Positions 1-64,000 of a stretch of DNA of 64,000 bases are shown one piece after another. The stretch covers positions 1,152,001 to 1,216,000 of the forward strand of contig CBDCFN010000016.1 of assembly GCA_965216315.1 (NCBI GenBank), in the 5' to 3' direction. Below the pieces are notes generated by a model. That model made no database searches. It saw only the letters and a list, made by a program, of their open reading frames with translations, and had not been told where the DNA came from. Made by a program: the position numbers and the translations under genes. This stretch comes from a bacterium (GTDB lineage Bacteria > UBA10199 > 2-02-FULL-50-16 > JAJFLM01). Position 1 is the first letter of the stretch. Each line of letters begins with the position of its first letter.

Positions 1-157
1 TTTAATTTTACAATTGGCAGTTTCTTCTAACCAATTAATATTATTGAGAGTTTAGCCTTTATTGAGTTGGGCGGGGCGGGCGTCCGCGAGTTCTTTTGCC
101 TTGCCAGAGCGGGGGGGCTTCCCTATAGTACCGAACCCAATCAGGAGGAATCTCAAA

Positions 158-679
158 ATGAAACGTTTTTTAGCAATTTGTGGATTATTCGCAGCGCTCT
201 CCTTATCAGGAACGGCCATTGCCGATGCAGCCATTAAGATCGGTGTCGTTGATTTCCAGAAGGCGTTAAACTCAGTCAATGAGGGAAAAAATGCCAAGAA
301 AAATTTGGAAACAGAGTTTAAGCGGAAACAAAAGCAGCTTGATATTCAACAGAAAGAACTAGAAGGGCTCAAGAATGAGCTTCAAGCTCAAGCCGCTGTT
401 TTGTCTCAAGACAAATTACAGATGAAGCAGGGTGAATTTCAAAAGAAGTTCATCACGCTCAGGCAAAAAGCCGGTGAGTATCAGCAAGAGATGATGAAAA
501 AAGAAGCTGAGCTGAGTAACCGCATTTTAGGCAAGCTCAAGACAATCGTCGCTGAGATTGGCAGCAAGGAGAGCTTTACTCTCATTGTTGAGCGGTCAAA
601 TGATCCTGTTCTCTATGTGGATAGCAGCAAAGAAGATCTTACGGACCGCGTCATTAAGGCATATAACAAAAAGTTTTAA
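158..679 (+). CDS. skp: OmpH/Skp periplasmic chaperone
   Basis: Signal peptide, KIGVVDFQKAL motif, coiled-coil body and DLTDRVIK C-terminus; AGGAGG RBS favours ATG at 158 over the ORF start at 62. Confidence 0.9.
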   Translation: MKRFLAICGLFAALSLSGTAIADAAIKIGVVDFQKALNSVNEGKNAKKNLETEFKRKQKQLDIQQKELEGLKNELQAQAAVLSQDKLQMKQGEFQKKFITLRQKAGEYQQEMMKKEAELSNRILGKLKTIVAEIGSKESFTLIVERSNDPVLYVDSSKEDLTDRVIKAYNKKF

Positions 680-1344
680 TGGCCGTTCCTAAAGAACTGC
701 TTTCAATTTTAGTTTGCCCCAAGTGTATGGGGCAGTTGCGGGGCTCTCCGAACGGGGAGTCGCTACTTTGCAACCGTTGTCAGGTTCATTATCCAGTGAG
801 GGATGATGTGCCTATACTTATTCCGGAAGAAGCGATTGAGGCAAGGCAGGTTGCCGCCGAGGAAGAGCTGGGGCAAATGAAGACCCTTAAGACGGTTACG
901 ATTGTACTGGTCGAAGGCAAGAATAAGGGGATGGAGCTTAAGCTGCCCCAGGGTTGTTGTCGTGCAGTTGGTCGCTCCGTTGATGATTTAGAGAGCACGC
1001 GTGTTTTCGATACGAGCGGTGTCGTCGGTTTGGATGACAGTACAAAACAGCTCGTTCTCAACTATGTAACTCAACAATTCCAAGCCGGTTCAGCCCCTGG
1101 GCAGACGAGTGCTGACGATATTGGCTCTTTCAGGAGATTGCCGGATCTTGCTCTGTCTGACAGTGCGACTTCACGATTACATGCGATGCTTTTTCATGGC
1201 CCTAATGGTGTTGGCGTGCTGGACTTGGTAAGCAAGAACGGCACGTTTGTTAATGGCGTCGAGGTCGAGTCTAAATTTCTCAAAGAAGGCGATGTTATTA
1301 CGATAGGTGGAAGTAAGTTGAAAATCGGTCAGGGTGAGAGTTGA
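679..1344 (+). CDS. Trm112-like zinc-ribbon domain fused to an FHA domain
   Basis: N-term LLSILVCPKC...CNRCQVHYPVRDDVPIL (Trm112/YcaR-like); C-term GR...SRLHA...DLVSKNGTFVNG (FHA). Confidence 0.8.
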   Translation: MAVPKELLSILVCPKCMGQLRGSPNGESLLCNRCQVHYPVRDDVPILIPEEAIEARQVAAEEELGQMKTLKTVTIVLVEGKNKGMELKLPQGCCRAVGRSVDDLESTRVFDTSGVVGLDDSTKQLVLNYVTQQFQAGSAPGQTSADDIGSFRRLPDLALSDSATSRLHAMLFHGPNGVGVLDLVSKNGTFVNGVEVESKFLKEGDVITIGGSKLKIGQGES

Positions 1345-2231
1345 GAAAGAAGAAGAACGATTCTCTTACGAGTATGACGGGCTTTGCTTCTGTCCGGGGC
1401 CGCATTGCCGAGCGCGAATTTGTTCTCGAAGCCAAATCCGTTAATCATCGTTTCTGTGAGGTTAATGTACGTCTTCCCGGTAAATATTCGGCTTGGGAAT
1501 TGCCTGCGCAAAAGAATGTACGTGAGTTTTTCGAAAGAGGTCGGATTGATATCTTTATCAAGGAAGAGGGCGGCGTTGGGCTCAGCAAGGTCGATCGATC
1601 TCAATTTCAATCTGCGCTGCGGGAACTAAAACGGTTAGCGCGTGAACTCCAATTGAGCGACACTATATCGCTCGAAACTCTACTCCAGTTTAAGCAAAAC
1701 TATTATCGAGATGACACGCACTTTGACGTCGGAGCCGAGTGGAAGCATCTTAAGCCTCTATTGGAGAAACTTTTGATTAAATTGGCGCGTATGCGGCGTC
1801 AAGAAGGTCAGCAATTGGCAAAATGGTTTAGGCAGCGTGTCCCTGTAATGCAAGATATAGTCAAAAAATTAAAGACCAGGGTTAAGGGTCAATCACAACA
1901 CCAAAAAAAGAAGCTGACACGAAAACTTAAAGAGCTTGGGTTTGAAGCTACGGGGATTGATAATAGGGTTGCGTCCGAAGTTGCATTACTTGCAGAGAAG
2001 CTTGATGTTACGGAAGAGATTGTTCGTTTGGACACCCATTTAAAAGCTTTTAGGCGCTTGTTGACTGAAGGTGGTGTGGCCGGGCGCAAAATTGATTTTC
2101 TCATGCAGGAAGTAGGACGTGAAGTGAATACGATTGCATCTAAATCGCAGGATTCCCAAATAGCCAATTTAGCCGTCCAATTTAAGACCGAGGTAGAAAA
2201 AATCCGCGAGCAAGCGGGCAATGTCGAATGA
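1341..2231 (+). CDS. yicC: YicC/YloC family endoribonuclease
   Basis: SMTGF, KSVNHRF, GRKIDFLMQE, REVNTIASK, EKIREQ..NVE motifs. Confidence 0.93.
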   Translation: MRKKKNDSLTSMTGFASVRGRIAEREFVLEAKSVNHRFCEVNVRLPGKYSAWELPAQKNVREFFERGRIDIFIKEEGGVGLSKVDRSQFQSALRELKRLARELQLSDTISLETLLQFKQNYYRDDTHFDVGAEWKHLKPLLEKLLIKLARMRRQEGQQLAKWFRQRVPVMQDIVKKLKTRVKGQSQHQKKKLTRKLKELGFEATGIDNRVASEVALLAEKLDVTEEIVRLDTHLKAFRRLLTEGGVAGRKIDFLMQEVGREVNTIASKSQDSQIANLAVQFKTEVEKIREQAGNVE

Positions 2232-2803
2232 AGCCCAGCGACAAAAAACTTCCACATTTCTTTGTGCTTTCAAGTCCCTCCGGTGGGGGCAAGACAACCT
2301 TGTTGCATTGCCTTATGCAGGATCGTCCGGACCTGAAGTTATCCGTTTCCTACACGACAAGGCGGCCGCGGCCCGGTGAAAAAGACGGGGTTGATTATCA
2401 CTATATTAGCCGGGATGAGTTTCGAGAAAAAATTGAGACCGGTGCTCTCTTGGAATGGGAGGAAGTTCATGGGTCGCTTTATGGGACTCCAAAGGCGGAG
2501 GCCGGCCAAAATATCGCTAATTTACTGTTTGATGTCGACACCAAGGGGGCATTGCAGTTGCGACAACTGCATCCCCATACAACACTTATTTTTATTCAGC
2601 CACCTTCGCTGGAAGTTCTTAAAGAGCGCCTGAAAGCGAGGGGGACGGAAGATGCCGCTGACCTAGAGCGGCGGCTTGACCGCTTTCGCCTTGAAATGGC
2701 CGAGAAAGATAAATTCGATTATGTTATAATTAATGATAATGTGGAGCGAGCGGTAAGCGAGCTAAAAAGAATCATCCTTGCGGAGGAAAGTGCCGGGGAA
2801 TGA
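2228..2803 (+). CDS. gmk: Guanylate kinase
   Basis: SSPSGGGKTT, SVSYTTRRPRPGE.DGVDY, YGTP motifs. Confidence 0.96.
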   Translation: MKPSDKKLPHFFVLSSPSGGGKTTLLHCLMQDRPDLKLSVSYTTRRPRPGEKDGVDYHYISRDEFREKIETGALLEWEEVHGSLYGTPKAEAGQNIANLLFDVDTKGALQLRQLHPHTTLIFIQPPSLEVLKERLKARGTEDAADLERRLDRFRLEMAEKDKFDYVIINDNVERAVSELKRIILAEESAGE

Positions 2804-4998
2804 AATCATCTCTTAGTGTGCTAAGTGTTCCTGAATCAGATAAAGTCCGATTGAGCGATATTTTGGATCAGCTCGAAGGCTATGTTTCCGAGTCCGAAAT
2901 TGAGCTGGTCAAGAAAGCCTACATATTTAGTGCCAAGGCCCATGAAGGGCAAAAGCGTAGCTCTGGCGAGCCTTTTATGAGTCACCCATTGTGCGTGGCG
3001 CTCATTCTTGCCGAAATGCGTTTGGATAGTGCGACTGTCATTACGGGTTTATTGCATGATACAGTCGAAGATACGCTGGTAACAATCAAGGCCATCAAAG
3101 ATGTCTTTGGCGATCAAGTAGCCAAATTAGTAGATGGCGTCACAAAACTTAGTAAAATCAAATTTTCTTCAAGAGAAGCGCGGCAGGCTGAAAACTTTCG
3201 AAAAATGTTCATGGCTATGGCCGAAGATATCCGCGTCATTCTGGTCAAGTTGGCAGATCGTCTCCATAATATGAGGACCATTCATTATTTGCCGGAAAAT
3301 AAACGCATACGCATTGCTACGGAAACCATGGAGGTCTATGCGCCGATAGCCGGTCGCCTCGGCATTCAGGAGATGAAGATTGAGCTGGAGCAGAGGGCAT
3401 TTCGTTGTTTGAAGCCGGAGGTGTGGAATAAGATACAAAAGCAAGTTTCTAGATTGGAGAAGGTCAGTGAAAAATTCATCGGTGAGGTTGAAGGTGCCGT
3501 AAAGAAGGAACTTGGAGAGCATGGTATTGAAGCAAATGTTGAACATCGCTTTAAGCACCACTACAGCATTTACCGTAAAATGGATGCGCAAAATCTCGAC
3601 TTTGAACAGGTCTATGACATTATCGGCTTCCGTGTCTTGGTGAAGGAATTATCTGATTGCTATACGGCCTTGGGAGTCATCCATTCACTTTGGCAACCGG
3701 TTCCAGGGCGTTTCAAAGATTATATTGGTATGCCTAAGCTTAATAATTATCAATCTTTACATACGACAGTTATTGGCCCTCATGGTCATCGTGTTGAATT
3801 TCAGATCCGCAATGAAGAAATGCATGAAATAGCCGAATGGGGGATTGCCGCTCATTGGCGCTACAAAGTGAAAAATGAGATGACTGAAAAAGACGAAATG
3901 AAATTTCGTTGGTTGCGTCAGTTTATGGAATGGCAGCGAGATGTTTCAGATCCGGCAGAATACCTCGATATCGTTAAACTCGATTTGTTTGCTACGGATG
4001 TATATGTTTTTACGCCTAAAGGAGATATTCGTGAGTTTCCAAGAGGCTCGACACCTGTCGATTTTGCTTACTCCGTGCATACGGATGTGGGGAACAGTTG
4101 TATTGGTGCAAGAGTTAACGGCCGTATTGTCCCTTTGCGCTATATATTAAAGAGTGGAGATGAGGTAGAGATTCTTACCAGAAACGATCACACACCTTCA
4201 AAAGATTGGCTTAAATTTGTAAGGACGTCACGCGCACGCTCGAAAATAAGGCATTTTATTAGAAGTCAACAGCGCGATCGAGCTTTGGTGATAGGTCGCG
4301 AGATACTGGAAAAAGAATTTGCAAAGTTTGGGGCTGAAACGAGCAAGGAACTGAAACGCGCGGGCTTCAAAGAATTCATGAAGAGTCGCGGGATTGCCAG
4401 TGAAGAGGAGCTAATGGCGCAGCTTGGTTATGGTAAAGTCACACCGCGTCAGGTGGTGGCATCAATATTGCCTGCGGAGCAGTTGGCAGAGCCTACAGAA
4501 GAACCCGTAAAGGAAACGGCGCTTTCTAGAATTTTTCGAAGGGCGGTCAGGCGATCAAAGGGGATCGTAAGGGTCCAGGGGTTCGATGATATTCTGGTCA
4601 GTATCGGCAAATGTTGTTCGCCAATTCCGGGGGACTCAATAGTCGGTTTTGTCACGCGTGGAAGAGGGGTTACGGTTCATCGCGTCGATTGTTCTCGAGC
4701 TCTTACAATGGATCCTGATCGCCGCATTGATGTTGAGTGGGATGATTCTACGGAAAACCTTTCAGTCGCAAAAATCAGGATGCTTTGTCTTGATAAACCG
4801 GGATTGTTAGCGACCATCTCAAAAGAAATATCAGGTTATAACGTGAATATTTCCAATGCAAATTGTCGTGCTATCGGTGATGAAAAGGCCGTGAACACGT
4901 TTGAGCTTGCGATCCGCAGTGTACAAGAACTCAATCGCCTCATTCATTCGCTTGAAAAGCTTAAGGGTGTTATCAGCGTGGATCGAGTGACAAAGTGA
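2800..4998 (+). CDS. spoT: Bifunctional (p)ppGpp synthetase/hydrolase (RelA/SpoT)
   Basis: HD hydrolase (LHDTVED), synthetase (YQSLHT, EFQIR), TGS and ACT domains. Confidence 0.95.
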   Translation: MKSSLSVLSVPESDKVRLSDILDQLEGYVSESEIELVKKAYIFSAKAHEGQKRSSGEPFMSHPLCVALILAEMRLDSATVITGLLHDTVEDTLVTIKAIKDVFGDQVAKLVDGVTKLSKIKFSSREARQAENFRKMFMAMAEDIRVILVKLADRLHNMRTIHYLPENKRIRIATETMEVYAPIAGRLGIQEMKIELEQRAFRCLKPEVWNKIQKQVSRLEKVSEKFIGEVEGAVKKELGEHGIEANVEHRFKHHYSIYRKMDAQNLDFEQVYDIIGFRVLVKELSDCYTALGVIHSLWQPVPGRFKDYIGMPKLNNYQSLHTTVIGPHGHRVEFQIRNEEMHEIAEWGIAAHWRYKVKNEMTEKDEMKFRWLRQFMEWQRDVSDPAEYLDIVKLDLFATDVYVFTPKGDIREFPRGSTPVDFAYSVHTDVGNSCIGARVNGRIVPLRYILKSGDEVEILTRNDHTPSKDWLKFVRTSRARSKIRHFIRSQQRDRALVIGREILEKEFAKFGAETSKELKRAGFKEFMKSRGIASEEELMAQLGYGKVTPRQVVASILPAEQLAEPTEEPVKETALSRIFRRAVRRSKGIVRVQGFDDILVSIGKCCSPIPGDSIVGFVTRGRGVTVHRVDCSRALTMDPDRRIDVEWDDSTENLSVAKIRMLCLDKPGLLATISKEISGYNVNISNANCRAIGDEKAVNTFELAIRSVQELNRLIHSLEKLKGVISVDRVTK

Positions 4999-5369
4999 CG
5001 ATGAAAGAACATCTCGATCGAGGTAATCAGGCTGAAGAAATAGCGGCTCGTTATCTCAAGGGTGAGGGTTATGAGTTGTTGGAACGAAATTACCGCTGTC
5101 GACAGGGTGAGATTGATATTATCGCCAGCAAAGATCATACGATCCACTTTGTAGAAGTGAAGGGGCGCTGGAGCGCGGAGACGGGTGGGCCTTTGGAACA
5201 GGTGACGGCACGGAAGATGAAGCAGATCGCGCGGGTGGCGCTTGTTTATCTCCAGCGCCATCAGAAGCTGCGTGACTGGCGGGCTTTTTTTTCGGTGCTG
5301 GGTGTGGATAACAGGTCAAATAATCAGCAAATTCAATGGGTTCCAGATGCATTCGACCTGCCGGTCTAA
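4995..5369 (+). CDS. yraN: YraN family protein (UPF0102)
   Basis: ERNYRC..GEIDII...FVEVK motif. Confidence 0.9.
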   Translation: MTMKEHLDRGNQAEEIAARYLKGEGYELLERNYRCRQGEIDIIASKDHTIHFVEVKGRWSAETGGPLEQVTARKMKQIARVALVYLQRHQKLRDWRAFFSVLGVDNRSNNQQIQWVPDAFDLPV

Positions 5370-5402
5370 GGGACGCGCGGGGTGAGGCGTGACGGAAATT
5401 GG

Positions 5403-5431
5403 TAGACAATACGGGGTCCTTTGACTATAGA
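5403..5431 (+). promoter_or_regulatory. Putative sigma70 promoter of the acyl-CoA ligase cluster
   Basis: TAGACA-N17-TATAGA upstream of ATG 5465. Confidence 0.45.
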
Positions 5432-5464
5432 CAGCGTACCAAGCCGTAATTCTTAAGGATTTCT

Positions 5465-7246
5465 ATGGCTCCCAAAAACCTTATTGCCGTCTTTGAAAAG
5501 TCGGCCCTTCAGTTCGGTGATCAAGAATGTTTCCTGGTCAAGGAGGCGGGTGATTGGGTGCCGTGGTCTTGGCGGGAAGTTCGCGGCAAAGTGCGCGCCT
5601 TGTCCGCGGCTTTGCAAGGCTTAGGGGTTACCAAGGGCGACTGCGTTTCCATCCTTTCTTCAACCCGACCTGAATGGACCTTGGCCGATCTGGCCATCCT
5701 GTCGTTGGGGGCGATTACCGCACCTATCTATCAGTCTAATCTGCCTGATGAGGTCCAATTTATTCTCAATAACTCGGACGCCAAGGGGATATTTGTTGAG
5801 GATGAAGTTCAGTTAAGGAAGGTTCTTGATGTTAAAGATAAGTTGCCGCGACTGGAATTTATCGTCGTTATACGGGGTGGCTCCAAGGCCGAGCAGGCAC
5901 TTTCTCTCCGGGACTTATTGAAGACCGACGAGAAACAGGCAAGCAGCTATGATCGTAATATTAAGGAGTTGGACGGTTCAAGTGTGGCGTCGTATGTTTA
6001 TACTTCCGGGACTACGGGAAAACCAAAGGGAGCCGTTCTTACTCACAATAATTTCATTTCAGAAATAATGGCTGTTGGTAAGGCTTTTGATGTTACGCCG
6101 AACGATATTAGCTTGTCATTTCTGCCATTGGCACACATCCTCGCCCGAGCTATTCAGTTCTATCAGCTGCATGTAGGCTTTACGTTTGCGTTTGCTGAGT
6201 CCATTGAAAAGCTGGCAGGAAATATTCAGGATATTCGCCCGAATTTTCTCGTGAGTGTCCCCCGTATCTTTGAAAAGGTATATGAACGGATACTTTCTCA
6301 AGTTCATGCTTCATCATCGCTAAAGCAGGGAATGTTTAATTGGGCGAAAAAAGTCGGGTCTGAGTACAGTGAAGCCAAGCAAAAAAAGAAACCCGCTGCA
6401 GTGATGGTCAGTTTTCAGTATTTATTGGCGTCTAAATTAGTCTTTCAGAAAATCAGAGACAGGCTGGGCGGAAGGATGCGATTTGCAGTGTCCGGAGGCG
6501 CGCCCTTGGCGCAAGAAATTGCCGAGTTTTTTCACGCGGCTGGAATTCTCGTTCATGAGGGCTATGGACTGACGGAAACGACGGCGGCGATTAATATTAT
6601 GACGGAAGATAATATTGAATTCGGTACAGTGGGCCCCCCTGTTGAGGGAGTTGAAGAGAAAATCGCTGAAGATGGGGAGATTTTGGTTAGAGGCTCCACG
6701 GTTTTCCAGGGCTATTATCGCAATGATGAGGCGACCCGTGAGGTGTTAGATGAGGATGGATGGTTTCATACCGGGGATATTGGTGAGTTCACGCTTTCAG
6801 GATCGCTAAAAATTACCGATCGCAAAAAAGATATTATTGTCACGGCCGGCGGAAAAAATGTGGCGCCGCAAAAAATCGAGAACCTCATCAAAACCAACAA
6901 GTATATCAGTCAGGTAGTTGTTCATGGCGATAAACGAAAGTATTTAACGGCCTTGATCACGCTCAATGAGGAAGAGGTGGATAAGTATGCGGCCGATAAG
7001 GGTTTTTCCTCGAATGGCGCTCCCTTGGTCAAGCATGACAAGGTGGAGAATCTTGTTAAGAAGATCATTGAAGAGAACAATAAACACTTGCCCAGCTACG
7101 AGACGATAAAGCGTTTTGCGATCATGGAAAGCGATTTTACTCAAGAAAGTGGTGAACTGACTCCGTCATTAAAAGTTAAAAGACGCTTTGTGGCAGAGAA
7201 GTACGCTGATATACTCAACAACCTTTATCATGAAGGTGATTCTTAA
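5465..7246 (+). CDS. Long-chain fatty acid--CoA ligase
   Basis: YTSGTTGKPKG AMP-binding motif, GYGLTET, GWFHTGDIG, ITDRKKD. Confidence 0.93.
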   Translation: MAPKNLIAVFEKSALQFGDQECFLVKEAGDWVPWSWREVRGKVRALSAALQGLGVTKGDCVSILSSTRPEWTLADLAILSLGAITAPIYQSNLPDEVQFILNNSDAKGIFVEDEVQLRKVLDVKDKLPRLEFIVVIRGGSKAEQALSLRDLLKTDEKQASSYDRNIKELDGSSVASYVYTSGTTGKPKGAVLTHNNFISEIMAVGKAFDVTPNDISLSFLPLAHILARAIQFYQLHVGFTFAFAESIEKLAGNIQDIRPNFLVSVPRIFEKVYERILSQVHASSSLKQGMFNWAKKVGSEYSEAKQKKKPAAVMVSFQYLLASKLVFQKIRDRLGGRMRFAVSGGAPLAQEIAEFFHAAGILVHEGYGLTETTAAINIMTEDNIEFGTVGPPVEGVEEKIAEDGEILVRGSTVFQGYYRNDEATREVLDEDGWFHTGDIGEFTLSGSLKITDRKKDIIVTAGGKNVAPQKIENLIKTNKYISQVVVHGDKRKYLTALITLNEEEVDKYAADKGFSSNGAPLVKHDKVENLVKKIIEENNKHLPSYETIKRFAIMESDFTQESGELTPSLKVKRRFVAEKYADILNNLYHEGDS

Positions 7247-7272
7247 AACCTAGTATCGAGGGGGTACAATAA

Positions 7273-7659
7273 ATGGCAGATACACCAACGCAATCGTCAG
7301 GATCGAAGGGGTCGGGTTTGGCTCCTAATGTGGCAAGCATGCTATGTTATGTTTGTATGCCGATCACCAGCATCATCTTTCTCCTGATCGAGAAAGAAAA
7401 TAAGGACGTCCAGTTCCACGCTTGGCAGGGAACAACCTTTGGGGTGGCGTACATCCTATTGATAGTTGTTTTGCAGATATTGGCAGCGATCCTGGGAGCC
7501 ATCGCCAGTGTCATTGGGGTTATTTTCGGTCTTTTGATCCCAATCATTGGAATCGTGGCCTTTGTTCTGTGGATTATTTGCTTGGTGAAGGCTTACCAAG
7601 GTGAGCGCTGGAAGATCCCGTACATCGGAAACTTCGCCGCCAGTAAAGCCGGCGTATAA
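7273..7659 (+). CDS. DUF4870-like small membrane protein
   Basis: GLAPNVASMLCY, V.FHAWQ, KAYQGE.WKIPYIG pattern; three hydrophobic segments. Confidence 0.75.
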   Translation: MADTPTQSSGSKGSGLAPNVASMLCYVCMPITSIIFLLIEKENKDVQFHAWQGTTFGVAYILLIVVLQILAAILGAIASVIGVIFGLLIPIIGIVAFVLWIICLVKAYQGERWKIPYIGNFAASKAGV

Positions 7660-8056
7660 GTCGGGACATCGCTTTAACCGCGCAAGGGTTCCAAGGGCGG
7701 CAGTTGTACTGGCACTGCTGCTCTTGGGGCTCGTGTTCGTCCCATTAGCTTGGCTAGGCGGGTCGCAGACGTGTGCGGTGAGGCAGTTTCTCGGCGTCGA
7801 TTGTCCAGGATGTGGCCTCGTGCGATCATGGGTGGCATTGAGTGACCTGGATTGGCGCAAGGCCTTTGCCCTGTATCCACTCGGGCCCTTCATCTATTTA
7901 GGGATATGGCTCTATATTATAGATGAAGGGCGCGTGTACGTAATGGGCGACCGATGGAGCCCGCTTGTCAGGCGCTTGTCCAATTCACGCTTAGCGTTAT
8001 GTTTGGTTGGAATGATTCTTATCCAGTGGATTGCCAAGCTAGCAGGGCTGTGGTAG
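7601..8056 (+). CDS. DUF2752-like membrane protein (start uncertain)
   Basis: C...GVDCPGCGLVRS and A..YPLG motifs. Confidence 0.7.
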   Translation: MSAGRSRTSETSPPVKPAYKSGHRFNRARVPRAAVVLALLLLGLVFVPLAWLGGSQTCAVRQFLGVDCPGCGLVRSWVALSDLDWRKAFALYPLGPFIYLGIWLYIIDEGRVYVMGDRWSPLVRRLSNSRLALCLVGMILIQWIAKLAGLW

Positions 8057-8081
8057 GAAGATGGCCATCTGAGGAGGAGAC

Positions 8082-8414
8082 ATGTCAGTAGAAACAGCCA
8101 GAGAGTATTTCGAACAGAAAATTCCGGAGATTATTCAGCAAAGGGCAGATCGTCTTAAGAGTATCGGGGCGATTTATGAATTTCAAATCACTGGAGACGA
8201 TGGTGGAACGTGGACGCTGAATCTCAAGGAAGAGCCGGCGTATATTCAGGAAGAAAGCGCTGGGGAGCCCGATTGTACTGTGGTCATGCAGGATATGGCC
8301 TTCGTTAAGATGATCAATGGCGACCTTAAGCCTCAGATGGCGTTTTTGACGGGTAAATTGAAAGTAACAGGCAATATGGGGCTGGCACTTAAACTGACCA
8401 CACTCTTTGATTAA
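8082..8414 (+). CDS. SCP2 sterol/lipid-binding domain protein
   Basis: YEFQITGDDGGTW, AFLTGKLKVTGNMGLALKL. Confidence 0.9.
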   Translation: MSVETAREYFEQKIPEIIQQRADRLKSIGAIYEFQITGDDGGTWTLNLKEEPAYIQEESAGEPDCTVVMQDMAFVKMINGDLKPQMAFLTGKLKVTGNMGLALKLTTLFD

Positions 8415-8417
8415 GTT

Positions 8418-9614
8418 GTGAGCCCAGCATCTTCCGCTCAGGGTCGTCCGCTTTCAGGTATTGTCGTTCTCGACTTGAGCCGCCTTTTTCCGGGCGGCTT
8501 TTGTACACTCCAACTAGCCGATCTTGGGGCCCGGGTCATCAAGATAGAAGAGCCTGGCGTTGGCGACTTTTATCGAGCGACGGGAGCCCCTGCACTTCTT
8601 GGGGAAGGGTATTACCAGGCACTCAATAGGAATAAAGAAAGTCTCTCGCTCAACCTCAAATCAAAAGCCGGCAAAGCTATTTTTTTAAAGCTCGTTGCGC
8701 AAGCCGATGTTGTCGTGGAGAGCTTTAGGCCGGGGCGGTTGGATAAACTAGGGCTCGGTTATCATAGCCTCAAGCGGCGCAACAAAGGGATCATTGTTTG
8801 TTCGATTACCGGTTATGGGCAGACGGGACCGCGGGCCCAAGAAGCCGGACATGATCTCAATTACATGGCGACTGCGGGACTTATGAGCCTGACCGGCGAT
8901 CCCAATAAACCGAATGTTCTTGGTTTTCAACTTGCCGACATGGCTGGCGGGGGTCTTTATGGGGCTTTTGCGATTCTTGCCGCGCTTCAGGCGCGGAATC
9001 GGACTAGGAAGGGAACCTGGATCGACCTTTCGATGACGGAGGGGGCGCTTTCTTTAGCGGGCGTTCATTTGTCCGGCATGGCGTGGGACAATAAGTGGGT
9101 AGATCCTGCTTCAGGTCTTCTCGACGGAGGAGCGGCGAGTTATAATGTCTATACCTCGAAGGACGGTGCTCCATTTGCGCTAGCGGCATTGGAGCCAAAA
9201 TTTTGGGAGCTCTTTCAGAAGGTTACGAAACTGAGATTTTCCGTATCTTCGGGATTTGATAAAGCATTATTTTCAACGAATGTGCATAAACGAGTTGCAA
9301 AATTGTTTTCTGAGCGAACGAGAGCGGCATGGATGAAACTAGCGCGCAAATTTGATATTTGTTTGAGCCCCATTCAAGGCTTAAGCGCTGTTCTCAAAGA
9401 TCCACAGTTCAAAGTAAGACATTTGTTTGGGACGATAAGCGGTCCGAGCAGGAGAAAAATCCCTTTTGTTCGACTGCCTTTTCTGTGGCAAGGGCGACGT
9501 CTTGGCTCGATACGGCGCGCTCCTGGTTTAGGTGCGGATAATGAGCGTATTTTGCGTGGACTGGGTTTTCGCACAACCCAGATCAAGCAGTTAGAGAAGG
9601 AAGGGGTTCTGTAA
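8418..9614 (+). CDS. CaiB/BaiF family CoA-transferase (AMACR-like)
   Basis: PLSGIVVLDLSR, LADLGARVIKIE, NRNKES, GHDLNY. Confidence 0.92.
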   Translation: MSPASSAQGRPLSGIVVLDLSRLFPGGFCTLQLADLGARVIKIEEPGVGDFYRATGAPALLGEGYYQALNRNKESLSLNLKSKAGKAIFLKLVAQADVVVESFRPGRLDKLGLGYHSLKRRNKGIIVCSITGYGQTGPRAQEAGHDLNYMATAGLMSLTGDPNKPNVLGFQLADMAGGGLYGAFAILAALQARNRTRKGTWIDLSMTEGALSLAGVHLSGMAWDNKWVDPASGLLDGGAASYNVYTSKDGAPFALAALEPKFWELFQKVTKLRFSVSSGFDKALFSTNVHKRVAKLFSERTRAAWMKLARKFDICLSPIQGLSAVLKDPQFKVRHLFGTISGPSRRKIPFVRLPFLWQGRRLGSIRRAPGLGADNERILRGLGFRTTQIKQLEKEGVL

Positions 9615-11246
9615 GTGAAGGTGGCCCTTGGGCAATTTAATGCGACGATTGGAGATTTTTCAGGGAATCTGGAAAAAATCCTGGGCATGATTGCGCAGGC
9701 TGAAAAAGGGGGGGCAGAGCTCATTGTTTTTCCCGAGCTTGCCGTCTCAGGCTATCCACCGCGCGATTTATTAGAAAAAAAACATTTTATAGATTCCAAT
9801 TTGGAAGTGCTGCAGGCTTTGTTGCCGGCATCTCGTCGAATTGGGATCCTTATTGGTCATATTGCGAGGAATGAGCAACACGGTGAAAAGTCACTCTTGA
9901 ATGCAGCCAGTTTCATAACGGATGAGAGGATCCAGTTAACGTACGCGAAGCGACTTCTGCCAACTTATGATGTATTTGATGAGGAAAGATATTTTGCGTG
10001 CGGAAAGGTTCCGGGGTATTTTGAATTTGGCGGTCTGCGCTTTGGGGTGACGATCTGCGAAGATATTTGGAACGATAAGCGTTATTGGGAAGATCCGAAA
10101 TACAGTATTGATCCGGTCGCTGAGCTGGTGGAGCAGAGGGTTACACATATTCTGAACCTTTCCGCCTCTCCTTATGGGTGGGATAAGGAGGCTGTTCGTT
10201 TGGAAATGATTCGGGCCATCGCCAAGCGTTATGAAAGGCCGGTTTATTTTTGTAATTTGGTCGGAGGCAATGATGAGCTCGTATTTGACGGGCGATCCAC
10301 TGTAGTCAATTCAGGTGGTCAGGTTGTGGCGGAAGCCGCGTGCTTTGAGGATGATCTCTTGTTGGTGGATGATGTTGAGACCCTGCCGGAGGCGCAGATT
10401 GATCTCGAACGCGATCAGCGAGAGACGATTCTGAAAGCCTTGAGCCTTGGTGTCCATGATTATGTGACAAAATGCGGTTTTACTAAGGTGGTCTTGGGCC
10501 TTTCAGGCGGTGTTGACTCGGCTTTGGTCTTAAAAATTGCGGTTGAAGCGTTAGGCGCGGAGAACGTGGATGCGCTTATTATGCCGTCGCGCTATACCAG
10601 TTCCGAGACGCTGAGTGATGCCAAGCAGCTTGCGGAGCATCTGGGGATTACTCACCATGTTATTTCAATCGAGCCTATTTTTGAGGCGTATTTGACAAGT
10701 TTAAGGGAAGTGTTTGGAGCGTCGACTCCGGATACGACTGAAGAAAATATTCAAGCGCGTATTCGAGGGAATTTGCTCATGGCCTATTCCAATAAATATG
10801 GGCATTTATTGCTTTCCACTGGGAATAAATCGGAACTTTCTGTTGGCTACTGTACTCTCTATGGCGACATGTCGGGAGGACTTGCCGTCATCTCCGATAT
10901 TCCCAAGACACTCGTGTATGAATTGTGTGAATGGATCAATCGAGAGCGAGAGGAGATTCCACAGCGTATTCTGACGCGGCCGCCTTCGGCTGAACTAAGG
11001 CCTGATCAGAAAGATCAGGATTCGTTGCCGCCCTATAGTGTGCTTGACCCTATCCTGAAGGCCTACATTGAGGATCATCAAAGTCGTGAATCAATCATTG
11101 CGATGGGAAACGATGCCTCGATAGTGGATGAAGTCATTCGGCGGATCGTCCAAAATGAATATAAGCGTCAACAGATGCCAATCGGGATAAAGGTCAGCAA
11201 AAAGGCGTTTGGTATGGGGCGCCGTTTGCCGCTTGCCAAAAAATGA
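9615..11246 (+). CDS. nadE: Glutamine-dependent NAD+ synthetase
   Basis: Nitrilase domain (FPEL, ICEDIW) plus SGGVDS, ENIQARIRG, TGNKSE, YGD. Confidence 0.96.
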   Translation: MKVALGQFNATIGDFSGNLEKILGMIAQAEKGGAELIVFPELAVSGYPPRDLLEKKHFIDSNLEVLQALLPASRRIGILIGHIARNEQHGEKSLLNAASFITDERIQLTYAKRLLPTYDVFDEERYFACGKVPGYFEFGGLRFGVTICEDIWNDKRYWEDPKYSIDPVAELVEQRVTHILNLSASPYGWDKEAVRLEMIRAIAKRYERPVYFCNLVGGNDELVFDGRSTVVNSGGQVVAEAACFEDDLLLVDDVETLPEAQIDLERDQRETILKALSLGVHDYVTKCGFTKVVLGLSGGVDSALVLKIAVEALGAENVDALIMPSRYTSSETLSDAKQLAEHLGITHHVISIEPIFEAYLTSLREVFGASTPDTTEENIQARIRGNLLMAYSNKYGHLLLSTGNKSELSVGYCTLYGDMSGGLAVISDIPKTLVYELCEWINREREEIPQRILTRPPSAELRPDQKDQDSLPPYSVLDPILKAYIEDHQSRESIIAMGNDASIVDEVIRRIVQNEYKRQQMPIGIKVSKKAFGMGRRLPLAKK

Positions 11247-11944
11247 CACAGCCAACCGGTATTTTATATGTTGTCGCCACTCCCATAGGGAATTTGGAGG
11301 ATATATCTACGCGTGCGCAGCGGATTTTACGAGAAGTCGATATGATTGCTGCGGAAGATACGCGGCATACACGGAAATTGCTGACGCATTGTCAGATACA
11401 GAACCAACTCATTTCTTATCATGACCATAATGAGTCGAGGCAGAGTGAGGCGCTTATTAAAAAGCTTCTTTCTGGTCAGTCACTGGCGTTAGTGAGTGAC
11501 GCGGGCACGCCCTGTATTTCAGATCCAGGATATCGCTTGGTTCGTCGTTGTTCGGAATTAGCCATTCGAGTTATTCCAATCCCGGGGCCCTCCGCGGCTA
11601 TCGCAGCACTTTCGGCGGCAGGTCTTCCAACGCATCAATTTTATTTTGCCGGTTTTCCTCCATTAAAGGCGGGGAAGCGACGCAAGTTTTTCTTAGAGCT
11701 CGCTACTATTCCTGTCACGGTCGTGTTTTATGAATCACCCTATCGGATACAGAAAACATTGGAGATGATGCAGGAGTTAATGGGCAATCGTGAATGTGTG
11801 GTGGCCCGCGAACTTACCAAGGTCCATGAGGAGTTTATGCGAGGGCCTATTTCAGATGTGCGCCAGGCCATTGGAGCTAAAGGGGTTAAGGGGGAGTTTG
11901 TTATTTTGCTTTCGGGGTGCTCGGAGCCTGACGCCAAAAAGTAA
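11243..11944 (+). CDS. rsmI: 16S rRNA C1402 2'-O-methyltransferase
   Basis: LYVVATPIGNLEDIS, AEDTRHT, SDAGTP.ISDPG, ARELTK.HEE. Confidence 0.96.
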   Translation: MTQPTGILYVVATPIGNLEDISTRAQRILREVDMIAAEDTRHTRKLLTHCQIQNQLISYHDHNESRQSEALIKKLLSGQSLALVSDAGTPCISDPGYRLVRRCSELAIRVIPIPGPSAAIAALSAAGLPTHQFYFAGFPPLKAGKRRKFFLELATIPVTVVFYESPYRIQKTLEMMQELMGNRECVVARELTKVHEEFMRGPISDVRQAIGAKGVKGEFVILLSGCSEPDAKK

Positions 11945-12929
11945 CTTTTCCTGCCTTGGGGTCGGCGACGACCACGGTACCGTCATTCATGACTTCAATC
12001 CCGGTCGGTTCGCGTAAGTCAGGAGTTTTGGATGGCGTATCACCCCAAACCATATTAGGTCGAACGACGGTGCTGACGTCTTCGTGGGTCAGGCTGAGAC
12101 GTTGGATGCGATGATTTCCCGTGTCAGCAACGTAGACAAGGCCGTTCGAGTCAAGTGCAAGGCCTCGAGGGTCTCGGAGTTGGCCTGCTTCCGCTCCCAT
12201 CCCTCCCCATTTTTTCTTGAAAATTCCATCGCTGCTGAACAGTTGGATACGGTCATTTAAATCGATTACCCAGAGATTGCCCTCGTCATCACATTTTAGG
12301 CCCGTCGGGGCAAAAATACGTCCATCGCCGTCTCCCGATTCCCCAAACTCTTTGACGTAGGTTCCGTCGCTTTTGTACTGGATGATTTTGTCGCGGGCGA
12401 GGGCGGCGACAAAGATATTGCCCAAGGGGGAGACGCAGAGCCCACCTAATTGGGTGAACTTGCCTGGCTCGTCACCTCGTTCGCCGAATTGTCGGACGTA
12501 TTTCCCATCTGTACTGACGGCGTAAATGACGCCTTCGTACAGCTCGCCGACGTAAAGCGTGTTCAACCCGTCATAGGCAATCTTGACGGGAAACGCCATA
12601 CGCCTGTCTTGCGTTGCCTGGAGCATCCAGACCATTTTGCCCTCGGGGCTGAGCTTGATGACCGCGCGATTGCCTATATCCGTCACGTAAACAGATCCAT
12701 CGTTGCCGATGGCGATGTCGGCTGGCTTGACGAGTTGAATTTCGCTCGTCAGCAGCGTGATTTCACTGATTTTCTCATAGGGTGGCTCGGCCGGGACGAT
12801 GGGTAGTGAGACCACCTTGGCGCCTTTTTCGGACTTGGGGACCATTTTAAGATTTTTTGCGTGAAGCGCTGGCGGACTCAGGAGGAGGATGAGCGCGAAG
12901 CCTAACAATATCGTATACTTATATAACAT
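11901..12929 (-). CDS. Secreted NHL-repeat beta-propeller protein
   Basis: Signal peptide; repeated P.GIA.D..G.VYVADTGNHRIQ units. Confidence 0.85.
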   Translation of the reverse strand: MLYKYTILLGFALILLLSPPALHAKNLKMVPKSEKGAKVVSLPIVPAEPPYEKISEITLLTSEIQLVKPADIAIGNDGSVYVTDIGNRAVIKLSPEGKMVWMLQATQDRRMAFPVKIAYDGLNTLYVGELYEGVIYAVSTDGKYVRQFGERGDEPGKFTQLGGLCVSPLGNIFVAALARDKIIQYKSDGTYVKEFGESGDGDGRIFAPTGLKCDDEGNLWVIDLNDRIQLFSSDGIFKKKWGGMGAEAGQLRDPRGLALDSNGLVYVADTGNHRIQRLSLTHEDVSTVVRPNMVWGDTPSKTPDLREPTGIEVMNDGTVVVADPKAGKVTFWRQAPSTPKAK

Positions 12930-13084
12930 GCTTCAATGATGATTATAAGGGATTTTACCTGTCGAACGCAACCGGTCAATGAGCTAAGGGTTCAAAATTA
13001 GGGTGTTTTTTGGCATGATTTGAACTTGCCATGGTCCATGGCATATGGCATAGAGAGGACAGATTTTCCGGCTGCTCTATCTGG

Positions 13085-13113
13085 AAAGTGGGCCTCATGC
13101 CCGCTTTTTTTTT
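13085..13113 (+). promoter_or_regulatory. rimP leader hairpin / attenuator-like element
   Basis: AAAGTGGGC-CTCAT-GCCCGCTTTTTTTT stem-loop plus U-tract immediately upstream of rimP. Confidence 0.65.
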
Positions 13114-13124
13114 CGGCTATTGTG

Positions 13125-13571
13125 ATGGATATGAATCTGGAATCGATGATTGCGACGCGTTTGGCGGAAATGGGTTTTGAACTCGTTGATTTGCAATGTG
13201 TCGGCTCTCCAAGTGGTAAGCGCGTTCTCATTAGAGCGGATCGGGAAGGAGGGATAACGGTTGGGGATTGCCAGTCGATTTCCCGAGAGTTGGGTCCGCT
13301 ATTGGAAGCTGAGCAGTGGAGTCTGGGTTCTTTTAATCTCGAAGTCAGTTCACCTGGGCTGGATAGGCCCTTGAAAAAGCTCGAAGACGTTAAACGTTTC
13401 GTTGGTAAAAAAGCGGCAATCAAAACAAAGACGGCACAGGATGGCAGACGACACTACAAGGGGTGCTTGAGCCGAGTTCGGGGGAATACGGTTGTCATGC
13501 AGATTGACGAAAGAGAATTTGAGATTGATTGGGATGATGTGTTGAAGGCGCATTTGGTTTTTGAAGGCTAA
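13125..13571 (+). CDS. rimP: Ribosome maturation factor RimP
   Basis: GITVGDCQSISR, LEVSSPGLDRPL; start chosen downstream of the leader hairpin. Confidence 0.93.
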   Translation: MDMNLESMIATRLAEMGFELVDLQCVGSPSGKRVLIRADREGGITVGDCQSISRELGPLLEAEQWSLGSFNLEVSSPGLDRPLKKLEDVKRFVGKKAAIKTKTAQDGRRHYKGCLSRVRGNTVVMQIDEREFEIDWDDVLKAHLVFEG

Positions 13572-13594
13572 TTAGGATTGTAAGGAGCAATAAG

Positions 13595-15076
13595 ATGTTG
13601 GCAGATTTAGGACGTGTTATTGACCAAGTCAGTAAGGACAAGGGAATCCCTAAAGAGATAATAGTTGATGCGCTGGAAGCCGCGATGCTGACGGCTGCAC
13701 GCAAGAAATTCGGCCAAGAACGAGAGATTGAGGCGCATTATAATCCTGAATTGTCTGAAGTAGAGCTTTTTCAGTTTCGAACGGTTGTGGAGGAGCTTGA
13801 AAATGAATTTACAGAGGTCGGAGTTGATGAAGCAAAGCATTTAGATCCCGATGCCGAGCTCGGAGATAGTATTGGTGAAAAGCTGGATTCGTCATTGTTT
13901 GGCCGGATTGCAGCGCAAACAGCCAAGCAAGTTATTATTCAAAAAGTCCGCGATGCCGAGCAGGAAATTATCTACAACGAATACAAAGACCGCATCGGAG
14001 AGCTTATTACCGGAGTTGTCCGGAGGGTTGAAAAAGGAAATATCATTATTGACCTGGGACGGACTGAAGCGATTGCGCCCTATCGTGAGCAAGTGCCTTC
14101 AGAATCATATCGACCGGGAGAGCGTCTCCAAGGTTATTGTGTTCGAGTTGATCCGGTTGGTCGTGGTCCACAAATTGTTGTTTCACGGCGGCATACAGGG
14201 CTCTTGACCAAACTCTTTGAAATGGAAGTTCCGGAGATTGCAGAACGTATTGTCGAGATTAAGGCGGCGGCCCGTGAACCGGGAGGGCGTTCTAAGATTG
14301 CCGTTTATTCGCGTGACGCGGATGTAGACCCCGTAGGGGCTTGTGTTGGTATGAAGGGGTCACGTGTTCAGAGTGTTGTTCAAGAACTCAGGGGTGAAAA
14401 GATTGATATTGTGAGCTGGAATCCGGATACGGCGCAGTTTGTATGTAATGCGATCGCTCCGGCGGAAGTATCAAAAGTCATTATCAACGAAAAGACTCAT
14501 ACGATGGAGGTCGTTGTTCCCGATGATCAACTTTCATTGGCAATAGGAAAGCGAGGGCAGAATGTCCGTTTAGCGTCGGAATTGACGGGATGGAATATTG
14601 ACATTTGTAGCGAACAAAAGCTCGAGGAAATGGCCAAGCGTGCCAAGCGCGTTCTTGTTTTAGCTTTGGGTGTTGAAGATTCTATGGCAACAATTCTGTA
14701 CAGCCAGGCATTTCGCTCCGCTGCCGAGATTGCCGAGGCACCGTTAGAACAGCTCGCTAAAATACCCGGCATAAGCGAAGAACGTATTCAGCAGATTGCG
14801 ACAAAGGCCAAGGAATATATCGAGAAGAAGAGTCAAGCTGAAGCAGAAGGGCGTGATTTAGACGCCGAGCTGCTGGAGCAGGATAAGGCAAGTATGGAAG
14901 CGCAAGCCCAAGAAGAAGCACAGGAGCAGGAACCGGAAGAGGCGCAGGAAGAGGAACAGAAAGGTGACGCAACAGAAGAAGTAACGGCGGAAGAAGTTTC
15001 TGAGGTAAGTCAAGAACCTGACGAAGCGCCTGCTGAGGAGCAAGAATTATCTAATGAGGATGAGTTACAAGAGTAA
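13595..15076 (+). CDS. nusA: Transcription termination/antitermination factor NusA
   Basis: GRIAAQTAKQVI, S1 and KH domains, AIGKRGQNVRLA; acidic C-terminal tail. Confidence 0.97.
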   Translation: MLADLGRVIDQVSKDKGIPKEIIVDALEAAMLTAARKKFGQEREIEAHYNPELSEVELFQFRTVVEELENEFTEVGVDEAKHLDPDAELGDSIGEKLDSSLFGRIAAQTAKQVIIQKVRDAEQEIIYNEYKDRIGELITGVVRRVEKGNIIIDLGRTEAIAPYREQVPSESYRPGERLQGYCVRVDPVGRGPQIVVSRRHTGLLTKLFEMEVPEIAERIVEIKAAAREPGGRSKIAVYSRDADVDPVGACVGMKGSRVQSVVQELRGEKIDIVSWNPDTAQFVCNAIAPAEVSKVIINEKTHTMEVVVPDDQLSLAIGKRGQNVRLASELTGWNIDICSEQKLEEMAKRAKRVLVLALGVEDSMATILYSQAFRSAAEIAEAPLEQLAKIPGISEERIQQIATKAKEYIEKKSQAEAEGRDLDAELLEQDKASMEAQAQEEAQEQEPEEAQEEEQKGDATEEVTAEEVSEVSQEPDEAPAEEQELSNEDELQE

Positions 15077-17421
15077 TGAGTGAACCGGAAAAGACACAAA
15101 GATCCGAGATCGTCGAAAAACGCGTCACCGGAACGGTTATTAGGCGGCGAGCGAAGAAGGTAGTAGAGAAGCCACCTGAAAAAGAGAGCGCGCCGGCTGT
15201 TGCCGAAGACGCGGTGAAGTCAGTAGCTCCTGAGCCGACTGTCGAAACACCCACCAAGAAAACAGCAAAAACTAAGCCGGCGCCGGAGCCTCAGGTGGTT
15301 GCTAAAGAAGCTGCAGAGGTAGAGGAGTCGAAGGTTGAGTCAAAAGAAGAAAAGACTTCCGTGCTAGCTGAAAAGCTTGAACCGCCAGAAGAAAAGGCTG
15401 CTGAAAAAGCAAAAGCGAAGCGTGGGCCTAAGGTCAAGCGTACTAAAGATGATCTCTTAATGGATGAATATGAGCGTGCCGGGGGCCTTAAGCAGGTGGC
15501 TGTTGAGGCGACCATTGAAGACGCGACCGATGACGTAGAAGTGGCAGTTGTCCCTGAGCCGATGGAACGTCTATTTAAGCCGGAGCGGCAACAGAGACGC
15601 GGTAAGCGGGTGACCGGGCGCAAGGATTTTAAGAAAACCGTTGTTACGACCCCGAGCGCCAAGAAGCGTAAGATCCGAGTGAATGAAAACATTACCGTCG
15701 CGGACTTTGCCAACGCCATGTCAATTAAGGGTACGGACGTGATGAAAAAGTTGATCGGCATGGGCACTATGGTGACGCTTAATGACCGCATCGACGTCGA
15801 TACGGCTGAGATCATCGCAGGTGAATACGGTTTTGAAATTGAGAACGTGTCCTTCAAAGAGGAAGAATTTATTCCCTCAAAGAAACAGGAAGATGTTTCC
15901 GCCGAAGCTTTAGAGCCGCGCGCGCCCGTTGTGACCGTGATGGGTCATGTCGACCATGGAAAGACGAGCCTGCTGGATTATATTCGCAAAGAAAAGGTGG
16001 CGGCCGGTGAGGCAGGCGGTATTACGCAGCATATTGGGGCGTATCAAGTTCAGATTCCCAGGGGGACGATTACCTTTGTCGATACGCCGGGCCATGAGGC
16101 CTTTACTTCGATGCGTGCCCGAGGTGCCCAAGTGACCGATATTGTGGTGCTCGTAGTGGCCGCCGATGATGGTGTGAAGCCCCAGACGATTGAGGCCTTG
16201 GATCATGCCAGGGCTGCTGAGGTTCCCATTATTGTGGCCATTAATAAAATGGATGCCGCCGGGGCCAATCCCGATGATGTGAAACGACAATTGGCGGAGC
16301 AGAATTTATTAGCTGAGGACTGGGGGGGTGAGGTCATTATGGTGCCCGTGTCGGCACACACGGGGGAAGGTATTGAAACTCTCTTGGAAATGCTGGTTCT
16401 GCAGGCGGAAATGTTGGAGTTGAAAGCCAATCCCAACAAATTGGCAGAAGGTTTTGTCATTGAGGCGCGCTTAGAAAAGGGCCGTGGCCCGCTATGCAGT
16501 GTCATTGTTAAAGAGGGGACCTTGCGGAAAGGCGATCCTATAGTCGCCGGTATCTATGGGGGGCGTGTGCGGGCCATGCACGATTCAACGGGCAAAGATT
16601 TAAAAGAGGCCGGACCTTCAATGGCAGTTGAGCTGATAGGGCTGTCGGGTGTGCCGGGTGCCGGTGACGATCTTCATGCGCTCGCAAATGATGATGACGT
16701 GAAGCGTGTGGTCGGTTATCGCAAAGAGGGCGAGCGGAGTCATAGGCTTGCCAGTCAAAAGACTACAAGTATTGATGATCTTTTCTTGCAGATCAAAGAA
16801 GGTGAAAGGACTGAGCTTAAAGTCGTGATCAAGGCAGATGTCCAGGGCTCGATTGAGGCACTTAAGGCTTCACTAGAACAGTTGACCACGGAGAAGGTGA
16901 CGTTGAGTGTCATTCACAGCTCGGTGGGAGCTGTTACGGAATCGGATGTGATGTTGGCCGAGGCCAGTCGTGCCATGATTGTCGGTTTTAATGTGAGCCC
17001 TGACAGTAAGGCGCGCAAAATGGCAGAGAGCATGGGTGTAACAATAAAGATTTACCGTGTTATCTATGAGGCCATTGATGAAGTTAAGAAGGCAATGGAA
17101 GGTCTTTTGGCTCCGACTTTTGAGGAAGAATATCTGGGTCGCGCGGAGGTGAGGGATATTTTTAACGTTTCAAAGGCCGGCACCATCGCTGGGTCTTTTG
17201 TTGTCGATGGGAAGATTACCCGGGGATGCAATATCAGGGTCGTCCGGGATGGCGCGATAGTCTACGAGGGTAAAATTAGCAGTCTTAAGCGTTTTAAGGA
17301 AGATGCCAAAGAGGTTGCCCAGGGATATGAATGCGGAATTGGGGTTGAGAATTTTAACGATATAAAGGTAGGCGATGTTCTTGAAAGCTACCAGATGAAA
17401 CAAATTGCCAGCACTCTTTAA
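15076..17421 (+). CDS. infB: Translation initiation factor IF-2
   Basis: [32 protein letters not shown]. Confidence 0.98.
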
Positions 17422-17462
17422 GTGAAATTTTCATTTCGCTCTTATCATTTGCACTAAAATAT

Positions 17463-17822
17463 ATGTTGAAAGACGGTTCCAAGCATAGGGTTGAACAGGT
17501 TTCTGATTTGCTTAGGTGTGAATTGTCCAGCATTATGCTGCTTGAAGTTCGTGATCCGCGACTGCAAGGGGTAACTGTGACCCAAGTCAGACTGTCTCCG
17601 GACTTAAAGGAAGCTCGCGTCTATTATGATTGGATGGGGTCAGCTGAATCACGCGCTGATGTTGAAAGAGCCTTGAGGAAGAGTGCCGCGTATATCAGAC
17701 GTTCATTGGCGAAAAAGATAGAGATGAAGCAGGTGCCGCACTTGCAATTTCATTTTGATGAAACGCGCGAATTTTATGATAAGGCGACACGCCTTTTAGG
17801 CGAGACTGAGTCGCAAAAATGA
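17463..17822 (+). CDS. rbfA: Ribosome-binding factor A
   Basis: RDPRL, VTQVRLSPDL, VPHLQFHFD; position after infB. Confidence 0.93.
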   Translation: MLKDGSKHRVEQVSDLLRCELSSIMLLEVRDPRLQGVTVTQVRLSPDLKEARVYYDWMGSAESRADVERALRKSAAYIRRSLAKKIEMKQVPHLQFHFDETREFYDKATRLLGETESQK

Positions 17823-18520
17823 GCTTAAACGGCTTGATTGTCATCGATAAGCCCGCTGATTGGACGTCTCATGATGTCGTGCGCAAGGTGAAACGTCTGC
17901 TTAAGGCGCGAAAGGTCGGACATACGGGGACGTTGGATCCCGCCGCGACTGGGGTACTCGTCCTTTGTCTCAATGAAGCCACCCGACAGGCAGCGAGCAT
18001 TACCGATCATCGGAAGATTTACGAAGCCTCGATTTCTTTAGGAACTGCGACGGATACGGGAGATAAGGATGGGATAGTGACGGAAACGGCCGCTGTGCCG
18101 GTCCTGTCTGAAGCTCAGCTTAGGGAGGTGCTGAAACGCTTTGAGGGCGAAATCGAACAAGTGGTTCCTTTATACAGCGCCGTGAAAGTCCAAGGCAAAA
18201 GGCTTTATCAGTGGGCGCGACAGGGGAAAGGCGATGAGGTCGTTCGCCCGCGCCGTCGGGTAACGATTGAGTCGGTTGAGTTGAGATCCTGGACGCAGCA
18301 AAGCCTGGAAATTCAGGTGACGTGCTCAAAAGGGACGTTTATTCGTGCTTTGGCCGAGGATATCGGCCGGGCGATCGGGGTGCCGGCTCACCTGGGGGCC
18401 TTAAGGCGGGTCCAACAGGGGCCCTTTAGCCTGGATCAAGCGATTACGCTCGAGCAATTGGAGAGGGCGACGGCAGACCCGCAATCCGCAACGGAGGCTT
18501 GGCTGCTGCCATGTCCTTAG
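17819..18520 (+). CDS. truB: tRNA pseudouridine(55) synthase
   Basis: TSHDVV, GHTGTLDPAATGVL, YSAVK..G..LY, CSKGTFIR. Confidence 0.96.
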   Translation: MSLNGLIVIDKPADWTSHDVVRKVKRLLKARKVGHTGTLDPAATGVLVLCLNEATRQAASITDHRKIYEASISLGTATDTGDKDGIVTETAAVPVLSEAQLREVLKRFEGEIEQVVPLYSAVKVQGKRLYQWARQGKGDEVVRPRRRVTIESVELRSWTQQSLEIQVTCSKGTFIRALAEDIGRAIGVPAHLGALRRVQQGPFSLDQAITLEQLERATADPQSATEAWLLPCP

Positions 18521-18651
18521 AAGGCGCTTACGTCTTGCCAGGGGGAGGTGAATCGCCTAAACTAGGCGACAGTGGGGGCGCATCCGGCCTTTACAAGAGA
18601 TGGGCCCTATGTTAGGCATCGGGCGCATACGAAGTTTAATCTGGAGGATTA

Positions 18652-18918
18652 ATGGCTGAAGAGCAGTCTAAAAGTGTGATTATTGGCAAGCACCAGGTAC
18701 ACCAAACGGATACGGGGTCTCCTGAGGTGCAGATAGCGCTTATGAGCGAGCGCATTGCGCACCTTAACAATCACTTTAAATCACATGCAAAGGACCATCA
18801 AACTCGTCGAGGTCTCTTGAAGCTCGTCGGACAGCGGCGCCGGCTCTTAGCCTATCTCAAGAAGAAGAATATAGAACGTTACAGAAAGATTACGCAGGAG
18901 CTTGGCCTCAGAAAGTAA
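18652..18918 (+). CDS. rpsO: 30S ribosomal protein S15
   Basis: [25 protein letters not shown]. Confidence 0.98.
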
Positions 18919-18937
18919 TTCCTGTTCTGAGTTGGCC

Positions 18938-19030
18938 CGGTCTGCGAGACGGCTGATAATTTAATAGCATGGAGGGAAGAGACGAGGTCCCGCGATGATA
19001 TTAAGTTATCAGTTGCCCGCCGCAAAACCG
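18938..19030 (+). promoter_or_regulatory. Long stem-loop in the rpsO-pnp leader (probable RNase III site)
   Basis: CTGATAATTTAATA pairs with TATTAAGTTATCAG; outer arms CGGT..GCG / CGC..ACCG. Confidence 0.6.
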
Positions 19031-19099
19031 AATCATCTCATCACAACAAAGCCACTCCATATCTTAGCGTAGTCGCGTCTGATATTGGAGGAAAAGAAT

Positions 19100-21223
19100 A
19101 TGTCAGTAGAAAAATTTAGCATCGATTTTGGTGGCCGCCCCATTATTTTTGAAACGGGGAAATTGGCCAAACAAGCGAGCGCGGCTGTGACCGTGCAGTA
19201 TGGTGACACGGTCGTTTTAGTCACAGCTGGGGTCGCCAAAGAAGCCAAGGAAGGAGCCGATTTCCTGCCCTTAACGGTGATTTATCAAGAAAAGACCTAT
19301 GCAGCCGGTAAGATTCCTGGTGGATTTTTTAAGCGGGAAGGGCGTCCCGCTGAATATGAAACGCTGACCAGCCGATTTATTGATCGACCGATCCGACCGC
19401 TGTTTCCGGATAATTTTTATAACGAAATGCAGGTCATTGCGACAGTGCTCTCGACTGACCAGGAGAACGAAGCGGACATCCTGGCAATGGCCGGGGCCTC
19501 CGCGACCTTATTGATGTCGGAAGCGCCTTTTGCCGGTCCCATTGCGGGAGCACGTGTTGGGCGAGTCGACGGCAAATTGATCTGTAATCCGACTCCTGAG
19601 CAAATGGATGAGAGTGATATTGATCTCATGGTTGCCAGTAGTGAGGAGGCGATCGTGATGGTTGAAGGGGGCTCGCTGGAAGTCAGTGAAGCGGACATGA
19701 TAGATGCTATCATGTTTGGACATGAGGCCGTTCAACCCGTCTTAAAACTTCAGAAAGAAATTGCTGCTAAGGTCGGAAAACAGAAGTTTGAAGTAGAGGC
19801 AGAGAGCGATAATGAAGAAATGGTTCAAAAGCTCAAGAGCGACTTCGGCGCGAAGATTGATCAAGCGCTGCGTGTTGTCGCTAAACAAGAAAGAAGTGCG
19901 GCCGTGTCAGAGGTCAAGGCGGAAGCCAAGGAGAGCCTCGTGCTGGATCCGGAAGACGTTGAGGCTGCAGAGGCCTTTGGTAAAGCCTTCAAGTCGGTTG
20001 AATCAACTTTGATGCGGGATATGATTCTCAATGAAAAGGTCCGCATTGGCGGCCGTAAATATGATGAAGTCCGTGAGATTGACTGCGAAACATCGGTTTT
20101 GCCGAGGACTCATGGCTCAGCCTTGTTTACTCGCGGAGAAACTCAGGCTTTAGTCATTGCGACGCTTGGTTCGGAGGATGATGCCCAGTATATTGATTCT
20201 GTCTCGGGTGGTGACGGTCGCAAACGCTTTATGCTCCACTACAATTTCCCGCCTTTTTCTGTTGGCGAAGTAAGAAGAATGGGCCCTCCGGGACGACGCG
20301 AAATAGGTCATGGTGCGCTTGCCGAGCGCGCCATACGTCCCATGTTGCCGGATCAAGAACATTGTCCTTACACAATTCGGATTGTGTCTGAAATATTGGA
20401 ATCCAACGGGTCTTCATCGATGGCAAGTGTCTGCGGGGCAAGCCTTTCACTGATGGATGCAGGTATTAAGATTGCTCGACCCGTGGCGGGTATTGCGATG
20501 GGGCTGGTGAGTCGAGATGGTGAGCGGGCGATCCTCTCGGATATTCTCGGTGACGAGGACCATCTCGGCGATATGGATTTCAAGGTAACCGGTACGGAGC
20601 AAGGGATTACCGCGCTTCAAATGGATATTAAAATTTCCGGTATTGATAAAGCGCTTTTGACTGAGGCGTTGGAACAGGCCCGTGTAGGACGGCTGCATAT
20701 CCTGAAGGAAATGGCGAAAGCACTTGAGGGGCCGCGCCAGGAGCTTTCCGAGCATGCTCCCAAGGTGCTGATCATGAATATCAATCCTTCACGCATACGC
20801 GATCTCATCGGCCCAGGTGGCAAAAACATCAAGGGCATTGTTGCTGAAACCGGGGCAAAGATTAGCGTTGAAGACTCAGGAGAAGTATCAATTTATTCTT
20901 CTGATAAGAGTTCCATGGATCTTGCGATTTCGCGCGTTAAAGAGCTTACCGCTGAACCGGAGATGGGCAAGATCTACCAGGGCAAGGTCCAGAAAATTAT
21001 GGAGTATGGTGCCTTTGTTGAAATTATGCCGGGCTTTGACGGGCTTCTTCATATTTCGCAGATTGATTTTAAGAGAATCAATCAAGTAACCGATGTTCTT
21101 AATGAGGGGGACATAACCCCGGTCAAAATCATTAAGATCGAGCCCAACGGAAAAGTTTCGCTTTCTCGTACCGAAGCATTGAAAGAGCTGGAGAATAAGG
21201 GAGAGGCTAAAGCTGACAACTAG
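19100..21223 (+). CDS. pnp: Polyribonucleotide nucleotidyltransferase
   Basis: GKIPGGFFKREGRP, RREIGHG, SNGSSSMAS, GDMDFK, KH and S1; GGAGG RBS before 19100. Confidence 0.98.
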   Translation: MSVEKFSIDFGGRPIIFETGKLAKQASAAVTVQYGDTVVLVTAGVAKEAKEGADFLPLTVIYQEKTYAAGKIPGGFFKREGRPAEYETLTSRFIDRPIRPLFPDNFYNEMQVIATVLSTDQENEADILAMAGASATLLMSEAPFAGPIAGARVGRVDGKLICNPTPEQMDESDIDLMVASSEEAIVMVEGGSLEVSEADMIDAIMFGHEAVQPVLKLQKEIAAKVGKQKFEVEAESDNEEMVQKLKSDFGAKIDQALRVVAKQERSAAVSEVKAEAKESLVLDPEDVEAAEAFGKAFKSVESTLMRDMILNEKVRIGGRKYDEVREIDCETSVLPRTHGSALFTRGETQALVIATLGSEDDAQYIDSVSGGDGRKRFMLHYNFPPFSVGEVRRMGPPGRREIGHGALAERAIRPMLPDQEHCPYTIRIVSEILESNGSSSMASVCGASLSLMDAGIKIARPVAGIAMGLVSRDGERAILSDILGDEDHLGDMDFKVTGTEQGITALQMDIKISGIDKALLTEALEQARVGRLHILKEMAKALEGPRQELSEHAPKVLIMNINPSRIRDLIGPGGKNIKGIVAETGAKISVEDSGEVSIYSSDKSSMDLAISRVKELTAEPEMGKIYQGKVQKIMEYGAFVEIMPGFDGLLHISQIDFKRINQVTDVLNEGDITPVKIIKIEPNGKVSLSRTEALKELENKGEAKADN

Positions 21224-21819
21224 CCGGCGTTTTTGATCGTCGCGAGAAAGCGCAGGCATTGCGCTTGTGTTTCTTCAATCGAACCTGAATTGTCGATTAC
21301 ATGGTCAGCACGTCGTTTTTTTTCGTTCAGTGCGAGTTGCGTCGCAATGCGCGCTCGGGCATCTTGCTCGGTGAAGCCTCGGTACTTCATTAAACGCTCA
21401 ATGCATATTGCCTCAGGGGCCCAGACGACGATGACGGTGTCCATCATCGTGTCCATCTTGGTTTCATAGAGGAGCGGTACGTCGATGATGACGCATTCCG
21501 CATTATCTTCTTGATACGCTGCGAGCTTGGCGCTTATTTCTTTCATGACCGCGGGGTGAAGGATGTCGTTGAGGCGTTGTCTCGAACTCTCATCATTGAA
21601 GACGATCGCTGCCAACGCGTCTCGGTCGAGCTGGCCGGTATCCAGAGTTAATTTCGAGCCAAACGCGTCGATAATTTGCTGGTATTGGGGTGTTTCCGGT
21701 GCGACGAGTTCACGCGCAATCTGATCGGAGTCAATGATAGGGATGTTTTTCTCTCGGAAAATATCGGCGACCAATGACTTGCCGGAGCCGAGCCCGCCGG
21801 TAAGCCCGATTTTAATCAC
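21220..21819 (-). CDS. coaE: Dephospho-CoA kinase
   Basis: IGLTGGLGSGKS, DVPLLYE. Confidence 0.96.
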   Translation of the reverse strand: MIKIGLTGGLGSGKSLVADIFREKNIPIIDSDQIARELVAPETPQYQQIIDAFGSKLTLDTGQLDRDALAAIVFNDESSRQRLNDILHPAVMKEISAKLAAYQEDNAECVIIDVPLLYETKMDTMMDTVIVVWAPEAICIERLMKYRGFTEQDARARIATQLALNEKKRRADHVIDNSGSIEETQAQCLRFLATIKNAG

Positions 21820-22264
21820 CGGACGACTCCGCGGTCTGTTGCTGTTTAAGCGAACGAATAAATTCTATGAGCGGCAACACAGCTATCGGGCCATATTCCA
21901 AAATTTTCTCTATTTGGGTATCCTCGTCGTCTTCGTTTTGAGCCTCTAAAAGTCGCATGATTAGCTGGGTAATCTCAGAGAATTCGGGGCTGAGTTTGGC
22001 GTGAACGCGACTTATCTGGGGGTTTTCAGCTTCCTGTTTCTGCATGGTCCATGTCATCTGCTTTGTGAAGTCTTCGACATCCCAATTCTCAGTGCCCAAC
22101 TCGTGTGTTTCAATAAGTTTATCCAGGAGGTCTATTTGTTGAGGATCCAGTGCCAGGGCCTTTTCATAGGCCTTAAGAGCAGCGGTATACTTCTTGCGTC
22201 GGCAGAGGCGATCACCCTTGCTTATCAGCTTACGTGCTTTTTTTAGCGGGTCTCGTGTCCACAT
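21812..22264 (-). CDS. TPR-containing hypothetical protein
   Basis: One TPR-like unit (KGD......Y.AAL.AYEKALALDP); ATG 22264 chosen to limit overlap with the upstream gene. Confidence 0.6.
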   Translation of the reverse strand: MWTRDPLKKARKLISKGDRLCRRKKYTAALKAYEKALALDPQQIDLLDKLIETHELGTENWDVEDFTKQMTWTMQKQEAENPQISRVHAKLSPEFSEITQLIMRLLEAQNEDDEDTQIEKILEYGPIAVLPLIEFIRSLKQQQTAESSGD

Positions 22265-23705
22265 CCGGTTTATCCTTTTTGCCGAAGCCGAGTGTATCAC
22301 ACACGATGTGCAATAGGGTCTCTTTTTCGTTCTTGCATGGGTCATCAAGAACAACTTCCAGTAAGTTGGCGAGTATTTGGCCGATCTGAGGGCCCTCAGG
22401 AACGCCGACCTGCATCAGTTCGTGCCCCCCGATGGCGAGATCTGAAATTGTAATGGCGGGTTTTTTTGCCAGCTCCTGCTCGATTCGCTTGCGGAGCTTC
22501 TGCACACCCCGAATGCCATCGGGGTATTTTCCTCCGCGGTTGTCGGCAATGCGGAGATCAACGAGTGTCAACACGAGGTTTTCGCCCACGCTTCTGATGA
22601 ATCGACGGATTGCTTTATCCGTGAAAAAAGATTTCGCCTGAAACATATGATTATCGATGAGTGTTGCAATATTATCGGCATTCACTCCAAGGGTTGACAT
22701 CTTCAGTTCTTTGATGCGCTTTCTTGCCAACTTTGTTGACAGGCTTTGATGGCCAAAAAATGTCAGCCTCTGCTTTTTTCGGTCATATCGTTTTGTTGCT
22801 GGTTTGCCGACATCGTGAAAAAGAGCAGCCAACATCAACTCCAATTGTCCCGCATTGGGGATCGCAATGTCTTCACGAGCCGCATCAAGCACGCGCATTG
22901 TGTGGAGGAAAACATCATCATTTTTGAGTTTTTTACCCTGTTCAACCCCGACAGTTTCAGCCAGCTCGGGAAAAATATATTCGAGAAGGCCGGTGTCGCG
23001 CATGATGCAGAACCCGTATGATGGTTTGCTGGCGCGCAGTAATTTTTCAACTTCCATTGAAATCCGCTCAGGGCTTACGGACTGAATTAATGATGCATGC
23101 TCTCTCATCGCCTGCCAGGTCTTTTCTTCAATTTTCAGGTGAAGTCGAGCGGCAAATTGTACGGCGCGCATCAGGCGGAGTGGGTCTTCAATAAAGGAAT
23201 TTTCATGGACTTGCCTAAGAACCTTGTTCTTCATATCTGCTTGGCCGTGGTAAGGATCACATAGTTCGCCGGTGCTGTAATTGAGTGCCATCGCATTAAT
23301 TGTGAAATCTCTTCGTTGCAGATCGTCAGTAACGTTCAGCTCAGGATCAAACTCAACCTCAAAGTCCCGGTGACCTGTTCCCGTAGAGATTTCTTTACGG
23401 GGAAGGGCGATATCGTACTCCGTTTCCGGATCATCATTCGGCCTAAACTTCAGGACGCCAAAGGACTTGCCTACGAGATGGACCTTCCCATGCTGTCGGA
23501 GTACAGTTTGAAGCCTTTTGAATGATAATTTGCGAACGAGTATATCGCGATCTTTGCTTGTTTGGCCTAATAGTCGGTCACGAACCGGACCACCGACTTC
23601 ATAAACTTCAGCACCTTCTGCAAGTATTTCCTGCAGGTAGGAAGGGAGACTTGCTGGATTATAAAGAGACGTTTGTTTTGATTTGGAGTTGCTTGCGGAA
23701 GTCAT
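22230..23705 (-). CDS. cca: CCA tRNA nucleotidyltransferase with HD domain
   Basis: VGGPVRD..D.D, RRDFTINAMA, EDPLR, FHDVGK. Confidence 0.88.
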   Translation of the reverse strand: MTSASNSKSKQTSLYNPASLPSYLQEILAEGAEVYEVGGPVRDRLLGQTSKDRDILVRKLSFKRLQTVLRQHGKVHLVGKSFGVLKFRPNDDPETEYDIALPRKEISTGTGHRDFEVEFDPELNVTDDLQRRDFTINAMALNYSTGELCDPYHGQADMKNKVLRQVHENSFIEDPLRLMRAVQFAARLHLKIEEKTWQAMREHASLIQSVSPERISMEVEKLLRASKPSYGFCIMRDTGLLEYIFPELAETVGVEQGKKLKNDDVFLHTMRVLDAAREDIAIPNAGQLELMLAALFHDVGKPATKRYDRKKQRLTFFGHQSLSTKLARKRIKELKMSTLGVNADNIATLIDNHMFQAKSFFTDKAIRRFIRSVGENLVLTLVDLRIADNRGGKYPDGIRGVQKLRKRIEQELAKKPAITISDLAIGGHELMQVGVPEGPQIGQILANLLEVVLDDPCKNEKETLLHIVCDTLGFGKKDKPDVDTRPAKKST

Positions 23706-24651
23706 CGAGCCAAATCGTAAAAAAATCGTTATTAAGGCGACTCATTAATTGTTCTGAGTCGGGTTCTTTTTTATTTTCCGAGTAACTATTAACCTTGACC
23801 AGATACCACTTGGAACCAATGCGGATCGATTGAGGGTAAACTGTGTTTGCCTCACGAATTGCAAAAAGCGACTTTACATGGGCATCAGGAAGACGACGCC
23901 CCAATATTTTATCTCTTTCGAGGAAGCTGAGGCGCGTTTTATCTCGAAGCTTGGCTTCCAGTGTGTCTAGTTCACTTTTGGCTATAGGGCCACGAGACCA
24001 TTTATTGAGCCACTCTGTGAGTTTTGCTTCTATCTCTTCATCGGAAAGGCCTTCTTTTTTCGGGACTTCAATCACTTCAAACTCCCATTCCGATTGGGCG
24101 ACTTTAGTGCTCCACTGATTTTCGTCGGGAGCGCTCAGGATGCCGGTGAGCTGAAAAGAACTATAGAGATCCAGGAGAAGATCCTCGCGCAGCGCGGTTT
24201 CAAAGTCAGTTCCAAAGCGCCGGCGATAGAAAGGGCGAAATTCTTTTCGGTAATAGCGGGTATTGAAGACACCATCTTTGTAAAATTGTTTCTGTTTGCG
24301 GATCATTTGAGCGACTTCGCTATCGGCAATTTGAAAGCCTAAAGAATGGGCAAATGCGGACGTCACTTTTCGTTCGATGAGTTGCTGTAGAATGTTAGAG
24401 CGTAAAAATTTGGCAAAATTATCGGGGAGACCTTCCTTGAATTGGTCACGGACGCGATCGACAGCAGCATCGTATGCGACGTTATACTGTTGGAGCGGAA
24501 TAGCCTGCTCACCGACTATGGCCGCCGTCTGCGCTCCCAGTTGTGGGCCTGCAGCGCTGCCTGCAAAGTAGACGACAAAGACGAGGGCGATGAGACCAAG
24601 GAGGACTTTGATGAACCATCCCTCGGAGTGCTTGCGCATATAGTCTAACAT
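23659..24651 (-). CDS. SurA/PpiD N-terminal-domain protein
   Basis: MLDYMRK..W.IKVLLGLIALVF N-terminus typical of PpiD-like foldases. Confidence 0.7.
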   Translation of the reverse strand: MLDYMRKHSEGWFIKVLLGLIALVFVVYFAGSAAGPQLGAQTAAIVGEQAIPLQQYNVAYDAAVDRVRDQFKEGLPDNFAKFLRSNILQQLIERKVTSAFAHSLGFQIADSEVAQMIRKQKQFYKDGVFNTRYYRKEFRPFYRRRFGTDFETALREDLLLDLYSSFQLTGILSAPDENQWSTKVAQSEWEFEVIEVPKKEGLSDEEIEAKLTEWLNKWSRGPIAKSELDTLEAKLRDKTRLSFLERDKILGRRLPDAHVKSLFAIREANTVYPQSIRIGSKWYLVKVNSYSENKKEPDSEQLMSRLNNDFFTIWLDDFRKQLQIKTNVSL

Positions 24652-24685
24652 AACGGCTTCGTAATTAGCCGAGAAACGAGGCTGA

Positions 24686-25777
<1,092 letters not shown>

Positions 25778-25783
25778 TTTGAC

Positions 25784-26629
25784 GTGGTGCAACAGCGTTC
25801 CAGACTTCAAATCACTCTTTTTTCAGCAGCGGCCCTCTTATTTCTACTGACATTGCTTTCTTTGACTGTGCACCCGCCCGAGGATCGCACTGCCAGCTGG
25901 TATGAGACAATTTTTTTCGGTGCGCTGTCTCCTTTGCAAAAGGGCGCTACTTTTATCGGCCGGTCAGCCAAAGACCTAGTGGCTGATTATGTTAATTTAG
26001 TGCATGTCGCTGCAGATAATCGACAATTGAAACAACAGGTTAGTAGCTTGGAATCACAACTCTTACTGTATCGAAGTGTTGTGGATGAGAATAGAAGGTT
26101 GCGTTCGCTTCTTAAATATCAACAAGAGAAGCCCTGGACAACGCTAGCGGCCCGCATCGTCGCGTACAGCCCGCAGGCGGAGTTCAGGTTAGTGACGATA
26201 AATAAGGGTTCCAGGGACGGCCTTAAGAAGCGTATGCCCGTTATCTCGGAAAAGGGCCTGATCGGGCAGATTTACCGACTCGGGTATAGCAGTGCGCAAG
26301 TATTGTTAATCACCGATCCAACGAGTGCGGTTGACGCGCGCCTTCTTGATACCGGCGCTCGTGGCCTCATTCGAGGCAGGATACTCACAACCGAATTAAA
26401 CCGTAATTTTTTTATTACGGGCCTTGAGTATATTGATCGTGAAGCTCTCGTTAAGATAGGGAGCTTGGTGGTGACTTCCGGTCTTGATAAAGTTTTTCCT
26501 GCAGGCATTCCGATTGGTCTCGTCAAGAAAGTTAATGAAGATTCGTTAGGATTTTTTAAACATGCCGAAGTGCTTCCTTTGAGTAATTTTTTGTCATTGA
26601 GAGATGTATTAGTGGTTACGGAGTGGTAA
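25784..26629 (+). CDS. mreC: Rod shape-determining protein MreC
   Basis: TM plus coiled coil, INKGS.DG, VTSGLD.VFPAGIPIG. Confidence 0.95.
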   Translation: MVQQRSRLQITLFSAAALLFLLTLLSLTVHPPEDRTASWYETIFFGALSPLQKGATFIGRSAKDLVADYVNLVHVAADNRQLKQQVSSLESQLLLYRSVVDENRRLRSLLKYQQEKPWTTLAARIVAYSPQAEFRLVTINKGSRDGLKKRMPVISEKGLIGQIYRLGYSSAQVLLITDPTSAVDARLLDTGARGLIRGRILTTELNRNFFITGLEYIDREALVKIGSLVVTSGLDKVFPAGIPIGLVKKVNEDSLGFFKHAEVLPLSNFLSLRDVLVVTEW

Positions 26630-26644
26630 GGTTTAGCTGCGCTT

Positions 26645-27148
26645 ATGTTGCGAATTATCGCCTATTTAATCGTTGGTTTCTTTGCGCTCCTCCTTGAGAG
26701 CACACTTTTTGCGTCATGGCCGAGTGTGACGCTGCGCTTTGAGTTTGTGTGGATCTTAGTGCTTTTCTTGGCGTTTTCCTCCCCCCTCAATGAATGTGGT
26801 CCAATCGCCATTGGGCTAGGCCTGATGGAAGATATAACGGGAGCCCCATTTCTAGGATTCTTTGCGACGGTCTATTTTTCGTTTGCTGTGCTGTTGCGGG
26901 CGTTCATTGCCCATATGTTTGTCGAAACACTCTGGGCCCGTTTATTATGGGTTGGGATTTTCACTCTGTTGGCCTTGAGCCTGGAATGGGGATTGCTGGC
27001 GGCTATGGGCCGCAGCGAAGGGATTCAGAGCTATCTGTTAACGTATGCTTTATTGCAGAGCCTGGTGAATATGGTTGTGGCGGCGTTTTTCCTGCCCTTA
27101 TTGGATCGTGTTGACGAACTCGTCTATAGTAATCGTTATGTCTCTTAA
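26645..27148 (+). CDS. mreD: Rod shape-determining protein MreD
   Basis: Polytopic membrane protein between mreC and mrdA; GL..D motif. Confidence 0.8.
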   Translation: MLRIIAYLIVGFFALLLESTLFASWPSVTLRFEFVWILVLFLAFSSPLNECGPIAIGLGLMEDITGAPFLGFFATVYFSFAVLLRAFIAHMFVETLWARLLWVGIFTLLALSLEWGLLAAMGRSEGIQSYLLTYALLQSLVNMVVAAFFLPLLDRVDELVYSNRYVS

Positions 27149-29063
27149 GGGTGTACAAGAGAATCTGTCTCAGCTGCAGAACCGTTTTGTCTATGTCATT
27201 ATCGCCGTGTGTATTTTTTTTCTGGGTGTGACCGTACGCCTTTATTATCTGCAGATATTAAAAGGCGATGAATACCGTTCCTTCTCGGAAGAAAATACCT
27301 TAAAAGAAATTCGCATTCCGGCGGTAAGAGGTCTCATAAAAGATCGTTATGGCGATACGATCGCTTCAAGTCGCTCGTCTTTTGATTTGGCTTTGATTCC
27401 ACAGTATGTGCGCAATCTCAACGCAGTGAGTGAGAGTATCCAGGGCTTAGTTGATATTCCTGCGGAACAAATCAAGCAAGTGTGGCCCAAGACGGCACGG
27501 ATGCCACCGTTTTATCCCTTTGTGATCACGCGTGATATTGGTTTTGATGCGATGGCACGTATCGAAGTGTATCGAGCCATAGAGGACTCCCCTACGGAGG
27601 GTTATGATCTGCAAGGCGTTGAAATTCTTCCTTATCCGGTAAGGCGCTATCCCGGTGGTAGTGTAGCGGCCAATATACTGGGTTATGTCCGCGAATCGTC
27701 CCGTAAAGAACTCACACGTTTACAGCAGGCTGTGCCGGGATTTTATCATCTTGGAGACCGGGTGGGCGCTTTCGGCCTCGAACAACGATGGGAGGTATTG
27801 CTGAAAGGCACGGATGGTTACCAGCAAAAATTTGTGAATGCGGTTGGAAAAGAAGTTCAGAGTGAAGGGATTGGGCTTAAGCTGTCTAGACAACCGGCGA
27901 GTCCCGGTTTGAATCTTATAACGACTTTAGATCATAAGTTGCAGCGATTTGCTGAGGGTTTGTTCGGCGATAAACGGGGAGCGTTAGCGGCGGTTAATCC
28001 CAATACCGGTGAAATCTATGCGCTCGTAAGTCTACCCACATTCGATCTATCGCGTTTAGCGGGTCAGATCGATGAGGAAGCTTGGAAAGAGCTTACGCAT
28101 GATCCAGGGAAGGTTTTTCTTAACCGGGCGGTTCAATCAGCATATCCGCCGGGGTCAACGTACAAGATTGTTACGGCGGCGGCGGCTTTAGAGGAGGGTG
28201 TCGTTGAGCTGGATGAAAAAATCCGTTGCCCAGGGTATTTGCGCTTTGGGCGGCGTGCCTTCAAGTGCTGGAAGAGCGGGGGGCACGGCATGGTTGATGT
28301 GCATAAGGCAATTGTCCAGTCATGTGATGTTTTCTTTTATACGATGGGGATACGACTCGGCGTGGATCTCATGGCTAAGTATGCCCATATGTTTGGGTTG
28401 GGTAAAAAGACAGGTATTGAGATAGCGAGCGAATCGCCGGGTTTAATTCCTACGAAGGCCTGGAAAAAACGTGCGCGTGGTGATCAGTGGCACCCTGGTG
28501 AAAACCTCTCGATATCTATCGGGCAAGGATATGATCTCGTGACGCCACTCCAGAATGCTTTGATGGTTTCTGTCGTTGCGAATGGGGGGTATAGGGTTTT
28601 GCCGAAACTGAGTAAGTCATTTGAGGATAGTGATGGGCAGCGATTTCGTCCGCCCGGACGTATCCTGACGGATAATTCGGTATGGGCGGGAATTTCAAAG
28701 GAAACGTTAGAGGTCTTAAGAAGGGCGCTACGGGGTGTTGTGAATGAAGTCGGTGGTACCGCGCGGCGCTTAAGTCAACTGCCTTATGAGATCAGTGGGA
28801 AAACGGGCACGGCTCAAGTCGTGGGGTATGGCTCAGGCTTACATGGTCCGCAATATCGTGATCATGCTCTGTTCGTTTCCTATGCCCCGTATAATGCACC
28901 GGAAATTGCAGTTAGTGTTATTGTAGAACATGGGGGGCATGGCTCTTCAGCTGCGGCGCCTATAGCCGGAAAGGTAATCGAGAAATACATGCAGCTAAAA
29001 GCAGCAAGAAAGCTTAAAGGGAATGAAGAAGTAGCCAAAAAGGGTGTTGTGAATGCGCGATAA
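27138..29063 (+). CDS. mrdA: Penicillin-binding protein 2
   Basis: RG.I.DR, PGSTYK, SCD, KTGT motifs. Confidence 0.96.
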   Translation: MSLKGVQENLSQLQNRFVYVIIAVCIFFLGVTVRLYYLQILKGDEYRSFSEENTLKEIRIPAVRGLIKDRYGDTIASSRSSFDLALIPQYVRNLNAVSESIQGLVDIPAEQIKQVWPKTARMPPFYPFVITRDIGFDAMARIEVYRAIEDSPTEGYDLQGVEILPYPVRRYPGGSVAANILGYVRESSRKELTRLQQAVPGFYHLGDRVGAFGLEQRWEVLLKGTDGYQQKFVNAVGKEVQSEGIGLKLSRQPASPGLNLITTLDHKLQRFAEGLFGDKRGALAAVNPNTGEIYALVSLPTFDLSRLAGQIDEEAWKELTHDPGKVFLNRAVQSAYPPGSTYKIVTAAAALEEGVVELDEKIRCPGYLRFGRRAFKCWKSGGHGMVDVHKAIVQSCDVFFYTMGIRLGVDLMAKYAHMFGLGKKTGIEIASESPGLIPTKAWKKRARGDQWHPGENLSISIGQGYDLVTPLQNALMVSVVANGGYRVLPKLSKSFEDSDGQRFRPPGRILTDNSVWAGISKETLEVLRRALRGVVNEVGGTARRLSQLPYEISGKTGTAQVVGYGSGLHGPQYRDHALFVSYAPYNAPEIAVSVIVEHGGHGSSAAAPIAGKVIEKYMQLKAARKLKGNEEVAKKGVVNAR

Positions 29064-30159
29064 TAAGAGTCGATGGAGTCAGCTAAATAGTCCGGTGGTA
29101 TGGGTGGTAATAGGACTCTCGACACTAGGGCTTATCAATCTCTACAGCGCAACGTCGATTTTGGGCGAAGCAGGCGTTTCCCCTATATTTTATTCGCAAT
29201 TACTTTGGATGTTGATTGCCTGGGTTGTGAGTCTGACGGTATGGCTTGTTGATTATCATCAGCTCGATCGCTTTGCTTATGCGATTTATGGAGTCACTCT
29301 GGTCGGCTTAATTGCAGTTCTTATTTTCGGACAGGAAATATCCGGACACCAGAGTTGGATTAAACTAGGCCCTTTCCATATGCAACCGTCGGAATTTGCC
29401 AAGATCGGGTTTCTGCTGGCGCTTGCTAAGTATTTTGCGAGTACTGATCGGCTGAGCGGTCTTAATCTTAAAGAACTTCAGGTGCCTTTTCTGATTGTTG
29501 GTTTGCCTTTAGCGTTAATTATTATTGAAGGGGACCTCGGAACGGCTCTCTTTTTTATCCTGACCTTCGCTTCTCTTGTCTTGTTTGTTGGCGTCAAACG
29601 TAAGACTTTCGCTTTGTTGACAGGCGCTGCCTTAGTAACTGTACTTATTGCCTATTTCTTTCTTCTAAATCCCTATCAGCGTTCAAGGCTCGAGACTTTT
29701 ATTCAGCCAGACCTAGATCCGCGGGGCCAGGGCTATCAGGTGATTCAATCGAAGATTACGGTAGGTTCCGGTATGTTGACGGGCAAAGGCTATATGAATG
29801 GCATGCAGACGAAACTATTGTACTTACCAGAAAAACATACGGACTTTATCTTTCCGGTTCTCGCTGAAGAATGGGGCTTTTTGGGTTCGATGGTTATTAT
29901 AGCGCTTTATTTTGCATTGATTATGGCGGGGGCCAATATCGCCTCTCGTGCGCGGGATCGGTTCGGCCTTTTTGTGGCCTTGGGTATAACGATGTTATTG
30001 TTTTGGCAGGTCGTAATCAATATCGGAGGAGTTCTAGGTTTGTTGCCGTTGACCGGTGTTACTCTACCGATTCTATCTTATGGCGGTTCTTCTCTCGTAA
30101 CGGTATTCTTGGGGATTGGGATCCTCTTGAACGTCCGAGCCAGTCAGCACTTTTTTTAA
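29053..30159 (+). CDS. rodA: SEDS glycosyltransferase RodA
   Basis: QPSEFAK, DLGT, PEKHTDFIF, SYGGSS. Confidence 0.96.
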   Translation: MRDNKSRWSQLNSPVVWVVIGLSTLGLINLYSATSILGEAGVSPIFYSQLLWMLIAWVVSLTVWLVDYHQLDRFAYAIYGVTLVGLIAVLIFGQEISGHQSWIKLGPFHMQPSEFAKIGFLLALAKYFASTDRLSGLNLKELQVPFLIVGLPLALIIIEGDLGTALFFILTFASLVLFVGVKRKTFALLTGAALVTVLIAYFFLLNPYQRSRLETFIQPDLDPRGQGYQVIQSKITVGSGMLTGKGYMNGMQTKLLYLPEKHTDFIFPVLAEEWGFLGSMVIIALYFALIMAGANIASRARDRFGLFVALGITMLLFWQVVINIGGVLGLLPLTGVTLPILSYGGSSLVTVFLGIGILLNVRASQHFF

Positions 30160-30482
30160 GCCTGGCTGATAAGCCTTTCCAGTTCAGACTTAGGGACGGC
30201 GCCAACGACTTGGTCGAGCATCTTACCATCTTTAAAGAGCATGATCGTCGGAATCGAACGAACGCCAAATTGGGCGGGCGTTTGTGGATTGTCGTCAATG
30301 TTCATCTTGAAGACGTTGACCTTGTCGCCCTGTTCGGCGGCAAGTTCCTCAATGATAGGAGTCACGGCTCGGCAGGGGCCACACCATACAGCCCAAAAGT
30401 CGACGAGAGCCGGTTTGTCGCCGCCGAGGACATCACTTTGAAAATTCGAATCTGTTGCTTCTTTGACGTTTTCTGAGGCCAT
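30156..30482 (-). CDS. trxA: Thioredoxin
   Basis: WCGPC active site, GVRSIPT. Confidence 0.97.
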   Translation of the reverse strand: MASENVKEATDSNFQSDVLGGDKPALVDFWAVWCGPCRAVTPIIEELAAEQGDKVNVFKMNIDDNPQTPAQFGVRSIPTIMLFKDGKMLDQVVGAVPKSELERLISQA

Positions 30483-30593
30483 GCTTCACTCCTTTTGGCG
30501 ATTAGATGAGTGGAGATATAAAGAGTCTCAGGAAAAATCAACATAAATTCCCTTGCCTTGACGCTGAGCAAACACTTTTCATAGGATAGGCCC

Positions 30594-31388
30594 ATGCCAC
30601 TAACATTATCTTTTATTGCATTGGGAACCTATCTAGGGACGAGTCTCGGCTTTCTGGCCTATATCCTGTTCAGGCCGCGCCGCCTGGCCAGGGTCGCCTT
30701 TTGGTTGGCGATTGCGGGTTTTGTGATCCACACGGTGGGTTTGGCGCTCAGTGTGCCCGGGCGCGAGTACCCGTTCATCTACTCGACGACGGATGCCTAT
30801 GCCTTGATCTCATGGGTGGTGACTTTCTTGTTTATCGTACTGGCGCGACTCTACCACCTCCAAGGGGCAGGGGCCTTTTTTATGATAGCGGCGGCTTCTT
30901 TATTGATACTTTCCTTGTTTGGGGGTGGTTACCGGGAGTTTCAGCTTTCGGCTGAAGTCAATCCGTGGGTCTTGGTTCATTTACTCCTCGCATTTATGGC
31001 GTTTGCCGTCTTTCTGGTCAGCTTTGTCATTGGCATCGCGTTTATTATGGCCGAGTCACGCATCAAGGCCAAAAGATTAGGGGGACTTGTGAGGCGGCTC
31101 CCCCCGTTGGAAGTGCTCGATGGTATTCATTACAAGGCGCTCAGCTTGGGTCTCTTGTTACTTACTGCGTCCATCGTTGCGGGCAGCATACTCAATAAGG
31201 TCGCACTCGGTGTCTTTTTCACCTGGGATTCGAAGCAACTCTGGGTGCTGTTTACTTGGTTGCTATACGCGGTGATGCTGCAGATGCGCATCCGTGTCGG
31301 GTGGCGCGGTAGACGGGGCATTCTCTTGTCTATCTTAGGTTTTGTTATCGTCATACTCGCTTTTTTTGGATTGCAGCATGGTGCCTAA
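30594..31388 (+). CDS. ccsA: Cytochrome c assembly family (CcsA/YpjD/HemX-like) membrane protein
   Basis: Multiple TM helices, W..H, WDSKQ motif, GWRGRR; precedes hemA. Confidence 0.8.
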   Translation: MPLTLSFIALGTYLGTSLGFLAYILFRPRRLARVAFWLAIAGFVIHTVGLALSVPGREYPFIYSTTDAYALISWVVTFLFIVLARLYHLQGAGAFFMIAAASLLILSLFGGGYREFQLSAEVNPWVLVHLLLAFMAFAVFLVSFVIGIAFIMAESRIKAKRLGGLVRRLPPLEVLDGIHYKALSLGLLLLTASIVAGSILNKVALGVFFTWDSKQLWVLFTWLLYAVMLQMRIRVGWRGRRGILLSILGFVIVILAFFGLQHGA

Positions 31389-32667
31389 TTATACTGCCGA
31401 TTCGTTTGCTGTCTTTGGTCTGTCTCATAAGACAGCTCCATTAGAACTGAGGGAGAAGCTTGCCTTCAAGGGCACCGAACTTGATGAATTCTATCGGCAG
31501 TTATTGTCAAATTCAGGGGTGGACGGGGTCCTTATCTTGTCAACGTGCAATCGCTCTGAAGTGTATGTTGTTGGTGCTAATCTGGAAAATCTGCACAAAG
31601 AAATGGAAGACAAATTTGTGGCTAAAATGGGTTCAGCGCCGAAACAGGATGTGTTTTATTGGTATACCGGCGCGAGCGCTATCACTCATCTGATTCGCGT
31701 AACAAGCGGATTGGATTCAATGATATTAGGCGAAACCCAGATCACGAATCAGGTCAAAGAGGCGTATTCCCGTGCCATTAGCCTGGGCATGAATGGCACG
31801 TTGATGAACCAAATTGCCCATCGTGCCTTTCGCGTGGCCAAGAAAGTCAGAACCGACACGGATATTCAACGCCAGCCGGTGTCCGTACCTTATACAGCTG
31901 TCTTGTTGGCGGAGCAGATTTTTGGGGAGTTATCTTCGAAACGCGTCATGTTGGTTGGAGCGGGGGATATGAGTGAGCTTGCCGCGCGACATCTTGTTGA
32001 GCACGAACTGGAAGGACTGATGATAGCTAACCGCAGTCATGAACGAGCTGAAAACTTAGCGCGCGAGTTTCTTGATAAGGTGGCGTGCGAGGTATTGAGC
32101 CTGGAGTCACTGGGAGCACATCTTCATGAAGCGGATATTGTTATTGCATCGACGTCAGCCCAAGAAACCTTGATTAGTGCGGACCAGGTCCGTGAAGCCA
32201 TGCGGTTGCGGCGCAATCGCGCGATGTTCTTTATTGATCTCGGTGTGCCGCGGGATATTGCACCCGAGATCAATGAGGTCATGAATGCCTACTTGTTTGA
32301 CATCGATGATCTGCAACAAGTGGTCGATGATAATCTAGAGGAGCGACAGCAGGCGGCAGCGGAAGCCGATGTTCTGATTCGAGCCGAGGTAGGAACCTTG
32401 AATGGTTACCTTGCTGAACGTGATTTGACACCCGTCATTCGCGACTTGGTCACGCATTATGAATCGCTGGGGCAGATAGAAATTGATAAGTTGTGCCGCA
32501 AATTACCTGATATGGATGTTAAGGAAAAAGAGGCGATTGAGCAGGCGATGAGGGGAATGATGAAGAAGGCCTTACATCCGACGTTGATATGGCTCAAAGA
32601 AGCCAACTCCACCCAAGACCAGCAAGAGAAGGTGGAATTGCTCAAACGATTAATGCAGCAATCCTAA
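31378..32667 (+). CDS. hemA: Glutamyl-tRNA reductase
   Basis: GLSHKTAP..LRE, LSTCNRSE, GETQI, GAGDM, DLGVPRDI. Confidence 0.97.
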   Translation: MVPNYTADSFAVFGLSHKTAPLELREKLAFKGTELDEFYRQLLSNSGVDGVLILSTCNRSEVYVVGANLENLHKEMEDKFVAKMGSAPKQDVFYWYTGASAITHLIRVTSGLDSMILGETQITNQVKEAYSRAISLGMNGTLMNQIAHRAFRVAKKVRTDTDIQRQPVSVPYTAVLLAEQIFGELSSKRVMLVGAGDMSELAARHLVEHELEGLMIANRSHERAENLAREFLDKVACEVLSLESLGAHLHEADIVIASTSAQETLISADQVREAMRLRRNRAMFFIDLGVPRDIAPEINEVMNAYLFDIDDLQQVVDDNLEERQQAAAEADVLIRAEVGTLNGYLAERDLTPVIRDLVTHYESLGQIEIDKLCRKLPDMDVKEKEAIEQAMRGMMKKALHPTLIWLKEANSTQDQQEKVELLKRLMQQS

Positions 32668-32676
32668 GCTCATACC

Positions 32677-32706
32677 TTGACAGAGACAGCCGAACATTGC
32701 TATTAA
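32677..32706 (+). promoter_or_regulatory. Putative sigma70 promoter for tRNA-Val/thrS
   Basis: TTGACA-N18-TATTAA with TG extension. Confidence 0.5.
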
Positions 32707-32735
32707 TTTCAGTCAGTTACGCAAATAACCTCCTG

Positions 32736-32780
32736 CGATGGGGGGTTGTCAGGGGGGAGAGAGTTTTCTTCCCCCGACTA
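32736..32780 (+). repeat. ~45-bp G-rich hairpin repeat, copy 1
   Basis: CGATGGGGGGTTGTCAGGGGGGAGAGAGTTTTCTTCCCCCGACTA; inverted copy at 39945-39991. Confidence 0.8.
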
Positions 32781-32815
32781 AAGCAAAGTGGAAGCTGCGC
32801 TTTCGCTTTGCGAAA

Positions 32816-32889
32816 GGGCGCGTAGCTCAGTTGGTTAGAGTACTACCTTGACATGGTAGGGGTCACAGGTTCGAATCCTGTCGCGCCCA
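32816..32889 (+). tRNA. tRNA-Val(GAC)
   Basis: Cloverleaf GGGCGCG...CGCGCCC-A; anticodon arm CTACC-TTGACAT-GGTAG; TTCGAAT T-loop. Confidence 0.97.
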
Positions 32890-32905
32890 CAGGTAAACTG
32901 TTATG

Positions 32906-32933
32906 GTAGGGGCGGTTCATGAACCGCCCCTAC
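32906..32933. repeat. GTAG-type REP palindrome (may also act as terminator)
   Basis: Perfect 28-bp palindrome GTAGGGGCGGTTCATGAACCGCCCCTAC. Confidence 0.8.
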
Positions 32934-32953
32934 TTGTCTTTAGGAGATTCGTG

Positions 32954-34699
32954 ATGGTCTGTCGTCCGGGTCATGAGAATGACCCATTAGAGAAAATTAG
33001 GCATTCCGCTGCTCATGTGATGGCATCGGCGGTTCAGGCTCTCTATCCTGGTACGAAGGTGACGATCGGCCCTGTGATTGATGATGGCTTTTACTATGAC
33101 TTTGATACGCAGGAGACACTGACAGAGGCCGACCTGGAAAAAATCGAGGCCAAGATGGCCGAGATGATTAAGCAAGATATGGCATTTACCTGCCGCGAGC
33201 TTTCTCGCGATGAAGCCATCCAACTCTTTGAAGATAAAGGCGAGTCTTTCAAGGTTGAGATTATTGAAGGCTTTCCGGAGGACGAAGCCATCACCGTCTA
33301 TGAGCACGGCGGTTGGGTGGATCTCTGCAAGGGGCCGCACATCGAACGAACCAGTGAAATAGGGGCCTTCAAGCTTCTCTCGGTCGCCGGGGCCTATTGG
33401 CGAGGTGATGAGAAGCGTGAGCAGCTCCAGCGTATTTATGGCACGGCTTTTCTTAAGCAAAAAGATCTGGATGATTTCCTTGAACGGCGTCGCGAAGCGG
33501 AAGCTCGCGATCACCGCAAATTAGGGCGCGAGCTCGATCTGTTCAGCAGTCTCGATGAAATGGGTGCGGGGCTTATCCTGTGGCATCCGCGGGGTGCGCG
33601 GGTGAGACACGAGATCGAAAGTTATTGGCGTGAGGCCCACCTTAAGGGTGGGTATGACATTGTTTATACGCCGCATGTGGCCCATCGAGAGCTTTGGAAG
33701 ACTTCCGGTCATCTTGATTTCTACGCGGAGAATATGTTTGCGCCAATGTCAGCGGACAATGTTGATTACCAACTCAAGCCGATGAATTGCCCGTTTCACA
33801 TCATGATTTATAAGAATGAGCGGCGCAGTTATCGAGATCTTCCATTCCGTTGGGCGGAATTAGGAACAGTCTATCGCTTTGAGCGTTCGGGTGTTTTGCA
33901 TGGCTTGATGCGGGTAAGAGGATTTACGCAAGATGATGCCCACCTTTTTTGCCGCGAGGATCAGCTGGAAGCCGAGATTGCAGAAGTCCTTCGTTTCACC
34001 TTGAAGGTCTTGAGCGACTTTGGCTTTTCGGATTTTGATATTTTTCTTTCGACCAAGCCGGAAAAATACGTCGGTAGCGATGATAACTGGGAGATGGCGA
34101 CGACGTCGCTAGAGGCGGCCCTCAAGAGTGAGGGCTTGGCGTATGAGATTGATCCCGGAGAAGGGGTTTTTTATGGCCCCAAGATTGATATCAAGATTCG
34201 GGATGTCCTGGGCCGTTCGTGGCAGTGTTCGACGATTCAGATTGATTTCAACCTCCCGGAACGATTCGGAGTGACTTATATCGGTACCGATGGTGAGGCG
34301 CATCCGACGATTATGGTCCATAGGGCCCTGCTAGGCTCTCTAGAGCGGTTTTTTGGGGTTTTGATCGAGCATTATGGGGGACAATTTCCCGCTTGGCTGG
34401 CCCCCGTACAGCTCCGGCTCTTGACGATTAGTGAAAAGCATGAGAAATATGCCACGAAATGCCTCGAGGAGCTCCGAAATCGCGGATTTCGGGTTGAGAT
34501 TGACGCAAGTTCAGATAAACTAGGGGCGAAAATTCGGCAGGCGGAGTTGTTGAAGGTGCCGTATATGGCTATCATCGGCAACAAGGAAGTCGAGGCCGAA
34601 GCATTAAGTATTAGAAGTAAGAAAAAAGGTGATTTAGGTTCTATGACCGTTGATCAGTTTAGCGAAACGCTCAGCCGCGCAATAGCGGAACGCTCCTAA
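32954..34699 (+). CDS. thrS: Threonine--tRNA ligase (short N-terminus)
   Basis: RHSAAH, DLCKGPH, KPMNCP, RVRGFTQDDAH, FYGPKID; AGGAG RBS at 32942. Confidence 0.97.
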   Translation: MVCRPGHENDPLEKIRHSAAHVMASAVQALYPGTKVTIGPVIDDGFYYDFDTQETLTEADLEKIEAKMAEMIKQDMAFTCRELSRDEAIQLFEDKGESFKVEIIEGFPEDEAITVYEHGGWVDLCKGPHIERTSEIGAFKLLSVAGAYWRGDEKREQLQRIYGTAFLKQKDLDDFLERRREAEARDHRKLGRELDLFSSLDEMGAGLILWHPRGARVRHEIESYWREAHLKGGYDIVYTPHVAHRELWKTSGHLDFYAENMFAPMSADNVDYQLKPMNCPFHIMIYKNERRSYRDLPFRWAELGTVYRFERSGVLHGLMRVRGFTQDDAHLFCREDQLEAEIAEVLRFTLKVLSDFGFSDFDIFLSTKPEKYVGSDDNWEMATTSLEAALKSEGLAYEIDPGEGVFYGPKIDIKIRDVLGRSWQCSTIQIDFNLPERFGVTYIGTDGEAHPTIMVHRALLGSLERFFGVLIEHYGGQFPAWLAPVQLRLLTISEKHEKYATKCLEELRNRGFRVEIDASSDKLGAKIRQAELLKVPYMAIIGNKEVEAEALSIRSKKKGDLGSMTVDQFSETLSRAIAERS

Positions 34700-34711
34700 G
34701 GCGCAACATAA

Positions 34712-35299
34712 GTGGCCATTAGTAAAGGAGCAAAAAAATCAGGTAAAGGGCATCTTCGGGTCAATAAGCAGATTCGGGCTACGGAGATGCGGGTAATCGG
34801 TCCAGATAATGAGGCACTTGGTGTCCTCTCTTTAAATGATGCATTGGAGGCCGCGCGCAATCTTGATTTAGACCTGGTTGAAGTATCGCCGACGGCGAGA
34901 CCTCCGGTTTGCAAGATCATTGATTACGGGAAACATAAGTATTTAGAAAAAAAGAAGCAGCAGGTTGCGCGCAAGAAGCAGGTCGTTACTCATCTCAAAG
35001 AGGTGAAATTTAGGCCCCGTACTGACGAACACGACAAGGCCTACAAGATGAAACATCTGCGCCGCTTTCTGGAGGATGGTAATAAGGCCAAGATTACCGT
35101 TAATTTTAGAGGCCGCGAAATTGTCTACGTTGATAAAGGCAAGGAGATGATGGCTGAGATCGCGGAGGCTTTGCAGGATGTCGGTAAGGTAGAAAAAGAG
35201 CCCTCCCGACAGGGACGAACCATAATTATGGTGCTGGCCCCGATAGGGAAGGCGCATAAGCAGGAGACGAAACAGGATGCCAAAGATCAAGACAAATAG
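34712..35299 (+). CDS. infC: Translation initiation factor IF-3
   Basis: LDLVEVSP...[18 protein letters not shown]; start is GTG 34712 or ATT 34718. Confidence 0.96.
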
Positions 35300-35477
35300 A
35301 GGCGCGAGTAAACGCGTTCGGGTGACGGCGAGTGGTAAGCTCAAGAGGCGTCATGCCTTTAAGAGTCATATTGCGGCTCCGAAGACGACAAAGCAGAAGC
35401 GCCATTTGCGGCGGCCAACTCAGATTTCAGCCGCTGACATGAAGGAATTTTCACAGTTATTGCCGTATCATGGTTGA
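35277..35477 (+). CDS. rpmI: 50S ribosomal protein L35
   Basis: [13 protein letters not shown]; position between infC and rplT. Confidence 0.96.
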
Positions 35478-35491
35478 AAAAGGATTGAATT

Positions 35492-35839
35492 ATGCCTCGA
35501 GTAAAAAATAGTCTTCATTCGCATAAACGCCGCAAGAAAGTCCTGAAGAACGCCAAAGGATTTAGGGGAGCTAAGGGACGTCTGCTTCGCTTGGCTCAAG
35601 AAGCCGTCGAAAGATCTTGGAATTATGCTTATCGGGATCGCAAGGTAAAGAAGCGTGATTTTCGCAGTCTTTGGATCGTGAGAATTAATAGCGCCGTCCG
35701 TCCTTATGGGCTCTCTTATTCGCAATTTATGGGTGGTCTCAAAACTGCCGGTATCGGTCTTGATAGGAAATCGCTGGCGGATCTCGCCATCAGTGATCCC
35801 GATGGTTTCAAACAGATTGTCGAGCAGGTTCAGGCCTAA
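35492..35839 (+). CDS. rplT: 50S ribosomal protein L20
   Basis: [26 protein letters not shown]. Confidence 0.98.
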
Positions 35840-35845
35840 TATTCC

Positions 35846-36955
35846 ATGTCCAATCAGACCTCCGCTCAGGTCGTTAAAAAACTCCATGATCTGGGAGTAG
35901 ATTTTGATCAACAACTGAATGCCGCAGCGACCGAGTACGACATCCGTCAGGTCAAGGCGGCTTTCCTGGGGAAGCAAGGTCATCTCTCCGCGATCTTGAA
36001 AAGCCTCGGTTCAGTCTCCGCTGAAGAGCGCCCTGTGATTGGACGTGAGGCGAACCTCCTGAAAGAGCGCTTGGAGGCGGCGTTTAAAAGCGCCCTCGAC
36101 AATCTACAGAAGAAGTCGCAAGCCGCGCGTCTCCAGCAGGAGAGCCTTGATCCGACCTTGCCAGGTATTCACTATTCCCCTGGCTCGCTTCATCCGATTA
36201 CGCAGGTCATGAGCGAGATAGAGGCTCTCTTTCGTAGTATGGGCTTTGAAATATGTGTCGGGCCTGAGGTTGAAACAGAGTACTTTAATTTTGAAGCCCT
36301 CAATATTCCCGCAGAGCATCCGGCGCGCGACATGCAAGATACGTTTTATTTGAAAGACGTAGGGGCGCCCCTTGGTGCGCCCGACGAGGTGGCGAGGCAA
36401 GCATCGCCCCTACTAAGAACGCACACGTCGCCCGTGCAGATCCATGTGATGAAAAAACGACAGCCGCCGATTCAAATGATTGCGCCGGGACCGGTTTATC
36501 GACGTGATTCCGATGTGACGCACACACCGCTTTTTCATCAGATCGAGGGGCTATTGGTGGATAAAGACATTACCTTTGCCCAGCTCAAAGGGGTCTTGGA
36601 AGTCTTTCTTCAGGAGTTTTTTGGTCCGGAAACAGCGGTGCGATTCAGGCCGAGCTATTTTCCTTTCACGGAGCCGTCGGCAGAGGTCGACATTAGTTGT
36701 GTGATGTGCCCCGAGCATCGTTCCAATGGAGCGGGAATTGGTTGCCGTGTCTGTCAGCAGACGGGATGGCTCGAGGTGATGGGTTGCGGCATGGTGCACC
36801 CCGCCGTCTTTAGGGCCGTGGACTATGATCCGGAGCAATGGTCCGGCTTTGCTTTCGGGATGGGCATAGAGCGACTTGCGATGCTGCGGTATCGCATTAA
36901 TGATATTCGACTTTTTTATGAGAATGACTGGCGTTTCTTGGAGCAATTCAAATGA
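35846..36955 (+). CDS. pheS: Phenylalanine--tRNA ligase alpha subunit
   Basis: HPARDMQDTFY, LLRTHTS, FHQIEG, YFPFTEPS, GFAFGMGIERL. Confidence 0.98.
   Translation: MSNQTSAQVVKKLHDLGVDFDQQLNAAATEYDIRQVKAAFLGKQGHLSAILKSLGSVSAEERPVIGREANLLKERLEAAFKSALDNLQKKSQAARLQQESLDPTLPGIHYSPGSLHPITQVMSEIEALFRSMGFEICVGPEVETEYFNFEALNIPAEHPARDMQDTFYLKDVGAPLGAPDEVARQASPLLRTHTSPVQIHVMKKRQPPIQMIAPGPVYRRDSDVTHTPLFHQIEGLLVDKDITFAQLKGVLEVFLQEFFGPETAVRFRPSYFPFTEPSAEVDISCVMCPEHRSNGAGIGCRVCQQTGWLEVMGCGMVHPAVFRAVDYDPEQWSGFAFGMGIERLAMLRYRINDIRLFYENDWRFLEQFK
36359..36413. repeat. GTAG-type REP doublet inserted in frame in pheS
   Basis: GTAGGGGCGCCCCTTGGTGCGCCC-gacgaggt-GGCGAGGCAAGCATCGCCCCTAC; GTAGGGGCG/CGCCCCTAC inverted ends. 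Confidence 0.8.
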
Positions 36956-39009
36956 AAGTAACCATTGAATGGTTGGAAGAAATTCTCGGTCAAAAGCTTG
37001 ATGCCGAAAAGCTGGCGCATGAACTGACGATGGCGGGCTTGGAAGTCGAGGGTGTTGATGCCGTTGGCGATGATACCGTGTTGGATATTGCCATCACGCC
37101 GAATCGAGGTGATTGCCTTTCAGTGATTGGGCTGGCTGCGGATATTGCGGCCATTCATGGCAAGCGCTTGAATCATCCGAGTCTCGTTGTCGATATTTCT
37201 AAAGCGGCTTTAGGGGGTGCGTCGGTGCAGATTGAATCCCAAGAATTGTGTACGCGTTACTGTGGCCAAATTATGGAGGATGTTCGGATCAAGGAGTCAC
37301 CTGCCTGGATGCAGCGACGCCTCGAGGCCTGTGGGGTACGCGCTATTAACAACGTCGTCGATATTACGAATTACGTGATGCTGGAGATGGGCCAACCTCT
37401 CCACGCCTTTGATGCCGATTGCCTCGAAGGCGGGGGTGTCCACGTGCGTCTCGCCGCTGCCGAAGAAGAGATCGTGACCCTCGATGGAAATGAGCGGCGA
37501 CTTACCACGCAGGATTTGGTTATCGCCGATGACGAGGGTCCTGTTGCCTTGGCAGGCGTCATGGGCGGATTGCATAGCGAGGTGAGCGATAAGACGAAAC
37601 GTCTTTTCTTGGAAAGTGCGTGTTTTGATCCGAGCTCCGTTCGACGGACGAGTAAGCGGCTGGGCTTGCAGTCGGAGTCTTCTTATCGTTTTGAGCGGGG
37701 AATTGATTGGCTCCGAGTGAGGCCGGCCCTTGAGCGGATGATTGAACTCCTCACGGAGCATGCGGATGCGAAGTGCGTCGACTCAATCTCGGATGTTTTT
37801 GCGGCACCACCGGCTGCGACTCAAATCGACTTCGATCCTGAGCACGTCACGCGGCTCTTGGGCGGCCAATGGGATGAAAAGGCGGTTGAACAACCGCTGC
37901 GGGCGCTCGGTTGTGAGCTGAGCAAGCAAACGCAAGCTTGGCAGGTGACGGTGCCGACACGCCGGCATGATCTGAATGAGCCGGTGGACCTTATTGAAGA
38001 AGTGGCACGCATTACGGGATACGAACAGATAAAAGAAGATTTGCCGTTAAGGACGACACGGGTTCCGGCGGAGCGAAATGCGGCGGCCATTGATCGCGAG
38101 GCCAAACTCAGGTTAGTAACGCTCGGTTTTTCTGAATGTATTCATTATAGTTTTTGTAGTCAGGCTGAGTTAACGAAGCTCGGCGGTCGATGGCTCTCTT
38201 TAGCCCCCCAACTTGCCAACCCTTTAAGTGAAGAGACGGCGTATCTGCGACCGACGGTGATGCTCTCACTGTTGACCTCGGCTCACTATCATCAAAGTCG
38301 GCAGATGAATGACCTCCGTCTCTTCGAGTTAAGGACCCGGTATCAGTTGGAAGCGGAGCAGGTCGAAGAAAAGACCTTCTTAAGCGGTTTAATGTGCGGA
38401 AAAAAGCAGCCGCAGCACTGGAGTCGCAAGGCAGGCGGCGTCGATTTTTACGAGGCCAAGGGGGTGGTCGAAGCCCTGTTGAATGCGTTGGGTTTAGTGG
38501 GGTGGGAGTGGACGCCGCCGGAAGCCGGCAATCCTTATGAGGACTTTTTTCACCCGGGACGTTGTGCCCAGCTCAATTGGGCGGGCCGACCCGTCGGTAT
38601 CGTGGGGGAACTGCATCCTGAGCGTGAGCAGGCCTTTGAGCTCAAGGGTCCGCTTTATCTGTTTGAATTGGACTGGCAGGATCTGGAGGGCTGCACACCG
38701 GAAAAAATTTCCTTTCAAGCGATCCCCTCCGTCCCCTGGGTGCATCGCGACATCGCCGTTGTCGTCGATGAATCGGTTCGCGCCGAGGAGGTCAGGGCTA
38801 TTATTCAAGCTGAGGATGAGAAAATGGTCCGTAACGTGTTGATATTTGATGTTTATTCTGGCGATCAAATTTCCAAAGGAAAGAAAAGTTTGGCCTTCAG
38901 CTACCAAATAGGCAGCCTTGAGCGGACGCTGACGGACGCCGAAGTAGAGGCCCTCCAGGATAAAATTATCAAATCATTAAAGAAAAAGTTGCAAGCAGAG
39001 GTAAGATAG
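36952..39009 (+). CDS. pheT: Phenylalanine--tRNA ligase beta subunit (short form)
   Basis: ITPNRGDCLS, INNVVDITNY, GQPLHAFD, RFERG, FDVY.G. Confidence 0.96.
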   Translation: MKVTIEWLEEILGQKLDAEKLAHELTMAGLEVEGVDAVGDDTVLDIAITPNRGDCLSVIGLAADIAAIHGKRLNHPSLVVDISKAALGGASVQIESQELCTRYCGQIMEDVRIKESPAWMQRRLEACGVRAINNVVDITNYVMLEMGQPLHAFDADCLEGGGVHVRLAAAEEEIVTLDGNERRLTTQDLVIADDEGPVALAGVMGGLHSEVSDKTKRLFLESACFDPSSVRRTSKRLGLQSESSYRFERGIDWLRVRPALERMIELLTEHADAKCVDSISDVFAAPPAATQIDFDPEHVTRLLGGQWDEKAVEQPLRALGCELSKQTQAWQVTVPTRRHDLNEPVDLIEEVARITGYEQIKEDLPLRTTRVPAERNAAAIDREAKLRLVTLGFSECIHYSFCSQAELTKLGGRWLSLAPQLANPLSEETAYLRPTVMLSLLTSAHYHQSRQMNDLRLFELRTRYQLEAEQVEEKTFLSGLMCGKKQPQHWSRKAGGVDFYEAKGVVEALLNALGLVGWEWTPPEAGNPYEDFFHPGRCAQLNWAGRPVGIVGELHPEREQAFELKGPLYLFELDWQDLEGCTPEKISFQAIPSVPWVHRDIAVVVDESVRAEEVRAIIQAEDEKMVRNVLIFDVYSGDQISKGKKSLAFSYQIGSLERTLTDAEVEALQDKIIKSLKKKLQAEVR

Positions 39010-39042
39010 TGTTTATATTGAGGAAACGCGAGAGGAGGAGAG

Positions 39043-39339
39043 GTGACCAAGGCCGAAATTACCGAAAGAATCTTTAACAAGGTCGGATTCTCCAAGAAGG
39101 AATCTTCAGATATCGTCGAGCTCGTATTTGATACGATCAAAGAAACCCTGGAAAAAGGCGACAAAATTAAGATTTCAGGCTTTGGAAATTTTGTGGTCCG
39201 TGATAAGCGACCCAGAATAGGCCGCAATCCTCAGACGGGTCAGGAAATAGAAATTTCGGCGCGGCGGGTGATCACTTTTAGGCCGAGCCAAGTTCTCAAA
39301 GCGGCACTGAATACGGGGAATCCCGCGAGCGAGTTATAG
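39043..39339 (+). CDS. ihfA: Integration host factor alpha
   Basis: ISGFGNF, GRNPQTG.EI.ISARRVITF; follows pheT. Confidence 0.95.
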   Translation: MTKAEITERIFNKVGFSKKESSDIVELVFDTIKETLEKGDKIKISGFGNFVVRDKRPRIGRNPQTGQEIEISARRVITFRPSQVLKAALNTGNPASEL

Positions 39340-39401
39340 AAACAGTTGAAACAATAACCATTTGTAGTCAGCTGCGAGGGTAGGGCAAACGCTCTTTACA
39401 T

Positions 39402-39830
39402 ATGGAAGAGCCACAAATACCGGAAAAACTTTATTTTAAGATCGGCGAGGTCAGTAAGATTCTCGGGGTGAAACCGTACGTGTTACGCTACTGGGAAACC
39501 GAGTTTAAAGAGATCGGACCGATCAAATCCCGTTCCAATCAGCGCCTTTATCGGCGCAAAGATGTTCAAGCGCTGTTGGCAATCAAGCAGCTCCTGTATC
39601 AAGATGGTTTTACGATTAGTGGGGCTCGCAAGAAGGTCAAAGAGCTGATGAAGAATGGAAATGGGGCCAGTTCTAAACCCTCAAAAAAGAAGGCCTCTTC
39701 AATCCCTAAAAAGGTTCCAGAGCCCGGGCAAATGAATTTAGGCTTTGCCGGATCGGGTGGGAGGAAGCTCTTGGTTAAGATAAAAAAAGAACTGGAAGAG
39801 CTTCAATCAATTATCAGTGCGAGCGCCTGA
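39402..39830 (+). CDS. MerR family transcriptional regulator
   Basis: [25 protein letters not shown]; canonical ihfA-merR-tRNA-Pro order. Confidence 0.92.
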
Positions 39831-39861
39831 TAGGGGAATCTGTATTTTCGAAGCATATTAT

Positions 39862-39935
<74 letters not shown>

Positions 39936-39944
39936 CATTCATTA

Positions 39945-39991
39945 TAGTCAGGGGGGCGAAAAACTCTCTCCCCCCTAACAACCCCCCATCG
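39945..39991 (-). repeat. ~45-bp G-rich hairpin repeat, copy 2 (inverted)
   Basis: TAGTCAGGGGGGCGAAAAACTCTCTCCCCCCTAACAACCCCCCATCG, reverse complement of 32736-32780 with a few differences. Confidence 0.8.
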
Positions 39992-40004
39992 TGGGTTAAA
40001 GTGG

Positions 40005-40754
40005 ATGCTCATATTGGTTTCAAATGACGACGGGATTCAGGCTCGGGGTGTTCAAGCCTTAGCGCGTGAATTGAAGACGTGGGCGGAGGTTGTCGTGGTG
40101 GCGCCGGAGCGGGAGCAGAGTGCCTCGAGTCATTCTCTGACCTTGCATCGCCCGTTACGAATCTGGAAGGTGCGCAAGGGTCAGTATGTTGTGAATGGGA
40201 CGCCCACCGATTGTGTGACCTTGGCGGTGCATCAGATCCTGGATAAGCGGCCGGATTTGGTTGTTTCCGGCATTAATAGGGGGCCTAACTTGGGGGATGA
40301 TGTGCATTATTCCGGGACCGTGTCCGCAGCGATGGAAGGCGCGATCATGGATATTCCGTCCGTGGCGGTTTCGTTGGCGATCTTTGGCGAAGAACGGGGC
40401 CACTATAAGACGGCGGCCGCCGTGGCTTCCCGCTTTTGTAAAAAGCTTTCGCGGCGCAAATTACCCAAACGGACCTTATTCAATATTAATGTGCCGAATG
40501 TTCCGCACCCGCAGTTGAAGGGCACTGTTGTAACGACTTTAGGGCGCCGCAATTACGGTGAAATCATCGTCGAAAAAACGGACCCGCGCGGGCGACTATA
40601 CTATTGGATTGGGGGCGATCAGACGGGTTTTCACGAGTTAGCGGGGTCGGATTGTATGGCGATCAATGAGAACAAGGTGTCCATTACCCCTTTGAAGACG
40701 GATCTGACGAATCGGACTTTGATTAGGGAGATGAAGTCGTGGTCCAGGCTCTAA
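40005..40754 (+). CDS. surE: 5'/3'-nucleotidase SurE
   Basis: ILVSNDDG, GTPTDC, SGIN.G.NLG.DV.YSGTV. Confidence 0.97.
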   Translation: MLILVSNDDGIQARGVQALARELKTWAEVVVVAPEREQSASSHSLTLHRPLRIWKVRKGQYVVNGTPTDCVTLAVHQILDKRPDLVVSGINRGPNLGDDVHYSGTVSAAMEGAIMDIPSVAVSLAIFGEERGHYKTAAAVASRFCKKLSRRKLPKRTLFNINVPNVPHPQLKGTVVTTLGRRNYGEIIVEKTDPRGRLYYWIGGDQTGFHELAGSDCMAINENKVSITPLKTDLTNRTLIREMKSWSRL

Positions 40755-41401
40755 TGGATTTTCGCTTGGCCCGTCGGCGCATGGTTGAGGAGCAGCTGCG
40801 ATCCCGCGGTATCAACGATGCTCGGGTGCTGGCAGCGATGGAGGCTGTGCCCCGTGAGCATTTTGTGGCGCCTGGGCTCAAAGAACAGGCGTATGTCGAT
40901 CATCCGCTCAATATTGGGGATCGTCAGACCATTTCACAGCCCTTTATTGTGGCCTTGATGACGCAAGCGCTCGCATTGACGGGGCAGGAGAAAGTACTTG
41001 AGATTGGGACCGGGAGCGGTTACCAGACAGCCATTCTGCTTGAGTTGGCCCAGTCGGTCTATAGCGTGGAACGCATCAAGGCGATGAGCTATCAGGCGCG
41101 GAAAAAGCTCTACCAGTTAGGTTTTGATCAGTTTCATTTACGTGTCGGTGATGGAACCTTGGGTTGGCCGGAAGAGGCCCCGTTTGATGCAATTATTGTC
41201 ACGGCGGCAAGTCCTAACTTGCCACCGGCCTACGGGGAACAATTGGCGGAGGGCGGACGCTTGGTCGTTCCGATCGGCACTGTCGATGAACAGGAATTGA
41301 GGCTTTATCGGAAGACGAATGGAAAGCTGGAATGCAAAGTCCTGGGTCAATGTCGTTTCGTTAAGTTGATTGGTGAATATGGATGGCAAAACGTAGACTA
41401 A
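40754..41401 (+). CDS. pcm: Protein-L-isoaspartate O-methyltransferase
   Basis: QTISQP, VLEIGTGSGYQ, GDGTLGWPEEAPFDAI. Confidence 0.97.
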   Translation: MDFRLARRRMVEEQLRSRGINDARVLAAMEAVPREHFVAPGLKEQAYVDHPLNIGDRQTISQPFIVALMTQALALTGQEKVLEIGTGSGYQTAILLELAQSVYSVERIKAMSYQARKKLYQLGFDQFHLRVGDGTLGWPEEAPFDAIIVTAASPNLPPAYGEQLAEGGRLVVPIGTVDEQELRLYRKTNGKLECKVLGQCRFVKLIGEYGWQNVD

Positions 41402-42141
41402 AATATTTAGCGCAAGCGGTGGTTGTCGCGGTTTTCTTTATCGGCCTAACCGGCGCGACGTGCTCGGAAATTTATACGAGTAAGGGGACTTGGTATCGCG
41501 TGCAAAAAGGCGATTCCATTTCTCGCATCGCCCAGCGTTTCGGCACGACAACTCAATATGTCGCCGAGATGAATAATATCACCGATTCGAATCAACTGGT
41601 GACCGGACAACGGATTTATATTCCCAATGATCGCCGTTCCTATGCGAAAAAGAAAAAATCATCCAAGAAGAGCGCCGCTGCAAAAGGAAGTCCGGAAAGT
41701 AGCGATAAAATTATTGTCCAGCGGGGTAAGTTTAGCTGGCCGGTTGAAGGGGTGTTGACTTCAAAATACGGGATGCGGCGGGGCCGCAAGCACGATGGAA
41801 TTGATATCAGTGCGCCGAAGGGAACGCCGGTCAAGGCCGCTGGGAGCGGTGAGGTGGTTTTCTCATCACGTTTGCGGGGTTATGGAAATCTCATTCTCGT
41901 CAAACATGCGGGCGATTACTTTACGGTGTACGCGCATAACTCGCGCAACCTGAAGAAAAAGGGGCAGAAAGTCAAAAAGGGCGAGGTCATCGCGCGCGTT
42001 GGAACGACGGGTCGCGCGAGCGGCCCGCATGTCCATTTTGAGGTGCGCAAGGGGAGCCGTGCCCGCAATCCATTATTCTTTTTACCGAAAACGAAAAGTC
42101 GCATTGCGAAGGGGGATCGCGTCGGGACAGGAGGAACCTAG
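41383..42141 (+). CDS. LysM + M23 peptidase lipoprotein (NlpD-like)
   Basis: LysM (YRVQKGDS..RIA), HDGID, YAHN, GPHVHFE. Confidence 0.9.
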   Translation: MAKRRLKYLAQAVVVAVFFIGLTGATCSEIYTSKGTWYRVQKGDSISRIAQRFGTTTQYVAEMNNITDSNQLVTGQRIYIPNDRRSYAKKKKSSKKSAAAKGSPESSDKIIVQRGKFSWPVEGVLTSKYGMRRGRKHDGIDISAPKGTPVKAAGSGEVVFSSRLRGYGNLILVKHAGDYFTVYAHNSRNLKKKGQKVKKGEVIARVGTTGRASGPHVHFEVRKGSRARNPLFFLPKTKSRIAKGDRVGTGGT

Positions 42142-42663
42142 ATGGAGCTAACTCAACTAAAAGAAAAAATTCGCGATATTCCGGATTTTCCGAAACCCGG
42201 CATTGTCTTTAAAGATATTACGCCTCTGCTGGCCGATGTGGAGTCTTTTCAATCGGTGATTGATACATTTGCAAAACGTTACAGTGATAAAGGCGTTGAT
42301 GCGGTTGTCGGCGTTGAAGCGCGTGGGTTTATTTTTGGCAGTGCCTTAGCCTATCGGATCGATGCCGGTTTTATCCCGGTCCGTAAAAGCGGTAAATTGC
42401 CTCACCACACGCATCATGTGGAATATGCCCTCGAATATGGGACCGATAAAGTCGAAATGCACATCGACGCGCTCGAACCGCATCATCGTGTCGTGGTGAT
42501 CGATGACTTGCTGGCGACGGGTGGGACGGTCAAGGCCACCTGTGACCTCATCGAGAAGTTCGATTCTGAAATCATTGAATGCGGTTTTGTGGTCGAATTA
42601 GGCTTTCTCAACGGCCGCGAGCAACTCAAGGGTCGGGAGCTCTTTTCTTTAATCCAATATTAG
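42142..42663 (+). CDS. apt: Adenine phosphoribosyltransferase
   Basis: IPDFPKPGIVFKDITPLL, EARGF, DDLLATGGT. Confidence 0.97.
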   Translation: MELTQLKEKIRDIPDFPKPGIVFKDITPLLADVESFQSVIDTFAKRYSDKGVDAVVGVEARGFIFGSALAYRIDAGFIPVRKSGKLPHHTHHVEYALEYGTDKVEMHIDALEPHHRVVVIDDLLATGGTVKATCDLIEKFDSEIIECGFVVELGFLNGREQLKGRELFSLIQY

Positions 42664-42684
42664 CTTATCACTTAGTGGTAAATT

Positions 42685-42756
42685 GCCCTCGTAGCTCAGT
42701 GGATAGAGCATCGGCCTCCGAAGCCGGGAGCGCAGGTTCGATTCCTGCCGAGGGCG
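42685..42756 (+). tRNA. tRNA-Arg(CCG)
   Basis: GCCCTCG...CGAGGGC-G; anticodon loop CTCCGAA. Confidence 0.95.
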
Positions 42757-42766
42757 CAGTTATTGA

Positions 42767-42839
42767 GCCCCCGTAGCTCAGTGGATAGAGCACAGGATTC
42801 CTAATCCTGGTGCCGCAGGTTCGATTCCTGCCGGGGGCA
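42767..42839 (+). tRNA. tRNA-Arg(CCT)
   Basis: GCCCCCG...CGGGGGC-A; anticodon arm CAGGA-TTCCTAA-TCCTG. Confidence 0.95.
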
Positions 42840-42841
42840 CA

Positions 42842-43054
42842 TTATTTCTTCTTCCACTCGTAATATTCCTTAAATTCTTCATCGTCTTCATAGCGCTTAT
42901 CCCGGTATTTCTTGTGCAATTCAGGCTCGTAATAGCCCGGGTTCTCCTCGGTAATTTCGGTGGGCTCGGACGCGGTGGTCGGCTTGGGTTTCGAGCCTGG
43001 GCTGGCGCAAGAAATAACGGCCAGCATGATGATTATTGCCATAAAAATGCGCAT
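42842..43054 (-). CDS. Small putative lipoprotein
   Basis: Hydrophobic signal ending VISC (lipobox-like); charged C-terminus. Confidence 0.6.
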   Translation of the reverse strand: MRIFMAIIIMLAVISCASPGSKPKPTTASEPTEITEENPGYYEPELHKKYRDKRYEDDEEFKEYYEWKKK

Positions 43055-43104
43055 AGGAGCTGAATATCAGCCTTAGCCGGGGATGGCAATCTTAGACAAA
43101 CCTT

Positions 43105-43133
43105 TTGACTCCCTAGGGGCAAAATGGTACTTT
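43105..43133 (+). promoter_or_regulatory. Putative sigma70 promoter of ihfB
   Basis: TTGACT-N17-TACTTT with extended -10 TG. Confidence 0.55.
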
Positions 43134-43175
43134 ACCAATGATATTAATAGATTAGCAGTTTGAGGATGAATCCAG

Positions 43176-43505
43176 ATGAACAAATCGGAACTCATCGAAG
43201 TCGTCGCCGAGCGTGGAAGAATGACGAAAAAGAAGGCAGAAGATGTGGTCAATCTCATCTTCGACTCCATGGTCGATGCCATGAAAGAGGGAGACCGCAT
43301 TGAAATTCGCGGTTTCGGCAGCTTTGTCGTCAAGGAATATGGCTCTTATACCGGACGCAATCCCCGCACCGGAGAGTCGATAAAAGTCAGTCCTAAAAAA
43401 CTTCCCTTTTTCAAGGTCGGCAAAGAGCTCAAAGAGCGGGTGGATAGTGACGAGTCTGGCGCCGTGCCCGCGCAGCCAAGTTCAAGTGAAAGTGTTGTCA
43501 GTTAG
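43176..43505 (+). CDS. ihfB: Integration host factor beta / HU family
   Basis: MNKSELI, RIEIRGFGSF, GRNPRTG, PFFKVGKELKERV. Confidence 0.9.
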   Translation: MNKSELIEVVAERGRMTKKKAEDVVNLIFDSMVDAMKEGDRIEIRGFGSFVVKEYGSYTGRNPRTGESIKVSPKKLPFFKVGKELKERVDSDESGAVPAQPSSSESVVS

Positions 43506-43554
43506 TCCTGATACCGCTTGACCTTTTGCTGTCCCTGCCGTACATCGCGCCGCT

Positions 43555-44418
43555 GTGACTTGCTGTTTTTCCTCATCCGCTCCTGAATTTCCCCAGCAAC
43601 TCAAAGAGATTCCTTCCCCGCCAGCCGAGCTGTTCTGCCGCGGTGATGAAAATCTGCTCCAGTGGGAACCTAAAATCGCCGTCATTGGAACCCGCAATCC
43701 GACCGCCTATGGAATTGAACTCGGACGCGCGATTGCGGGCGACTTAGCGAAGGCGCAGGTCTGTGTGATTAGCGGGTTAGCTCTTGGTATCGATGCGGTG
43801 GCGCATGAGGCGGCACTGGATGCCGGCGGGAAGACCATTGCGGTGCTGGGTTCGGACATCGACCATATCACGCCGGCGCGGAACCGCGCCTTGGGAACAC
43901 GCATCATCGAGCAAGGCTTAGTCGTTTCGGAATATGGAAGCGGCTTAAAGACGCAGAGCTGGCATTTTGCCGCCCGTAATCGCCTCATCAGCGGACTCGC
44001 GCGCGCCGTCGTCATTATCGAGGCGGCCGAGCGGAGTGGCACCCTCATCACGGCGAAATGCGCCCTCGATCAGGGGCGTGAGGTCTTCGCCTTGCCGGGG
44101 CCCGCAAATGTGCGCCAGAGTGCCGGTACCCTCCAGTTATTGCGGGATGGGGCCCGCCTCATCCGCTCTGGAGAGGACATTTTGCAGGATTTAGGGCTCC
44201 GTTCCGCTGGTCAGTTGCCCTTTAGTGATGTAAATGCTTATAATCACAGCGGAAAACAGGACCCCTTATTAAAGTACTTCCTTAAGGGCCCTGTACATAT
44301 GGATGAATTGCTGGAAAAATCCGGTATGGAGCCTGCCGCTTTGAGCCAGAGCCTGCTTGGCTTGGAACTTGAGGGGCAGATACAACAGTTGCCAGGACAG
44401 CGTTTCGTGAGGAGTTAA
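43555..44418 (+). CDS. dprA: DNA-processing protein DprA (start uncertain)
   Basis: AVIGTR, SGLALGID..AH, F.ARNRLISGL, SGTLITA, GREVFALPG. Confidence 0.93.
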   Translation: MTCCFSSSAPEFPQQLKEIPSPPAELFCRGDENLLQWEPKIAVIGTRNPTAYGIELGRAIAGDLAKAQVCVISGLALGIDAVAHEAALDAGGKTIAVLGSDIDHITPARNRALGTRIIEQGLVVSEYGSGLKTQSWHFAARNRLISGLARAVVIIEAAERSGTLITAKCALDQGREVFALPGPANVRQSAGTLQLLRDGARLIRSGEDILQDLGLRSAGQLPFSDVNAYNHSGKQDPLLKYFLKGPVHMDELLEKSGMEPAALSQSLLGLELEGQIQQLPGQRFVRS

Positions 44419-44421
44419 TCA

Positions 44422-46713
44422 GTGGCCCATTCACTTGTCATTGTTGAGTCGCCGGCTAAGGCCAAGACGATCGGGAAGTATCTCGGCAAGGGATATCGCG
44501 TCAAAGCTTCGGTGGGGCATATTAAGGATCTTCCCAAGAGTAAATTGGGCGTCGACATCGAGGATGATTTTAAGCCGACTTATAAGGTGATCTCCGGCAA
44601 GAAGCAGACGATTACGGAGCTGAAAAAAGCGGCCGAAGGGGCCGAGCATATTTATCTCGCCCTCGACCCCGATCGCGAAGGGGAGGCGATCGCCTTTCAT
44701 CTGGCCGAAGAACTGTCGGCCAAGAAGAAAGGGCGCAAAAAAGCGGACGACGGGGAAGACAAGACCTTTGACGGGCGGATTCAACGCATCCTCTTTAACG
44801 AGATTACTAAAAAAGCGATTCAAGCCGCGGTCAAGGCCCCGAAGGCCTTAGATAAGCATCTCTATGAGGCCCAGCAAGCCCGCCGTATCCTGGATCGCCT
44901 CGTGGGTTATCAGTTGTCGCCGCTGCTCTGGGAAAAGGTCAGGCGCGGGTTGTCGGCCGGGCGCGTTCAGTCGGTTTCGCTCCGGATTATTTGCGAGCGG
45001 GAACGTGACATCAAGGCCTTTAACATCGAGGAGTATTGGTCGCTGCATGCCCAGTTAGAAGGAAGTCAGCAGCCGACCTTCGAGGCGAAGCTGGCGAAGA
45101 TCGATGGAAAAAAACCGGAGATCGGGGATGAGACGCTCGCCAAGGGTCTCGTCGATGAATTTAAGGCGCAGCCCTTTCTCCTGAAAGAGGTGGTGCGTAA
45201 AGAGCGCCGCCGCAAAGCCGCCCCTCCTTTTATAACGAGTACCTTGCAGCAGGAGGCCGCGCGTAAGCTGGGCTTTACGGCGAAACGGACGATGCGGGCC
45301 GCGCAGGGACTCTATGAAGGGGTTGATCTCGGCGACGAGGGTTCGGTGGGGCTGATTACGTATATGCGAACCGACTCAACCCGTATCTCGGATGATGCCT
45401 TGGCGGAGGCGCGCGACTTGATCAATAAAAAATATGGCGCGGACTATCTGCCGGAAAAGCCGAACGTTTATAAGAGTAAAAAAGGCTCCCAGGATGCGCA
45501 TGAGGCGGTCCGGCCGACGAGCGTGAATTATGAGCCGAGCCAAATAAAGGGGTTCTTGGAAAAAGACCAGTTCAAACTCTACGATCTGATTTGGAAGCGC
45601 TTTATGGCCTGTCAGATGGCCCATGCCGTGATGGACCAAACGAGTCTCGTCATCGAGGCCGGGCGGGGCGAATTCAGGGCCTCAGGGTCCGTGATTAAGT
45701 TTCCCGGTTTTCTGGCGATCTATCAGGAAGGCCGCGATGATGACAAAGAAGATGAAAACGAAACCAAAGACCAACTGCCGGATCTCAAAGACGGTGAGAC
45801 CTTAAAGCTGCTGGAATTGCGGCCCGACCAACATTTTACCGAACCCCCGCCGCGTTTCACCGAGGCCTCCTTGATTAAAGAGCTCGAAGAGAAGGGGATT
45901 GGGCGGCCGTCGACCTATGCCGCCATTCTATCGAATATTGTCGACCGCGAATATGTCCACAAAGAGGACAAGCGCTTGGCACCGACGGATCTCGGTTTTA
46001 TCGTCAATGACCTCCTGGTCGAGAATTTCCCGAACGTGATGAACGTCGAATTTACCGCCAAGATGGAGCAGGAGCTTGATGGGGTTGAAGAAGGCTCCTG
46101 CAATATGGTCGGGGCGGTACGCGATTTCTACGAGCCTTTCGAAAAGAATCTCGAGCGGGCCAAGGTGCACATGAAGAACATGAAGGCCCAGGAGATTGAA
46201 ACCGAAGTCGTCTGCGAAAAATGCGGTAAGCCCATGGTGATCAAATGGGGTCGCCGGGGTGAGTTCCTCGCCTGCACGGGTTATCCGGAGTGCCGTCATA
46301 CCTGTGAGTTTCAAAAGGACGATGAGGGCCGGGTCATTCCGATGAAGATGGAGGTGACCGGGGAATTCTGCGCGGAATGTGCGTCGCCGATGATATTAAA
46401 GAAAGGGCGTTACGGTTCGTTTCTCGCCTGTTCGCGTTATCCTGATTGCAAGGCGACCCGCTCGGTGAATATAGGCGTCGAATGTCCGCTTTGTGGCGGC
46501 AATGTCGTCGAGCGCCGGACTAAAAAAGGCAAAGTGTTCTTTGGCTGCAGCGCTTACCCCAAGTGTACGTTTGCCAGCTGGAGTAAACCCATCAACGAAA
46601 AGTGTCCGGATTGTAGCTCTCCTTATCTTATTGAGAAGGAAACGAAAAAAGACGGCCAGTACATCGCTTGTCCGGAAAAAGAATGTCCCTATCGTCGTGA
46701 GGTTCCGGCGTGA
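44422..46713 (+). CDS. topA: DNA topoisomerase I
   Basis: IVESPAKAKTI, DPDREGE, SAGRVQS, LITYMRTDS, C-terminal zinc ribbons. Confidence 0.98.
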   Translation: MAHSLVIVESPAKAKTIGKYLGKGYRVKASVGHIKDLPKSKLGVDIEDDFKPTYKVISGKKQTITELKKAAEGAEHIYLALDPDREGEAIAFHLAEELSAKKKGRKKADDGEDKTFDGRIQRILFNEITKKAIQAAVKAPKALDKHLYEAQQARRILDRLVGYQLSPLLWEKVRRGLSAGRVQSVSLRIICERERDIKAFNIEEYWSLHAQLEGSQQPTFEAKLAKIDGKKPEIGDETLAKGLVDEFKAQPFLLKEVVRKERRRKAAPPFITSTLQQEAARKLGFTAKRTMRAAQGLYEGVDLGDEGSVGLITYMRTDSTRISDDALAEARDLINKKYGADYLPEKPNVYKSKKGSQDAHEAVRPTSVNYEPSQIKGFLEKDQFKLYDLIWKRFMACQMAHAVMDQTSLVIEAGRGEFRASGSVIKFPGFLAIYQEGRDDDKEDENETKDQLPDLKDGETLKLLELRPDQHFTEPPPRFTEASLIKELEEKGIGRPSTYAAILSNIVDREYVHKEDKRLAPTDLGFIVNDLLVENFPNVMNVEFTAKMEQELDGVEEGSCNMVGAVRDFYEPFEKNLERAKVHMKNMKAQEIETEVVCEKCGKPMVIKWGRRGEFLACTGYPECRHTCEFQKDDEGRVIPMKMEVTGEFCAECASPMILKKGRYGSFLACSRYPDCKATRSVNIGVECPLCGGNVVERRTKKGKVFFGCSAYPKCTFASWSKPINEKCPDCSSPYLIEKETKKDGQYIACPEKECPYRREVPA

Positions 46714-47621
46714 GTCCCCCATTGGACCCGACCATCAAACAATTTTTGGAATGGCTGGAAAATGAGAAAAGAGCCTCGAAGCATACGGTGTCCAATTACC
46801 GGCGCGATCTGCGGCAATGGAAAACATTTCTGGAAGGTCGCTATCCGGATGCTATCAAGGCCGGCCAGATTATCCTGAAAAAAGTCAGCCCGGACATGAT
46901 CCGTGATTGGTTGGCGCATCTCTTTAGTGACCATCAGGCCTCGTCGATTGCGCGCAAGTTGGCTGCGGTGCGTTCGTTTTTTAAATTTCTATCGCGTCGT
47001 CATGGTTTGCCGGTTGATCCCGCGCAGCAAGTCAGTGCGCCCAAGCAGCCGAAAAAAATACCGGTGTTCTTAGGGGTTGATGACCTCCTGCACTTGTTGG
47101 CGAGTATCAAGACCGATACCTGGCTGGGCTTGCGGAACCGGGCCATCGTTGAAATGCTCTATTCTTCGGGCCTGCGGGTCGGCGAATTGGTCGGGCTCGG
47201 CCTTGCGGACATCGATTTTGAAGGGCACGTCCTGCGTGTCATGGGCAAGGGAAGTAAAGAACGCTTAGTGCCCTTTGGTAAGACGGCGAATGAAGCGCTG
47301 AAGGAATATATGTTGCAACGAACGGCGAAGGCTCAGGCCGGGGAAGAGGCTTTATTCATCAATAAATTGGGCAGACGCTTGACCGCGCGGAGTGTGGAGC
47401 GACTCATCGAGAAATTAAGGCGTGACGCCGGTCTCGCGGCGCGGGTCACGCCGCATACCTTGCGGCATAGTTTTGCCACCCATCTGCTCGATGGGGGCGC
47501 CGATTTGCGGAGTATTCAGGAGCTGTTGGGGCATGCCAATCTCTCGACAACCCAGAAGTACACGCATATTACGCTTGATCGATTGATGGAAGTGTACGAT
47601 AAAGCTCATCCTAAGGCCTAG
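46710..47621 (+). CDS. xerC: Tyrosine recombinase XerC
   Basis: GLRVGEL, GKGSKER, HTLRHSFATH, LGHA..STTQKY; topA-xerC-hslVU context. Confidence 0.93.
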   Translation: MSPPLDPTIKQFLEWLENEKRASKHTVSNYRRDLRQWKTFLEGRYPDAIKAGQIILKKVSPDMIRDWLAHLFSDHQASSIARKLAAVRSFFKFLSRRHGLPVDPAQQVSAPKQPKKIPVFLGVDDLLHLLASIKTDTWLGLRNRAIVEMLYSSGLRVGELVGLGLADIDFEGHVLRVMGKGSKERLVPFGKTANEALKEYMLQRTAKAQAGEEALFINKLGRRLTARSVERLIEKLRRDAGLAARVTPHTLRHSFATHLLDGGADLRSIQELLGHANLSTTQKYTHITLDRLMEVYDKAHPKA

Positions 47622-47693
47622 GGGCTCTAATTTGGTATTTTAGCGGGGCACCCCAGTATGGGTGCCCATTATTTTTTGTGGGTAGGATAACTT

Positions 47694-48239
47694 ATGGAAC
47701 ATAAAGACGGGATCTTTTACGGAACGACGATTCTGGCGGTGGCCCGCGACGGCAAGGTGGCCTTCGGTGGGGACGGACAGATCACGCTCTCGACAACGGT
47801 GATGAAAGAGAGTGCGGTGAAGATTCGTACGCTGCGCAACAAGAGCGTGCTCGCGGGCTTTGCCGGGTCGACGGCGGATGCCCTGACTTTGTTTGAGAAG
47901 TTTGAGGGCAAATTGGAAGAGTATAGTGGCAATCTCACCCGCGCGGCGGTCGAAATGGCGAAAGAATGGCGGACGGATAAATACTTGCGTCGCTTGGAAG
48001 CGCTCTTAGTCGTCGGTGATAAGACGCGCATCCTGACCTTGTCGGGGACCGGTGATGTCATCGAAACGGATGACGGACTGACGGCGATCGGCTCCGGCGG
48101 GCCTTATGCCCTCGCGGCGGCCCGGGCATTAGCCCAGAACACCAAGGATAGCGCGCGTGAAATCGTCGAAAAGGCGCTTAAGATAGCCGCGTCTATTTGC
48201 ATTTATACGAACGATCATCTGTCTATTGAGGAGTTATAA
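47694..48239 (+). CDS. hslV: ATP-dependent protease subunit HslV
   Basis: [28 protein letters not shown]. Confidence 0.97.
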
Positions 48240-48248
48240 AGAAGCATT

Positions 48249-49652
48249 ATGGAATCATTGACCCCTAAGGAAATTGTCGAGGCACTCAATAAATACATCG
48301 TCGGGCAGCACGATGCCAAACGCGCTGTCGCGATTGCCGTGCGTAATCGCTGGCGGAGACAGCGGCTTCCCGAGGAGCTGCGCGACGAAGTCGCCCCTAA
48401 GAACATCATGATGATCGGGCCGACCGGTGTCGGTAAGACCGAGATCGCACGGCGCCTGGCCAAGTTGGTGAATGCCCCCTTTATTAAGGTGGAGGCGGTT
48501 AAGTTTACCGAAGTGGGCTACATCGGCAAGGATGTGGAGAGTATGATTCGGGATCTCGTCGATCTGGCGGTTAAAATGGTGACGGAAGAAGAACAGGAGA
48601 CGGTCCGGTCCCGGGCCAAAGAAATGGCCGAGGAACGCGTCTTGGAATTGTTGGTTCCGGATGTTGCGGCGAAGCCGCAGGATTCGACGGATGTGTGGAC
48701 CGCGATACCGGGCGAAGGCATCCAGGCCCAGGAACCGGCCCCCGCGGAAGCCGACAAACCTTCATCGGTTAGTGATACCCGAGAAAAAATGCGGCAGCTG
48801 CTTCGGGATGGCAAGCTGGATAAACGCATGATCGAATTGGAGACGATGGCGAAGGCGACACCGGTTGTCGAAGTCGTTGGGGCCAGCGGCCTCGAGGAGA
48901 TGGGCCTCAATCTGCGGGAAATGTTCGGCAATATCATGCCGCGCAATAAGAAGCGGCGTAAGGTCAGCGTTCAAGAGGCCTTGAAGCTACTCGCGGAAGA
49001 AGAAGCCCAAAAATTGATCGATCAGGACCTGGTCATTAAAAAGGCGATCGATCTGACCGAACAGAGCGGCATCATCTTTCTGGACGAGATTGATAAGGTG
49101 GCGGCGCGGGATTCATCGGGCAAGGGTCCGGATGTTTCGAGGGAAGGCGTGCAGCGGGATATACTGCCGATCATTGAGGGCTCTACGGTCAATACCAAGT
49201 ACGGGATGGTCAAGACGGATCACATTCTATTCGTGGCCGCCGGCGCCTTTCATCTGACGAAGCCCTCCGACTTGATGCCGGAGCTGCAAGGACGCTTTCC
49301 GATTCGGGTCGAGTTGGATTCCTTGTCCAAAGAAGACTTTTTGACGATCTTAAAGGAGCCGCAAAACTCTTTAACCCGGCAGTATGTCGCCTTGCTCGGG
49401 ACCGAAGAGATCAAGCTTGAGTTTATGCCCGATGCCCTAGAGGAGATCGCTACTTTTTCAGCGCTTGTTAATGACCGAACGGAGAATATTGGGGCGCGGC
49501 GGCTTCACACGATTATGGAACACGTCGTCGAGGACATCAGTTATGATGCGCCGGACAAACAAGGCGAATCGATTCAAATCACGGCGGAGTATGTGAGGGA
49601 TCGCCTCAAGGAAGTCGTCGAAGACCAAGATCTCAGCAGGTATATACTATAG
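48249..49652 (+). CDS. hslU: ATP-dependent protease ATPase subunit HslU
   Basis: [37 protein letters not shown]. Confidence 0.98.
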
Positions 49653-49654
49653 TT

Positions 49655-50533
49655 ATGGACGATCCGATCAAAAGAGCCTCCGTTCTCATGGAAGCGCTGC
49701 CCTATATCAGGCGCTTTTATGGGAAGACCATCGTTGTGAAGTACGGTGGCAGTGGGATGATAACCGATGAGCTCAAGGAGAGCTTTGCGCGGGATATCAC
49801 CTTGCTCAAGTATATCGGCATGAACCCCGTCATCGTTCATGGCGGCGGGCCGCAGATCGGTTCGATGCTCAAAAAGATGGGGATCGAGAGCCGCTTTCAC
49901 GAGGGTATGCGGATCACCGACGAAGAAACAATGGACGTCGTCGAGATGGTCCTCGGTGGCAAGATCAATAAAGAGATTGTGTCCTTGATCAATCGACATG
50001 GGGGTAAGGCGGTCGGCTTGTCCGGTAAAGACGGCCAGTTGATCGTCGCGGAGAAAATTCCCGCGGAAAAAGTCCATAAAGAAGATAGTCCTCCGGAGTT
50101 GATCGACCTGGGCCGGGTCGGCAAGGTCAAGCATGTCAATCCGTCGGTGTTGGAAACATTAGATACCAAGAATTTTATTCCAGTCATCGCGCCGATCGGC
50201 GTCAGTGAGTCCGGTGAAACCCTCAATATTAACGCGGATTGGGTGGCCGGTGAAGTCGCCGGGGCGCTAAAGGCCGAAAAACTCTTGCTGATGACGGATG
50301 TGGCCGGGGTACAGGATGATAACAAGCAACTGATTCCGGTCTTGGAGCGAAAGCGCCTGGAAGAATTGCTCAATGACAATATTATTCAAGGGGGCATGCG
50401 GCCGAAGGTGAAGGCCGCCTTGTGTGCGCTAGAGAGCGGCACGCATTCCGCCCATATCATTGACGGGCGGGTTCAGCATGCCGTTCTATTGGAAATCCTT
50501 ACCGATGAAGGTGTAGGGACGATTGTAGAATAA
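49655..50533 (+). CDS. argB: Acetylglutamate kinase
   Basis: [24 protein letters not shown]. Confidence 0.97.
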
Positions 50534-51724
50534 ATGGATCTCGAGACCATAATCAGTACATCACAGCAGTATCTCATCGGGAACTATAAGCGCTTTCCGG
50601 TCGCCTGGAAAAAGGGCAAGGGAGTCTATCTCTGGGATACGACGGGGAAGAAATATCTCGATTTAGTCGCCGGCATTGCGGTCAATACCCTGGGCTATAA
50701 TCATCCGCGCATTGCCTATGTCCTGTCCAAGATGGCGACGCACCCGCTGCATGTCAGTAATCTCTATGAAATCGAAGAGCAGGCCGCGCTCGCCAAAAAG
50801 CTCGTTGATCTGAGTTTTGCCGCCAAGGCGTTCTTTTGTAACAGTGGCACGGAAGCGACCGAAGCCGCGGTCAAGGTCGCCCGCAAGTGGGGTAACGAGA
50901 AGGCAGACCAGCCGCGCAACGAAATCTTAACGACCTCCATGTCGTTTCACGGCCGGACGCTCAGTATGATCGCGGCCTCGGGGCAAGAAAAGCTGCGGAA
51001 GGGTTTCGATCCGATGCTGCCGGGGTTTCGTCACGTCCCTTATAATGATGCCACTGCCATGCGGGAAGCGGTCGGGCCCGAGACCTGTGCGATCATGGTC
51101 GAGCCGGTGCAGGGCGAGGGCGGCATCAATATTCCGGATCGGAATTATTTAAAGGAACTCAAGGATATCTGTCAGGAGCACCAACTGCTCTTGATCTTGG
51201 ATGAGGTGCAGAGTGGGATTGCCCGGACCGGGACGATGTTTGCCTACGAACAGTTTGGCGTCGTGCCGGATATTATCGCCTTAGCCAAGGGCCTGGGCGG
51301 CGGCGTACCGATCGGGGCGATGTTGGCCCGTGAATCCGTGGCGGAGAGCCTGACCCCGGGGTCCCATGGGAGTACCTTTGGGGGCAACCCGCTGGTGACG
51401 GCCGTGGCCACCGCGGTACTGGAGGCGATCGAGGAAGAAGATCTCGTGGAGCAGAGTGCGGAACTGGGGCAGTATTTCTTAAAATGCCTTAACGAGCTGC
51501 AGTCGCGCTATGATTTCTTACATGGCGCCCGGGGGATCGGGCAGATGCTGGCGATTGATATTGATCAGGAGGCACGCCCCGTTGTAGAAAAGTGTTTGGA
51601 AGAGGGCTTGATAATCAATGCCGTGCAGGCGCATACCTTGCGCTTTTTGCCGCCGCTCATCATCAATCGGAAGCAGATTGATGAGGGCATTGAAATTTTG
51701 GACTCGGTTTTTAAGGAATTGTAA
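50534..51724 (+). CDS. argD: Acetylornithine aminotransferase
   Basis: NSGTEA.E, FHGRT, EPVQGEGG, DEVQ.G, AKGLGGG. Confidence 0.95.
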   Translation: MDLETIISTSQQYLIGNYKRFPVAWKKGKGVYLWDTTGKKYLDLVAGIAVNTLGYNHPRIAYVLSKMATHPLHVSNLYEIEEQAALAKKLVDLSFAAKAFFCNSGTEATEAAVKVARKWGNEKADQPRNEILTTSMSFHGRTLSMIAASGQEKLRKGFDPMLPGFRHVPYNDATAMREAVGPETCAIMVEPVQGEGGINIPDRNYLKELKDICQEHQLLLILDEVQSGIARTGTMFAYEQFGVVPDIIALAKGLGGGVPIGAMLARESVAESLTPGSHGSTFGGNPLVTAVATAVLEAIEEEDLVEQSAELGQYFLKCLNELQSRYDFLHGARGIGQMLAIDIDQEARPVVEKCLEEGLIINAVQAHTLRFLPPLIINRKQIDEGIEILDSVFKEL

Positions 51725-52629
51725 TGAAAAAGGACCTGTTAACACTGTGGGATCTGGAGGCGGAAGAAATACTCTCCATCGTCGATGATGCGGTGACGGA
51801 GAAGGAATGTCCGACCGCCGATCAACCGCTCGCCGGCAAGACCTTGGCCCTCGTCTTTGAGAAGTCCTCTACGCGCACCAAAGTCAGTTTTACCGTCGCG
51901 GCGCAGCAACTAGGCGCCGGCGTCGTGAGTTTGGATCAACAAAGCAGCCAACTCGGTCGTGGGGAGACCCATGCCGATACGGGCCGGGTCTTGAGTCAAT
52001 ATGTCGATGGCATTGTGCTCAGGACCTTTGCGCAGCGCAATCTCGAAGAGCTTGCCGCGGCTGCGAGCGTGCCCGTGATCAATGGTCTCTCTGATGCCTA
52101 TCACCCTTGCCAAGTCCTTGCCGACCTTGCGACGGTTCAAGAAAACTTTGGTGAGTTAAAGGATATTCGCTTTGCCTGGGTTGGGGATGGCAACAATATG
52201 ACCCATAGCTGGATTGTCGCGGCGGCCAAGTTAGGGCTTGAGCTGCAGATTGCCACTCCGAAGGGCCGGGAGCCGGCCGCGGATGTCGTCAAACGAGCCG
52301 GTGAGTTGACGGACAAAATCCATATCGGTACGGACCCGGTGGCAGCGGTCAAGGGGGCTCACGTGATTAATGCGGATACCTGGGTGAGTATGGGGCAGGA
52401 AGATGAGGCCGAAGCGGTAGCGGTCTTTGAACCGTATCAGGTAAACGCGGCGCTTTTGAAGCACGCGACGGATAGTGCCATCGTATTACATTGCTTGCCG
52501 GCTCACCGGGGCGAGGAAATCACCGATGAGGTGATGGACGGGCCGCAATCACGTATCTGGCAGCAGGCCCAGTATCGCCTGCATGCCCAAAAGATTATTT
52601 TGAAACGTTTTATGGGGGATAGGACTTAA
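51724..52629 (+). CDS. argF: Ornithine carbamoyltransferase
   Basis: FEKSSTRT, HPCQ, WVSMG, HCLP. Confidence 0.97.
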   Translation: MKKDLLTLWDLEAEEILSIVDDAVTEKECPTADQPLAGKTLALVFEKSSTRTKVSFTVAAQQLGAGVVSLDQQSSQLGRGETHADTGRVLSQYVDGIVLRTFAQRNLEELAAAASVPVINGLSDAYHPCQVLADLATVQENFGELKDIRFAWVGDGNNMTHSWIVAAAKLGLELQIATPKGREPAADVVKRAGELTDKIHIGTDPVAAVKGAHVINADTWVSMGQEDEAEAVAVFEPYQVNAALLKHATDSAIVLHCLPAHRGEEITDEVMDGPQSRIWQQAQYRLHAQKIILKRFMGDRT

Positions 52630-52630
52630 T

Positions 52631-53836
52631 ATGGCTGCGAAGAAGAAAATTGTTGTCGCCTATTCGGGCGGGCTGGATACCTCGATTATAATTCGCTGGT
52701 TGATCGAAGAGTATGACTTTGATGTCATCGCGTACATTGCCGACCTCGGGCAGGAAGAACCACTCCAGCAGATCAAGCAAAAGGCCCTCAAGACCGGGGC
52801 CTCCAAGGCCATTATCTCCGATCTCCGCGAAGAATTCGTCAAAGATTACGTCTGGCCCATGCTGCGCGGCAACGCGCGCTATCAAGATACCTACTTGCTG
52901 GGCACCTCGATTGCGCGGCCGATCATCGCGAAGGAACATGTGCGGATCGCTAAGAAAGAGAAGGCGGCCTATGTGTGTCACGGTGCGACCGGTAAGGGGA
53001 ACGACCAGATTCGCTTTGAGCTGACCTATTATGCCTTGGCTCCAAAGATACAAGTTATTGCGCCGTGGAGAGAATGGTCTTTTGAAGGGCGCCAAGATCT
53101 TATCGACTATGCCAAGAAGCATGGCATTCCGGTACCGGTCTCCAAGAAGAAGCCCTATAGTATGGACCGGAATCTCCTTCACCTGAGTTTTGAGGGGGGG
53201 ATCTTAGAAGATCCTTGGGCGGCGCCGCCGGAGGATATGTTTGTTTTGACCCAGTCGCCGCAAAAAGCCCCGGCGAAACCCCAGGATCTGACCCTTGAGT
53301 TCAAGAAGGGTGATGTCGTCAAGATTAACGGCAAGGCGGGGACGCCTGCGCAGTTGTTGCAGCGCCTTAATAAGGTGGCCGGCAAGCACGGCGTGGGGCG
53401 GGTCGACATGGTCGAGGATCGCTTCACGGGCATGAAGAGCCGCGGGGTCTATGAAACCCCCGGCGGGACCGTCATTCACGTCGCCCGCGGGGCCCTGGAA
53501 TCGATCACGCTCGATCGGGAGGTCCGGCAGATTCTGCTGAGTACGATGCCTCATTATGCCGAGGCCGTGTATAACGGGTTTTGGTTCGCGCCGGAACGCG
53601 AGTTGATGCAGGAAATGATCGATAGTGCCCAATCCGCCGTTACCGGCTCGGTGCGGGTGCGGCTTTATAAAGGGAGCTGTACTGTGCTCGGGCGGAAGGC
53701 GCCGAAGTCGCTGTTTAGTAAGGAGTATGCGACTTTTGAGAGTGATAAGGTTTATAAGCAGAATGATGCTGAGGGGTTTATTAAGCTGAATGCCCTGAGG
53801 TTGAAACTGCAGGCGATGGTTAGACCGAGGCGGTAG
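52631..53836 (+). CDS. argG: Argininosuccinate synthase
   Basis: [35 protein letters not shown]. Confidence 0.98.
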   Translation: MAAKKKIVVAYSGGLDTSIIIRWLIEEYDFDVIAYIADLGQEEPLQQIKQKALKTGASKAIISDLREEFVKDYVWPMLRGNARYQDTYLLGTSIARPIIAKEHVRIAKKEKAAYVCHGATGKGNDQIRFELTYYALAPKIQVIAPWREWSFEGRQDLIDYAKKHGIPVPVSKKKPYSMDRNLLHLSFEGGILEDPWAAPPEDMFVLTQSPQKAPAKPQDLTLEFKKGDVVKINGKAGTPAQLLQRLNKVAGKHGVGRVDMVEDRFTGMKSRGVYETPGGTVIHVARGALESITLDREVRQILLSTMPHYAEAVYNGFWFAPERELMQEMIDSAQSAVTGSVRVRLYKGSCTVLGRKAPKSLFSKEYATFESDKVYKQNDAEGFIKLNALRLKLQAMVRPRR

Positions 53837-53846
53837 GGGAGAGTTT

Positions 53847-54497
53847 CTAGTTTTCTTTGCATGATTGCGGTTTAATTTTACGGGACGGAGTAAACTCTAC
53901 CGTTGTGCCCTTTTTACATTTGATACCTTGAATAATCTCATCTTCGGCAAGTAGTGCTCTTTGTATTGACTCTGTGTGGGAATAATATGTTGCGGATCCT
54001 TTCACAATTCTGATTCCCTGCGCTCTTACAACCCCATCAGGTAATGTCTCACATGATTGCTCTATAAGCTTACCGTTTTCGTCAAAATCGATATACACTG
54101 AAGCGGGACAGTTAACATCGTGAATCAACATATCACTGCGTAGAATAACGTCTTTAAGTTTTCCGTTTTCACGAAAATTGATTCTTGTAGCCTTTGGGAA
54201 GTTTAGCCCCTGCACCATCATCTGATTTGCGATCATGGCATGTTTTATATTTCCATTTTCATAGAAATATACTCTACTGCCTTTTGGAACAGTAAGTCCC
54301 TGTATTACCATGCGATCGGTGGGTTCAAGTTGATCAATATTCCCGTTTTCGTAAAAACACGCGTATTGACCCTTTGACAGTTTAAAACCCTGAACAAGTT
54401 GATCTTCACTCAAATAACTGCAATTGGGCCTGGAATCGTCAAGAAACATACTGCAACCCGCCCCTATTAATGCGATTATTAGAACCAGTATTTTCAT
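53847..54497 (-). CDS. Putative lipoprotein with ~30-aa beta repeats (FYENG.. / MORN-variant-like)
   Basis: Lipobox-like IGAGC; repeated QG...PKG....F.ENG(N/K). Confidence 0.65.
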   Translation of the reverse strand: MKILVLIIALIGAGCSMFLDDSRPNCSYLSEDQLVQGFKLSKGQYACFYENGNIDQLEPTDRMVIQGLTVPKGSRVYFYENGNIKHAMIANQMMVQGLNFPKATRINFRENGKLKDVILRSDMLIHDVNCPASVYIDFDENGKLIEQSCETLPDGVVRAQGIRIVKGSATYYSHTESIQRALLAEDEIIQGIKCKKGTTVEFTPSRKIKPQSCKEN

Positions 54498-54647
54498 ATG
54501 CTAGCCTGCAACGTTGCCCTGCAGATATATAAGTTGATGGTTCAAAAGTATCTGTTTCTGAAACACTGATTGTAGCGAGATTGGCGCCTGAAATCACTGA
54601 GAAAAGACACACAAGCAATTCACAATACGGAGAAGAGCTTGCATGAG

Positions 54648-54671
54648 GACACAAGACGGAGCTGAGCTCCC
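54648..54671 (+). repeat. Island motif, L type
   Basis: GACACAAGACGGAGCTGAGCTCCC abutting the argG 3' copy; degenerate copy CACAATACGGAGAAGAGCTT at 54621-54640. Confidence 0.85.
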
Positions 54672-55085
54672 TTTACCGGGATGAAGAGTCGCGGGGTCTA
54701 TGAAACACCCGGTGGAACGGTTATTCATAGTGCCCGTTGTGCGCTTGAATCGATCACCCTCGATCGGGAAGTCAGGCAGATCCTGCTGAGTACTATGCCT
54801 CATTATGCAGAGGCCGTGTATAATGGGTTTTGGTTTGCTCCGGAGCGGGAGTTGTTGCAGGAAATGATTGATAGTGCTCAGGAAGCCGTTACTGGCTCGG
54901 TGCGGGTGCGGCTGTATAAAGGGAGTTGTACCGTCTTAGGGCGGAAGGCGCCGAAGTCGCTGTTTAGTAAGGAGTATGCGACTTTTGAGAGTGATAAGGT
55001 TTATAAGCAGAATGATGCCGAGGGCTTTATCAAGCTCAACGCTTTGAGGCTGAAGTTGCAAGCGATGGTTCGACCGAGGCGGTAG
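54672..55085 (+). pseudogene. argG: Duplicated 3' third of argG (5'-truncated fragment)
   Basis: Colinear with 53423-53836; 4 amino-acid differences; lacks the N-terminal two thirds. Confidence 0.9.
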
Positions 55086-55122
55086 GGGGTGGGTTAGGAG
55101 CTAGACTGTGAATTAGTTCATA

Positions 55123-56316
55123 TTAGGTGTGATTCTCAAGTTGAGTAATAGTGAACCTCAGTCTAGCTAACAAATCATCATATGTAATGATATCAACGAT
55201 ATTCTTATATTTTCTCTTTATGACCTCGAAGTCTTGCTTTTGTTCTGACTTCAGATTTTCATCCCTCCCCATCACGATGATTCCACTCGGATTCGTGATC
55301 TTGATGCTGAAGCCGTCTGGTAGCCTATCTTGATATCGCTCAGATAGGGTCATTTCACCTGCTCGTCCCCATTTGTTTAGGTAGAAAATGTACTTCTCAA
55401 TCTGCATTACCGTACCGGAGAGTTCCCGTAGTGGGATGTAGTTATCTCTATATTGACTATTGGTGACAATGCATTTATCAAATGGTTGTTTGATTTCCAC
55501 TATGTCAGTATTGCCCGACGAATCCACCAAGAGAAAATCCAATTCTCTAGTTTTTTGATTGTAGGTATCCCTAATCTTCGCTGATTTGAATACCCTTATG
55601 TATTTAGGGTAAAGCAAAAGAATAATTTGCACTATCTGATCCTGCCATTGCGCCTCACTGTACGTATTCTCATTATTCAGCATGTCAGTAAGTTTTTTTT
55701 GTAGTAATGTGTATTTGATAATTTCATTGTCCTTAAATATTTCTATGAGATCTTCTCCTGTGTTCACGATTTTTTTATTCAGGTACTGGTGATATTTCTT
55801 TTCACCGTCGTATTTAGTCTCAAAGTAATCTCTGATAATAGCGCTGACTCTTGCTTCAACGTATAATCTCAATTCGTAAGTATTCGGAAAGTACTTGATG
55901 AGCAGATTAAAATCCTCTTCTGGTATGCTATCAGGGTGGTTGCCTCCAATGCGAATCAACTTTGCTCCTAAAGCGCTCACCTTGGAAAAAATTGATACAT
56001 TTTTTTCAGCAGTAAATGATCGATAGGTAAGAGGAATATCTTGGTGGATCCATAAATCGAATTCGATTGAAAGAATTCTTCTATGTATTAGGAAGTATTC
56101 ACCATGCTTTTTTCCAATATTGAACTCAACAGGTATATCTGGATTAGGCGTTACTTCTGTGCTTGATCCGTACAGATCTTCTTTTGTGACGTGAAATGTG
56201 TTCTTTAGACATACTGTCTCATCATTATTAAGTCTCCGGTATAGCCAATCGTTATCGCTATTCGTAGTGTCGTATTCTAATACCAGAGAATCATTGACTT
56301 TTTCGAACTCAAGCAC
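55123..56316 (-). CDS. Shedu-like (DUF4263) anti-phage nuclease
   Basis: SE..WQ, DFLLVD....DIVEIK.P, YRDNY.P.RELSG..MQ..KY, IITYDDLL motifs of the DUF4263 PD-(D/E)xK domain. Confidence 0.8.
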   Translation of the reverse strand: MLEFEKVNDSLVLEYDTTNSDNDWLYRRLNNDETVCLKNTFHVTKEDLYGSSTEVTPNPDIPVEFNIGKKHGEYFLIHRRILSIEFDLWIHQDIPLTYRSFTAEKNVSIFSKVSALGAKLIRIGGNHPDSIPEEDFNLLIKYFPNTYELRLYVEARVSAIIRDYFETKYDGEKKYHQYLNKKIVNTGEDLIEIFKDNEIIKYTLLQKKLTDMLNNENTYSEAQWQDQIVQIILLLYPKYIRVFKSAKIRDTYNQKTRELDFLLVDSSGNTDIVEIKQPFDKCIVTNSQYRDNYIPLRELSGTVMQIEKYIFYLNKWGRAGEMTLSERYQDRLPDGFSIKITNPSGIIVMGRDENLKSEQKQDFEVIKRKYKNIVDIITYDDLLARLRFTITQLENHT

Positions 56317-56403
56317 GGTAATTAATGAACCTCGAGGACGTAACTATTCGTTAGTATGGTTGTTTCTTTCTTATAGCGCAAGCATTTCACAGCAAAGCAG
56401 GAT

Positions 56404-56424
56404 GACACAAGGTGGAGGTGCGAA
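56404..56424 (+). repeat. Island motif, R type
   Basis: GACACAAGGTGGAGGTGCGAA; matches the reverse complement of 60538-60556. Confidence 0.75.
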
Positions 56425-56674
56425 TAGGTTACCTTGCTCTGGCCCTCTAAATAATTACTCTCCAGCCGAAGAAGTAAATTTTTTTCTAATCTCCGACTAA
56501 TTTTATTCAAATTAAAGGCATGCGCCAAGCGTTATTGAATAGCGCTTGGCGGGGGGTGGATAAATTTTCGCCATGTGAAGGCGATGTGCTCGTTTGTTAG
56601 TTCTTTTAGCGCAACATGATTTAATATATTCTGTCGAAACGACGTCCTAATCGACGAATAAACTTACAAATGAC

Positions 56675-58531
56675 ATGGCAAGAAACGTTAATGATGCATA
56701 TAAATCCCAAAACAGATGGCGTGCTGTATTAGATCATACTGAAGGAACCCTTGTTGTAAACGCTGGTCCTGGTACAGGAAAGACATTTAGCTTGTTGAGA
56801 AAAATTGAGCAGCTTCTTAATGATGGTACAGATCCGGATAAGATATATTATCTCACATTTGTGAATAGCATCGTTGATGCATTTAAAGCAGATGTTGCGA
56901 AAGCTGAGGCGAATGGTGGACTTGGGAGAGACGCTGATGAATTAGGAATAAGAATCTCAACACTGCACAGTTTAGGCTTTAAGGTTGTTAAAGCTTATGC
57001 AGCCAAGCTAGGGCTCTCAGAGCATATCGAGGTTGTTGAAGCTTCTAAAAAGCCGGTTCGAATTATTTCGAAGCTGTTTGTTTCAGATCTATATTTTTTA
57101 GCTAAAGATGACGGCGTAGTTTCAGACAAGAGAGGATTTAAAACGGCGTTGTTAAGGCTGCAGAAAGCTTGGCAAAGTGGGAATGCAGTACCAATAGAAT
57201 TGCAAGGGCTAGATGAACTTGTAGATAAGCTAAGTCGGAAGTATGAAGCGCTTTCGTGGGACCATTTGGTGCTGCTAGCAAATCAGGCTATTGAATCCTA
57301 CGGATTGCCCAAATGGCTCAAGGATGCAGAACATTTTATGATTGATGAATACCAAGACTTTAATCCGGCAGAGCAACGTTTGATTGATTTGGTTACTGAA
57401 CCTTCGGATTCTGTTGTCATCGTAGGGGATATGGACCAAAGTATTTATAGCGGTAGATCCGCTTCTCCGCAGGGACTACAAGAATTGCTAGAGCACAATC
57501 ATGTATCTACGGTCAACTTCGTGTATTGCCGCAGATGTCCGATAAAAGTAATTGAAGCGGCAAACCGTATGCTGGAACTTATGGATCCTAACAATTTCCA
57601 AGATAGAGCCTTGCAGGCGTTTAAAGGAGAAGAGGGGTTGCTACATATAAGCCATGTTAGGAGTTGCAAAGCAGAACTAGATTTGATCGCGGCTGAGATC
57701 AAGGAACATCTATCTAATGGCACGACAGATATAGCTATCTTGATGCCGGGTAGAAAAGGTATGGACTATTACAGGGATAAGCTGAAAGAGCGGGGCATTA
57801 ACTGTGTTATTCATAAGACTGGCAATGAGGAGCGGGAAATGTTGTCTGTATACCTGCGATTAGCTATTCTGAAGGAACAAGCTCTACTTGAACGAGTCTT
57901 GCTGAGTACGTTTCCAGCTCTCGAGAGGAGATTTCAAAGGGATGTGCTGCCTCGAATGATCATGCAGGATCTTTCGATTGTCGAAGCTCTGAGAGCTGCA
58001 GAGCTAGAAGTGGGGAGCGGGTGGCGTAATGATGTCCGTCAAGCTCTTCAGAAGTTCGAAGAAGAGCTGAAACTAATTAGGTCTCAAGATTCAAATAAAT
58101 TATCGGTATTCCTAAAAGAAAAGGGATGGGAGGTTCCAGAAGACCAATTGAAGGAAATATTAGATGATGAGCATGATGCATGGACCGTTGCAGAGCGAGT
58201 TGATATGATAATTAAGCAGCTCGATCATAATAAGGATGAAGAAGAAACATCCGATGCTACTGTACAATTACTCACGATGCATAGTTCCAAAGGGCTTTCC
58301 AAAAGTGTGGTAATTATGCCAGCTCTTGAAGACAAGTGGATACCAGCTAGATCAGTTGGTGAGGCTCTGAAAGAAAAGCATCGATTATTTTATGTAGCGC
58401 TGACAAGATCGGAAGAATGTATGATTATTACTTATCCCAGGACTCGAGCGAGAGGTGATCCTTTAAACCATACCCCACAGGGGGCTAATGAAGGTCCATC
58501 ACGATATTTGGAGACAATCGATAATATATAG
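56675..58531 (+). CDS. UvrD/Rep-like superfamily 1 helicase
   Basis: AGPGTGKT, STLHS, IDEYQD, VGD.DQSIY, TMHSSKGL, RLFYVALTRS. Confidence 0.9.
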   Translation: MARNVNDAYKSQNRWRAVLDHTEGTLVVNAGPGTGKTFSLLRKIEQLLNDGTDPDKIYYLTFVNSIVDAFKADVAKAEANGGLGRDADELGIRISTLHSLGFKVVKAYAAKLGLSEHIEVVEASKKPVRIISKLFVSDLYFLAKDDGVVSDKRGFKTALLRLQKAWQSGNAVPIELQGLDELVDKLSRKYEALSWDHLVLLANQAIESYGLPKWLKDAEHFMIDEYQDFNPAEQRLIDLVTEPSDSVVIVGDMDQSIYSGRSASPQGLQELLEHNHVSTVNFVYCRRCPIKVIEAANRMLELMDPNNFQDRALQAFKGEEGLLHISHVRSCKAELDLIAAEIKEHLSNGTTDIAILMPGRKGMDYYRDKLKERGINCVIHKTGNEEREMLSVYLRLAILKEQALLERVLLSTFPALERRFQRDVLPRMIMQDLSIVEALRAAELEVGSGWRNDVRQALQKFEEELKLIRSQDSNKLSVFLKEKGWEVPEDQLKEILDDEHDAWTVAERVDMIIKQLDHNKDEEETSDATVQLLTMHSSKGLSKSVVIMPALEDKWIPARSVGEALKEKHRLFYVALTRSEECMIITYPRTRARGDPLNHTPQGANEGPSRYLETIDNI

Positions 58532-58562
58532 AGGTGCTTTTAAATCTTAAGGAGGGTTATCG

Positions 58563-59381
58563 ATGAAGGTTTTCATAGGATGGTCACATGAAGTCAGCCA
58601 TAAGATGGCGTTGGCAATACACGAATGGTTTCCCAACGTAATTCAGTCTATTGAACCTTATGTATCATCTGAGGATATTTCTAAGGGCAGTCACTGGTTT
58701 TCGGATGTATGTGACAATTTAGATCAAGCTGATTTTGGAATCATATGTCTTACTCCTGATAATGTAAATGAGCCATGGATTCTATTTGAGGCAGGCGCGT
58801 TAGGTACGAAATTTGGGAGATCAAAGGTTTGCCCATTATTGTGGCGTATATCTGCTACCGACCTTAAAGGTCCATTGTCACATTTTCAATCATGTGCATT
58901 AAATGCAGATGATATGTTACGACTTGTCGGTGATATAAATAAGCAATTAAATTCGAGTATATCAGATGAAAGGCTCGTCAGTACATTCGAACTATGGTGG
59001 CCAAAATTAGAAGAGAAATTGTCTTCTATTCATGAAACAGCCCCGCTTGATTCTTCATCAGGGAAAAGTAGAGGTGACAGAGATCTATTAGAGGAAGTTC
59101 TCCAGCGAGTTCGTGCATTGAAGAATAGCATGGATAGAAGATTCAATGCCGCGAGTAACGTAAATGTTTATGAATGCCATCAAGATAATGCTAAGCCCCG
59201 TGAAGGTTCTGAAGGCATTGAACTTCTTCAGGGTCAGTTGGATAATTTTGAACGGAATTTTATTGGAAGAATTTTAAAAAGTAATAAATTCAACTTAGAT
59301 TTAGCTGCCAGAACGTTAGGAATTCATAGGAAGACGCTAGAGTATAAGATGAAGAGACTGGATATAGACATGCCAAACTAG
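58563..59381 (+). CDS. TIR-domain protein with C-terminal Fis-type HTH
   Basis: KVFIGWS...W.....L...DFGIICLT..N...PWILFEAGAL (TIR); ER..I...L.....N...AARTLGIHRKTL.YK (Fis HTH). Confidence 0.8.
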   Translation: MKVFIGWSHEVSHKMALAIHEWFPNVIQSIEPYVSSEDISKGSHWFSDVCDNLDQADFGIICLTPDNVNEPWILFEAGALGTKFGRSKVCPLLWRISATDLKGPLSHFQSCALNADDMLRLVGDINKQLNSSISDERLVSTFELWWPKLEEKLSSIHETAPLDSSSGKSRGDRDLLEEVLQRVRALKNSMDRRFNAASNVNVYECHQDNAKPREGSEGIELLQGQLDNFERNFIGRILKSNKFNLDLAARTLGIHRKTLEYKMKRLDIDMPN

Positions 59382-59398
59382 GAGAATCAAAAAAAGAA

Positions 59399-59422
59399 GG
59401 CACAAGACGGAGGTAAGCTCCC
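59399..59422 (+). repeat. Island motif, L type
   Basis: GGCACAAGACGGAGGTAAGCTCCC, 17 nt after the TIR gene stop. Confidence 0.85.
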
Positions 59423-59569
59423 TTTTAGGTGTAGTCGGGGATAAGACTCCAAAAATAAGACTCACCCAGTAGCGATAATTTGCACTTCACGCGGCTAGTG
59501 CTAGAGATTAAAATATGTGACGACTTGATGAAACATATAATCTACACATGACAATGATTTCGGTAAACT

Positions 59570-60460
59570 GTGATGAATGAACTGTGGTTGACAGCAAAAA
59601 ATATTATTTTTCAATGGGTGCTACCAATTGCTGGTTTTTTAGGTTTGATATATGGGTGGCGAAGCTACCGTATAGCTAAGCGGAGCCAAAAAAATAGGAA
59701 GTTGAAATTTGAATGTAATGAAAGAGCACTCGTTTTTTCAAGCAAACTTACTGAAAAGGATAGTGTTGATTTCAGACTCAACGGTGAAAGAGTTAGAAAT
59801 TTATATTTTCTTGAATTCACTATTACAAATATCGGCAATGAGGTCCTGTATGCTAAAGATTTTAGGGAGCCATTCCAAATTGAATTCCCGGGTGAGATAA
59901 ATATTTTCCCACTACGCATCGAACGCGATAAAAATGATATCAACATCACATACGACATTAAACCTGAAAGTACAAAGACGACGGTGACAATCAATACAGA
60001 ACTCGTGGAGCCGAAGGACAAAATCATCTTTACACTACTATATGAGGCTACGAAGTACGCTGGTTATGTGCCTGTCGTGCGGATAATAGATGGCAATTTG
60101 GAGAATGTTAGATCCGATTGGGGACGTGAGGAGTCCTCTGAAGACATCGAGGCGAGAATACGAAAGAAATATGAACGTCGTTCTAAGCTAGGTGACTTGC
60201 CGGTGATGATAATGACAGGTCTTTTTTGTGCGCTCATTGCGCTGCCAGTTTACATAATATATCCAGATTTTTTTGCGGATGATTATGAATATAGCATCAT
60301 TCGTAATATTATCATTGGTTGTGTTGCTCTGATTGTTCTAAGTGGCGTTATGAGGTATGCTTTGCGAAGTCACCAGAAATGGTTCAATGAATTTGTTAAT
60401 GAGAAGGTTGATGAAGCAAAACGCAGAAAATTTCTATTGCCACATGAAGGAGATAGGTAA
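59570..60460 (+). CDS. Hypothetical membrane protein (N-terminal TM, beta-rich domain, two C-terminal TMs)
   Basis: 296-aa ORF with hydrophobic segments; AT-rich. Confidence 0.65.
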   Translation: MMNELWLTAKNIIFQWVLPIAGFLGLIYGWRSYRIAKRSQKNRKLKFECNERALVFSSKLTEKDSVDFRLNGERVRNLYFLEFTITNIGNEVLYAKDFREPFQIEFPGEINIFPLRIERDKNDINITYDIKPESTKTTVTINTELVEPKDKIIFTLLYEATKYAGYVPVVRIIDGNLENVRSDWGREESSEDIEARIRKKYERRSKLGDLPVMIMTGLFCALIALPVYIIYPDFFADDYEYSIIRNIIIGCVALIVLSGVMRYALRSHQKWFNEFVNEKVDEAKRRKFLLPHEGDR

Positions 60461-60465
60461 GAAGA

Positions 60466-60556
60466 GACACAAGACGGAGGTGAGATCCCCTGGGGCACGA
60501 ACTGCGGGCTAGATTTCAGCTAATCTCGTGTGCCGTTTTCGTACCTCCACCTTGTG
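60466..60556. mobile_element. Mini non-autonomous element (REPIN/MITE-like doublet of the island motif)
   Basis: GACACAAGACGGAGGT ... ACCTCCACCTTGTG inverted ends ~90 bp apart; internal sequence resembles both flanks of the transposase gene. Confidence 0.7.
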
Positions 60557-60558
60557 GG

Positions 60559-60599
60559 CTGCCAATTTTCCCCTTGAGCTCCCCCGCATCCTCAACTAG
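60559..60599 (+). repeat. 41-bp duplicate of the VOC-gene upstream region
   Basis: 39/41 identical to 62079-62119. Confidence 0.9.
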
Positions 60600-60612
60600 T
60601 AAGACACAATAA

Positions 60613-60964
60613 GACACAAGACGGAGGTGAGCTCCCATGGCGCACGAAATTCGGACTAGATTACAGCGGATTTGGTTTACGGATTATTGCTTCTGTTAGT
60701 TTTCGACGATGATGGTGCTGGTTTGGGCCGGATCGCTACTTTAATGCCGAGATTGGATCGTCAGCCGGCCATTAAAGCGCATTCACGATATAGCTGTGCG
60801 CCATTTTCTTAAAACTGAATTGTATGAGCTGGTTTAGTTTTCTTTATGGGACATTTTCACCAAAGCGTAGGGCATGACGCTCTTTCCAGTCGGCATACTG
60901 ATCCTTGCGAATCTCTTTGATTTCCCGTGTCTTCCAATTGACCCAATTTGGGTTACCAATGAAG
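60613..60964. repeat. Diverged tandem copy of motif + downstream region + transposase 3' end
   Basis: Colinear with 60969-61324; begins GACACAAGACGGAGGTGAGCTCCC. Confidence 0.9.
60844..60963 (-). pseudogene. Transposase C-terminal fragment (39 aa + stop)
   Basis: FIGNPNWVNWKTREIKEIRKDQYADWKERHALRFGENVP*, 37/39 identical to the intact transposase end. Confidence 0.88.
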
Positions 60965-61203
60965 AAAAGACACAAGACGGAGGTAAGTTCCCCTAGCGCA
61001 CGAGATTCGGACTAGATTTCATAGGATCTCGCTTACGGATTGTTACTTCTGTTAATTTTACGGCAATGATGGGTTTGGTTTGGGGCGGATTACTATTTTA
61101 ATGCCAAGATTTGCTCATTATTCAGCCATTAAAGCGCATCCAAGGTATAGCTGTCCGCTGGTTTTCTAAAAACTGAATTGTATGAACTGATTTATTTTTT
61201 TCT

Positions 61204-61917
61204 TTAGGGGACATTCCCACCAAAGCGGAGGGCATGTCGCTCTTTCCAGTCGGCATACTGATCCTTGCGAATCTCTTTGAGCTCCCGAGTCTTCCAATTA
61301 ACCCAATTTGGGTTACCAATGAAGCACGTGCTTGAATACGGTTTCTTTTCCTTCCAGTCGTTCTTAAGGATTTCTTGAATCATCGCGAGGTATGCTGCCT
61401 GTCGGCGTTGAGGCGTGGAGCTTAGTGTGAGATAAGATGGGGCTGGGGTGATGAGGGGGTCAGCTGTACCGTAGGCATAGTAGCCGAAAGATGAGTATTC
61501 GTTGTGTCGGGGATGCTTGACCTTGTAGGCCCGTTTGGGATTGAGGTCGATGTAGAGCATGACCTTGAGTAAATCACGATCTGTTTGAATACTCGGGGAT
61601 TTAAATCGATCCATGACTACCTGGCCGCGTCTTTGGACTTGCTTGTTGTAGGCCTTGGCAAAGCATGCGTTTACGACACGGAAGAAATCAGAGAAGGTTT
61701 CTAACTCCTCCATACGTCCAGACAAATGGATATGATTATCCATGAGACAGTACGAGTAGATCTGCACTGAGTATCGGTCCTTATATTTTAGTAACAGCTG
61801 ATAGTAGAGCTCCTTGGCCCAGCATTCTTTGAGGAGCCAGGACTTATTATGGCACTGCCACGTGACGTGGAAGGTGGATTCCTCTTCGAGGATGGCACGG
61901 CGGGGGAGTGAAGGCAT
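61204..61917 (-). CDS. HUH Y1 transposase, RAYT/TnpA(IS200)-like
   Basis: MP..PR, FHVT, YCLMDNHIHL (HUH), RFKS, YIDLNP.RA (catalytic Tyr), YSSF; ATG 61917 preferred over TTG 61947. Confidence 0.88.
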   Translation of the reverse strand: MPSLPRRAILEEESTFHVTWQCHNKSWLLKECWAKELYYQLLLKYKDRYSVQIYSYCLMDNHIHLSGRMEELETFSDFFRVVNACFAKAYNKQVQRRGQVVMDRFKSPSIQTDRDLLKVMLYIDLNPKRAYKVKHPRHNEYSSFGYYAYGTADPLITPAPSYLTLSSTPQRRQAAYLAMIQEILKNDWKEKKPYSSTCFIGNPNWVNWKTRELKEIRKDQYADWKERHALRFGGNVP

Positions 61918-61930
61918 TAGAACTGCATAG

Positions 61931-61946
61931 AGCAAGGACTGTGCCA
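61931..61946 (-). promoter_or_regulatory. Sigma54 (-24/-12) promoter of the transposase
   Basis: TGGCAC-AGTCC-TTGCT on the minus strand. Confidence 0.65.
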
Positions 61947-62125
61947 AGATGGCATTCGATAAAAAATAGGTAGTTAGCGTTTATTGGGACCAGGGAAGGG
62001 TTTCAAGTTGAGACGCGCGAGTCTCGTTTTCGTACCTCCGTCTTGTGGCCATTGTGGCCATTTCTCCACCTTGCGGAACTGCCAATTTTCCCCTTGAGCT
62101 CCCCCGCATTCTCGACTAGCACTAA

Positions 62126-62524
62126 GTGACTATCAAAACCCCACCCTCACAACTAAGCACCCTCAACCACATCGCCCTCAAGGTCCGCGATCTTGCGGCC
62201 TGCACCGACTTCTATCACGGCATCCTTGGCCTGGAGCTCATCGAAAGGCAACAAAATGAGACCGGGGCCGAGCGAGCCGTTTGGTTTCGATTGGCGGACG
62301 GCATCCTCATGCTGGAAAGACAGGAGGAGGGGACTAAGGCTTCGATAGCGTCCGAAGCCGGCTGGCATTTGCTCGCGTTGACGATTCCGGAGACGTCACG
62401 TGACCAATGGAAAGACTACTTAAGCAGTCATGATATCTCGATCGCGCAGGAGAGCGCGTATTCGCTTTATTTTCGGGACCCCGAAGGCAATCGCGTGGCG
62501 TTGTCGCATTTTGCCTCAGCATGA
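62126..62524 (+). CDS. VOC (glyoxalase) family protein
   Basis: LNHIALKVRDL....FY..ILGL, H.A, LYFRDPEGN. Confidence 0.9.
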   Translation: MTIKTPPSQLSTLNHIALKVRDLAACTDFYHGILGLELIERQQNETGAERAVWFRLADGILMLERQEEGTKASIASEAGWHLLALTIPETSRDQWKDYLSSHDISIAQESAYSLYFRDPEGNRVALSHFASA

Positions 62525-62525
62525 A

Positions 62526-62571
62526 GAGATAAGCCGGAGGTGAACTCCTTTTTGGAGGCTAACTTGTGGCC
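62526..62571. repeat. Degenerate island motif doublet
   Basis: GAGATAAGCCGGAGGTGAACTCC immediately after the VOC stop, followed by CTTGTGGCC. Confidence 0.55.
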
Positions 62572-62574
62572 CTC

Positions 62575-63255
62575 TCATTTCATTAAACGCTGATCCTTAA
62601 GTCGATAAAGCGTTCTCTTTTCTTTCTGTGGGCGGATGAACTCTTTTAGCTGCGCTGGAGACATATCGATTTTAGCCGGACATTGCCCAGGAAAATCACG
62701 GATAAAATTTCGCTCTGGAACGTTAACAACGTTAAGATGCGATCTATCGGAATCGGATGCCATAACCATGCGAGGCACCTCTACAGTACTGCTTGATGGT
62801 GAGGTTTCCGAATTGTCCGTTTCTGTAGTTAGTTCGATGCGGTTAAAGGGTATGATGAATTGGCCTTCTTCCGTGATAATGGGAGACGTACTGAAACAAG
62901 AATGGTAGTTTTCACATAGGCAATTAAAAATCTGTTCAGAGAATGTTGCGTGAAGTCTTTCAAGACACATATTAAAGTATGCGACACGGCTTTCAGTCGT
63001 GTTTAGGCGGGCGATTTCTCTGTGGCAGTCCAGCATTCTTTGATAGCCGTCGGCGCCAATGACGCACCTCTCTGCAGACGCCCCTTTTTCCATACATTGC
63101 TCACGGTCCTTTCGCATAGCTTCAATGATGCTGGGCATTTCCAGCGGGGTGAGCCTTTTCAGATCTGGGCCTTGCGTTGGCGGAGCGGCTTGGCTCAAGG
63201 GGATAAAGGTAAGGCTTAGTAGGGCGGCAATAAATAGGGTTAGGGTGGTTCGCAT
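62575..63255 (-). CDS. Secreted Cys-rich hypothetical protein
   Basis: Signal peptide MRTTLTLFIAALLSL...SQA; AGGAG RBS before ATG 63255; eight Cys. Confidence 0.7.
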   Translation of the reverse strand: MRTTLTLFIAALLSLTFIPLSQAAPPTQGPDLKRLTPLEMPSIIEAMRKDREQCMEKGASAERCVIGADGYQRMLDCHREIARLNTTESRVAYFNMCLERLHATFSEQIFNCLCENYHSCFSTSPIITEEGQFIIPFNRIELTTETDNSETSPSSSTVEVPRMVMASDSDRSHLNVVNVPERNFIRDFPGQCPAKIDMSPAQLKEFIRPQKEKRTLYRLKDQRLMK

Positions 63256-63310
63256 CGGGGACTCCTGTTTGAAAGTTTTTGTGCTTACGGCTTTATAAGG
63301 GATTAGGTTG

Positions 63311-63326
63311 TGCAAATATTGTACCA
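63311..63326 (-). promoter_or_regulatory. Sigma54 (-24/-12) promoter
   Basis: TGGTAC-AATAT-TTGCA on the minus strand, upstream of the secreted protein. Confidence 0.65.
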
Positions 63327-63361
63327 AGAGTCGTGTAGCTAAATAAAAATAAATTCAGTAA

Positions 63362-63374
63362 TATCAATAGCTTA
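63362..63374 (+). promoter_or_regulatory. IHF-binding site
   Basis: TATCAATAGCTTA matches WATCAANNNNTTR in an AT-rich tract upstream of the sigma54 promoter. Confidence 0.55.
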
Positions 63375-63441
63375 TTGAGTAATTGATTAACATGGTTGTT
63401 ATCATTCTGATAATATTATCATTATGAGAAATAACTATTAA

Positions 63442-63480
63442 GGCGCGAGCCGGCGGTGCAGTCCCCTGGGGGCGAACTGC
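63442..63480 (+). repeat. Degenerate island motif copy
   Basis: GGCGCGAGCCGGCGGTGCAGTCCCCTGGGGGCGAACTGC aligns with 60466-60505 GACACAAGACGGAGGTGAGATCCCCTGGGGCACGAACTGC. Confidence 0.6.
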
Positions 63481-63775
63481 CAGCGGAGCGACCGGGGGAA
63501 ACAATGCGCGGCAATCTCAGCCCCAGGCTCAACCCGATACCTCAACTCATTCCTTTACGGCGGATACCTTGCTCCAGGGTATGATGCAGGTCGGTGGCGT
63601 GGATGTCGTTGGCGCCTTGGGTCCCGCTATGAGCTGAGCGTTGTGTCATGCGCGTTGGATCTGTCTTCGTCTTCTTGAAATTAACATCACTCTGCGATAT
63701 CTTCTCCCGCTAACGTGAGGCGGTCCGCACGATGAGCGCCGCCATCTAAGTCATCAAATAACGAGGGAGAGTCTC

Positions 63776-64000
63776 ATGGCAGAGCAAAAGAAAATATGTA
63801 TCGTCATCACCTCAGGAATGACCGATGAACGTTCGTCAGTCGCGTGGAGCATGGCCAACGGCGCCATCACGGCGGGGCTGGACGTGTCGGTATTTCTGGC
63901 CAGCGCCGGCATTGATTGGGTGCGAAAAGGCGCCGCCGACAAAGTGTGTTTGAACCCGCTTGATCCTCCGATGAAAGAGATGATCGACAAGGTGGTGAAC
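63776..64000 (+). CDS. DsrE/DsrF-like family protein (truncated by window end; not in the ORF track)
   Basis: Hand translation MAEQKKICIVITSGMTDERSSVAWSMANGAITAGLDVSVFLASAGIDWVRKG...; GAGGGAG RBS. Confidence 0.75.
   Translation, partial: MAEQKKICIVITSGMTDERSSVAWSMANGAITAGLDVSVFLASAGIDWVRKGAADKVCLNPLDPPMKEMIDKVVN

Follow-up and report, generated by a model that had tools for sequence, protein, structure and literature searches.

Elements in which a tyrosine transposase lies between its own repeats have been described before. The cited sections of Di Nocera et al. 2013 (PMC3733652) present the TIRtron, whose enzyme TIRYT is a TIR-associated tyrosine transposase. In the excerpted text of two further papers, TIRYT is equated with TnpA-Y1 subclass 2.1 (Quentin et al. 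2018, PMC6006769), which in turn is RAYT group 1 of Bertels et al. 2017 (PMC5581495); the signature of class 2 TnpA-Y1 enzymes is given as Y-x-x-x-N-P (PMC6006769 Table 1). The C-terminal HTH-like domain of TIRYT, where these sources treat it, is similar to Bac_DnaA_C, HTH_23 or HTH_28. A repeat-flanked tyrosine transposase is, according to the cited sections, an already described kind of element, TIRtron/TIRYT, and repeats just past stop codons are ordinary behaviour for REPs (PMC3733652).

The window analysed, a stretch of 64 kb in all, comes from the genome of an uncultured bacterium (2.96 Mb; 2,964,260 bases, all scanned) and contains most of an insertion of 11.9 kb (53837 to about 65777) that separates argG from a serC-like aminotransferase gene. 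The preliminary description had set the locus at 53423..63480; an island is present there, and it continues past the window to about 65777. Three close relatives have argG and the serC-like gene adjacent, without the island, and the spacing of argG and serA is 1.17-1.9 kb in 10 of 13 linked genomes versus 13.1 kb here. GC content is 0.36-0.47 in the island versus 0.51-0.61 in the flanks, the cargo has no nucleotide homologue among 93 genomes of the class, and the island content differs from that of the relatives and of a sibling strain. The region is a hypervariable accessory/defence island inserted between argG and the serC-like aminotransferase gene, with the following features:

52631..53836, +: argG (argininosuccinate synthase; Pfam Arginosuc_synth, Arginosuc_syn_C), left core border
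53419-53836, +: last ~418 nt of argG, the part duplicated in argG' (copy 1)
53847..54497, -: MORN-repeat lipoprotein (lipobox IGAGC; Pfam MORN_2; low GC, 0.40), cargo of the innermost module
54618..54671, +: degenerate copy (54621), then short L copy (54648-54671), with no spacer before argG'
54668..55085, +: argG', displaced 3' fragment, residues ~264-401 (Pfam Arginosuc_syn_C 93-218/219)
55123..56316, -: Shedu SduA defence nuclease (Pfam SduA_C 1.4e-39; PADLOC SduA 2e-155)
56404..56424, +: solo R-type end, GGTGG subtype (19 nt 95% complementary to 60538-60556)
56456..56577, +: third, tiny argG 3' remnant (..CCGAAGAAGTAA) and conserved post-argG stretch
56675..58531, +: UvrD/GajB-like SF1 helicase (Pfam UvrD-helicase, UvrD_C; PADLOC GajB 1.5e-47)
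58563..59381, +: TIR-domain protein with C-terminal Fis-type HTH (Pfam CAP12-PCTIR_TIR, TIR_2, HTH_8; residues 1-190 match the PADLOC TIR-TM model, 7e-72)
59399..59422, +: short L-type solo copy, 17 nt past the TIR gene stop
59570..60460, +: 296-aa membrane protein of no known family (no match in Pfam, NCBIfam or PADLOC)
60466..60557, unstranded: miniature element, a 92-nt REPIN/MITE-like doublet of a long L end (+) and an R end (-) with the interior deleted, 5 nt from the membrane gene stop
60559..60599, +: copy 1 of a 41-nt stretch (95% repeat) that otherwise precedes the VOC gene
60603..60968, unstranded: 10-nt sequence repeated in tandem (TAAGACACAA x2) up to the motif core, long L end, truncated transposase gene
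60969..62049, -: complete TIRtron-like element (1.08 kb) of L end, Y1/HUH transposase gene and R end
61204-61947, -: Y1/HUH transposase gene, 247 aa
62041..62078, -: TTGTGGCCA x2, a 9-nt tandem duplication at the R end, followed by a second, degenerate R end (62063)
62079..62119, +: the 41-nt stretch again (copy 2), immediately before the VOC gene
62126..62524, +: VOC/glyoxalase-family gene (Pfam Glyoxalase), in the slot bounded by the R end and the L copy that follows
62526..62549, +: short L copy, degenerate, GC-richer, 1 nt past the VOC stop
62575..63327, -: ~240-aa secreted protein of no known family (signal peptide by reading; no match in Pfam, NCBIfam or PADLOC)
63442..63490, +: long L end, degenerate, GC-rich, rightmost copy (74% repeat match)
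63776..64000 in the window, continuing to 64144, +: DsrE-like gene, completing the island together with the next gene
64170-65633, -: DUF5123-like gene, last of the island, past the window
from 65778: Aminotran_5 gene, where the core resumes

The transposase and its flanking repeat

The genome holds one full copy of the transposase gene and one fragment. The predicted product matches Pfam Y1_Tnp (29.5 bits versus a cut-off of 23) and NCBIfam REP_Tyr_transpos (5e-15), and carries an HUH motif (N71-H72-I-H74; H72 and H74 invariant in nine homologues) and a tyrosine motif (Y132-I-D-L-N-P; Y132, D134, L135 and N136 invariant in nine homologues) that fits the class 2 signature. A PDB search by sequence alone returned no match, and the predicted structure (pLDDT 78) has as its top PDB match 4ER8_A, the E. 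coli TnpA-REP (E 1.3e-6, TM 0.72), followed by IS200, IS608 and ISDra2 (ranks 2-27); Pfam, NCBIfam, invariant residues and structural match thus agree on the RAYT-like Y1/HUH enzyme of the preliminary description. The structure model has helices at 179-195 and 213-242 beyond the ~110-aa core. As judged from its predicted sequence and surroundings, this Y1/HUH transposase is probably of RAYT group 1 / TIRYT type, its assignment to subclass 2.1 resting on motifs, length and flanks.

The element at 60969-62049 has the motif as its 15-nt terminal inverted repeat: the pair 60971-60985 / 62033-62047 is 100% complementary over 15 nt and brackets the sole Y1 transposase gene, as had been claimed for the only mobility gene of the locus. 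The 79% homology to the element of the closest relative (G001:C219) spans 60970-62046, end to end. Among the transposase paralogues of this genome (G000), G001 and G031, the core lies ~95-125 nt upstream of the gene in eight of eight and recurs inverted downstream in seven of eight, which supports the reading of the motif as the cognate flanking repeat of the putative transposase. Five G031 paralogues are mutually only 77-88% alike, which gives no sign that the full element has transposed recently.

Repeat copies and duplication junctions

The 16-mer GACACAAGACGGAGGT has eight matches with at most 3 mismatches in the 64 kb window versus 0.41 expected, a number reached in none of 100 shuffles, and all eight fall within 54648-62541. 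With four weaker copies the family spans 54621 to 63442, as the earlier count of about 12 copies and none in the preceding DNA had it. Of the weaker copies, 60543 (rc) has 4 mismatches, yet 19 nt of it are 95% complementary to 56406-56424; 63442, despite 5 mismatches, has the longer L extension and is 74% identical over 31 nt; 54621 and 62063 (rc) are degenerate. Across the genome, nine matches have at most 2 mismatches, seven of them inside the island and the two outside at about chance level, and all six matches of the extended L form AAG-NN-GGAG[GC]T-N-A-NN-TCC lie inside the island. The motif family is thus confined to the island in the 2.96 Mb scanned; copies being specific to a locus of variable content, neither genome-wide scatter nor identical content across relatives was found.

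The copies are of two end types, L and R. One element is complete, another is truncated and a third is a miniature L/R doublet; besides these there are several solo ends, of which two are old and decayed. On this sequence evidence the copies are the ends of the putative Y1-HUH TIRtron-type element. The spacings claimed for the copies after the TIR, membrane-protein and VOC genes (17, 5 and 1 nt from the stops) proved correct, as did the copies ahead of the start codons for the MORN lipoprotein and for Shedu. The GGAG-N5-CTCC hairpin proposed for the motif exists as a 4-5 bp stem, but it folds no better than shuffled sequence, the energy of single copies being -2.4 to -4.2 kcal/mol (z -0.05 to -0.9). 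The absence of GTAG from the repeat was likewise confirmed.

Three partial duplications reported earlier are real, and each (3/3) has a junction at a motif copy. The argG 3' end is duplicated over 300+ nt at 85%; argG' is 85-87% identical to copy 1, with a central part closer to the sibling strain's argG, and begins exactly at the 3' edge of an L copy. The post-argG stretch (56465-56577) is 85% identical (blastn) to the sibling contig C11, where it directly follows argG. The transposase 3' end is duplicated as 127 nt at 93% plus 115 nt at 77%, the truncated gene (60847-60966) corresponding to residues 208-247 at 93%. The third is the 41-nt stretch that precedes the VOC gene. The 9-nt tandem duplication is polymorphic between runs, nine letters being missing at 62043 in contigs X3 and X4. 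Junction positions vary by several bases relative to the core, and the right border of the Shedu module lies ~32 nt past its R copy, not at the copy.

Related arrays and competing explanations

In another genus, g27, a hypervariable island carries the same transposase family and repeat core: of the exact copies, 12 of 19 (G041) and 13 of 20 (G027) fall in a single stretch of 28-44 kb with collinear flanks and shuffled interior, and no genome among the 93 of the class has more than 20 exact core copies. As read from these alignments, breakpoints recur at the ends: in tandem and partial duplications, and where blocks were gained, lost or reshuffled, a junction often lies at or beside a copy. Motifs fill most intergenic gaps of the arrays, so that their coincidence with block ends is partly expected. 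Our preferred explanation, to which we give a probability of about 0.55, is that a TIRtron-type element and its derivatives nest in the accessory island and act as recombination breakpoints. That the copies do not leave the island may reflect local action of the enzyme, the landing of new copies by existing ends and tolerance of insertions there. The putative catalyst is the Y1 enzyme, which would cut single-stranded DNA at the conserved core and join it again; alternatively, host recombination or slippage between repeats could serve. The innermost module (argG 3' piece, MORN gene, L end) would most simply go back to a circle with a joint between an L end and argG codon ~264, which re-entered argG, restoring the gene and displacing its old 3' end; this proposal was inspired by the single-strand circle model of IS200/IS605. 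Cargo turnover occurs here also without the motif, so the repeats would contribute to variability without being its sole engine.

The preliminary description went further, to a dedicated integron-like capture platform in which the Y1 transposase inserts, excises and reorders cassettes via the motif at a fixed locus. Its RAYT-like enzyme, cognate repeat and variable island stand; that the enzyme builds the array does not follow, and we regard integron-like capture as unlikely. In its favour, copies are locus-specific and sit at gene ends, and all seven L-type copies point in one direction, though three of these arose by local duplication, which makes the orientation bias weak. Two G041 insertions relative to G027 consist of doublet, genes and single copy where G027 has one decayed copy, the pattern that circle integration at a resident site would give; two blocks common to G041 and G076 keep their adjacent repeat and have different neighbours past it. 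Deletion between direct repeats would explain these g27 patterns equally well. Beside the transposase, the slot from the R end to the following L copy holds the VOC gene here and a cation-efflux gene in G001, decayed GC-richer copies are distal to argG with low-GC cargo adjoining it, and the transposase is the sole recombinase family in four arrays (no other among 11 ORFs here, 32 in G041, and 52 in G027 and G053). Against capture, the cargo is encoded on both strands, the spaces between motifs are not one gene apiece but blocks with several genes or none, enzyme paralogues also occur singly outside arrays, and several breakpoints, including some same-site swaps and insertions, are free of the motif (g27 block ends 20748 and 32197; the far end of a 5.8 kb insertion in G076). 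The assembled contigs (3-15x depth), which break at repeats, showed no circles or empty sites.

If, on the other hand, the island were an ordinary hotspot of insertion, filled through other elements or by homologous recombination in the core genes on either side, the copies would be only the decayed traces of one selfish element that inserted repeatedly into permissive DNA and had no role in cargo gain, and the duplications and shuffling would be by-products of host recombination between any repeats. Insertions between argG and serA of 9.9 kb in G020 and 6.7 kb in G027, with no motif copy in the gap, fit such passive litter, as do the cargo swap of the sibling strain, which begins at a motif-free point in contig C11, the mosaic argG copies, which suggest gene conversion, the degeneracy of several copies and the commonness of tandem duplications of repeat halves. 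The exact start of argG' at a copy and the junctions of all three duplications argue against it, and in one of the two blocks common to G041 and G076 the homology between genomes begins inside the core. Single-copy repeats span only 15-25 nt, which is short for RecA-dependent recombination. We consider passive litter a minority reading. That the motif is a regulatory or RNA element of island genes (terminator, ribosome-binding region or small RNA) is very improbable: three copies lie 1-17 nt past stop codons, the motif includes GGAGG and a T run follows the short L copies, but it matches no Rfam family or tRNA, terminator-like sites are not enriched (9 found versus 9.7 expected, just one overlapping a copy), its hairpins do not exceed shuffles and the same core flanks the transposase paralogues, inverted.

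Comparison with known systems

Like a TIRtron, the element has a RAYT-like Y1/HUH gene between terminal inverted repeats rather than GTAG hairpins, with repeats as singles, dimers and clusters and with paralogues diverged within a genome; like TIRYT (~240 aa, about 238), the enzyme has 247 aa with a C-terminal extension and a Y-x-x-L-N-P tyrosine motif, and the copy number of about 12 resembles that of RAYT group 1, whose flanking 16-mers average about 12 per replicon in the portion of the literature cited. The core here, (C)ACAAGACGGAGGT, differs from the GGGGWSAS given there for many TIRYT repeats, Pfam at E <= 0.01 found Y1_Tnp alone and no HTH family, C-terminal part included, and, unlike TIRtrons as those sections describe them, copies occur in a single hypervariable island only, where they lie at junctions of duplications and blocks. 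As in REPtrons (E. coli TnpA-REP, Pseudomonas REPINs), a single-copy Y1 enzyme has its own repeats inverted around it, with 4ER8 as best structural match; copies lie just downstream of genes as REPs do, and doublets in relatives form long hairpins (-38.3 kcal/mol, z -12.4) as REPINs do. Unlike classical REPs, which number hundreds and are dispersed, there are ~12 copies in one 9 kb stretch (tens at most in relatives), with no GTAG/GTGG head and no stable hairpin in single copies, and unlike a classical RAYT the enzyme misses the NCBIfam equivalog cut-off (NF047646, 55.6 versus 80 bits, though profile positions 3-146 of 146 are covered). Clustering in a variable island also contrasts with Pseudomonas, where, in the part of PMC3390384 cited, mobile elements and strain-specific genes sit in 'REP deserts'.

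With IS200/IS605 (IS608, ISDra2) the enzyme is predicted to share catalytic fold and chemistry; in the model for that family, single-strand circles insert at a sequence resembling the left cleavage site. IS200/IS605 enzymes of ~150 aa with Y-x-x-x-Q and many near-identical copies, as listed in PMC6006769 Table 1, differ from the 247 aa, YIDLNP and one full copy plus fragment here, and their subterminal hairpins without inverted ends differ from its inverted-repeat ends. Neisseria dRS3/NIME arrays and CGTC-tagged repeats, in the cited sections of PMC3733652, likewise place short inverted sites in mosaic, strain-variable regions; the CGTC repeats described there form stems of 8-9 bp and lack a transposase of their own, unlike the sites here, which are Y1 element ends. 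The core here includes GACG, or CGTC on the other strand, as in the CGTC-tagged repeats. The pdif (Xer-site) modules of Acinetobacter plasmids also combine short inverted sites with modular regions, but use XerC/D, whereas the sites here are ends of a Y1 transposase element. Like integrons and CALINs, which are attC arrays without an integrase, the island is a fixed chromosomal locus of variable accessory/defence genes punctuated by a short repeat. Unlike integrons, it has no IntI tyrosine recombinase (no integrase family among the island ORFs), attI, attC architecture or common promoter, its genes lie on both strands in blocks of several or none, and its repeat is one that we take to be unlike attC. 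If the Y1 enzyme is the catalyst, folded single-stranded DNA sites would be a principle that the island has in common with integrons.

The island behind argG

The core gene order in relatives is argF, argG, an aminotransferase gene (Aminotran_5) and serA, the aminotransferase gene lying within ~120 nt after argG in the same-class genomes G001, G002 and G003. The argG-serA gap is 1.17-1.9 kb in 10 of the 13 genomes that have both genes on one contig, and measures 13.1 kb in the source assembly (G000), 9.9 kb in G020 and 6.7 kb in G027. The island of the source assembly spans 53837 to ~65777, past the end of the window, with a GC content of 0.36-0.47 inside versus 0.51-0.61 in the flanks; neither an Rfam family nor a tRNA was found in 53000-64000.

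Genes of the argG region, assigned with Pfam, PADLOC and NCBIfam
52631-53836, plus strand, argG
53847-54497, minus strand, MORN-repeat lipoprotein
54668-55085, plus strand, displaced argG 3' fragment (argG')
55123-56316, minus strand, Shedu SduA (PADLOC, 2e-155)
56675-58531, plus strand, GajB-like UvrD helicase
58563-59381, plus strand, TIR protein with a Fis-type HTH
59570-60460, plus strand, membrane protein with no family in the three collections
61204-61947, minus strand, Y1 transposase
62126-62524, plus strand, VOC/glyoxalase protein
62575-63327, minus strand, secreted protein with no family in the three collections
from 63776, plus strand, DsrE-like gene

The TIR-HTH gene starts 31 nt after the helicase gene, and its product matches the PADLOC TIR-TM model in its TIR part, with the Fis-type HTH in place of the transmembrane part; the pair (56675-59381) is possibly a variant kind of defence system made up of two genes. 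A class-wide DNA search with the island cargo returned matches to the transposase element and argG only. In G020 and G027, which belong to one family, the space from argG to the aminotransferase gene is occupied by two or three GC-rich genes of very large size (loci L111 2819-11397 and L153 1925-7189), among them one with HTH domains and one ending in a PALP domain. Because the argG-serA insertions of these two genomes contain no copies of the motif described below, they may be older and vertically kept.

A repeat that is the inverted end of a Y1 transposase element

The clustering of a short motif in this region, reported in the preliminary description, was confirmed: the 16-mer GACACAAGACGGAGGT (up to 3 mismatches) has 8 matches in the 64 kb window versus 0.41 expected, a number reached in 0 of 100 shuffles, and all 8 fall within 54648-62541. 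A repeat finder added weaker members of the same 31-nt motif family at 54618, 62525 and 63441, and inverted copies at 60538-60556 and 62033-62047. Across the whole assembly (2,964,260 bases in 16 contigs, the window being C16:1152001-1216000), GACACAAGACGGAGGT at up to 2 mismatches has 9 matches, 7 of them inside the island and the other two roughly the number expected by chance, and the extended L form has all 6 of its matches in the island. Motif copies are confined to this inserted, variable island. The distances from the motif to stop and start codons given in the preliminary description were also right when checked against the ORFs and the sequence; the hairpin it ascribed to the single copy has a stem of just 4-5 bp, and shuffles of the sequence fold equally well (z -0.05 to -0.9). 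Single matches to the 21-nt L pattern in metagenomes and in viral contigs were dismissed as chance, being lone copies with no transposase nearby.

Alignment of twelve copies gives a common core, (G/C)ACACAAG-NN-GGAGGT, followed by either of two continuations: in the L type [GA]AG-N-TCCC, which four copies extend with ..CGCACGA-N-ATTCGGACTAGATTTCA, and in the R type ACGAAAAC.. and a hairpin. All 7 L copies are on the plus strand, and the R copies are at 56404 (plus), 60543, 62034 and 62063 (minus).

Anatomy of the copies
54648, 59399 and 62526, plus strand, short solo L ends
56404, plus strand, solo R end
60466-60557, miniature element (92 nt) carrying one L and one R end
60613-60968, L end with 356 nt of the element's 3' part
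60969-62049, complete element
62063, minus strand, decayed R end
63442, plus strand, decayed long L end

The sole complete transposase gene lies within a 15-nt inverted pair whose arms match perfectly, and the motif is the inverted end of this Y1/HUH transposase element, of which the genome holds one full transposase copy and one 3' fragment. The nearest relative, in G001 (contig C219), encodes a transposase 85% identical in protein sequence and is 79% identical in nucleotides over 60970-62046, from L end to R end, where homology stops. Among eight paralogues surveyed (five in G031, two in G001, one in the window), the core lies ~95-125 nt upstream of the transposase start in all eight, often as a hairpin doublet, and an inverted core ~200 nt downstream in seven. 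In the 19 relatives' loci first fetched, a 14-mer core (up to 3 mismatches) was found at 5 of 6 loci whose transposase is at least 59% identical and at 1 of the 13 more distant ones, so the core is specific to this branch.

The motifs N-H-I-H and Y-I-D-L-N-P of the enzyme are both invariant in nine homologues. The protein passes the Pfam Y1_Tnp model and matches the NCBIfam model for REP-associated tyrosine transposases over its full length with a score below the cut-off. Its predicted structure (pLDDT 78) is closest to 4ER8, the complex of E. coli TnpA-REP with a REP hairpin (E 1.3e-6), with IS200, IS608 and ISDra2 ranking behind; a PDB sequence search gave no match.

Junctions at motif copies in two genera

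All three partial duplications have a junction at a motif copy. Compared codon by codon, argG' starts where the L copy at 54648 has its 3' edge; the end of the truncated element (..CCAATGAAG) lies at the 5' flank of the next L copy; and copy 1 of a 41-nt stretch from upstream of the VOC gene runs from behind the R end of the miniature up to the 5' flank of an L copy. Tandem duplications of TAAGACACAA (x2, at 60603) and of TTGTGGCCA (x2, 9 nt, at 62041-62058, the R end of the element) end at the core, and the latter is missing from the contigs of two of four public runs (one study, low-depth Logan contigs that break at repeats) and is therefore polymorphic in the population. In these contigs no joint of a circle or of an empty site was readable. 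A joint from 53415 to 54677 with 12 intervening letters (depth 6, side 36) was discarded as probably belonging to a relative's argG, and another from 60696 to 60467 (depth 2.43) as too weak for use.

The 4,592-base contig C11, part of the same assembly and 96.3% identical to window 50571-53828 in argF-argG, is a sibling strain's contig. It has a homologue of window 56465-56577 (85%) directly after the argG stop. Neither the MORN gene nor argG' is present in it, and Shedu and the R copy at 56404 are likewise missing. The cargo of C11 (L146 1-1330, corresponding to the window from 53837 on) comprises a DUF5343 protein and a weak match to Swt1-like HEPN, and it diverges from that of the window at a motif-free point. 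Since these genes replace the MORN, Shedu, UvrD and TIR genes of the window, the cargo of the site differs between co-occurring strains, and on both sides it is likely defence cargo.

Window 56456-56470 (..CCGAAGAAGTAA) resembles the extreme end of the C11 argG and so is a third, tiny argG remnant. When argG 3' ends are aligned, the central part of argG' is closest to the C11 allele, the matching region of the working argG is the divergent, GC-richer one, and the extreme 3' ends are shared among copies as a mosaic. Many synonymous changes separate 53419-53836 from 54668-55085 in the centre, while there is hardly any difference over the final ~190 nt, a pattern suggestive of gene conversion between the two argG copies. 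This is consistent with two or more insertions, one after the other, into the 3' portion of argG, followed by gene conversion; each insertion would have carried a replacement argG end, a minus-strand cargo gene and a motif copy. The innermost module has the structure argG(1-263) / argG(264-end), MORN, L / argG'(264-end), which would result from a circle joined as "L / argG codon 264" entering argG again, through homologous crossover or at the same position. IS608-family elements have as their insertion target the left cleavage sequence, and such a rule would explain the repeated use of one argG site.

The exact 11-mer AAGACGGAGGT has at most 20 copies in each of 93 class genomes, and reaches 10 or more in G000, G029, G031 and, within another genus, g27, in four of its five members. 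In two g27 genomes, G041 and G027, 12 of 19 copies fall within 28 kb of contig C48 and 13 of 20 within 44 kb of contig C6, respectively; these clusters adjoin transposase paralogues, and most other copies are near further paralogues. Many g27 copies are ~64-nt palindromic doublets (-38.3 kcal/mol, z -12.4). In G041 one repeat half is duplicated in tandem over 35-36 nt at 12970/13006, 25353/25388 and 38806/38842, and in G031 (L135, contig C35) seven head-to-tail 19-nt units (AAGACGAAGGTTCGAAATT) precede the usual doublet upstream of a transposase paralogue. G020 contig C43 was considered as two 4.5 kb repeat-bounded units and rejected, self-comparison giving no internal homology.

The G041 and G027 contigs are collinear at both flanks of the array, and between the flanks (42 kb versus 97 kb) shared genes are 72-87% identical and changed in order and orientation. 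Gene a, one decayed copy and gene b of G027 correspond in G041 to a, a doublet, two genes, a single copy and b; at the decayed copy between genes e and f of G027, the G041 counterpart is a pair of inverted genes flanked by a doublet on one side and a single copy on the other. Between G041 and G076 (85-97% identical), one block retains its left repeat beside a different left neighbour, a second retains its right doublet beside a different right neighbour, and at one border homology starts within the core, at ..|CGGAGGTTCG. No motif was found at breakpoints G041 20748 and G041 32197 or at one end of a 5.8 kb G076 insertion, and 6 of 11 g27 block ends are within 120 nt of a motif, a tally confounded by the intergenic position of both block ends and motifs. 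Taken over the two genera, the junctions of duplications, and of several events in which blocks were gained, lost or rearranged, lie at motif copies.

The cargo of the g27 arrays is miscellaneous (secreted hydrolases, surface proteins, VOC proteins and many family-less proteins), and Y1_Tnp is the sole recombinase family among the 32 ORFs (G041) and 52 ORFs (G027 and G053) scanned. Between the R end and the L copy that comes next, G001 has a cation-efflux gene in the slot taken by the VOC gene in the window. A VOC/glyoxalase gene is present in all four arrays scanned (window 62126-62524; L023 16306-16677 in G041; L026 4053-4511 in G027; L143 5893-6324 in G053). A conserved transposase-VOC unit was ruled out: the transposase-adjacent VOC protein of G041 is only 29% identical to that of the window, and the VOC genes are thus recurring cargo of one broad family rather than a single conserved gene. 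Beside the G027 array, three genes of GC 0.35-0.36 (L026 11110-13756, contig C6:125110-127756), including those for a DUF6680 protein and an RVT_1 reverse transcriptase, are possibly a retron- or DRT-like defence unit.

Readings of the array and comparison with known systems

The best reading, with a probability of about 0.55, is that a TIRtron (a RAYT-like Y1 transposase gene with terminal inverted repeats) and its derivatives nest in the defence island and serve as recombination breakpoints, the Y1 enzyme, of a family that cuts and rejoins single-stranded DNA at short sites, presumably making at least some of the joints. Host recombination or replication slippage between repeats could yield many of the same products; in Salmonella, REP copies lie at the join points of tandem duplications. 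That the copies are passive litter is doubtful; the motif-free divergence point of C11 speaks for it, the three duplications with junctions at copies against it. A regulatory role of the motif is very improbable, and a scan for terminators and promoters gave sites without enrichment.

The preliminary description had interpreted the locus as a RAYT-driven, integron-like gene-capture hotspot. That interpretation is partly supported; dedicated capture in the manner of an integron is distinctly unlikely. A bolder version, that group 1 RAYT/TIRYT enzymes are the recombinases of a single-stranded DNA cassette exchange acting on AAGACGGAGG sites, single or as hairpin doublets, in a chromosomal hypervariable island, is on balance unlikely; blocks would be cut out as circles at these sites, re-inserted and reordered. 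If true, such exchange would be a functional analogue of the integron on HUH chemistry, concentrating defence and surface genes. Under the preferred reading of nested TIRtron ends as breakpoints, an odd repeat in the defence island of an uncultured lineage is explained, and annotation should allow for a partial gene copy like argG' being the trace that such an event leaves.

The element is probably a member of the known TIRtron/TIRYT kind, in a new lineage and with a new repeat core. The enzyme agrees in length, motifs and inverted-repeat flanks with TnpA-Y1 subclass 2.1 (Bertels group 1) as listed by Quentin et al. (PMC6006769), who treat that subclass as the same thing as the TIRYT/TIRtron elements described by Di Nocera et al. 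(PMC3733652). The ~12 motif copies of the source genome compare with a mean of ~12 flanking 16-mers per replicon for RAYT group 1, according to Bertels et al. (PMC5581495). In these papers, group 1 enzymes are described as low-copy and repeat-poor, with an unknown role. Literature searches, which were weak and in part cluttered with irrelevant hits on single words, turned up no publication that connects RAYT/TIRYT repeats with cassette arrays or defence islands. The island-confined distribution, the junctions in two genera and the defined substrates (L end, R end and doublet) make that role testable, the idea being that the Y1 enzyme recombines DNA at the defined core. The departure from the classical REP picture is in the distribution of the repeats: in Pseudomonas, mobile elements and strain-specific genes are located in REP deserts (PMC3390384), whereas the cognate repeats here and in a second genus concentrate in a hypervariable island rather than being spread through the core, those of the window genome lying solely in the variable island.

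Follow-up and report, generated by a model that had tools for sequence, protein, structure and literature searches.

Results

The 3' End of argG Is Present Twice

The window analysed in this study is a 64,000-nucleotide stretch of bacterial DNA, and positions are counted from its first letter. An intact argG (52631..53836, + strand) closes an argB-argD-argF-argG row and encodes a product of 401 aa. This product scored 600.6 bits against NCBIfam NF001770 (cut-off 334) over its full length, which identifies it as argininosuccinate synthase, and matched both Pfam Arginosuc_synth and Arginosuc_syn_C. The last 414 nt of the gene, from codon F265 to the stop (copy 1; 53423..53836, +), occur again at 54672..55085 on the same strand (copy 2), giving a direct repeat with a spacing of 1249 bp. 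Both copies end in PRR-TAG-GGGG. The argG reading frame runs unbroken through copy 1, and copy 2 is the displaced one; its frame is open, it lacks the 5' part, and its match to Pfam PF20979 (E 3.5e-41) covers only positions 93-218 of the C-terminal domain.

The two tails aligned without gaps and in frame with argG, with 359/414 bases identical (86.7%). The initial annotation had placed the repeat at the same coordinates, and they proved exact to the base. Its hand count of about 45 synonymous and 4 non-synonymous codon differences without a frameshift was also reproduced: the alignment gave exactly 45 and 4 (V/S, G/C, M/L, and S/E), with neither a frameshift nor a stop. The homology stops at both borders, the sequences being unrelated in the upstream 60 nt and beyond 4 nt past the stop.

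The argG-serC Gap Holds an Island of Variable Cargo

The serC start in this genome is the equivalent of window position 65778, so that about 11.9 kb separate argG from serC, compared to 30-33 bp in the relatives L013 and G001/L006. The gap contains a lipoprotein gene, a Shedu gene, a UvrD-like and TIR gene pair, and a RAYT-like Y1 transposase gene. We refer to the 1249 bp that carry the lipoprotein as the newer unit and to the segment that carries Shedu as the older unit, following the order of events proposed below.

The newer unit encodes a predicted lipoprotein of 216 aa (53847..54497, − strand) that is low in G+C, convergent on argG, and built of MORN_2 repeats (Pfam PF07661, E 2.9e-8). 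The G+C content of the cargo between the two tails is 0.39-0.45 vs about 0.55, a foreign composition. Only distant MORN-repeat relatives of the lipoprotein were found, in 11 of the 93 genomes of the class including its own; the best non-self match had 29% identity, and none of the 93 genomes held a relative informative about its source. The older unit carries Shedu SduA of 397 aa (55123..56316, −). It is full-length, as the match to PADLOC PDLC00388 (E 2e-155) spans residues 1-396, and it also matched Pfam SduA_C (E 1.4e-39). A UvrD-like (GajB-like) helicase and a TIR-HTH protein follow at 56675..59381 (+), matching PDLC00117 (E 1.5e-47) and PDLC03016 TIR-TM (E 7.3e-72), and a solo motif lies behind them at 59392-59422.

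Pfam scans of island ORFs of at least 50 aa, from 53847 up to serC, found no integrase or recombinase domain. The sole nearby recombinase is a XerC-like gene (46710-47621, Phage_integrase) within the core dprA-topA-xerC-hslVU row. A search of 53300-64000 against Rfam matched no family and gave one sub-threshold miRNA hit (E 0.71).

A Short Motif Is Shared with a RAYT-Like Element

A solo motif, GACACAAGACGGAGCTGAGCTCCC, forms the right end of the newer unit (54641..54671, +) and is immediately preceded by a degenerate copy (54622-54641). A right-end-type variant, CACAAGGTGGAGGTGCGAA, lies near the right end of the older unit (56404..56428, +). Further along, a miniature element (60459..60599, +) consists of a left-type motif, an inverted right-type motif (60527-60557), and a 41-nt end piece that recurs at 62079-62119. 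The RAYT-like Y1 (HUH) transposase element occupies 60962..62119 (−). Its gene (61204-61947, −) is single-copy in the genome and lies between the motif at 60962-60992 (+) and an inverted copy at 62018-62048, and thus between inverted repeats. The 247-aa protein matched Pfam Y1_Tnp (E 8.7e-7; 29.5 bits, above the cut-off of 23), and H-I-H and Y-I-D-L-N-P are present in its translation. Its match to NF047646 reached E 5.2e-15 but only 55.6 bits, below the cut-off of 80.

The motif core forms the inverted repeats around the RAYT-like gene both here and in 5/9 homologue loci (L095 and L100-L103); the remaining 4/9 have no exact inverted repeat of at least 11 nt. Relative L095 has AAGCCCC at the place of RAGNTCC in the window motif. 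The 2.96-Mb genome has seven exact motif copies, and all are confined to 8 kb, at 1208406-1214047 of the contig (C16). A fuzzy genome-wide search gave only isolated weak hits elsewhere, and thus no dispersed copies of the REP kind, and a 21-nt motif pattern, which was too strict, had 0 matches in the genome contigs and 0 in the metagenome contigs. Three plus-strand island genes terminate right before a solo motif, and a 357-bp tandem repeat is present in the island besides the miniature element. Motif regions fold no better than shuffled sequences, except for 54600-54700 (z −2.1), 62010-62125 (z −2.4), and the hairpin at 56478-56580 (z −2.9). An integron is ruled out, since no integrase was found in the scanned island ORFs; the motif matched nothing in Rfam and forms a hairpin of only 4-5 bp.

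A Sister-Strain Contig Carries the Uninterrupted Allele

The same assembly contains a contig, C11, that matches window positions 50571-53828 with 96.3% identity. It passes from argG straight into a homologue of 56465-56577 and lacks the lipoprotein, copy 2, and Shedu; it is thus an uninterrupted allele in the population. C11 carries other cargo, PDC-M34A/B candidates. Homology to C11 resumes in the window at GCCGAAGAAGTAA (56465..56477, +). These 13 nt are the remnant of a native-type argG end and read P-K-K-stop; the argG end of C11 is GCCGAAAAGATAA (P-K-R-stop). The remnant is just 13 nt long, and its alignment with C11 has 12 matching positions and two single-base gaps. While copies 1 and 2 end in PRR-TAG-GGGG, the endings of C11 and the remnant are of the form PK(R/K)-TAA-ATTTTT. 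The segment common to the window and C11 (56465..56577, +) has 85% identity and contains a hairpin with a 13-bp stem (fold z=-2.9). Past 56577, the two strains bear different cargo. The argG-serC space is a strain-variable cargo site, filled for the most part with defence genes.

Mismatches between C11 and the window climb in blocks toward the argG 3' end, from 0-5 to 11-16 per 100 bp, as is expected beside an exchanged region. The 13-nt native-type remnant together with the full displaced tail suggests two nested insertions.

Both Tails Diverged under Purifying Selection

The NG86 method gave dN 0.026, dS 0.79, and dN/dS 0.033 for copy 1 against copy 2. Neutral simulations (2000, with as many changes as observed) produced on average 10.0 synonymous and 38.2 non-synonymous codon differences, with a synonymous maximum of 23, compared to the 45 observed. 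A dN/dS of 0.033, far from 1, means that the divergence of both tails took place within functional argG genes, under purifying selection. Three of the four replacements in copy 2 (S, C, and E) recur in C11, whose argG is full-length; the fourth, L, occurs more often than any other residue at its position in 91 homologues. These results bear out the initial annotation, which had proposed that copy 2 is not a decaying local duplicate but the end of another lineage's working gene.

In the phylogeny, copy 1, copy 2, and C11 form one clade (support 83/96) with a mutual identity of 86.6-88.8%, and the nearest other sequence has only 70-73% identity. The donors of the incoming tails were probably close relatives, as the three known tails form a single clade at about 87-89% identity. 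An argG metagenome scan kept 80 loci, among which only L013 exceeded 70% amino-acid identity (86%; 74% at the DNA level); its locus lacks the island and is too distant for an allele-level phylogeny. The 92 other loci that matched the argG 3' end all lack a second argG tail, making this a single case so far. The searched genome and metagenome loci included no possible donor arrangement, neither argG-lipoprotein-motif nor argG-Shedu lacking the lipoprotein.

An Identical Tract Lies inside the Repeat

The longest identical run between the copies is 80 bp, at 53690..53769 in copy 1 and 54939..55018 in copy 2 (both +), as noted in the initial annotation, which had suggested that it could mark a crossover. 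A run of at least 26 identical codons, given 49/137 differing, occurred at a frequency of 8.5e-5 in 200,000 shuffles. C11 argG differs at 4/80 tract positions; therefore, the tract is not simply invariant sequence. The GC/AT direction of the copy differences flips across the tract: the ratio is 28:7 left of it and 4:6 right of it (Fisher p=0.022; 45 informative sites), but the parallel flip in similarity to C11 was not significant (p=0.16). Thus, the non-random nature of the tract stood and a switch across it was found in one of the two measures, while gene conversion at a later time accounts for the tract equally well. The evidence for a crossover at this place is only suggestive.

The Junctions Are Present in Independent Contigs

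Copy 2 begins at the base following ...GAGCTCCC (54671). Its start directly after the motif, as first described, is exact. However, solo motif copies at 59392 and 62519 continue as CCCTTT and CCTTTT, and argG at the joint reads TTTACC. Since TTT is common to the motif continuation and argG codon 265, the position of the joint is ambiguous by 3-4 nt. The TTT(A) microhomology, at only 3-4 nt, is too short for statistics; given its presence, a motif-specific cut is unnecessary to account for the exact fusion. The right-hand joints differ in argG position, lying 414 nt and 13 nt from the gene end, and illegitimate joining therefore fits better than site-specific joining.

Read evidence came from independent k=31 contigs of 4 public runs, covering 2 samples of 1 study, possibly including the source sample. 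Unique junctions were matched by these contigs with 0 differences. The 54671/54672 joint was bridged in 3/4 runs (X1, X3, and X4), and 56464/56465 was bridged in X1 and X4. At the 80-bp tract the k=31 contigs are interrupted; the presence or absence of a free 1249-bp circle or of an insertion-free form, and the order across the tract, are therefore not readable from them. The tract forms a separate 80-bp contig with about 2x the depth of its neighbours (12 vs 3.9-5.9 in X1; 6.1 vs 3.0-3.6 in X4). Further candidate joints in these runs, with sides of 20-36 letters, probably come from argG of other organisms.

Discussion

The intact argG, the displaced tail, the remnant, and the uninterrupted sister allele are best explained, at a probability of roughly 60%, by serial displacement of the argG 3' end, in which homology provides the anchor and the right-hand joint, at TTT(A) beside the motif, is illegitimate. 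We infer the order of events, the combination of an anchor with an illegitimate joint, and the topology of the incoming DNA from this anatomy. New cargo would have been added beside argG at least twice. Each time, argG homology would have anchored incoming DNA that brought the donor's argG 3' end, and the right side of the piece would have been joined illegitimately to resident sequence. The resident tail would not have been replaced but shifted downstream, as a fragment lacking a promoter. In the older event, the tail that is now copy 2 may have arrived with Shedu and the right-type motif, and only 13 nt of the native tail would remain, at 56465-56477. The newer event may have brought an argG tail, the MORN lipoprotein, and the solo motif, joined via TTT(A) at codon F265 of the then-resident gene. 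The initial annotation had likewise proposed an arrangement that keeps argG intact and pushes Shedu behind the newer unit; this agrees with the uninterrupted C11 allele, and the remnant points to an earlier event of the same sort.

The newer unit could have entered in either of two ways. In the version proposed initially, a circle would enter by a single crossover in the 80-bp tract; this is compatible with the data and receives weak support from the GC/AT switch (p=0.022). Alternatively, linear DNA may have entered by homology-facilitated illegitimate recombination, and the tract would have been homogenised afterwards by gene conversion.

The exact abutment on the edge of a transposase-associated motif could instead reflect an enzyme-made joint. 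In that case the RAYT-like Y1 protein, or another site-specific enzyme, would cut the 3' edge of the motif and join it to argG, so producing or inserting units of argG tail, cargo, and motif, with ...GAGCTCCC as the cleavage site. The start of copy 2 exactly after the motif speaks for this explanation, as do the motif core around the RAYT-like gene here and in 5/9 homologue loci, the confinement of the 7/7 exact copies to 8 kb of the island, and the three plus-strand genes that end just short of a solo motif. The miniature element and the 357-bp tandem repeat also show that the element ends have been active or recombinogenic here. However, the right joint of the older unit lies 36 nt past its motif and not at the edge, and the motif-argG border overlaps a TTT common to both partners. 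No second fusion of a gene fragment to the motif was found, and three motif copies in L095/G041 occur without one. The motif also folds like shuffled sequence apart from its 4-5 bp hairpin, and the RAYT match is under the NCBIfam cut-off. On balance, an enzyme-made joint is possible but unlikely. A fuller version of it, in which each unit consists of a housekeeping-gene homology arm and a motif end, a Y1 enzyme cuts the motif edge and frees circles, and host recombination stacks them at argG, is a speculation that we consider improbable. The locus could also hold the remnants of integrase-borne islands that targeted the argG 3' end with a replacement tail and later lost the integrase and most of their content. 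As at icd and icdC around e14 (PMC13626634), a tail brought by the element keeps the gene intact, and most differences in the displaced tail are synonymous. Yet the scanned island ORFs include no integrase, the joints of the two events fall at different places in argG, and the newer unit is only 1249 bp long. The 80 identical bases lie inside the repeat and not at its edges, where a shared core would lie. This origin is likewise improbable.

An assembly artefact or mixed state would require that the true arrangement be argG (copy 1 left, tract, copy 2 right) followed by Shedu, with a 1249-bp circle or another allele misthreaded. Strain-variant contigs with 86-98% identity to C16 exist in the bin (C2, C3, C10, and C11), and a tract that forms its own k=31 contig at about 2x depth fits A-R-B-R-C as well as A-R-C plus a circle B-R. 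The 54671/54672 joint is real, being bridged with 0 differences in X1, X3, and X4, so that in either arrangement some molecule joins the argG tail to the motif. The similar depths of the three unique parts (3.9/5.9/5.5 in X1; 3.0-3.2/3.6/3.1 in X4) and the position of the window in a 2.4-Mb contig also make misassembly very unlikely. A tandem duplication of the tail at the locus, with later divergence in place, would account for the direct repeat with its 1249-bp spacing, and the internal identical tract could be a product of conversion. At dS 0.79, however, a start-less and promoterless fragment should gain about 38 non-synonymous changes per 10 synonymous ones, in conflict with the dN/dS of 0.033. 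In addition, replacements in copy 2 recur in the full-length allele of another strain, and the cargo between the copies is foreign in composition. Divergence in place is scarcely credible, and local duplication with decay is ruled out by the dN/dS.

Defence genes cluster at hot spots between core genes, where recombinase-free addition of cargo is rarely visible. The argG locus is a layered record: the core gene is intact, a full displaced tail and a 13-nt remnant follow it, and a sister strain carries the uninterrupted allele. Together these layers show the stacking of cargo beside a metabolic gene whose function is kept. If serial displacement is general, displaced core-gene tails would be markers of acquisition order and source at defence hot spots, and it would account for very high synonymous diversity at core-gene ends bordering such sites. 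The link to the RAYT-like repeats is a lead on HUH enzymes helping to make joints. If the reading with Y1-released circles were true, the locus would represent an integrase-free cassette-stacking system for defence genes.

Classical REPs have tens to hundreds of copies per genome. The argG island resembles REP/RAYT systems in that an IS200-like Y1 gene lies between inverted short repeats, and solo copies occur just past the stop codons of neighbours. Unlike REPs, 7/7 exact copies lie here within 8 kb, and relative G041 has 3, all on one contig. In complex class 1 integrons with ISCR1, a circle of cargo and part of the conserved segment is proposed to recombine by homology, leaving a partial duplication. 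The argG island shares with them a partial duplication of a conserved segment and a nearby HUH-family transposase. ISCR enzymes are rolling-circle IS91-like transposases and not IS200-like Y1 enzymes, and equivalents of oriIS and terIS were not identified at the argG island.

The locus resembles icd/e14 and the Rhs and T6SS displacement arrays. At icd in E. coli K-12, the e14 insert (also phage 21) supplies a substitute 3' end that keeps the housekeeping gene intact, and downstream of the insert the displaced end survives as a C-terminal pseudogene whose few amino-acid differences are conservative; chimeric alleles arise by excision or by recombination of the two tails (PMC13626634). The argG locus similarly keeps its gene intact through an insert-borne tail, with the displaced tail downstream. 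Prophage e14, however, is 15 kb long, has a site-specific recombination system of its own, and uses a fixed attachment site. The newer argG unit measures 1249 bp, no integrase was found in the scanned island ORFs, the joints lie at two different argG positions, and the two tails differ by 13% over their 414 nt. Homology-facilitated illegitimate recombination is defined by one homologous end and one illegitimate joint (PMC3240628). In Rhs C-terminal displacement and the Vibrio cholerae T6SS effector-immunity arrays, a module lands by a conserved upstream anchor and pushes older 3' fragments and their partners downstream, building ordered stacks without an integrase (PMC5361080). At the argG locus, the argG anchor, the 414-nt tail, and the 13-nt remnant are stacked in the same way, separated by the lipoprotein and Shedu units. 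The displaced 3' ends of the Rhs and T6SS arrays are unrelated toxin tips with immunity genes. In contrast, the argG anchor is a metabolic gene, its displaced ends are homologous working alleles, and the cargo consists of defence and accessory genes.

Results

The core row dprA, topA, an XerC-like recombinase gene, hslV, hslU, argB, argD, argF and argG (52631-53836) leads into an island. Behind argG lie a convergent gene for a 216-aa MORN-repeat lipoprotein (53847-54497, minus strand), a short repeat, hereafter the motif (54641-54671), and a displaced argG 3' end, copy 2 (54672-55085), which stands between the motif and Shedu SduA (55123-56316, minus strand; PADLOC E 2e-155). A motif variant (56404-56428) and genes for a UvrD-like helicase and a TIR-HTH protein (56675-59381) come next, with a solo motif after the pair. 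Further on are a family-less protein of 296 aa, another motif, a miniature inverted-repeat element, a 357-bp tandem repeat (60606-61324), a RAYT-like Y1 transposase gene (61204-61947, minus strand), a glyoxalase-family gene followed by a weak motif, and three further genes; serC, serA and purA lie just beyond the window. Over 54-61 kb, G+C drops from about 0.55 to 0.38-0.45. The argG-serC spacing is 30-33 bp in L013, the nearest metagenomic relative, and in a same-family genome (G001, locus L006). Since serC starts here at the equivalent of position 65778, the two genes have been separated by an insertion of about 11.9 kb. No integrase turned up when the larger ORFs of the island were scanned with Pfam.

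The UvrD-like helicase is GajB-like (E 1.5e-47), and no adjacent GajA, the Gabija partner of GajB, was seen. The protein encoded next to the helicase carries a TIR domain at its N-terminus (PADLOC TIR-TM E 7e-72) and a Fis-type HTH at its C-terminus; the two may form an uncharacterised two-gene defence pair. The tandem duplication at 60606-61324 (about 357 bp, 85% identity) takes in the left-type motif, some 230 bp of interior sequence and the final 39 codons of the RAYT-like gene, and 60847-60963 is 95% identical at the protein level to the end of that gene. Elsewhere in the window, a 40-nt inverted repeat with 90% complementarity (32736-32775 and 39952-39991) lies just outside tRNA-Val (32816-32890) and tRNA-Pro (39862-39936) and brackets about 7 kb.

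We aligned copy 2 with copy 1 (53423-53836), the 3' end of the intact argG. The alignment was gapless, with 359 of 414 bases identical and both copies in the argG frame; similarity ended at both borders, and both copies close with PRR-TAG-GGGG. The codons showed 45 synonymous and 4 non-synonymous differences, no frameshift and no stop, and the longest identical run was 80 bp (53690-53769 = 54939-55018). The coordinates, codon counts and identical run of the initial annotation were thus reproduced exactly. Neutral simulations (n = 2000) averaged 10 synonymous and 38 non-synonymous codon differences, with a synonymous maximum of 23. When the 49 differing codons were shuffled among the 137, an identical run of 26 codons occurred with a frequency of 8.5e-5 (200,000 shuffles). 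These results confirm the tail repeat as described, beyond chance.

Copy 2 had been proposed to come from another lineage's working argG. The Nei-Gojobori method gave dN 0.026 and dS 0.79, a ratio of 0.033, well below 1. Three of the four amino acids by which copy 2 differs from copy 1 (S, C and E) are also found in the full-length argG on C11, a sister-strain contig of the same assembly, and at the site of the fourth, L is the most frequent residue among 91 homologues. Nothing marks copy 2 as decayed, in line with the proposal. Residue 287 (53489-53491 and 54738-54740) is R in 81 of the 91 homologues; copy 1 has G there, and copy 2 and C11 have C. Each of the two lies a single base away from an Arg codon, the changes going in different directions.

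Copy 1, copy 2 and the C11 tail were about equidistant (86.6-88.8% identity, dS 0.67-0.79) and formed one clade (support 83/96). The next sequence outside it, L013, was 70-73% identical. Therefore, the donors were close relatives and not distant taxa. C11 (4592 bp) carries argD-argF-argG and is 96.3% identical to window positions 50571-53828, with blocky mismatches: none over 50771-51570, 9-10 per 100 bp near 52771-52970, and 11-16 per 100 bp over the final 450 bp of argG. Between the window and C11, dS was 0.23 for the first 792 nt of argG and 0.77 for the tail. Such a blocky pattern would be expected beside a region exchanged between lineages.

Past its argG stop, C11 continues into a homologue of 56465-56577 (85% identical), and thus is without the lipoprotein, the second tail and Shedu. 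The alignment restarts 13 nt before the C11 stop, where the window reads GCCGAAGAAGTAA (P-K-K-stop) and C11 reads GCCGAAAAGATAA (P-K-R-stop). We read these 13 nt as a putative remnant of a third, native-type argG end. Together with the PRR-TAG-GGGG ending of both copies, this remnant makes the locus look like two nested additions. The segment shared by both strains just past the native stop (56478-56580) contains a hairpin with a 13-bp stem around CGCCAAGCG...CGCTTGGCG (fold z -2.9; 0 of 200 shuffles as stable), which could be a terminator or a recombination boundary; the cargo of the two strains diverges immediately past it. On C11, the cargo beyond the shared segment (contig C11/L094 2-1026, minus strand) encodes a DUF5343 protein and a HEPN-like protein that match a PADLOC candidate system (PDC-M34A, E 2.8e-47; PDC-M34B, E 5e-14). 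These candidates occupy the place of Shedu and the UvrD-TIR pair, and therefore the argG-serC gap differs in defence content between co-occurring strains.

The motif core, CACAAG(AC/GT)GGAGGT, has seven exact copies in the 2.96-Mb genome, all at most 8 kb from the island. Inverted copies flank the RAYT-like gene (60962-60992 plus, 62018-62048 inverted), and a 41-nt end piece that follows the inverted copy recurs at 60559-60599. Solo copies consist of the motif and TTTT and are placed just after stop codons. The RAYT-like protein scored above the cut-off of Pfam Y1_Tnp and, with E 5e-15, under that of the NCBIfam RAYT model. Its closest homologue (L095, another genome, 85% identity) is flanked by these repeats, identically arranged, and a solo copy is also present; the three are all that this other genome contains. 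Flanking repeats were present at five of nine homologue loci examined, the other four being without an exact inverted repeat of at least 11 nt; in the more distant homologues L100-L103, they have the common core GACG(G/A)AGG. The motif matched no family in an Rfam search, and its fold was not notable except for a 4-5 bp hairpin. The motif thus matches the end repeat of a RAYT-like element with REP-like solo derivatives, confined to this locus. At the L095 locus (1769-1846), the right-type motif lies within the last codons of a cation-efflux-like ORF (899-1846), which suggests that this element is also in or at the 3' end of that ORF.

The proposed direct fusion of copy 2 to the motif held as an abutment to the base, with copy 2 starting directly after ...GAGCTCCC. 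The exact joint is ambiguous by 3-4 nt, because the opening TTT of copy 2 also continues the motif at other sites (CCCTTTT at 59420, CCTTTTT at 62547).

Discussion

The best-supported explanation is serial, homology-anchored displacement of the argG 3' end. DNA entering from a related lineage would pair with argG and bring its own tail with cargo behind it, and the far side would be sealed by an illegitimate joint, here at TTT(A) microhomology. Illegitimate rather than site-specific joining fits the differing argG positions of the two right-hand joints and the ORF scans, in which no integrase was found. The older addition would have brought copy 2 as its tail, Shedu and the right-type motif, cutting the native gene 13 nt short of its end. 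The newer addition would have brought a tail, the lipoprotein and the solo motif, cutting the then-resident gene at codon 265. In one version, a circle enters by a single crossover; in the other, linear DNA enters via homology-facilitated illegitimate recombination. dprA, present in the core row, is too widespread to argue for competence.

The 80-bp tract had been suggested to mark the crossover. C11 differs from both copies at 4 of its 80 positions, so the tract is not intrinsically invariant; it reflects exchange between the copies. Sites with G/C in copy 1 and A/T in copy 2 outnumbered the reverse 28:7 to the left of the tract, against 4:6 to the right (Fisher p 0.022), but the corresponding switch in C11 similarity (copy 1 versus copy 2, 14:26 left and 7:4 right) gave p 0.16. 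GC3 was 0.74 in copy 1 left and 0.77 in copy 2 right, and 0.54 in copy 2 left and 0.68 in copy 1 right. The G/C switch hints weakly at a single crossover in the tract that made both copies chimeras of a GC3-richer resident and a GC3-poorer incoming allele; conversion after insertion is an equally possible source of the tract.

Among the rivals, a joint made by the Y1 enzyme at the motif edge would fit the exact abutment of copy 2 and the tie between motif and transposase; however, the older unit has its right joint 36 nt beyond its motif. A local duplication of the argG tail and remnants of integrase-borne islands rank lower. An assembly artefact ranks lower too, in a bin whose small strain-variant contigs C2, C3, C10 and C11 are 86-98% identical to places in the 2.4-Mb contig, so that it mixes at least two related lineages. 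We compared the window with k=31 contigs from four public sequencing runs, which cover two samples of one study and may be the source of the assembly. Contigs at 52600-53719 (run X1), 53740-54968 (X1 and X4; copy 1 end, lipoprotein, motif and 297 nt of copy 2), 54522-54949 (X3) and 54989-56700 (X1 and X4; copy 2 end and Shedu, crossing the remnant) all had 0 differences. Therefore, the motif-tail fusion is not one assembler's artefact. The contigs stop at the 80-bp tract; the tract itself is a separate contig with roughly twice the depth. These data thus fit both a tandem A-R-B-R-C (R, the tract; A, B and C, unique parts) and A-R-C with a circle B-R. The tandem state is the likelier of the two, given that the unique parts are similar in depth and the contig is 2.4 Mb long.

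The initial interpretation is partly supported: serial displacement retains its donor-type working allele and intact argG, and its crossover part is weak. In the icd/icdC case at prophage e14, as PMC13626634 describes it, the gene stays whole because the element supplies a tail, and the C-terminal fragment that is displaced shows few and conservative substitutions. The outcome is alike at argG; by this account, e14 has an integrase and a fixed site, unlike the argG locus. The process itself resembles Rhs C-terminal displacement and the sequential displacement of V. cholerae T6SS effector genes, for which PMC5361080 proposes an upstream homologous anchor, illegitimate recombination and older modules pushed downstream; the type of recombination is defined in PMC3240628. 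Unlike in the Rhs and T6SS cases, the anchor here is a metabolic housekeeping gene. The argG locus also differs from the known cases in that the stacked 3' ends are homologous working alleles with 13% divergence, the cargo consists of defence or accessory genes, and the joint adjoins a repeat of a RAYT-like element. Among 93 loci with an argG 3' match, only this genome has a second tail. The argG locus is one clear example of a process whose type is known, in a setting that is new.
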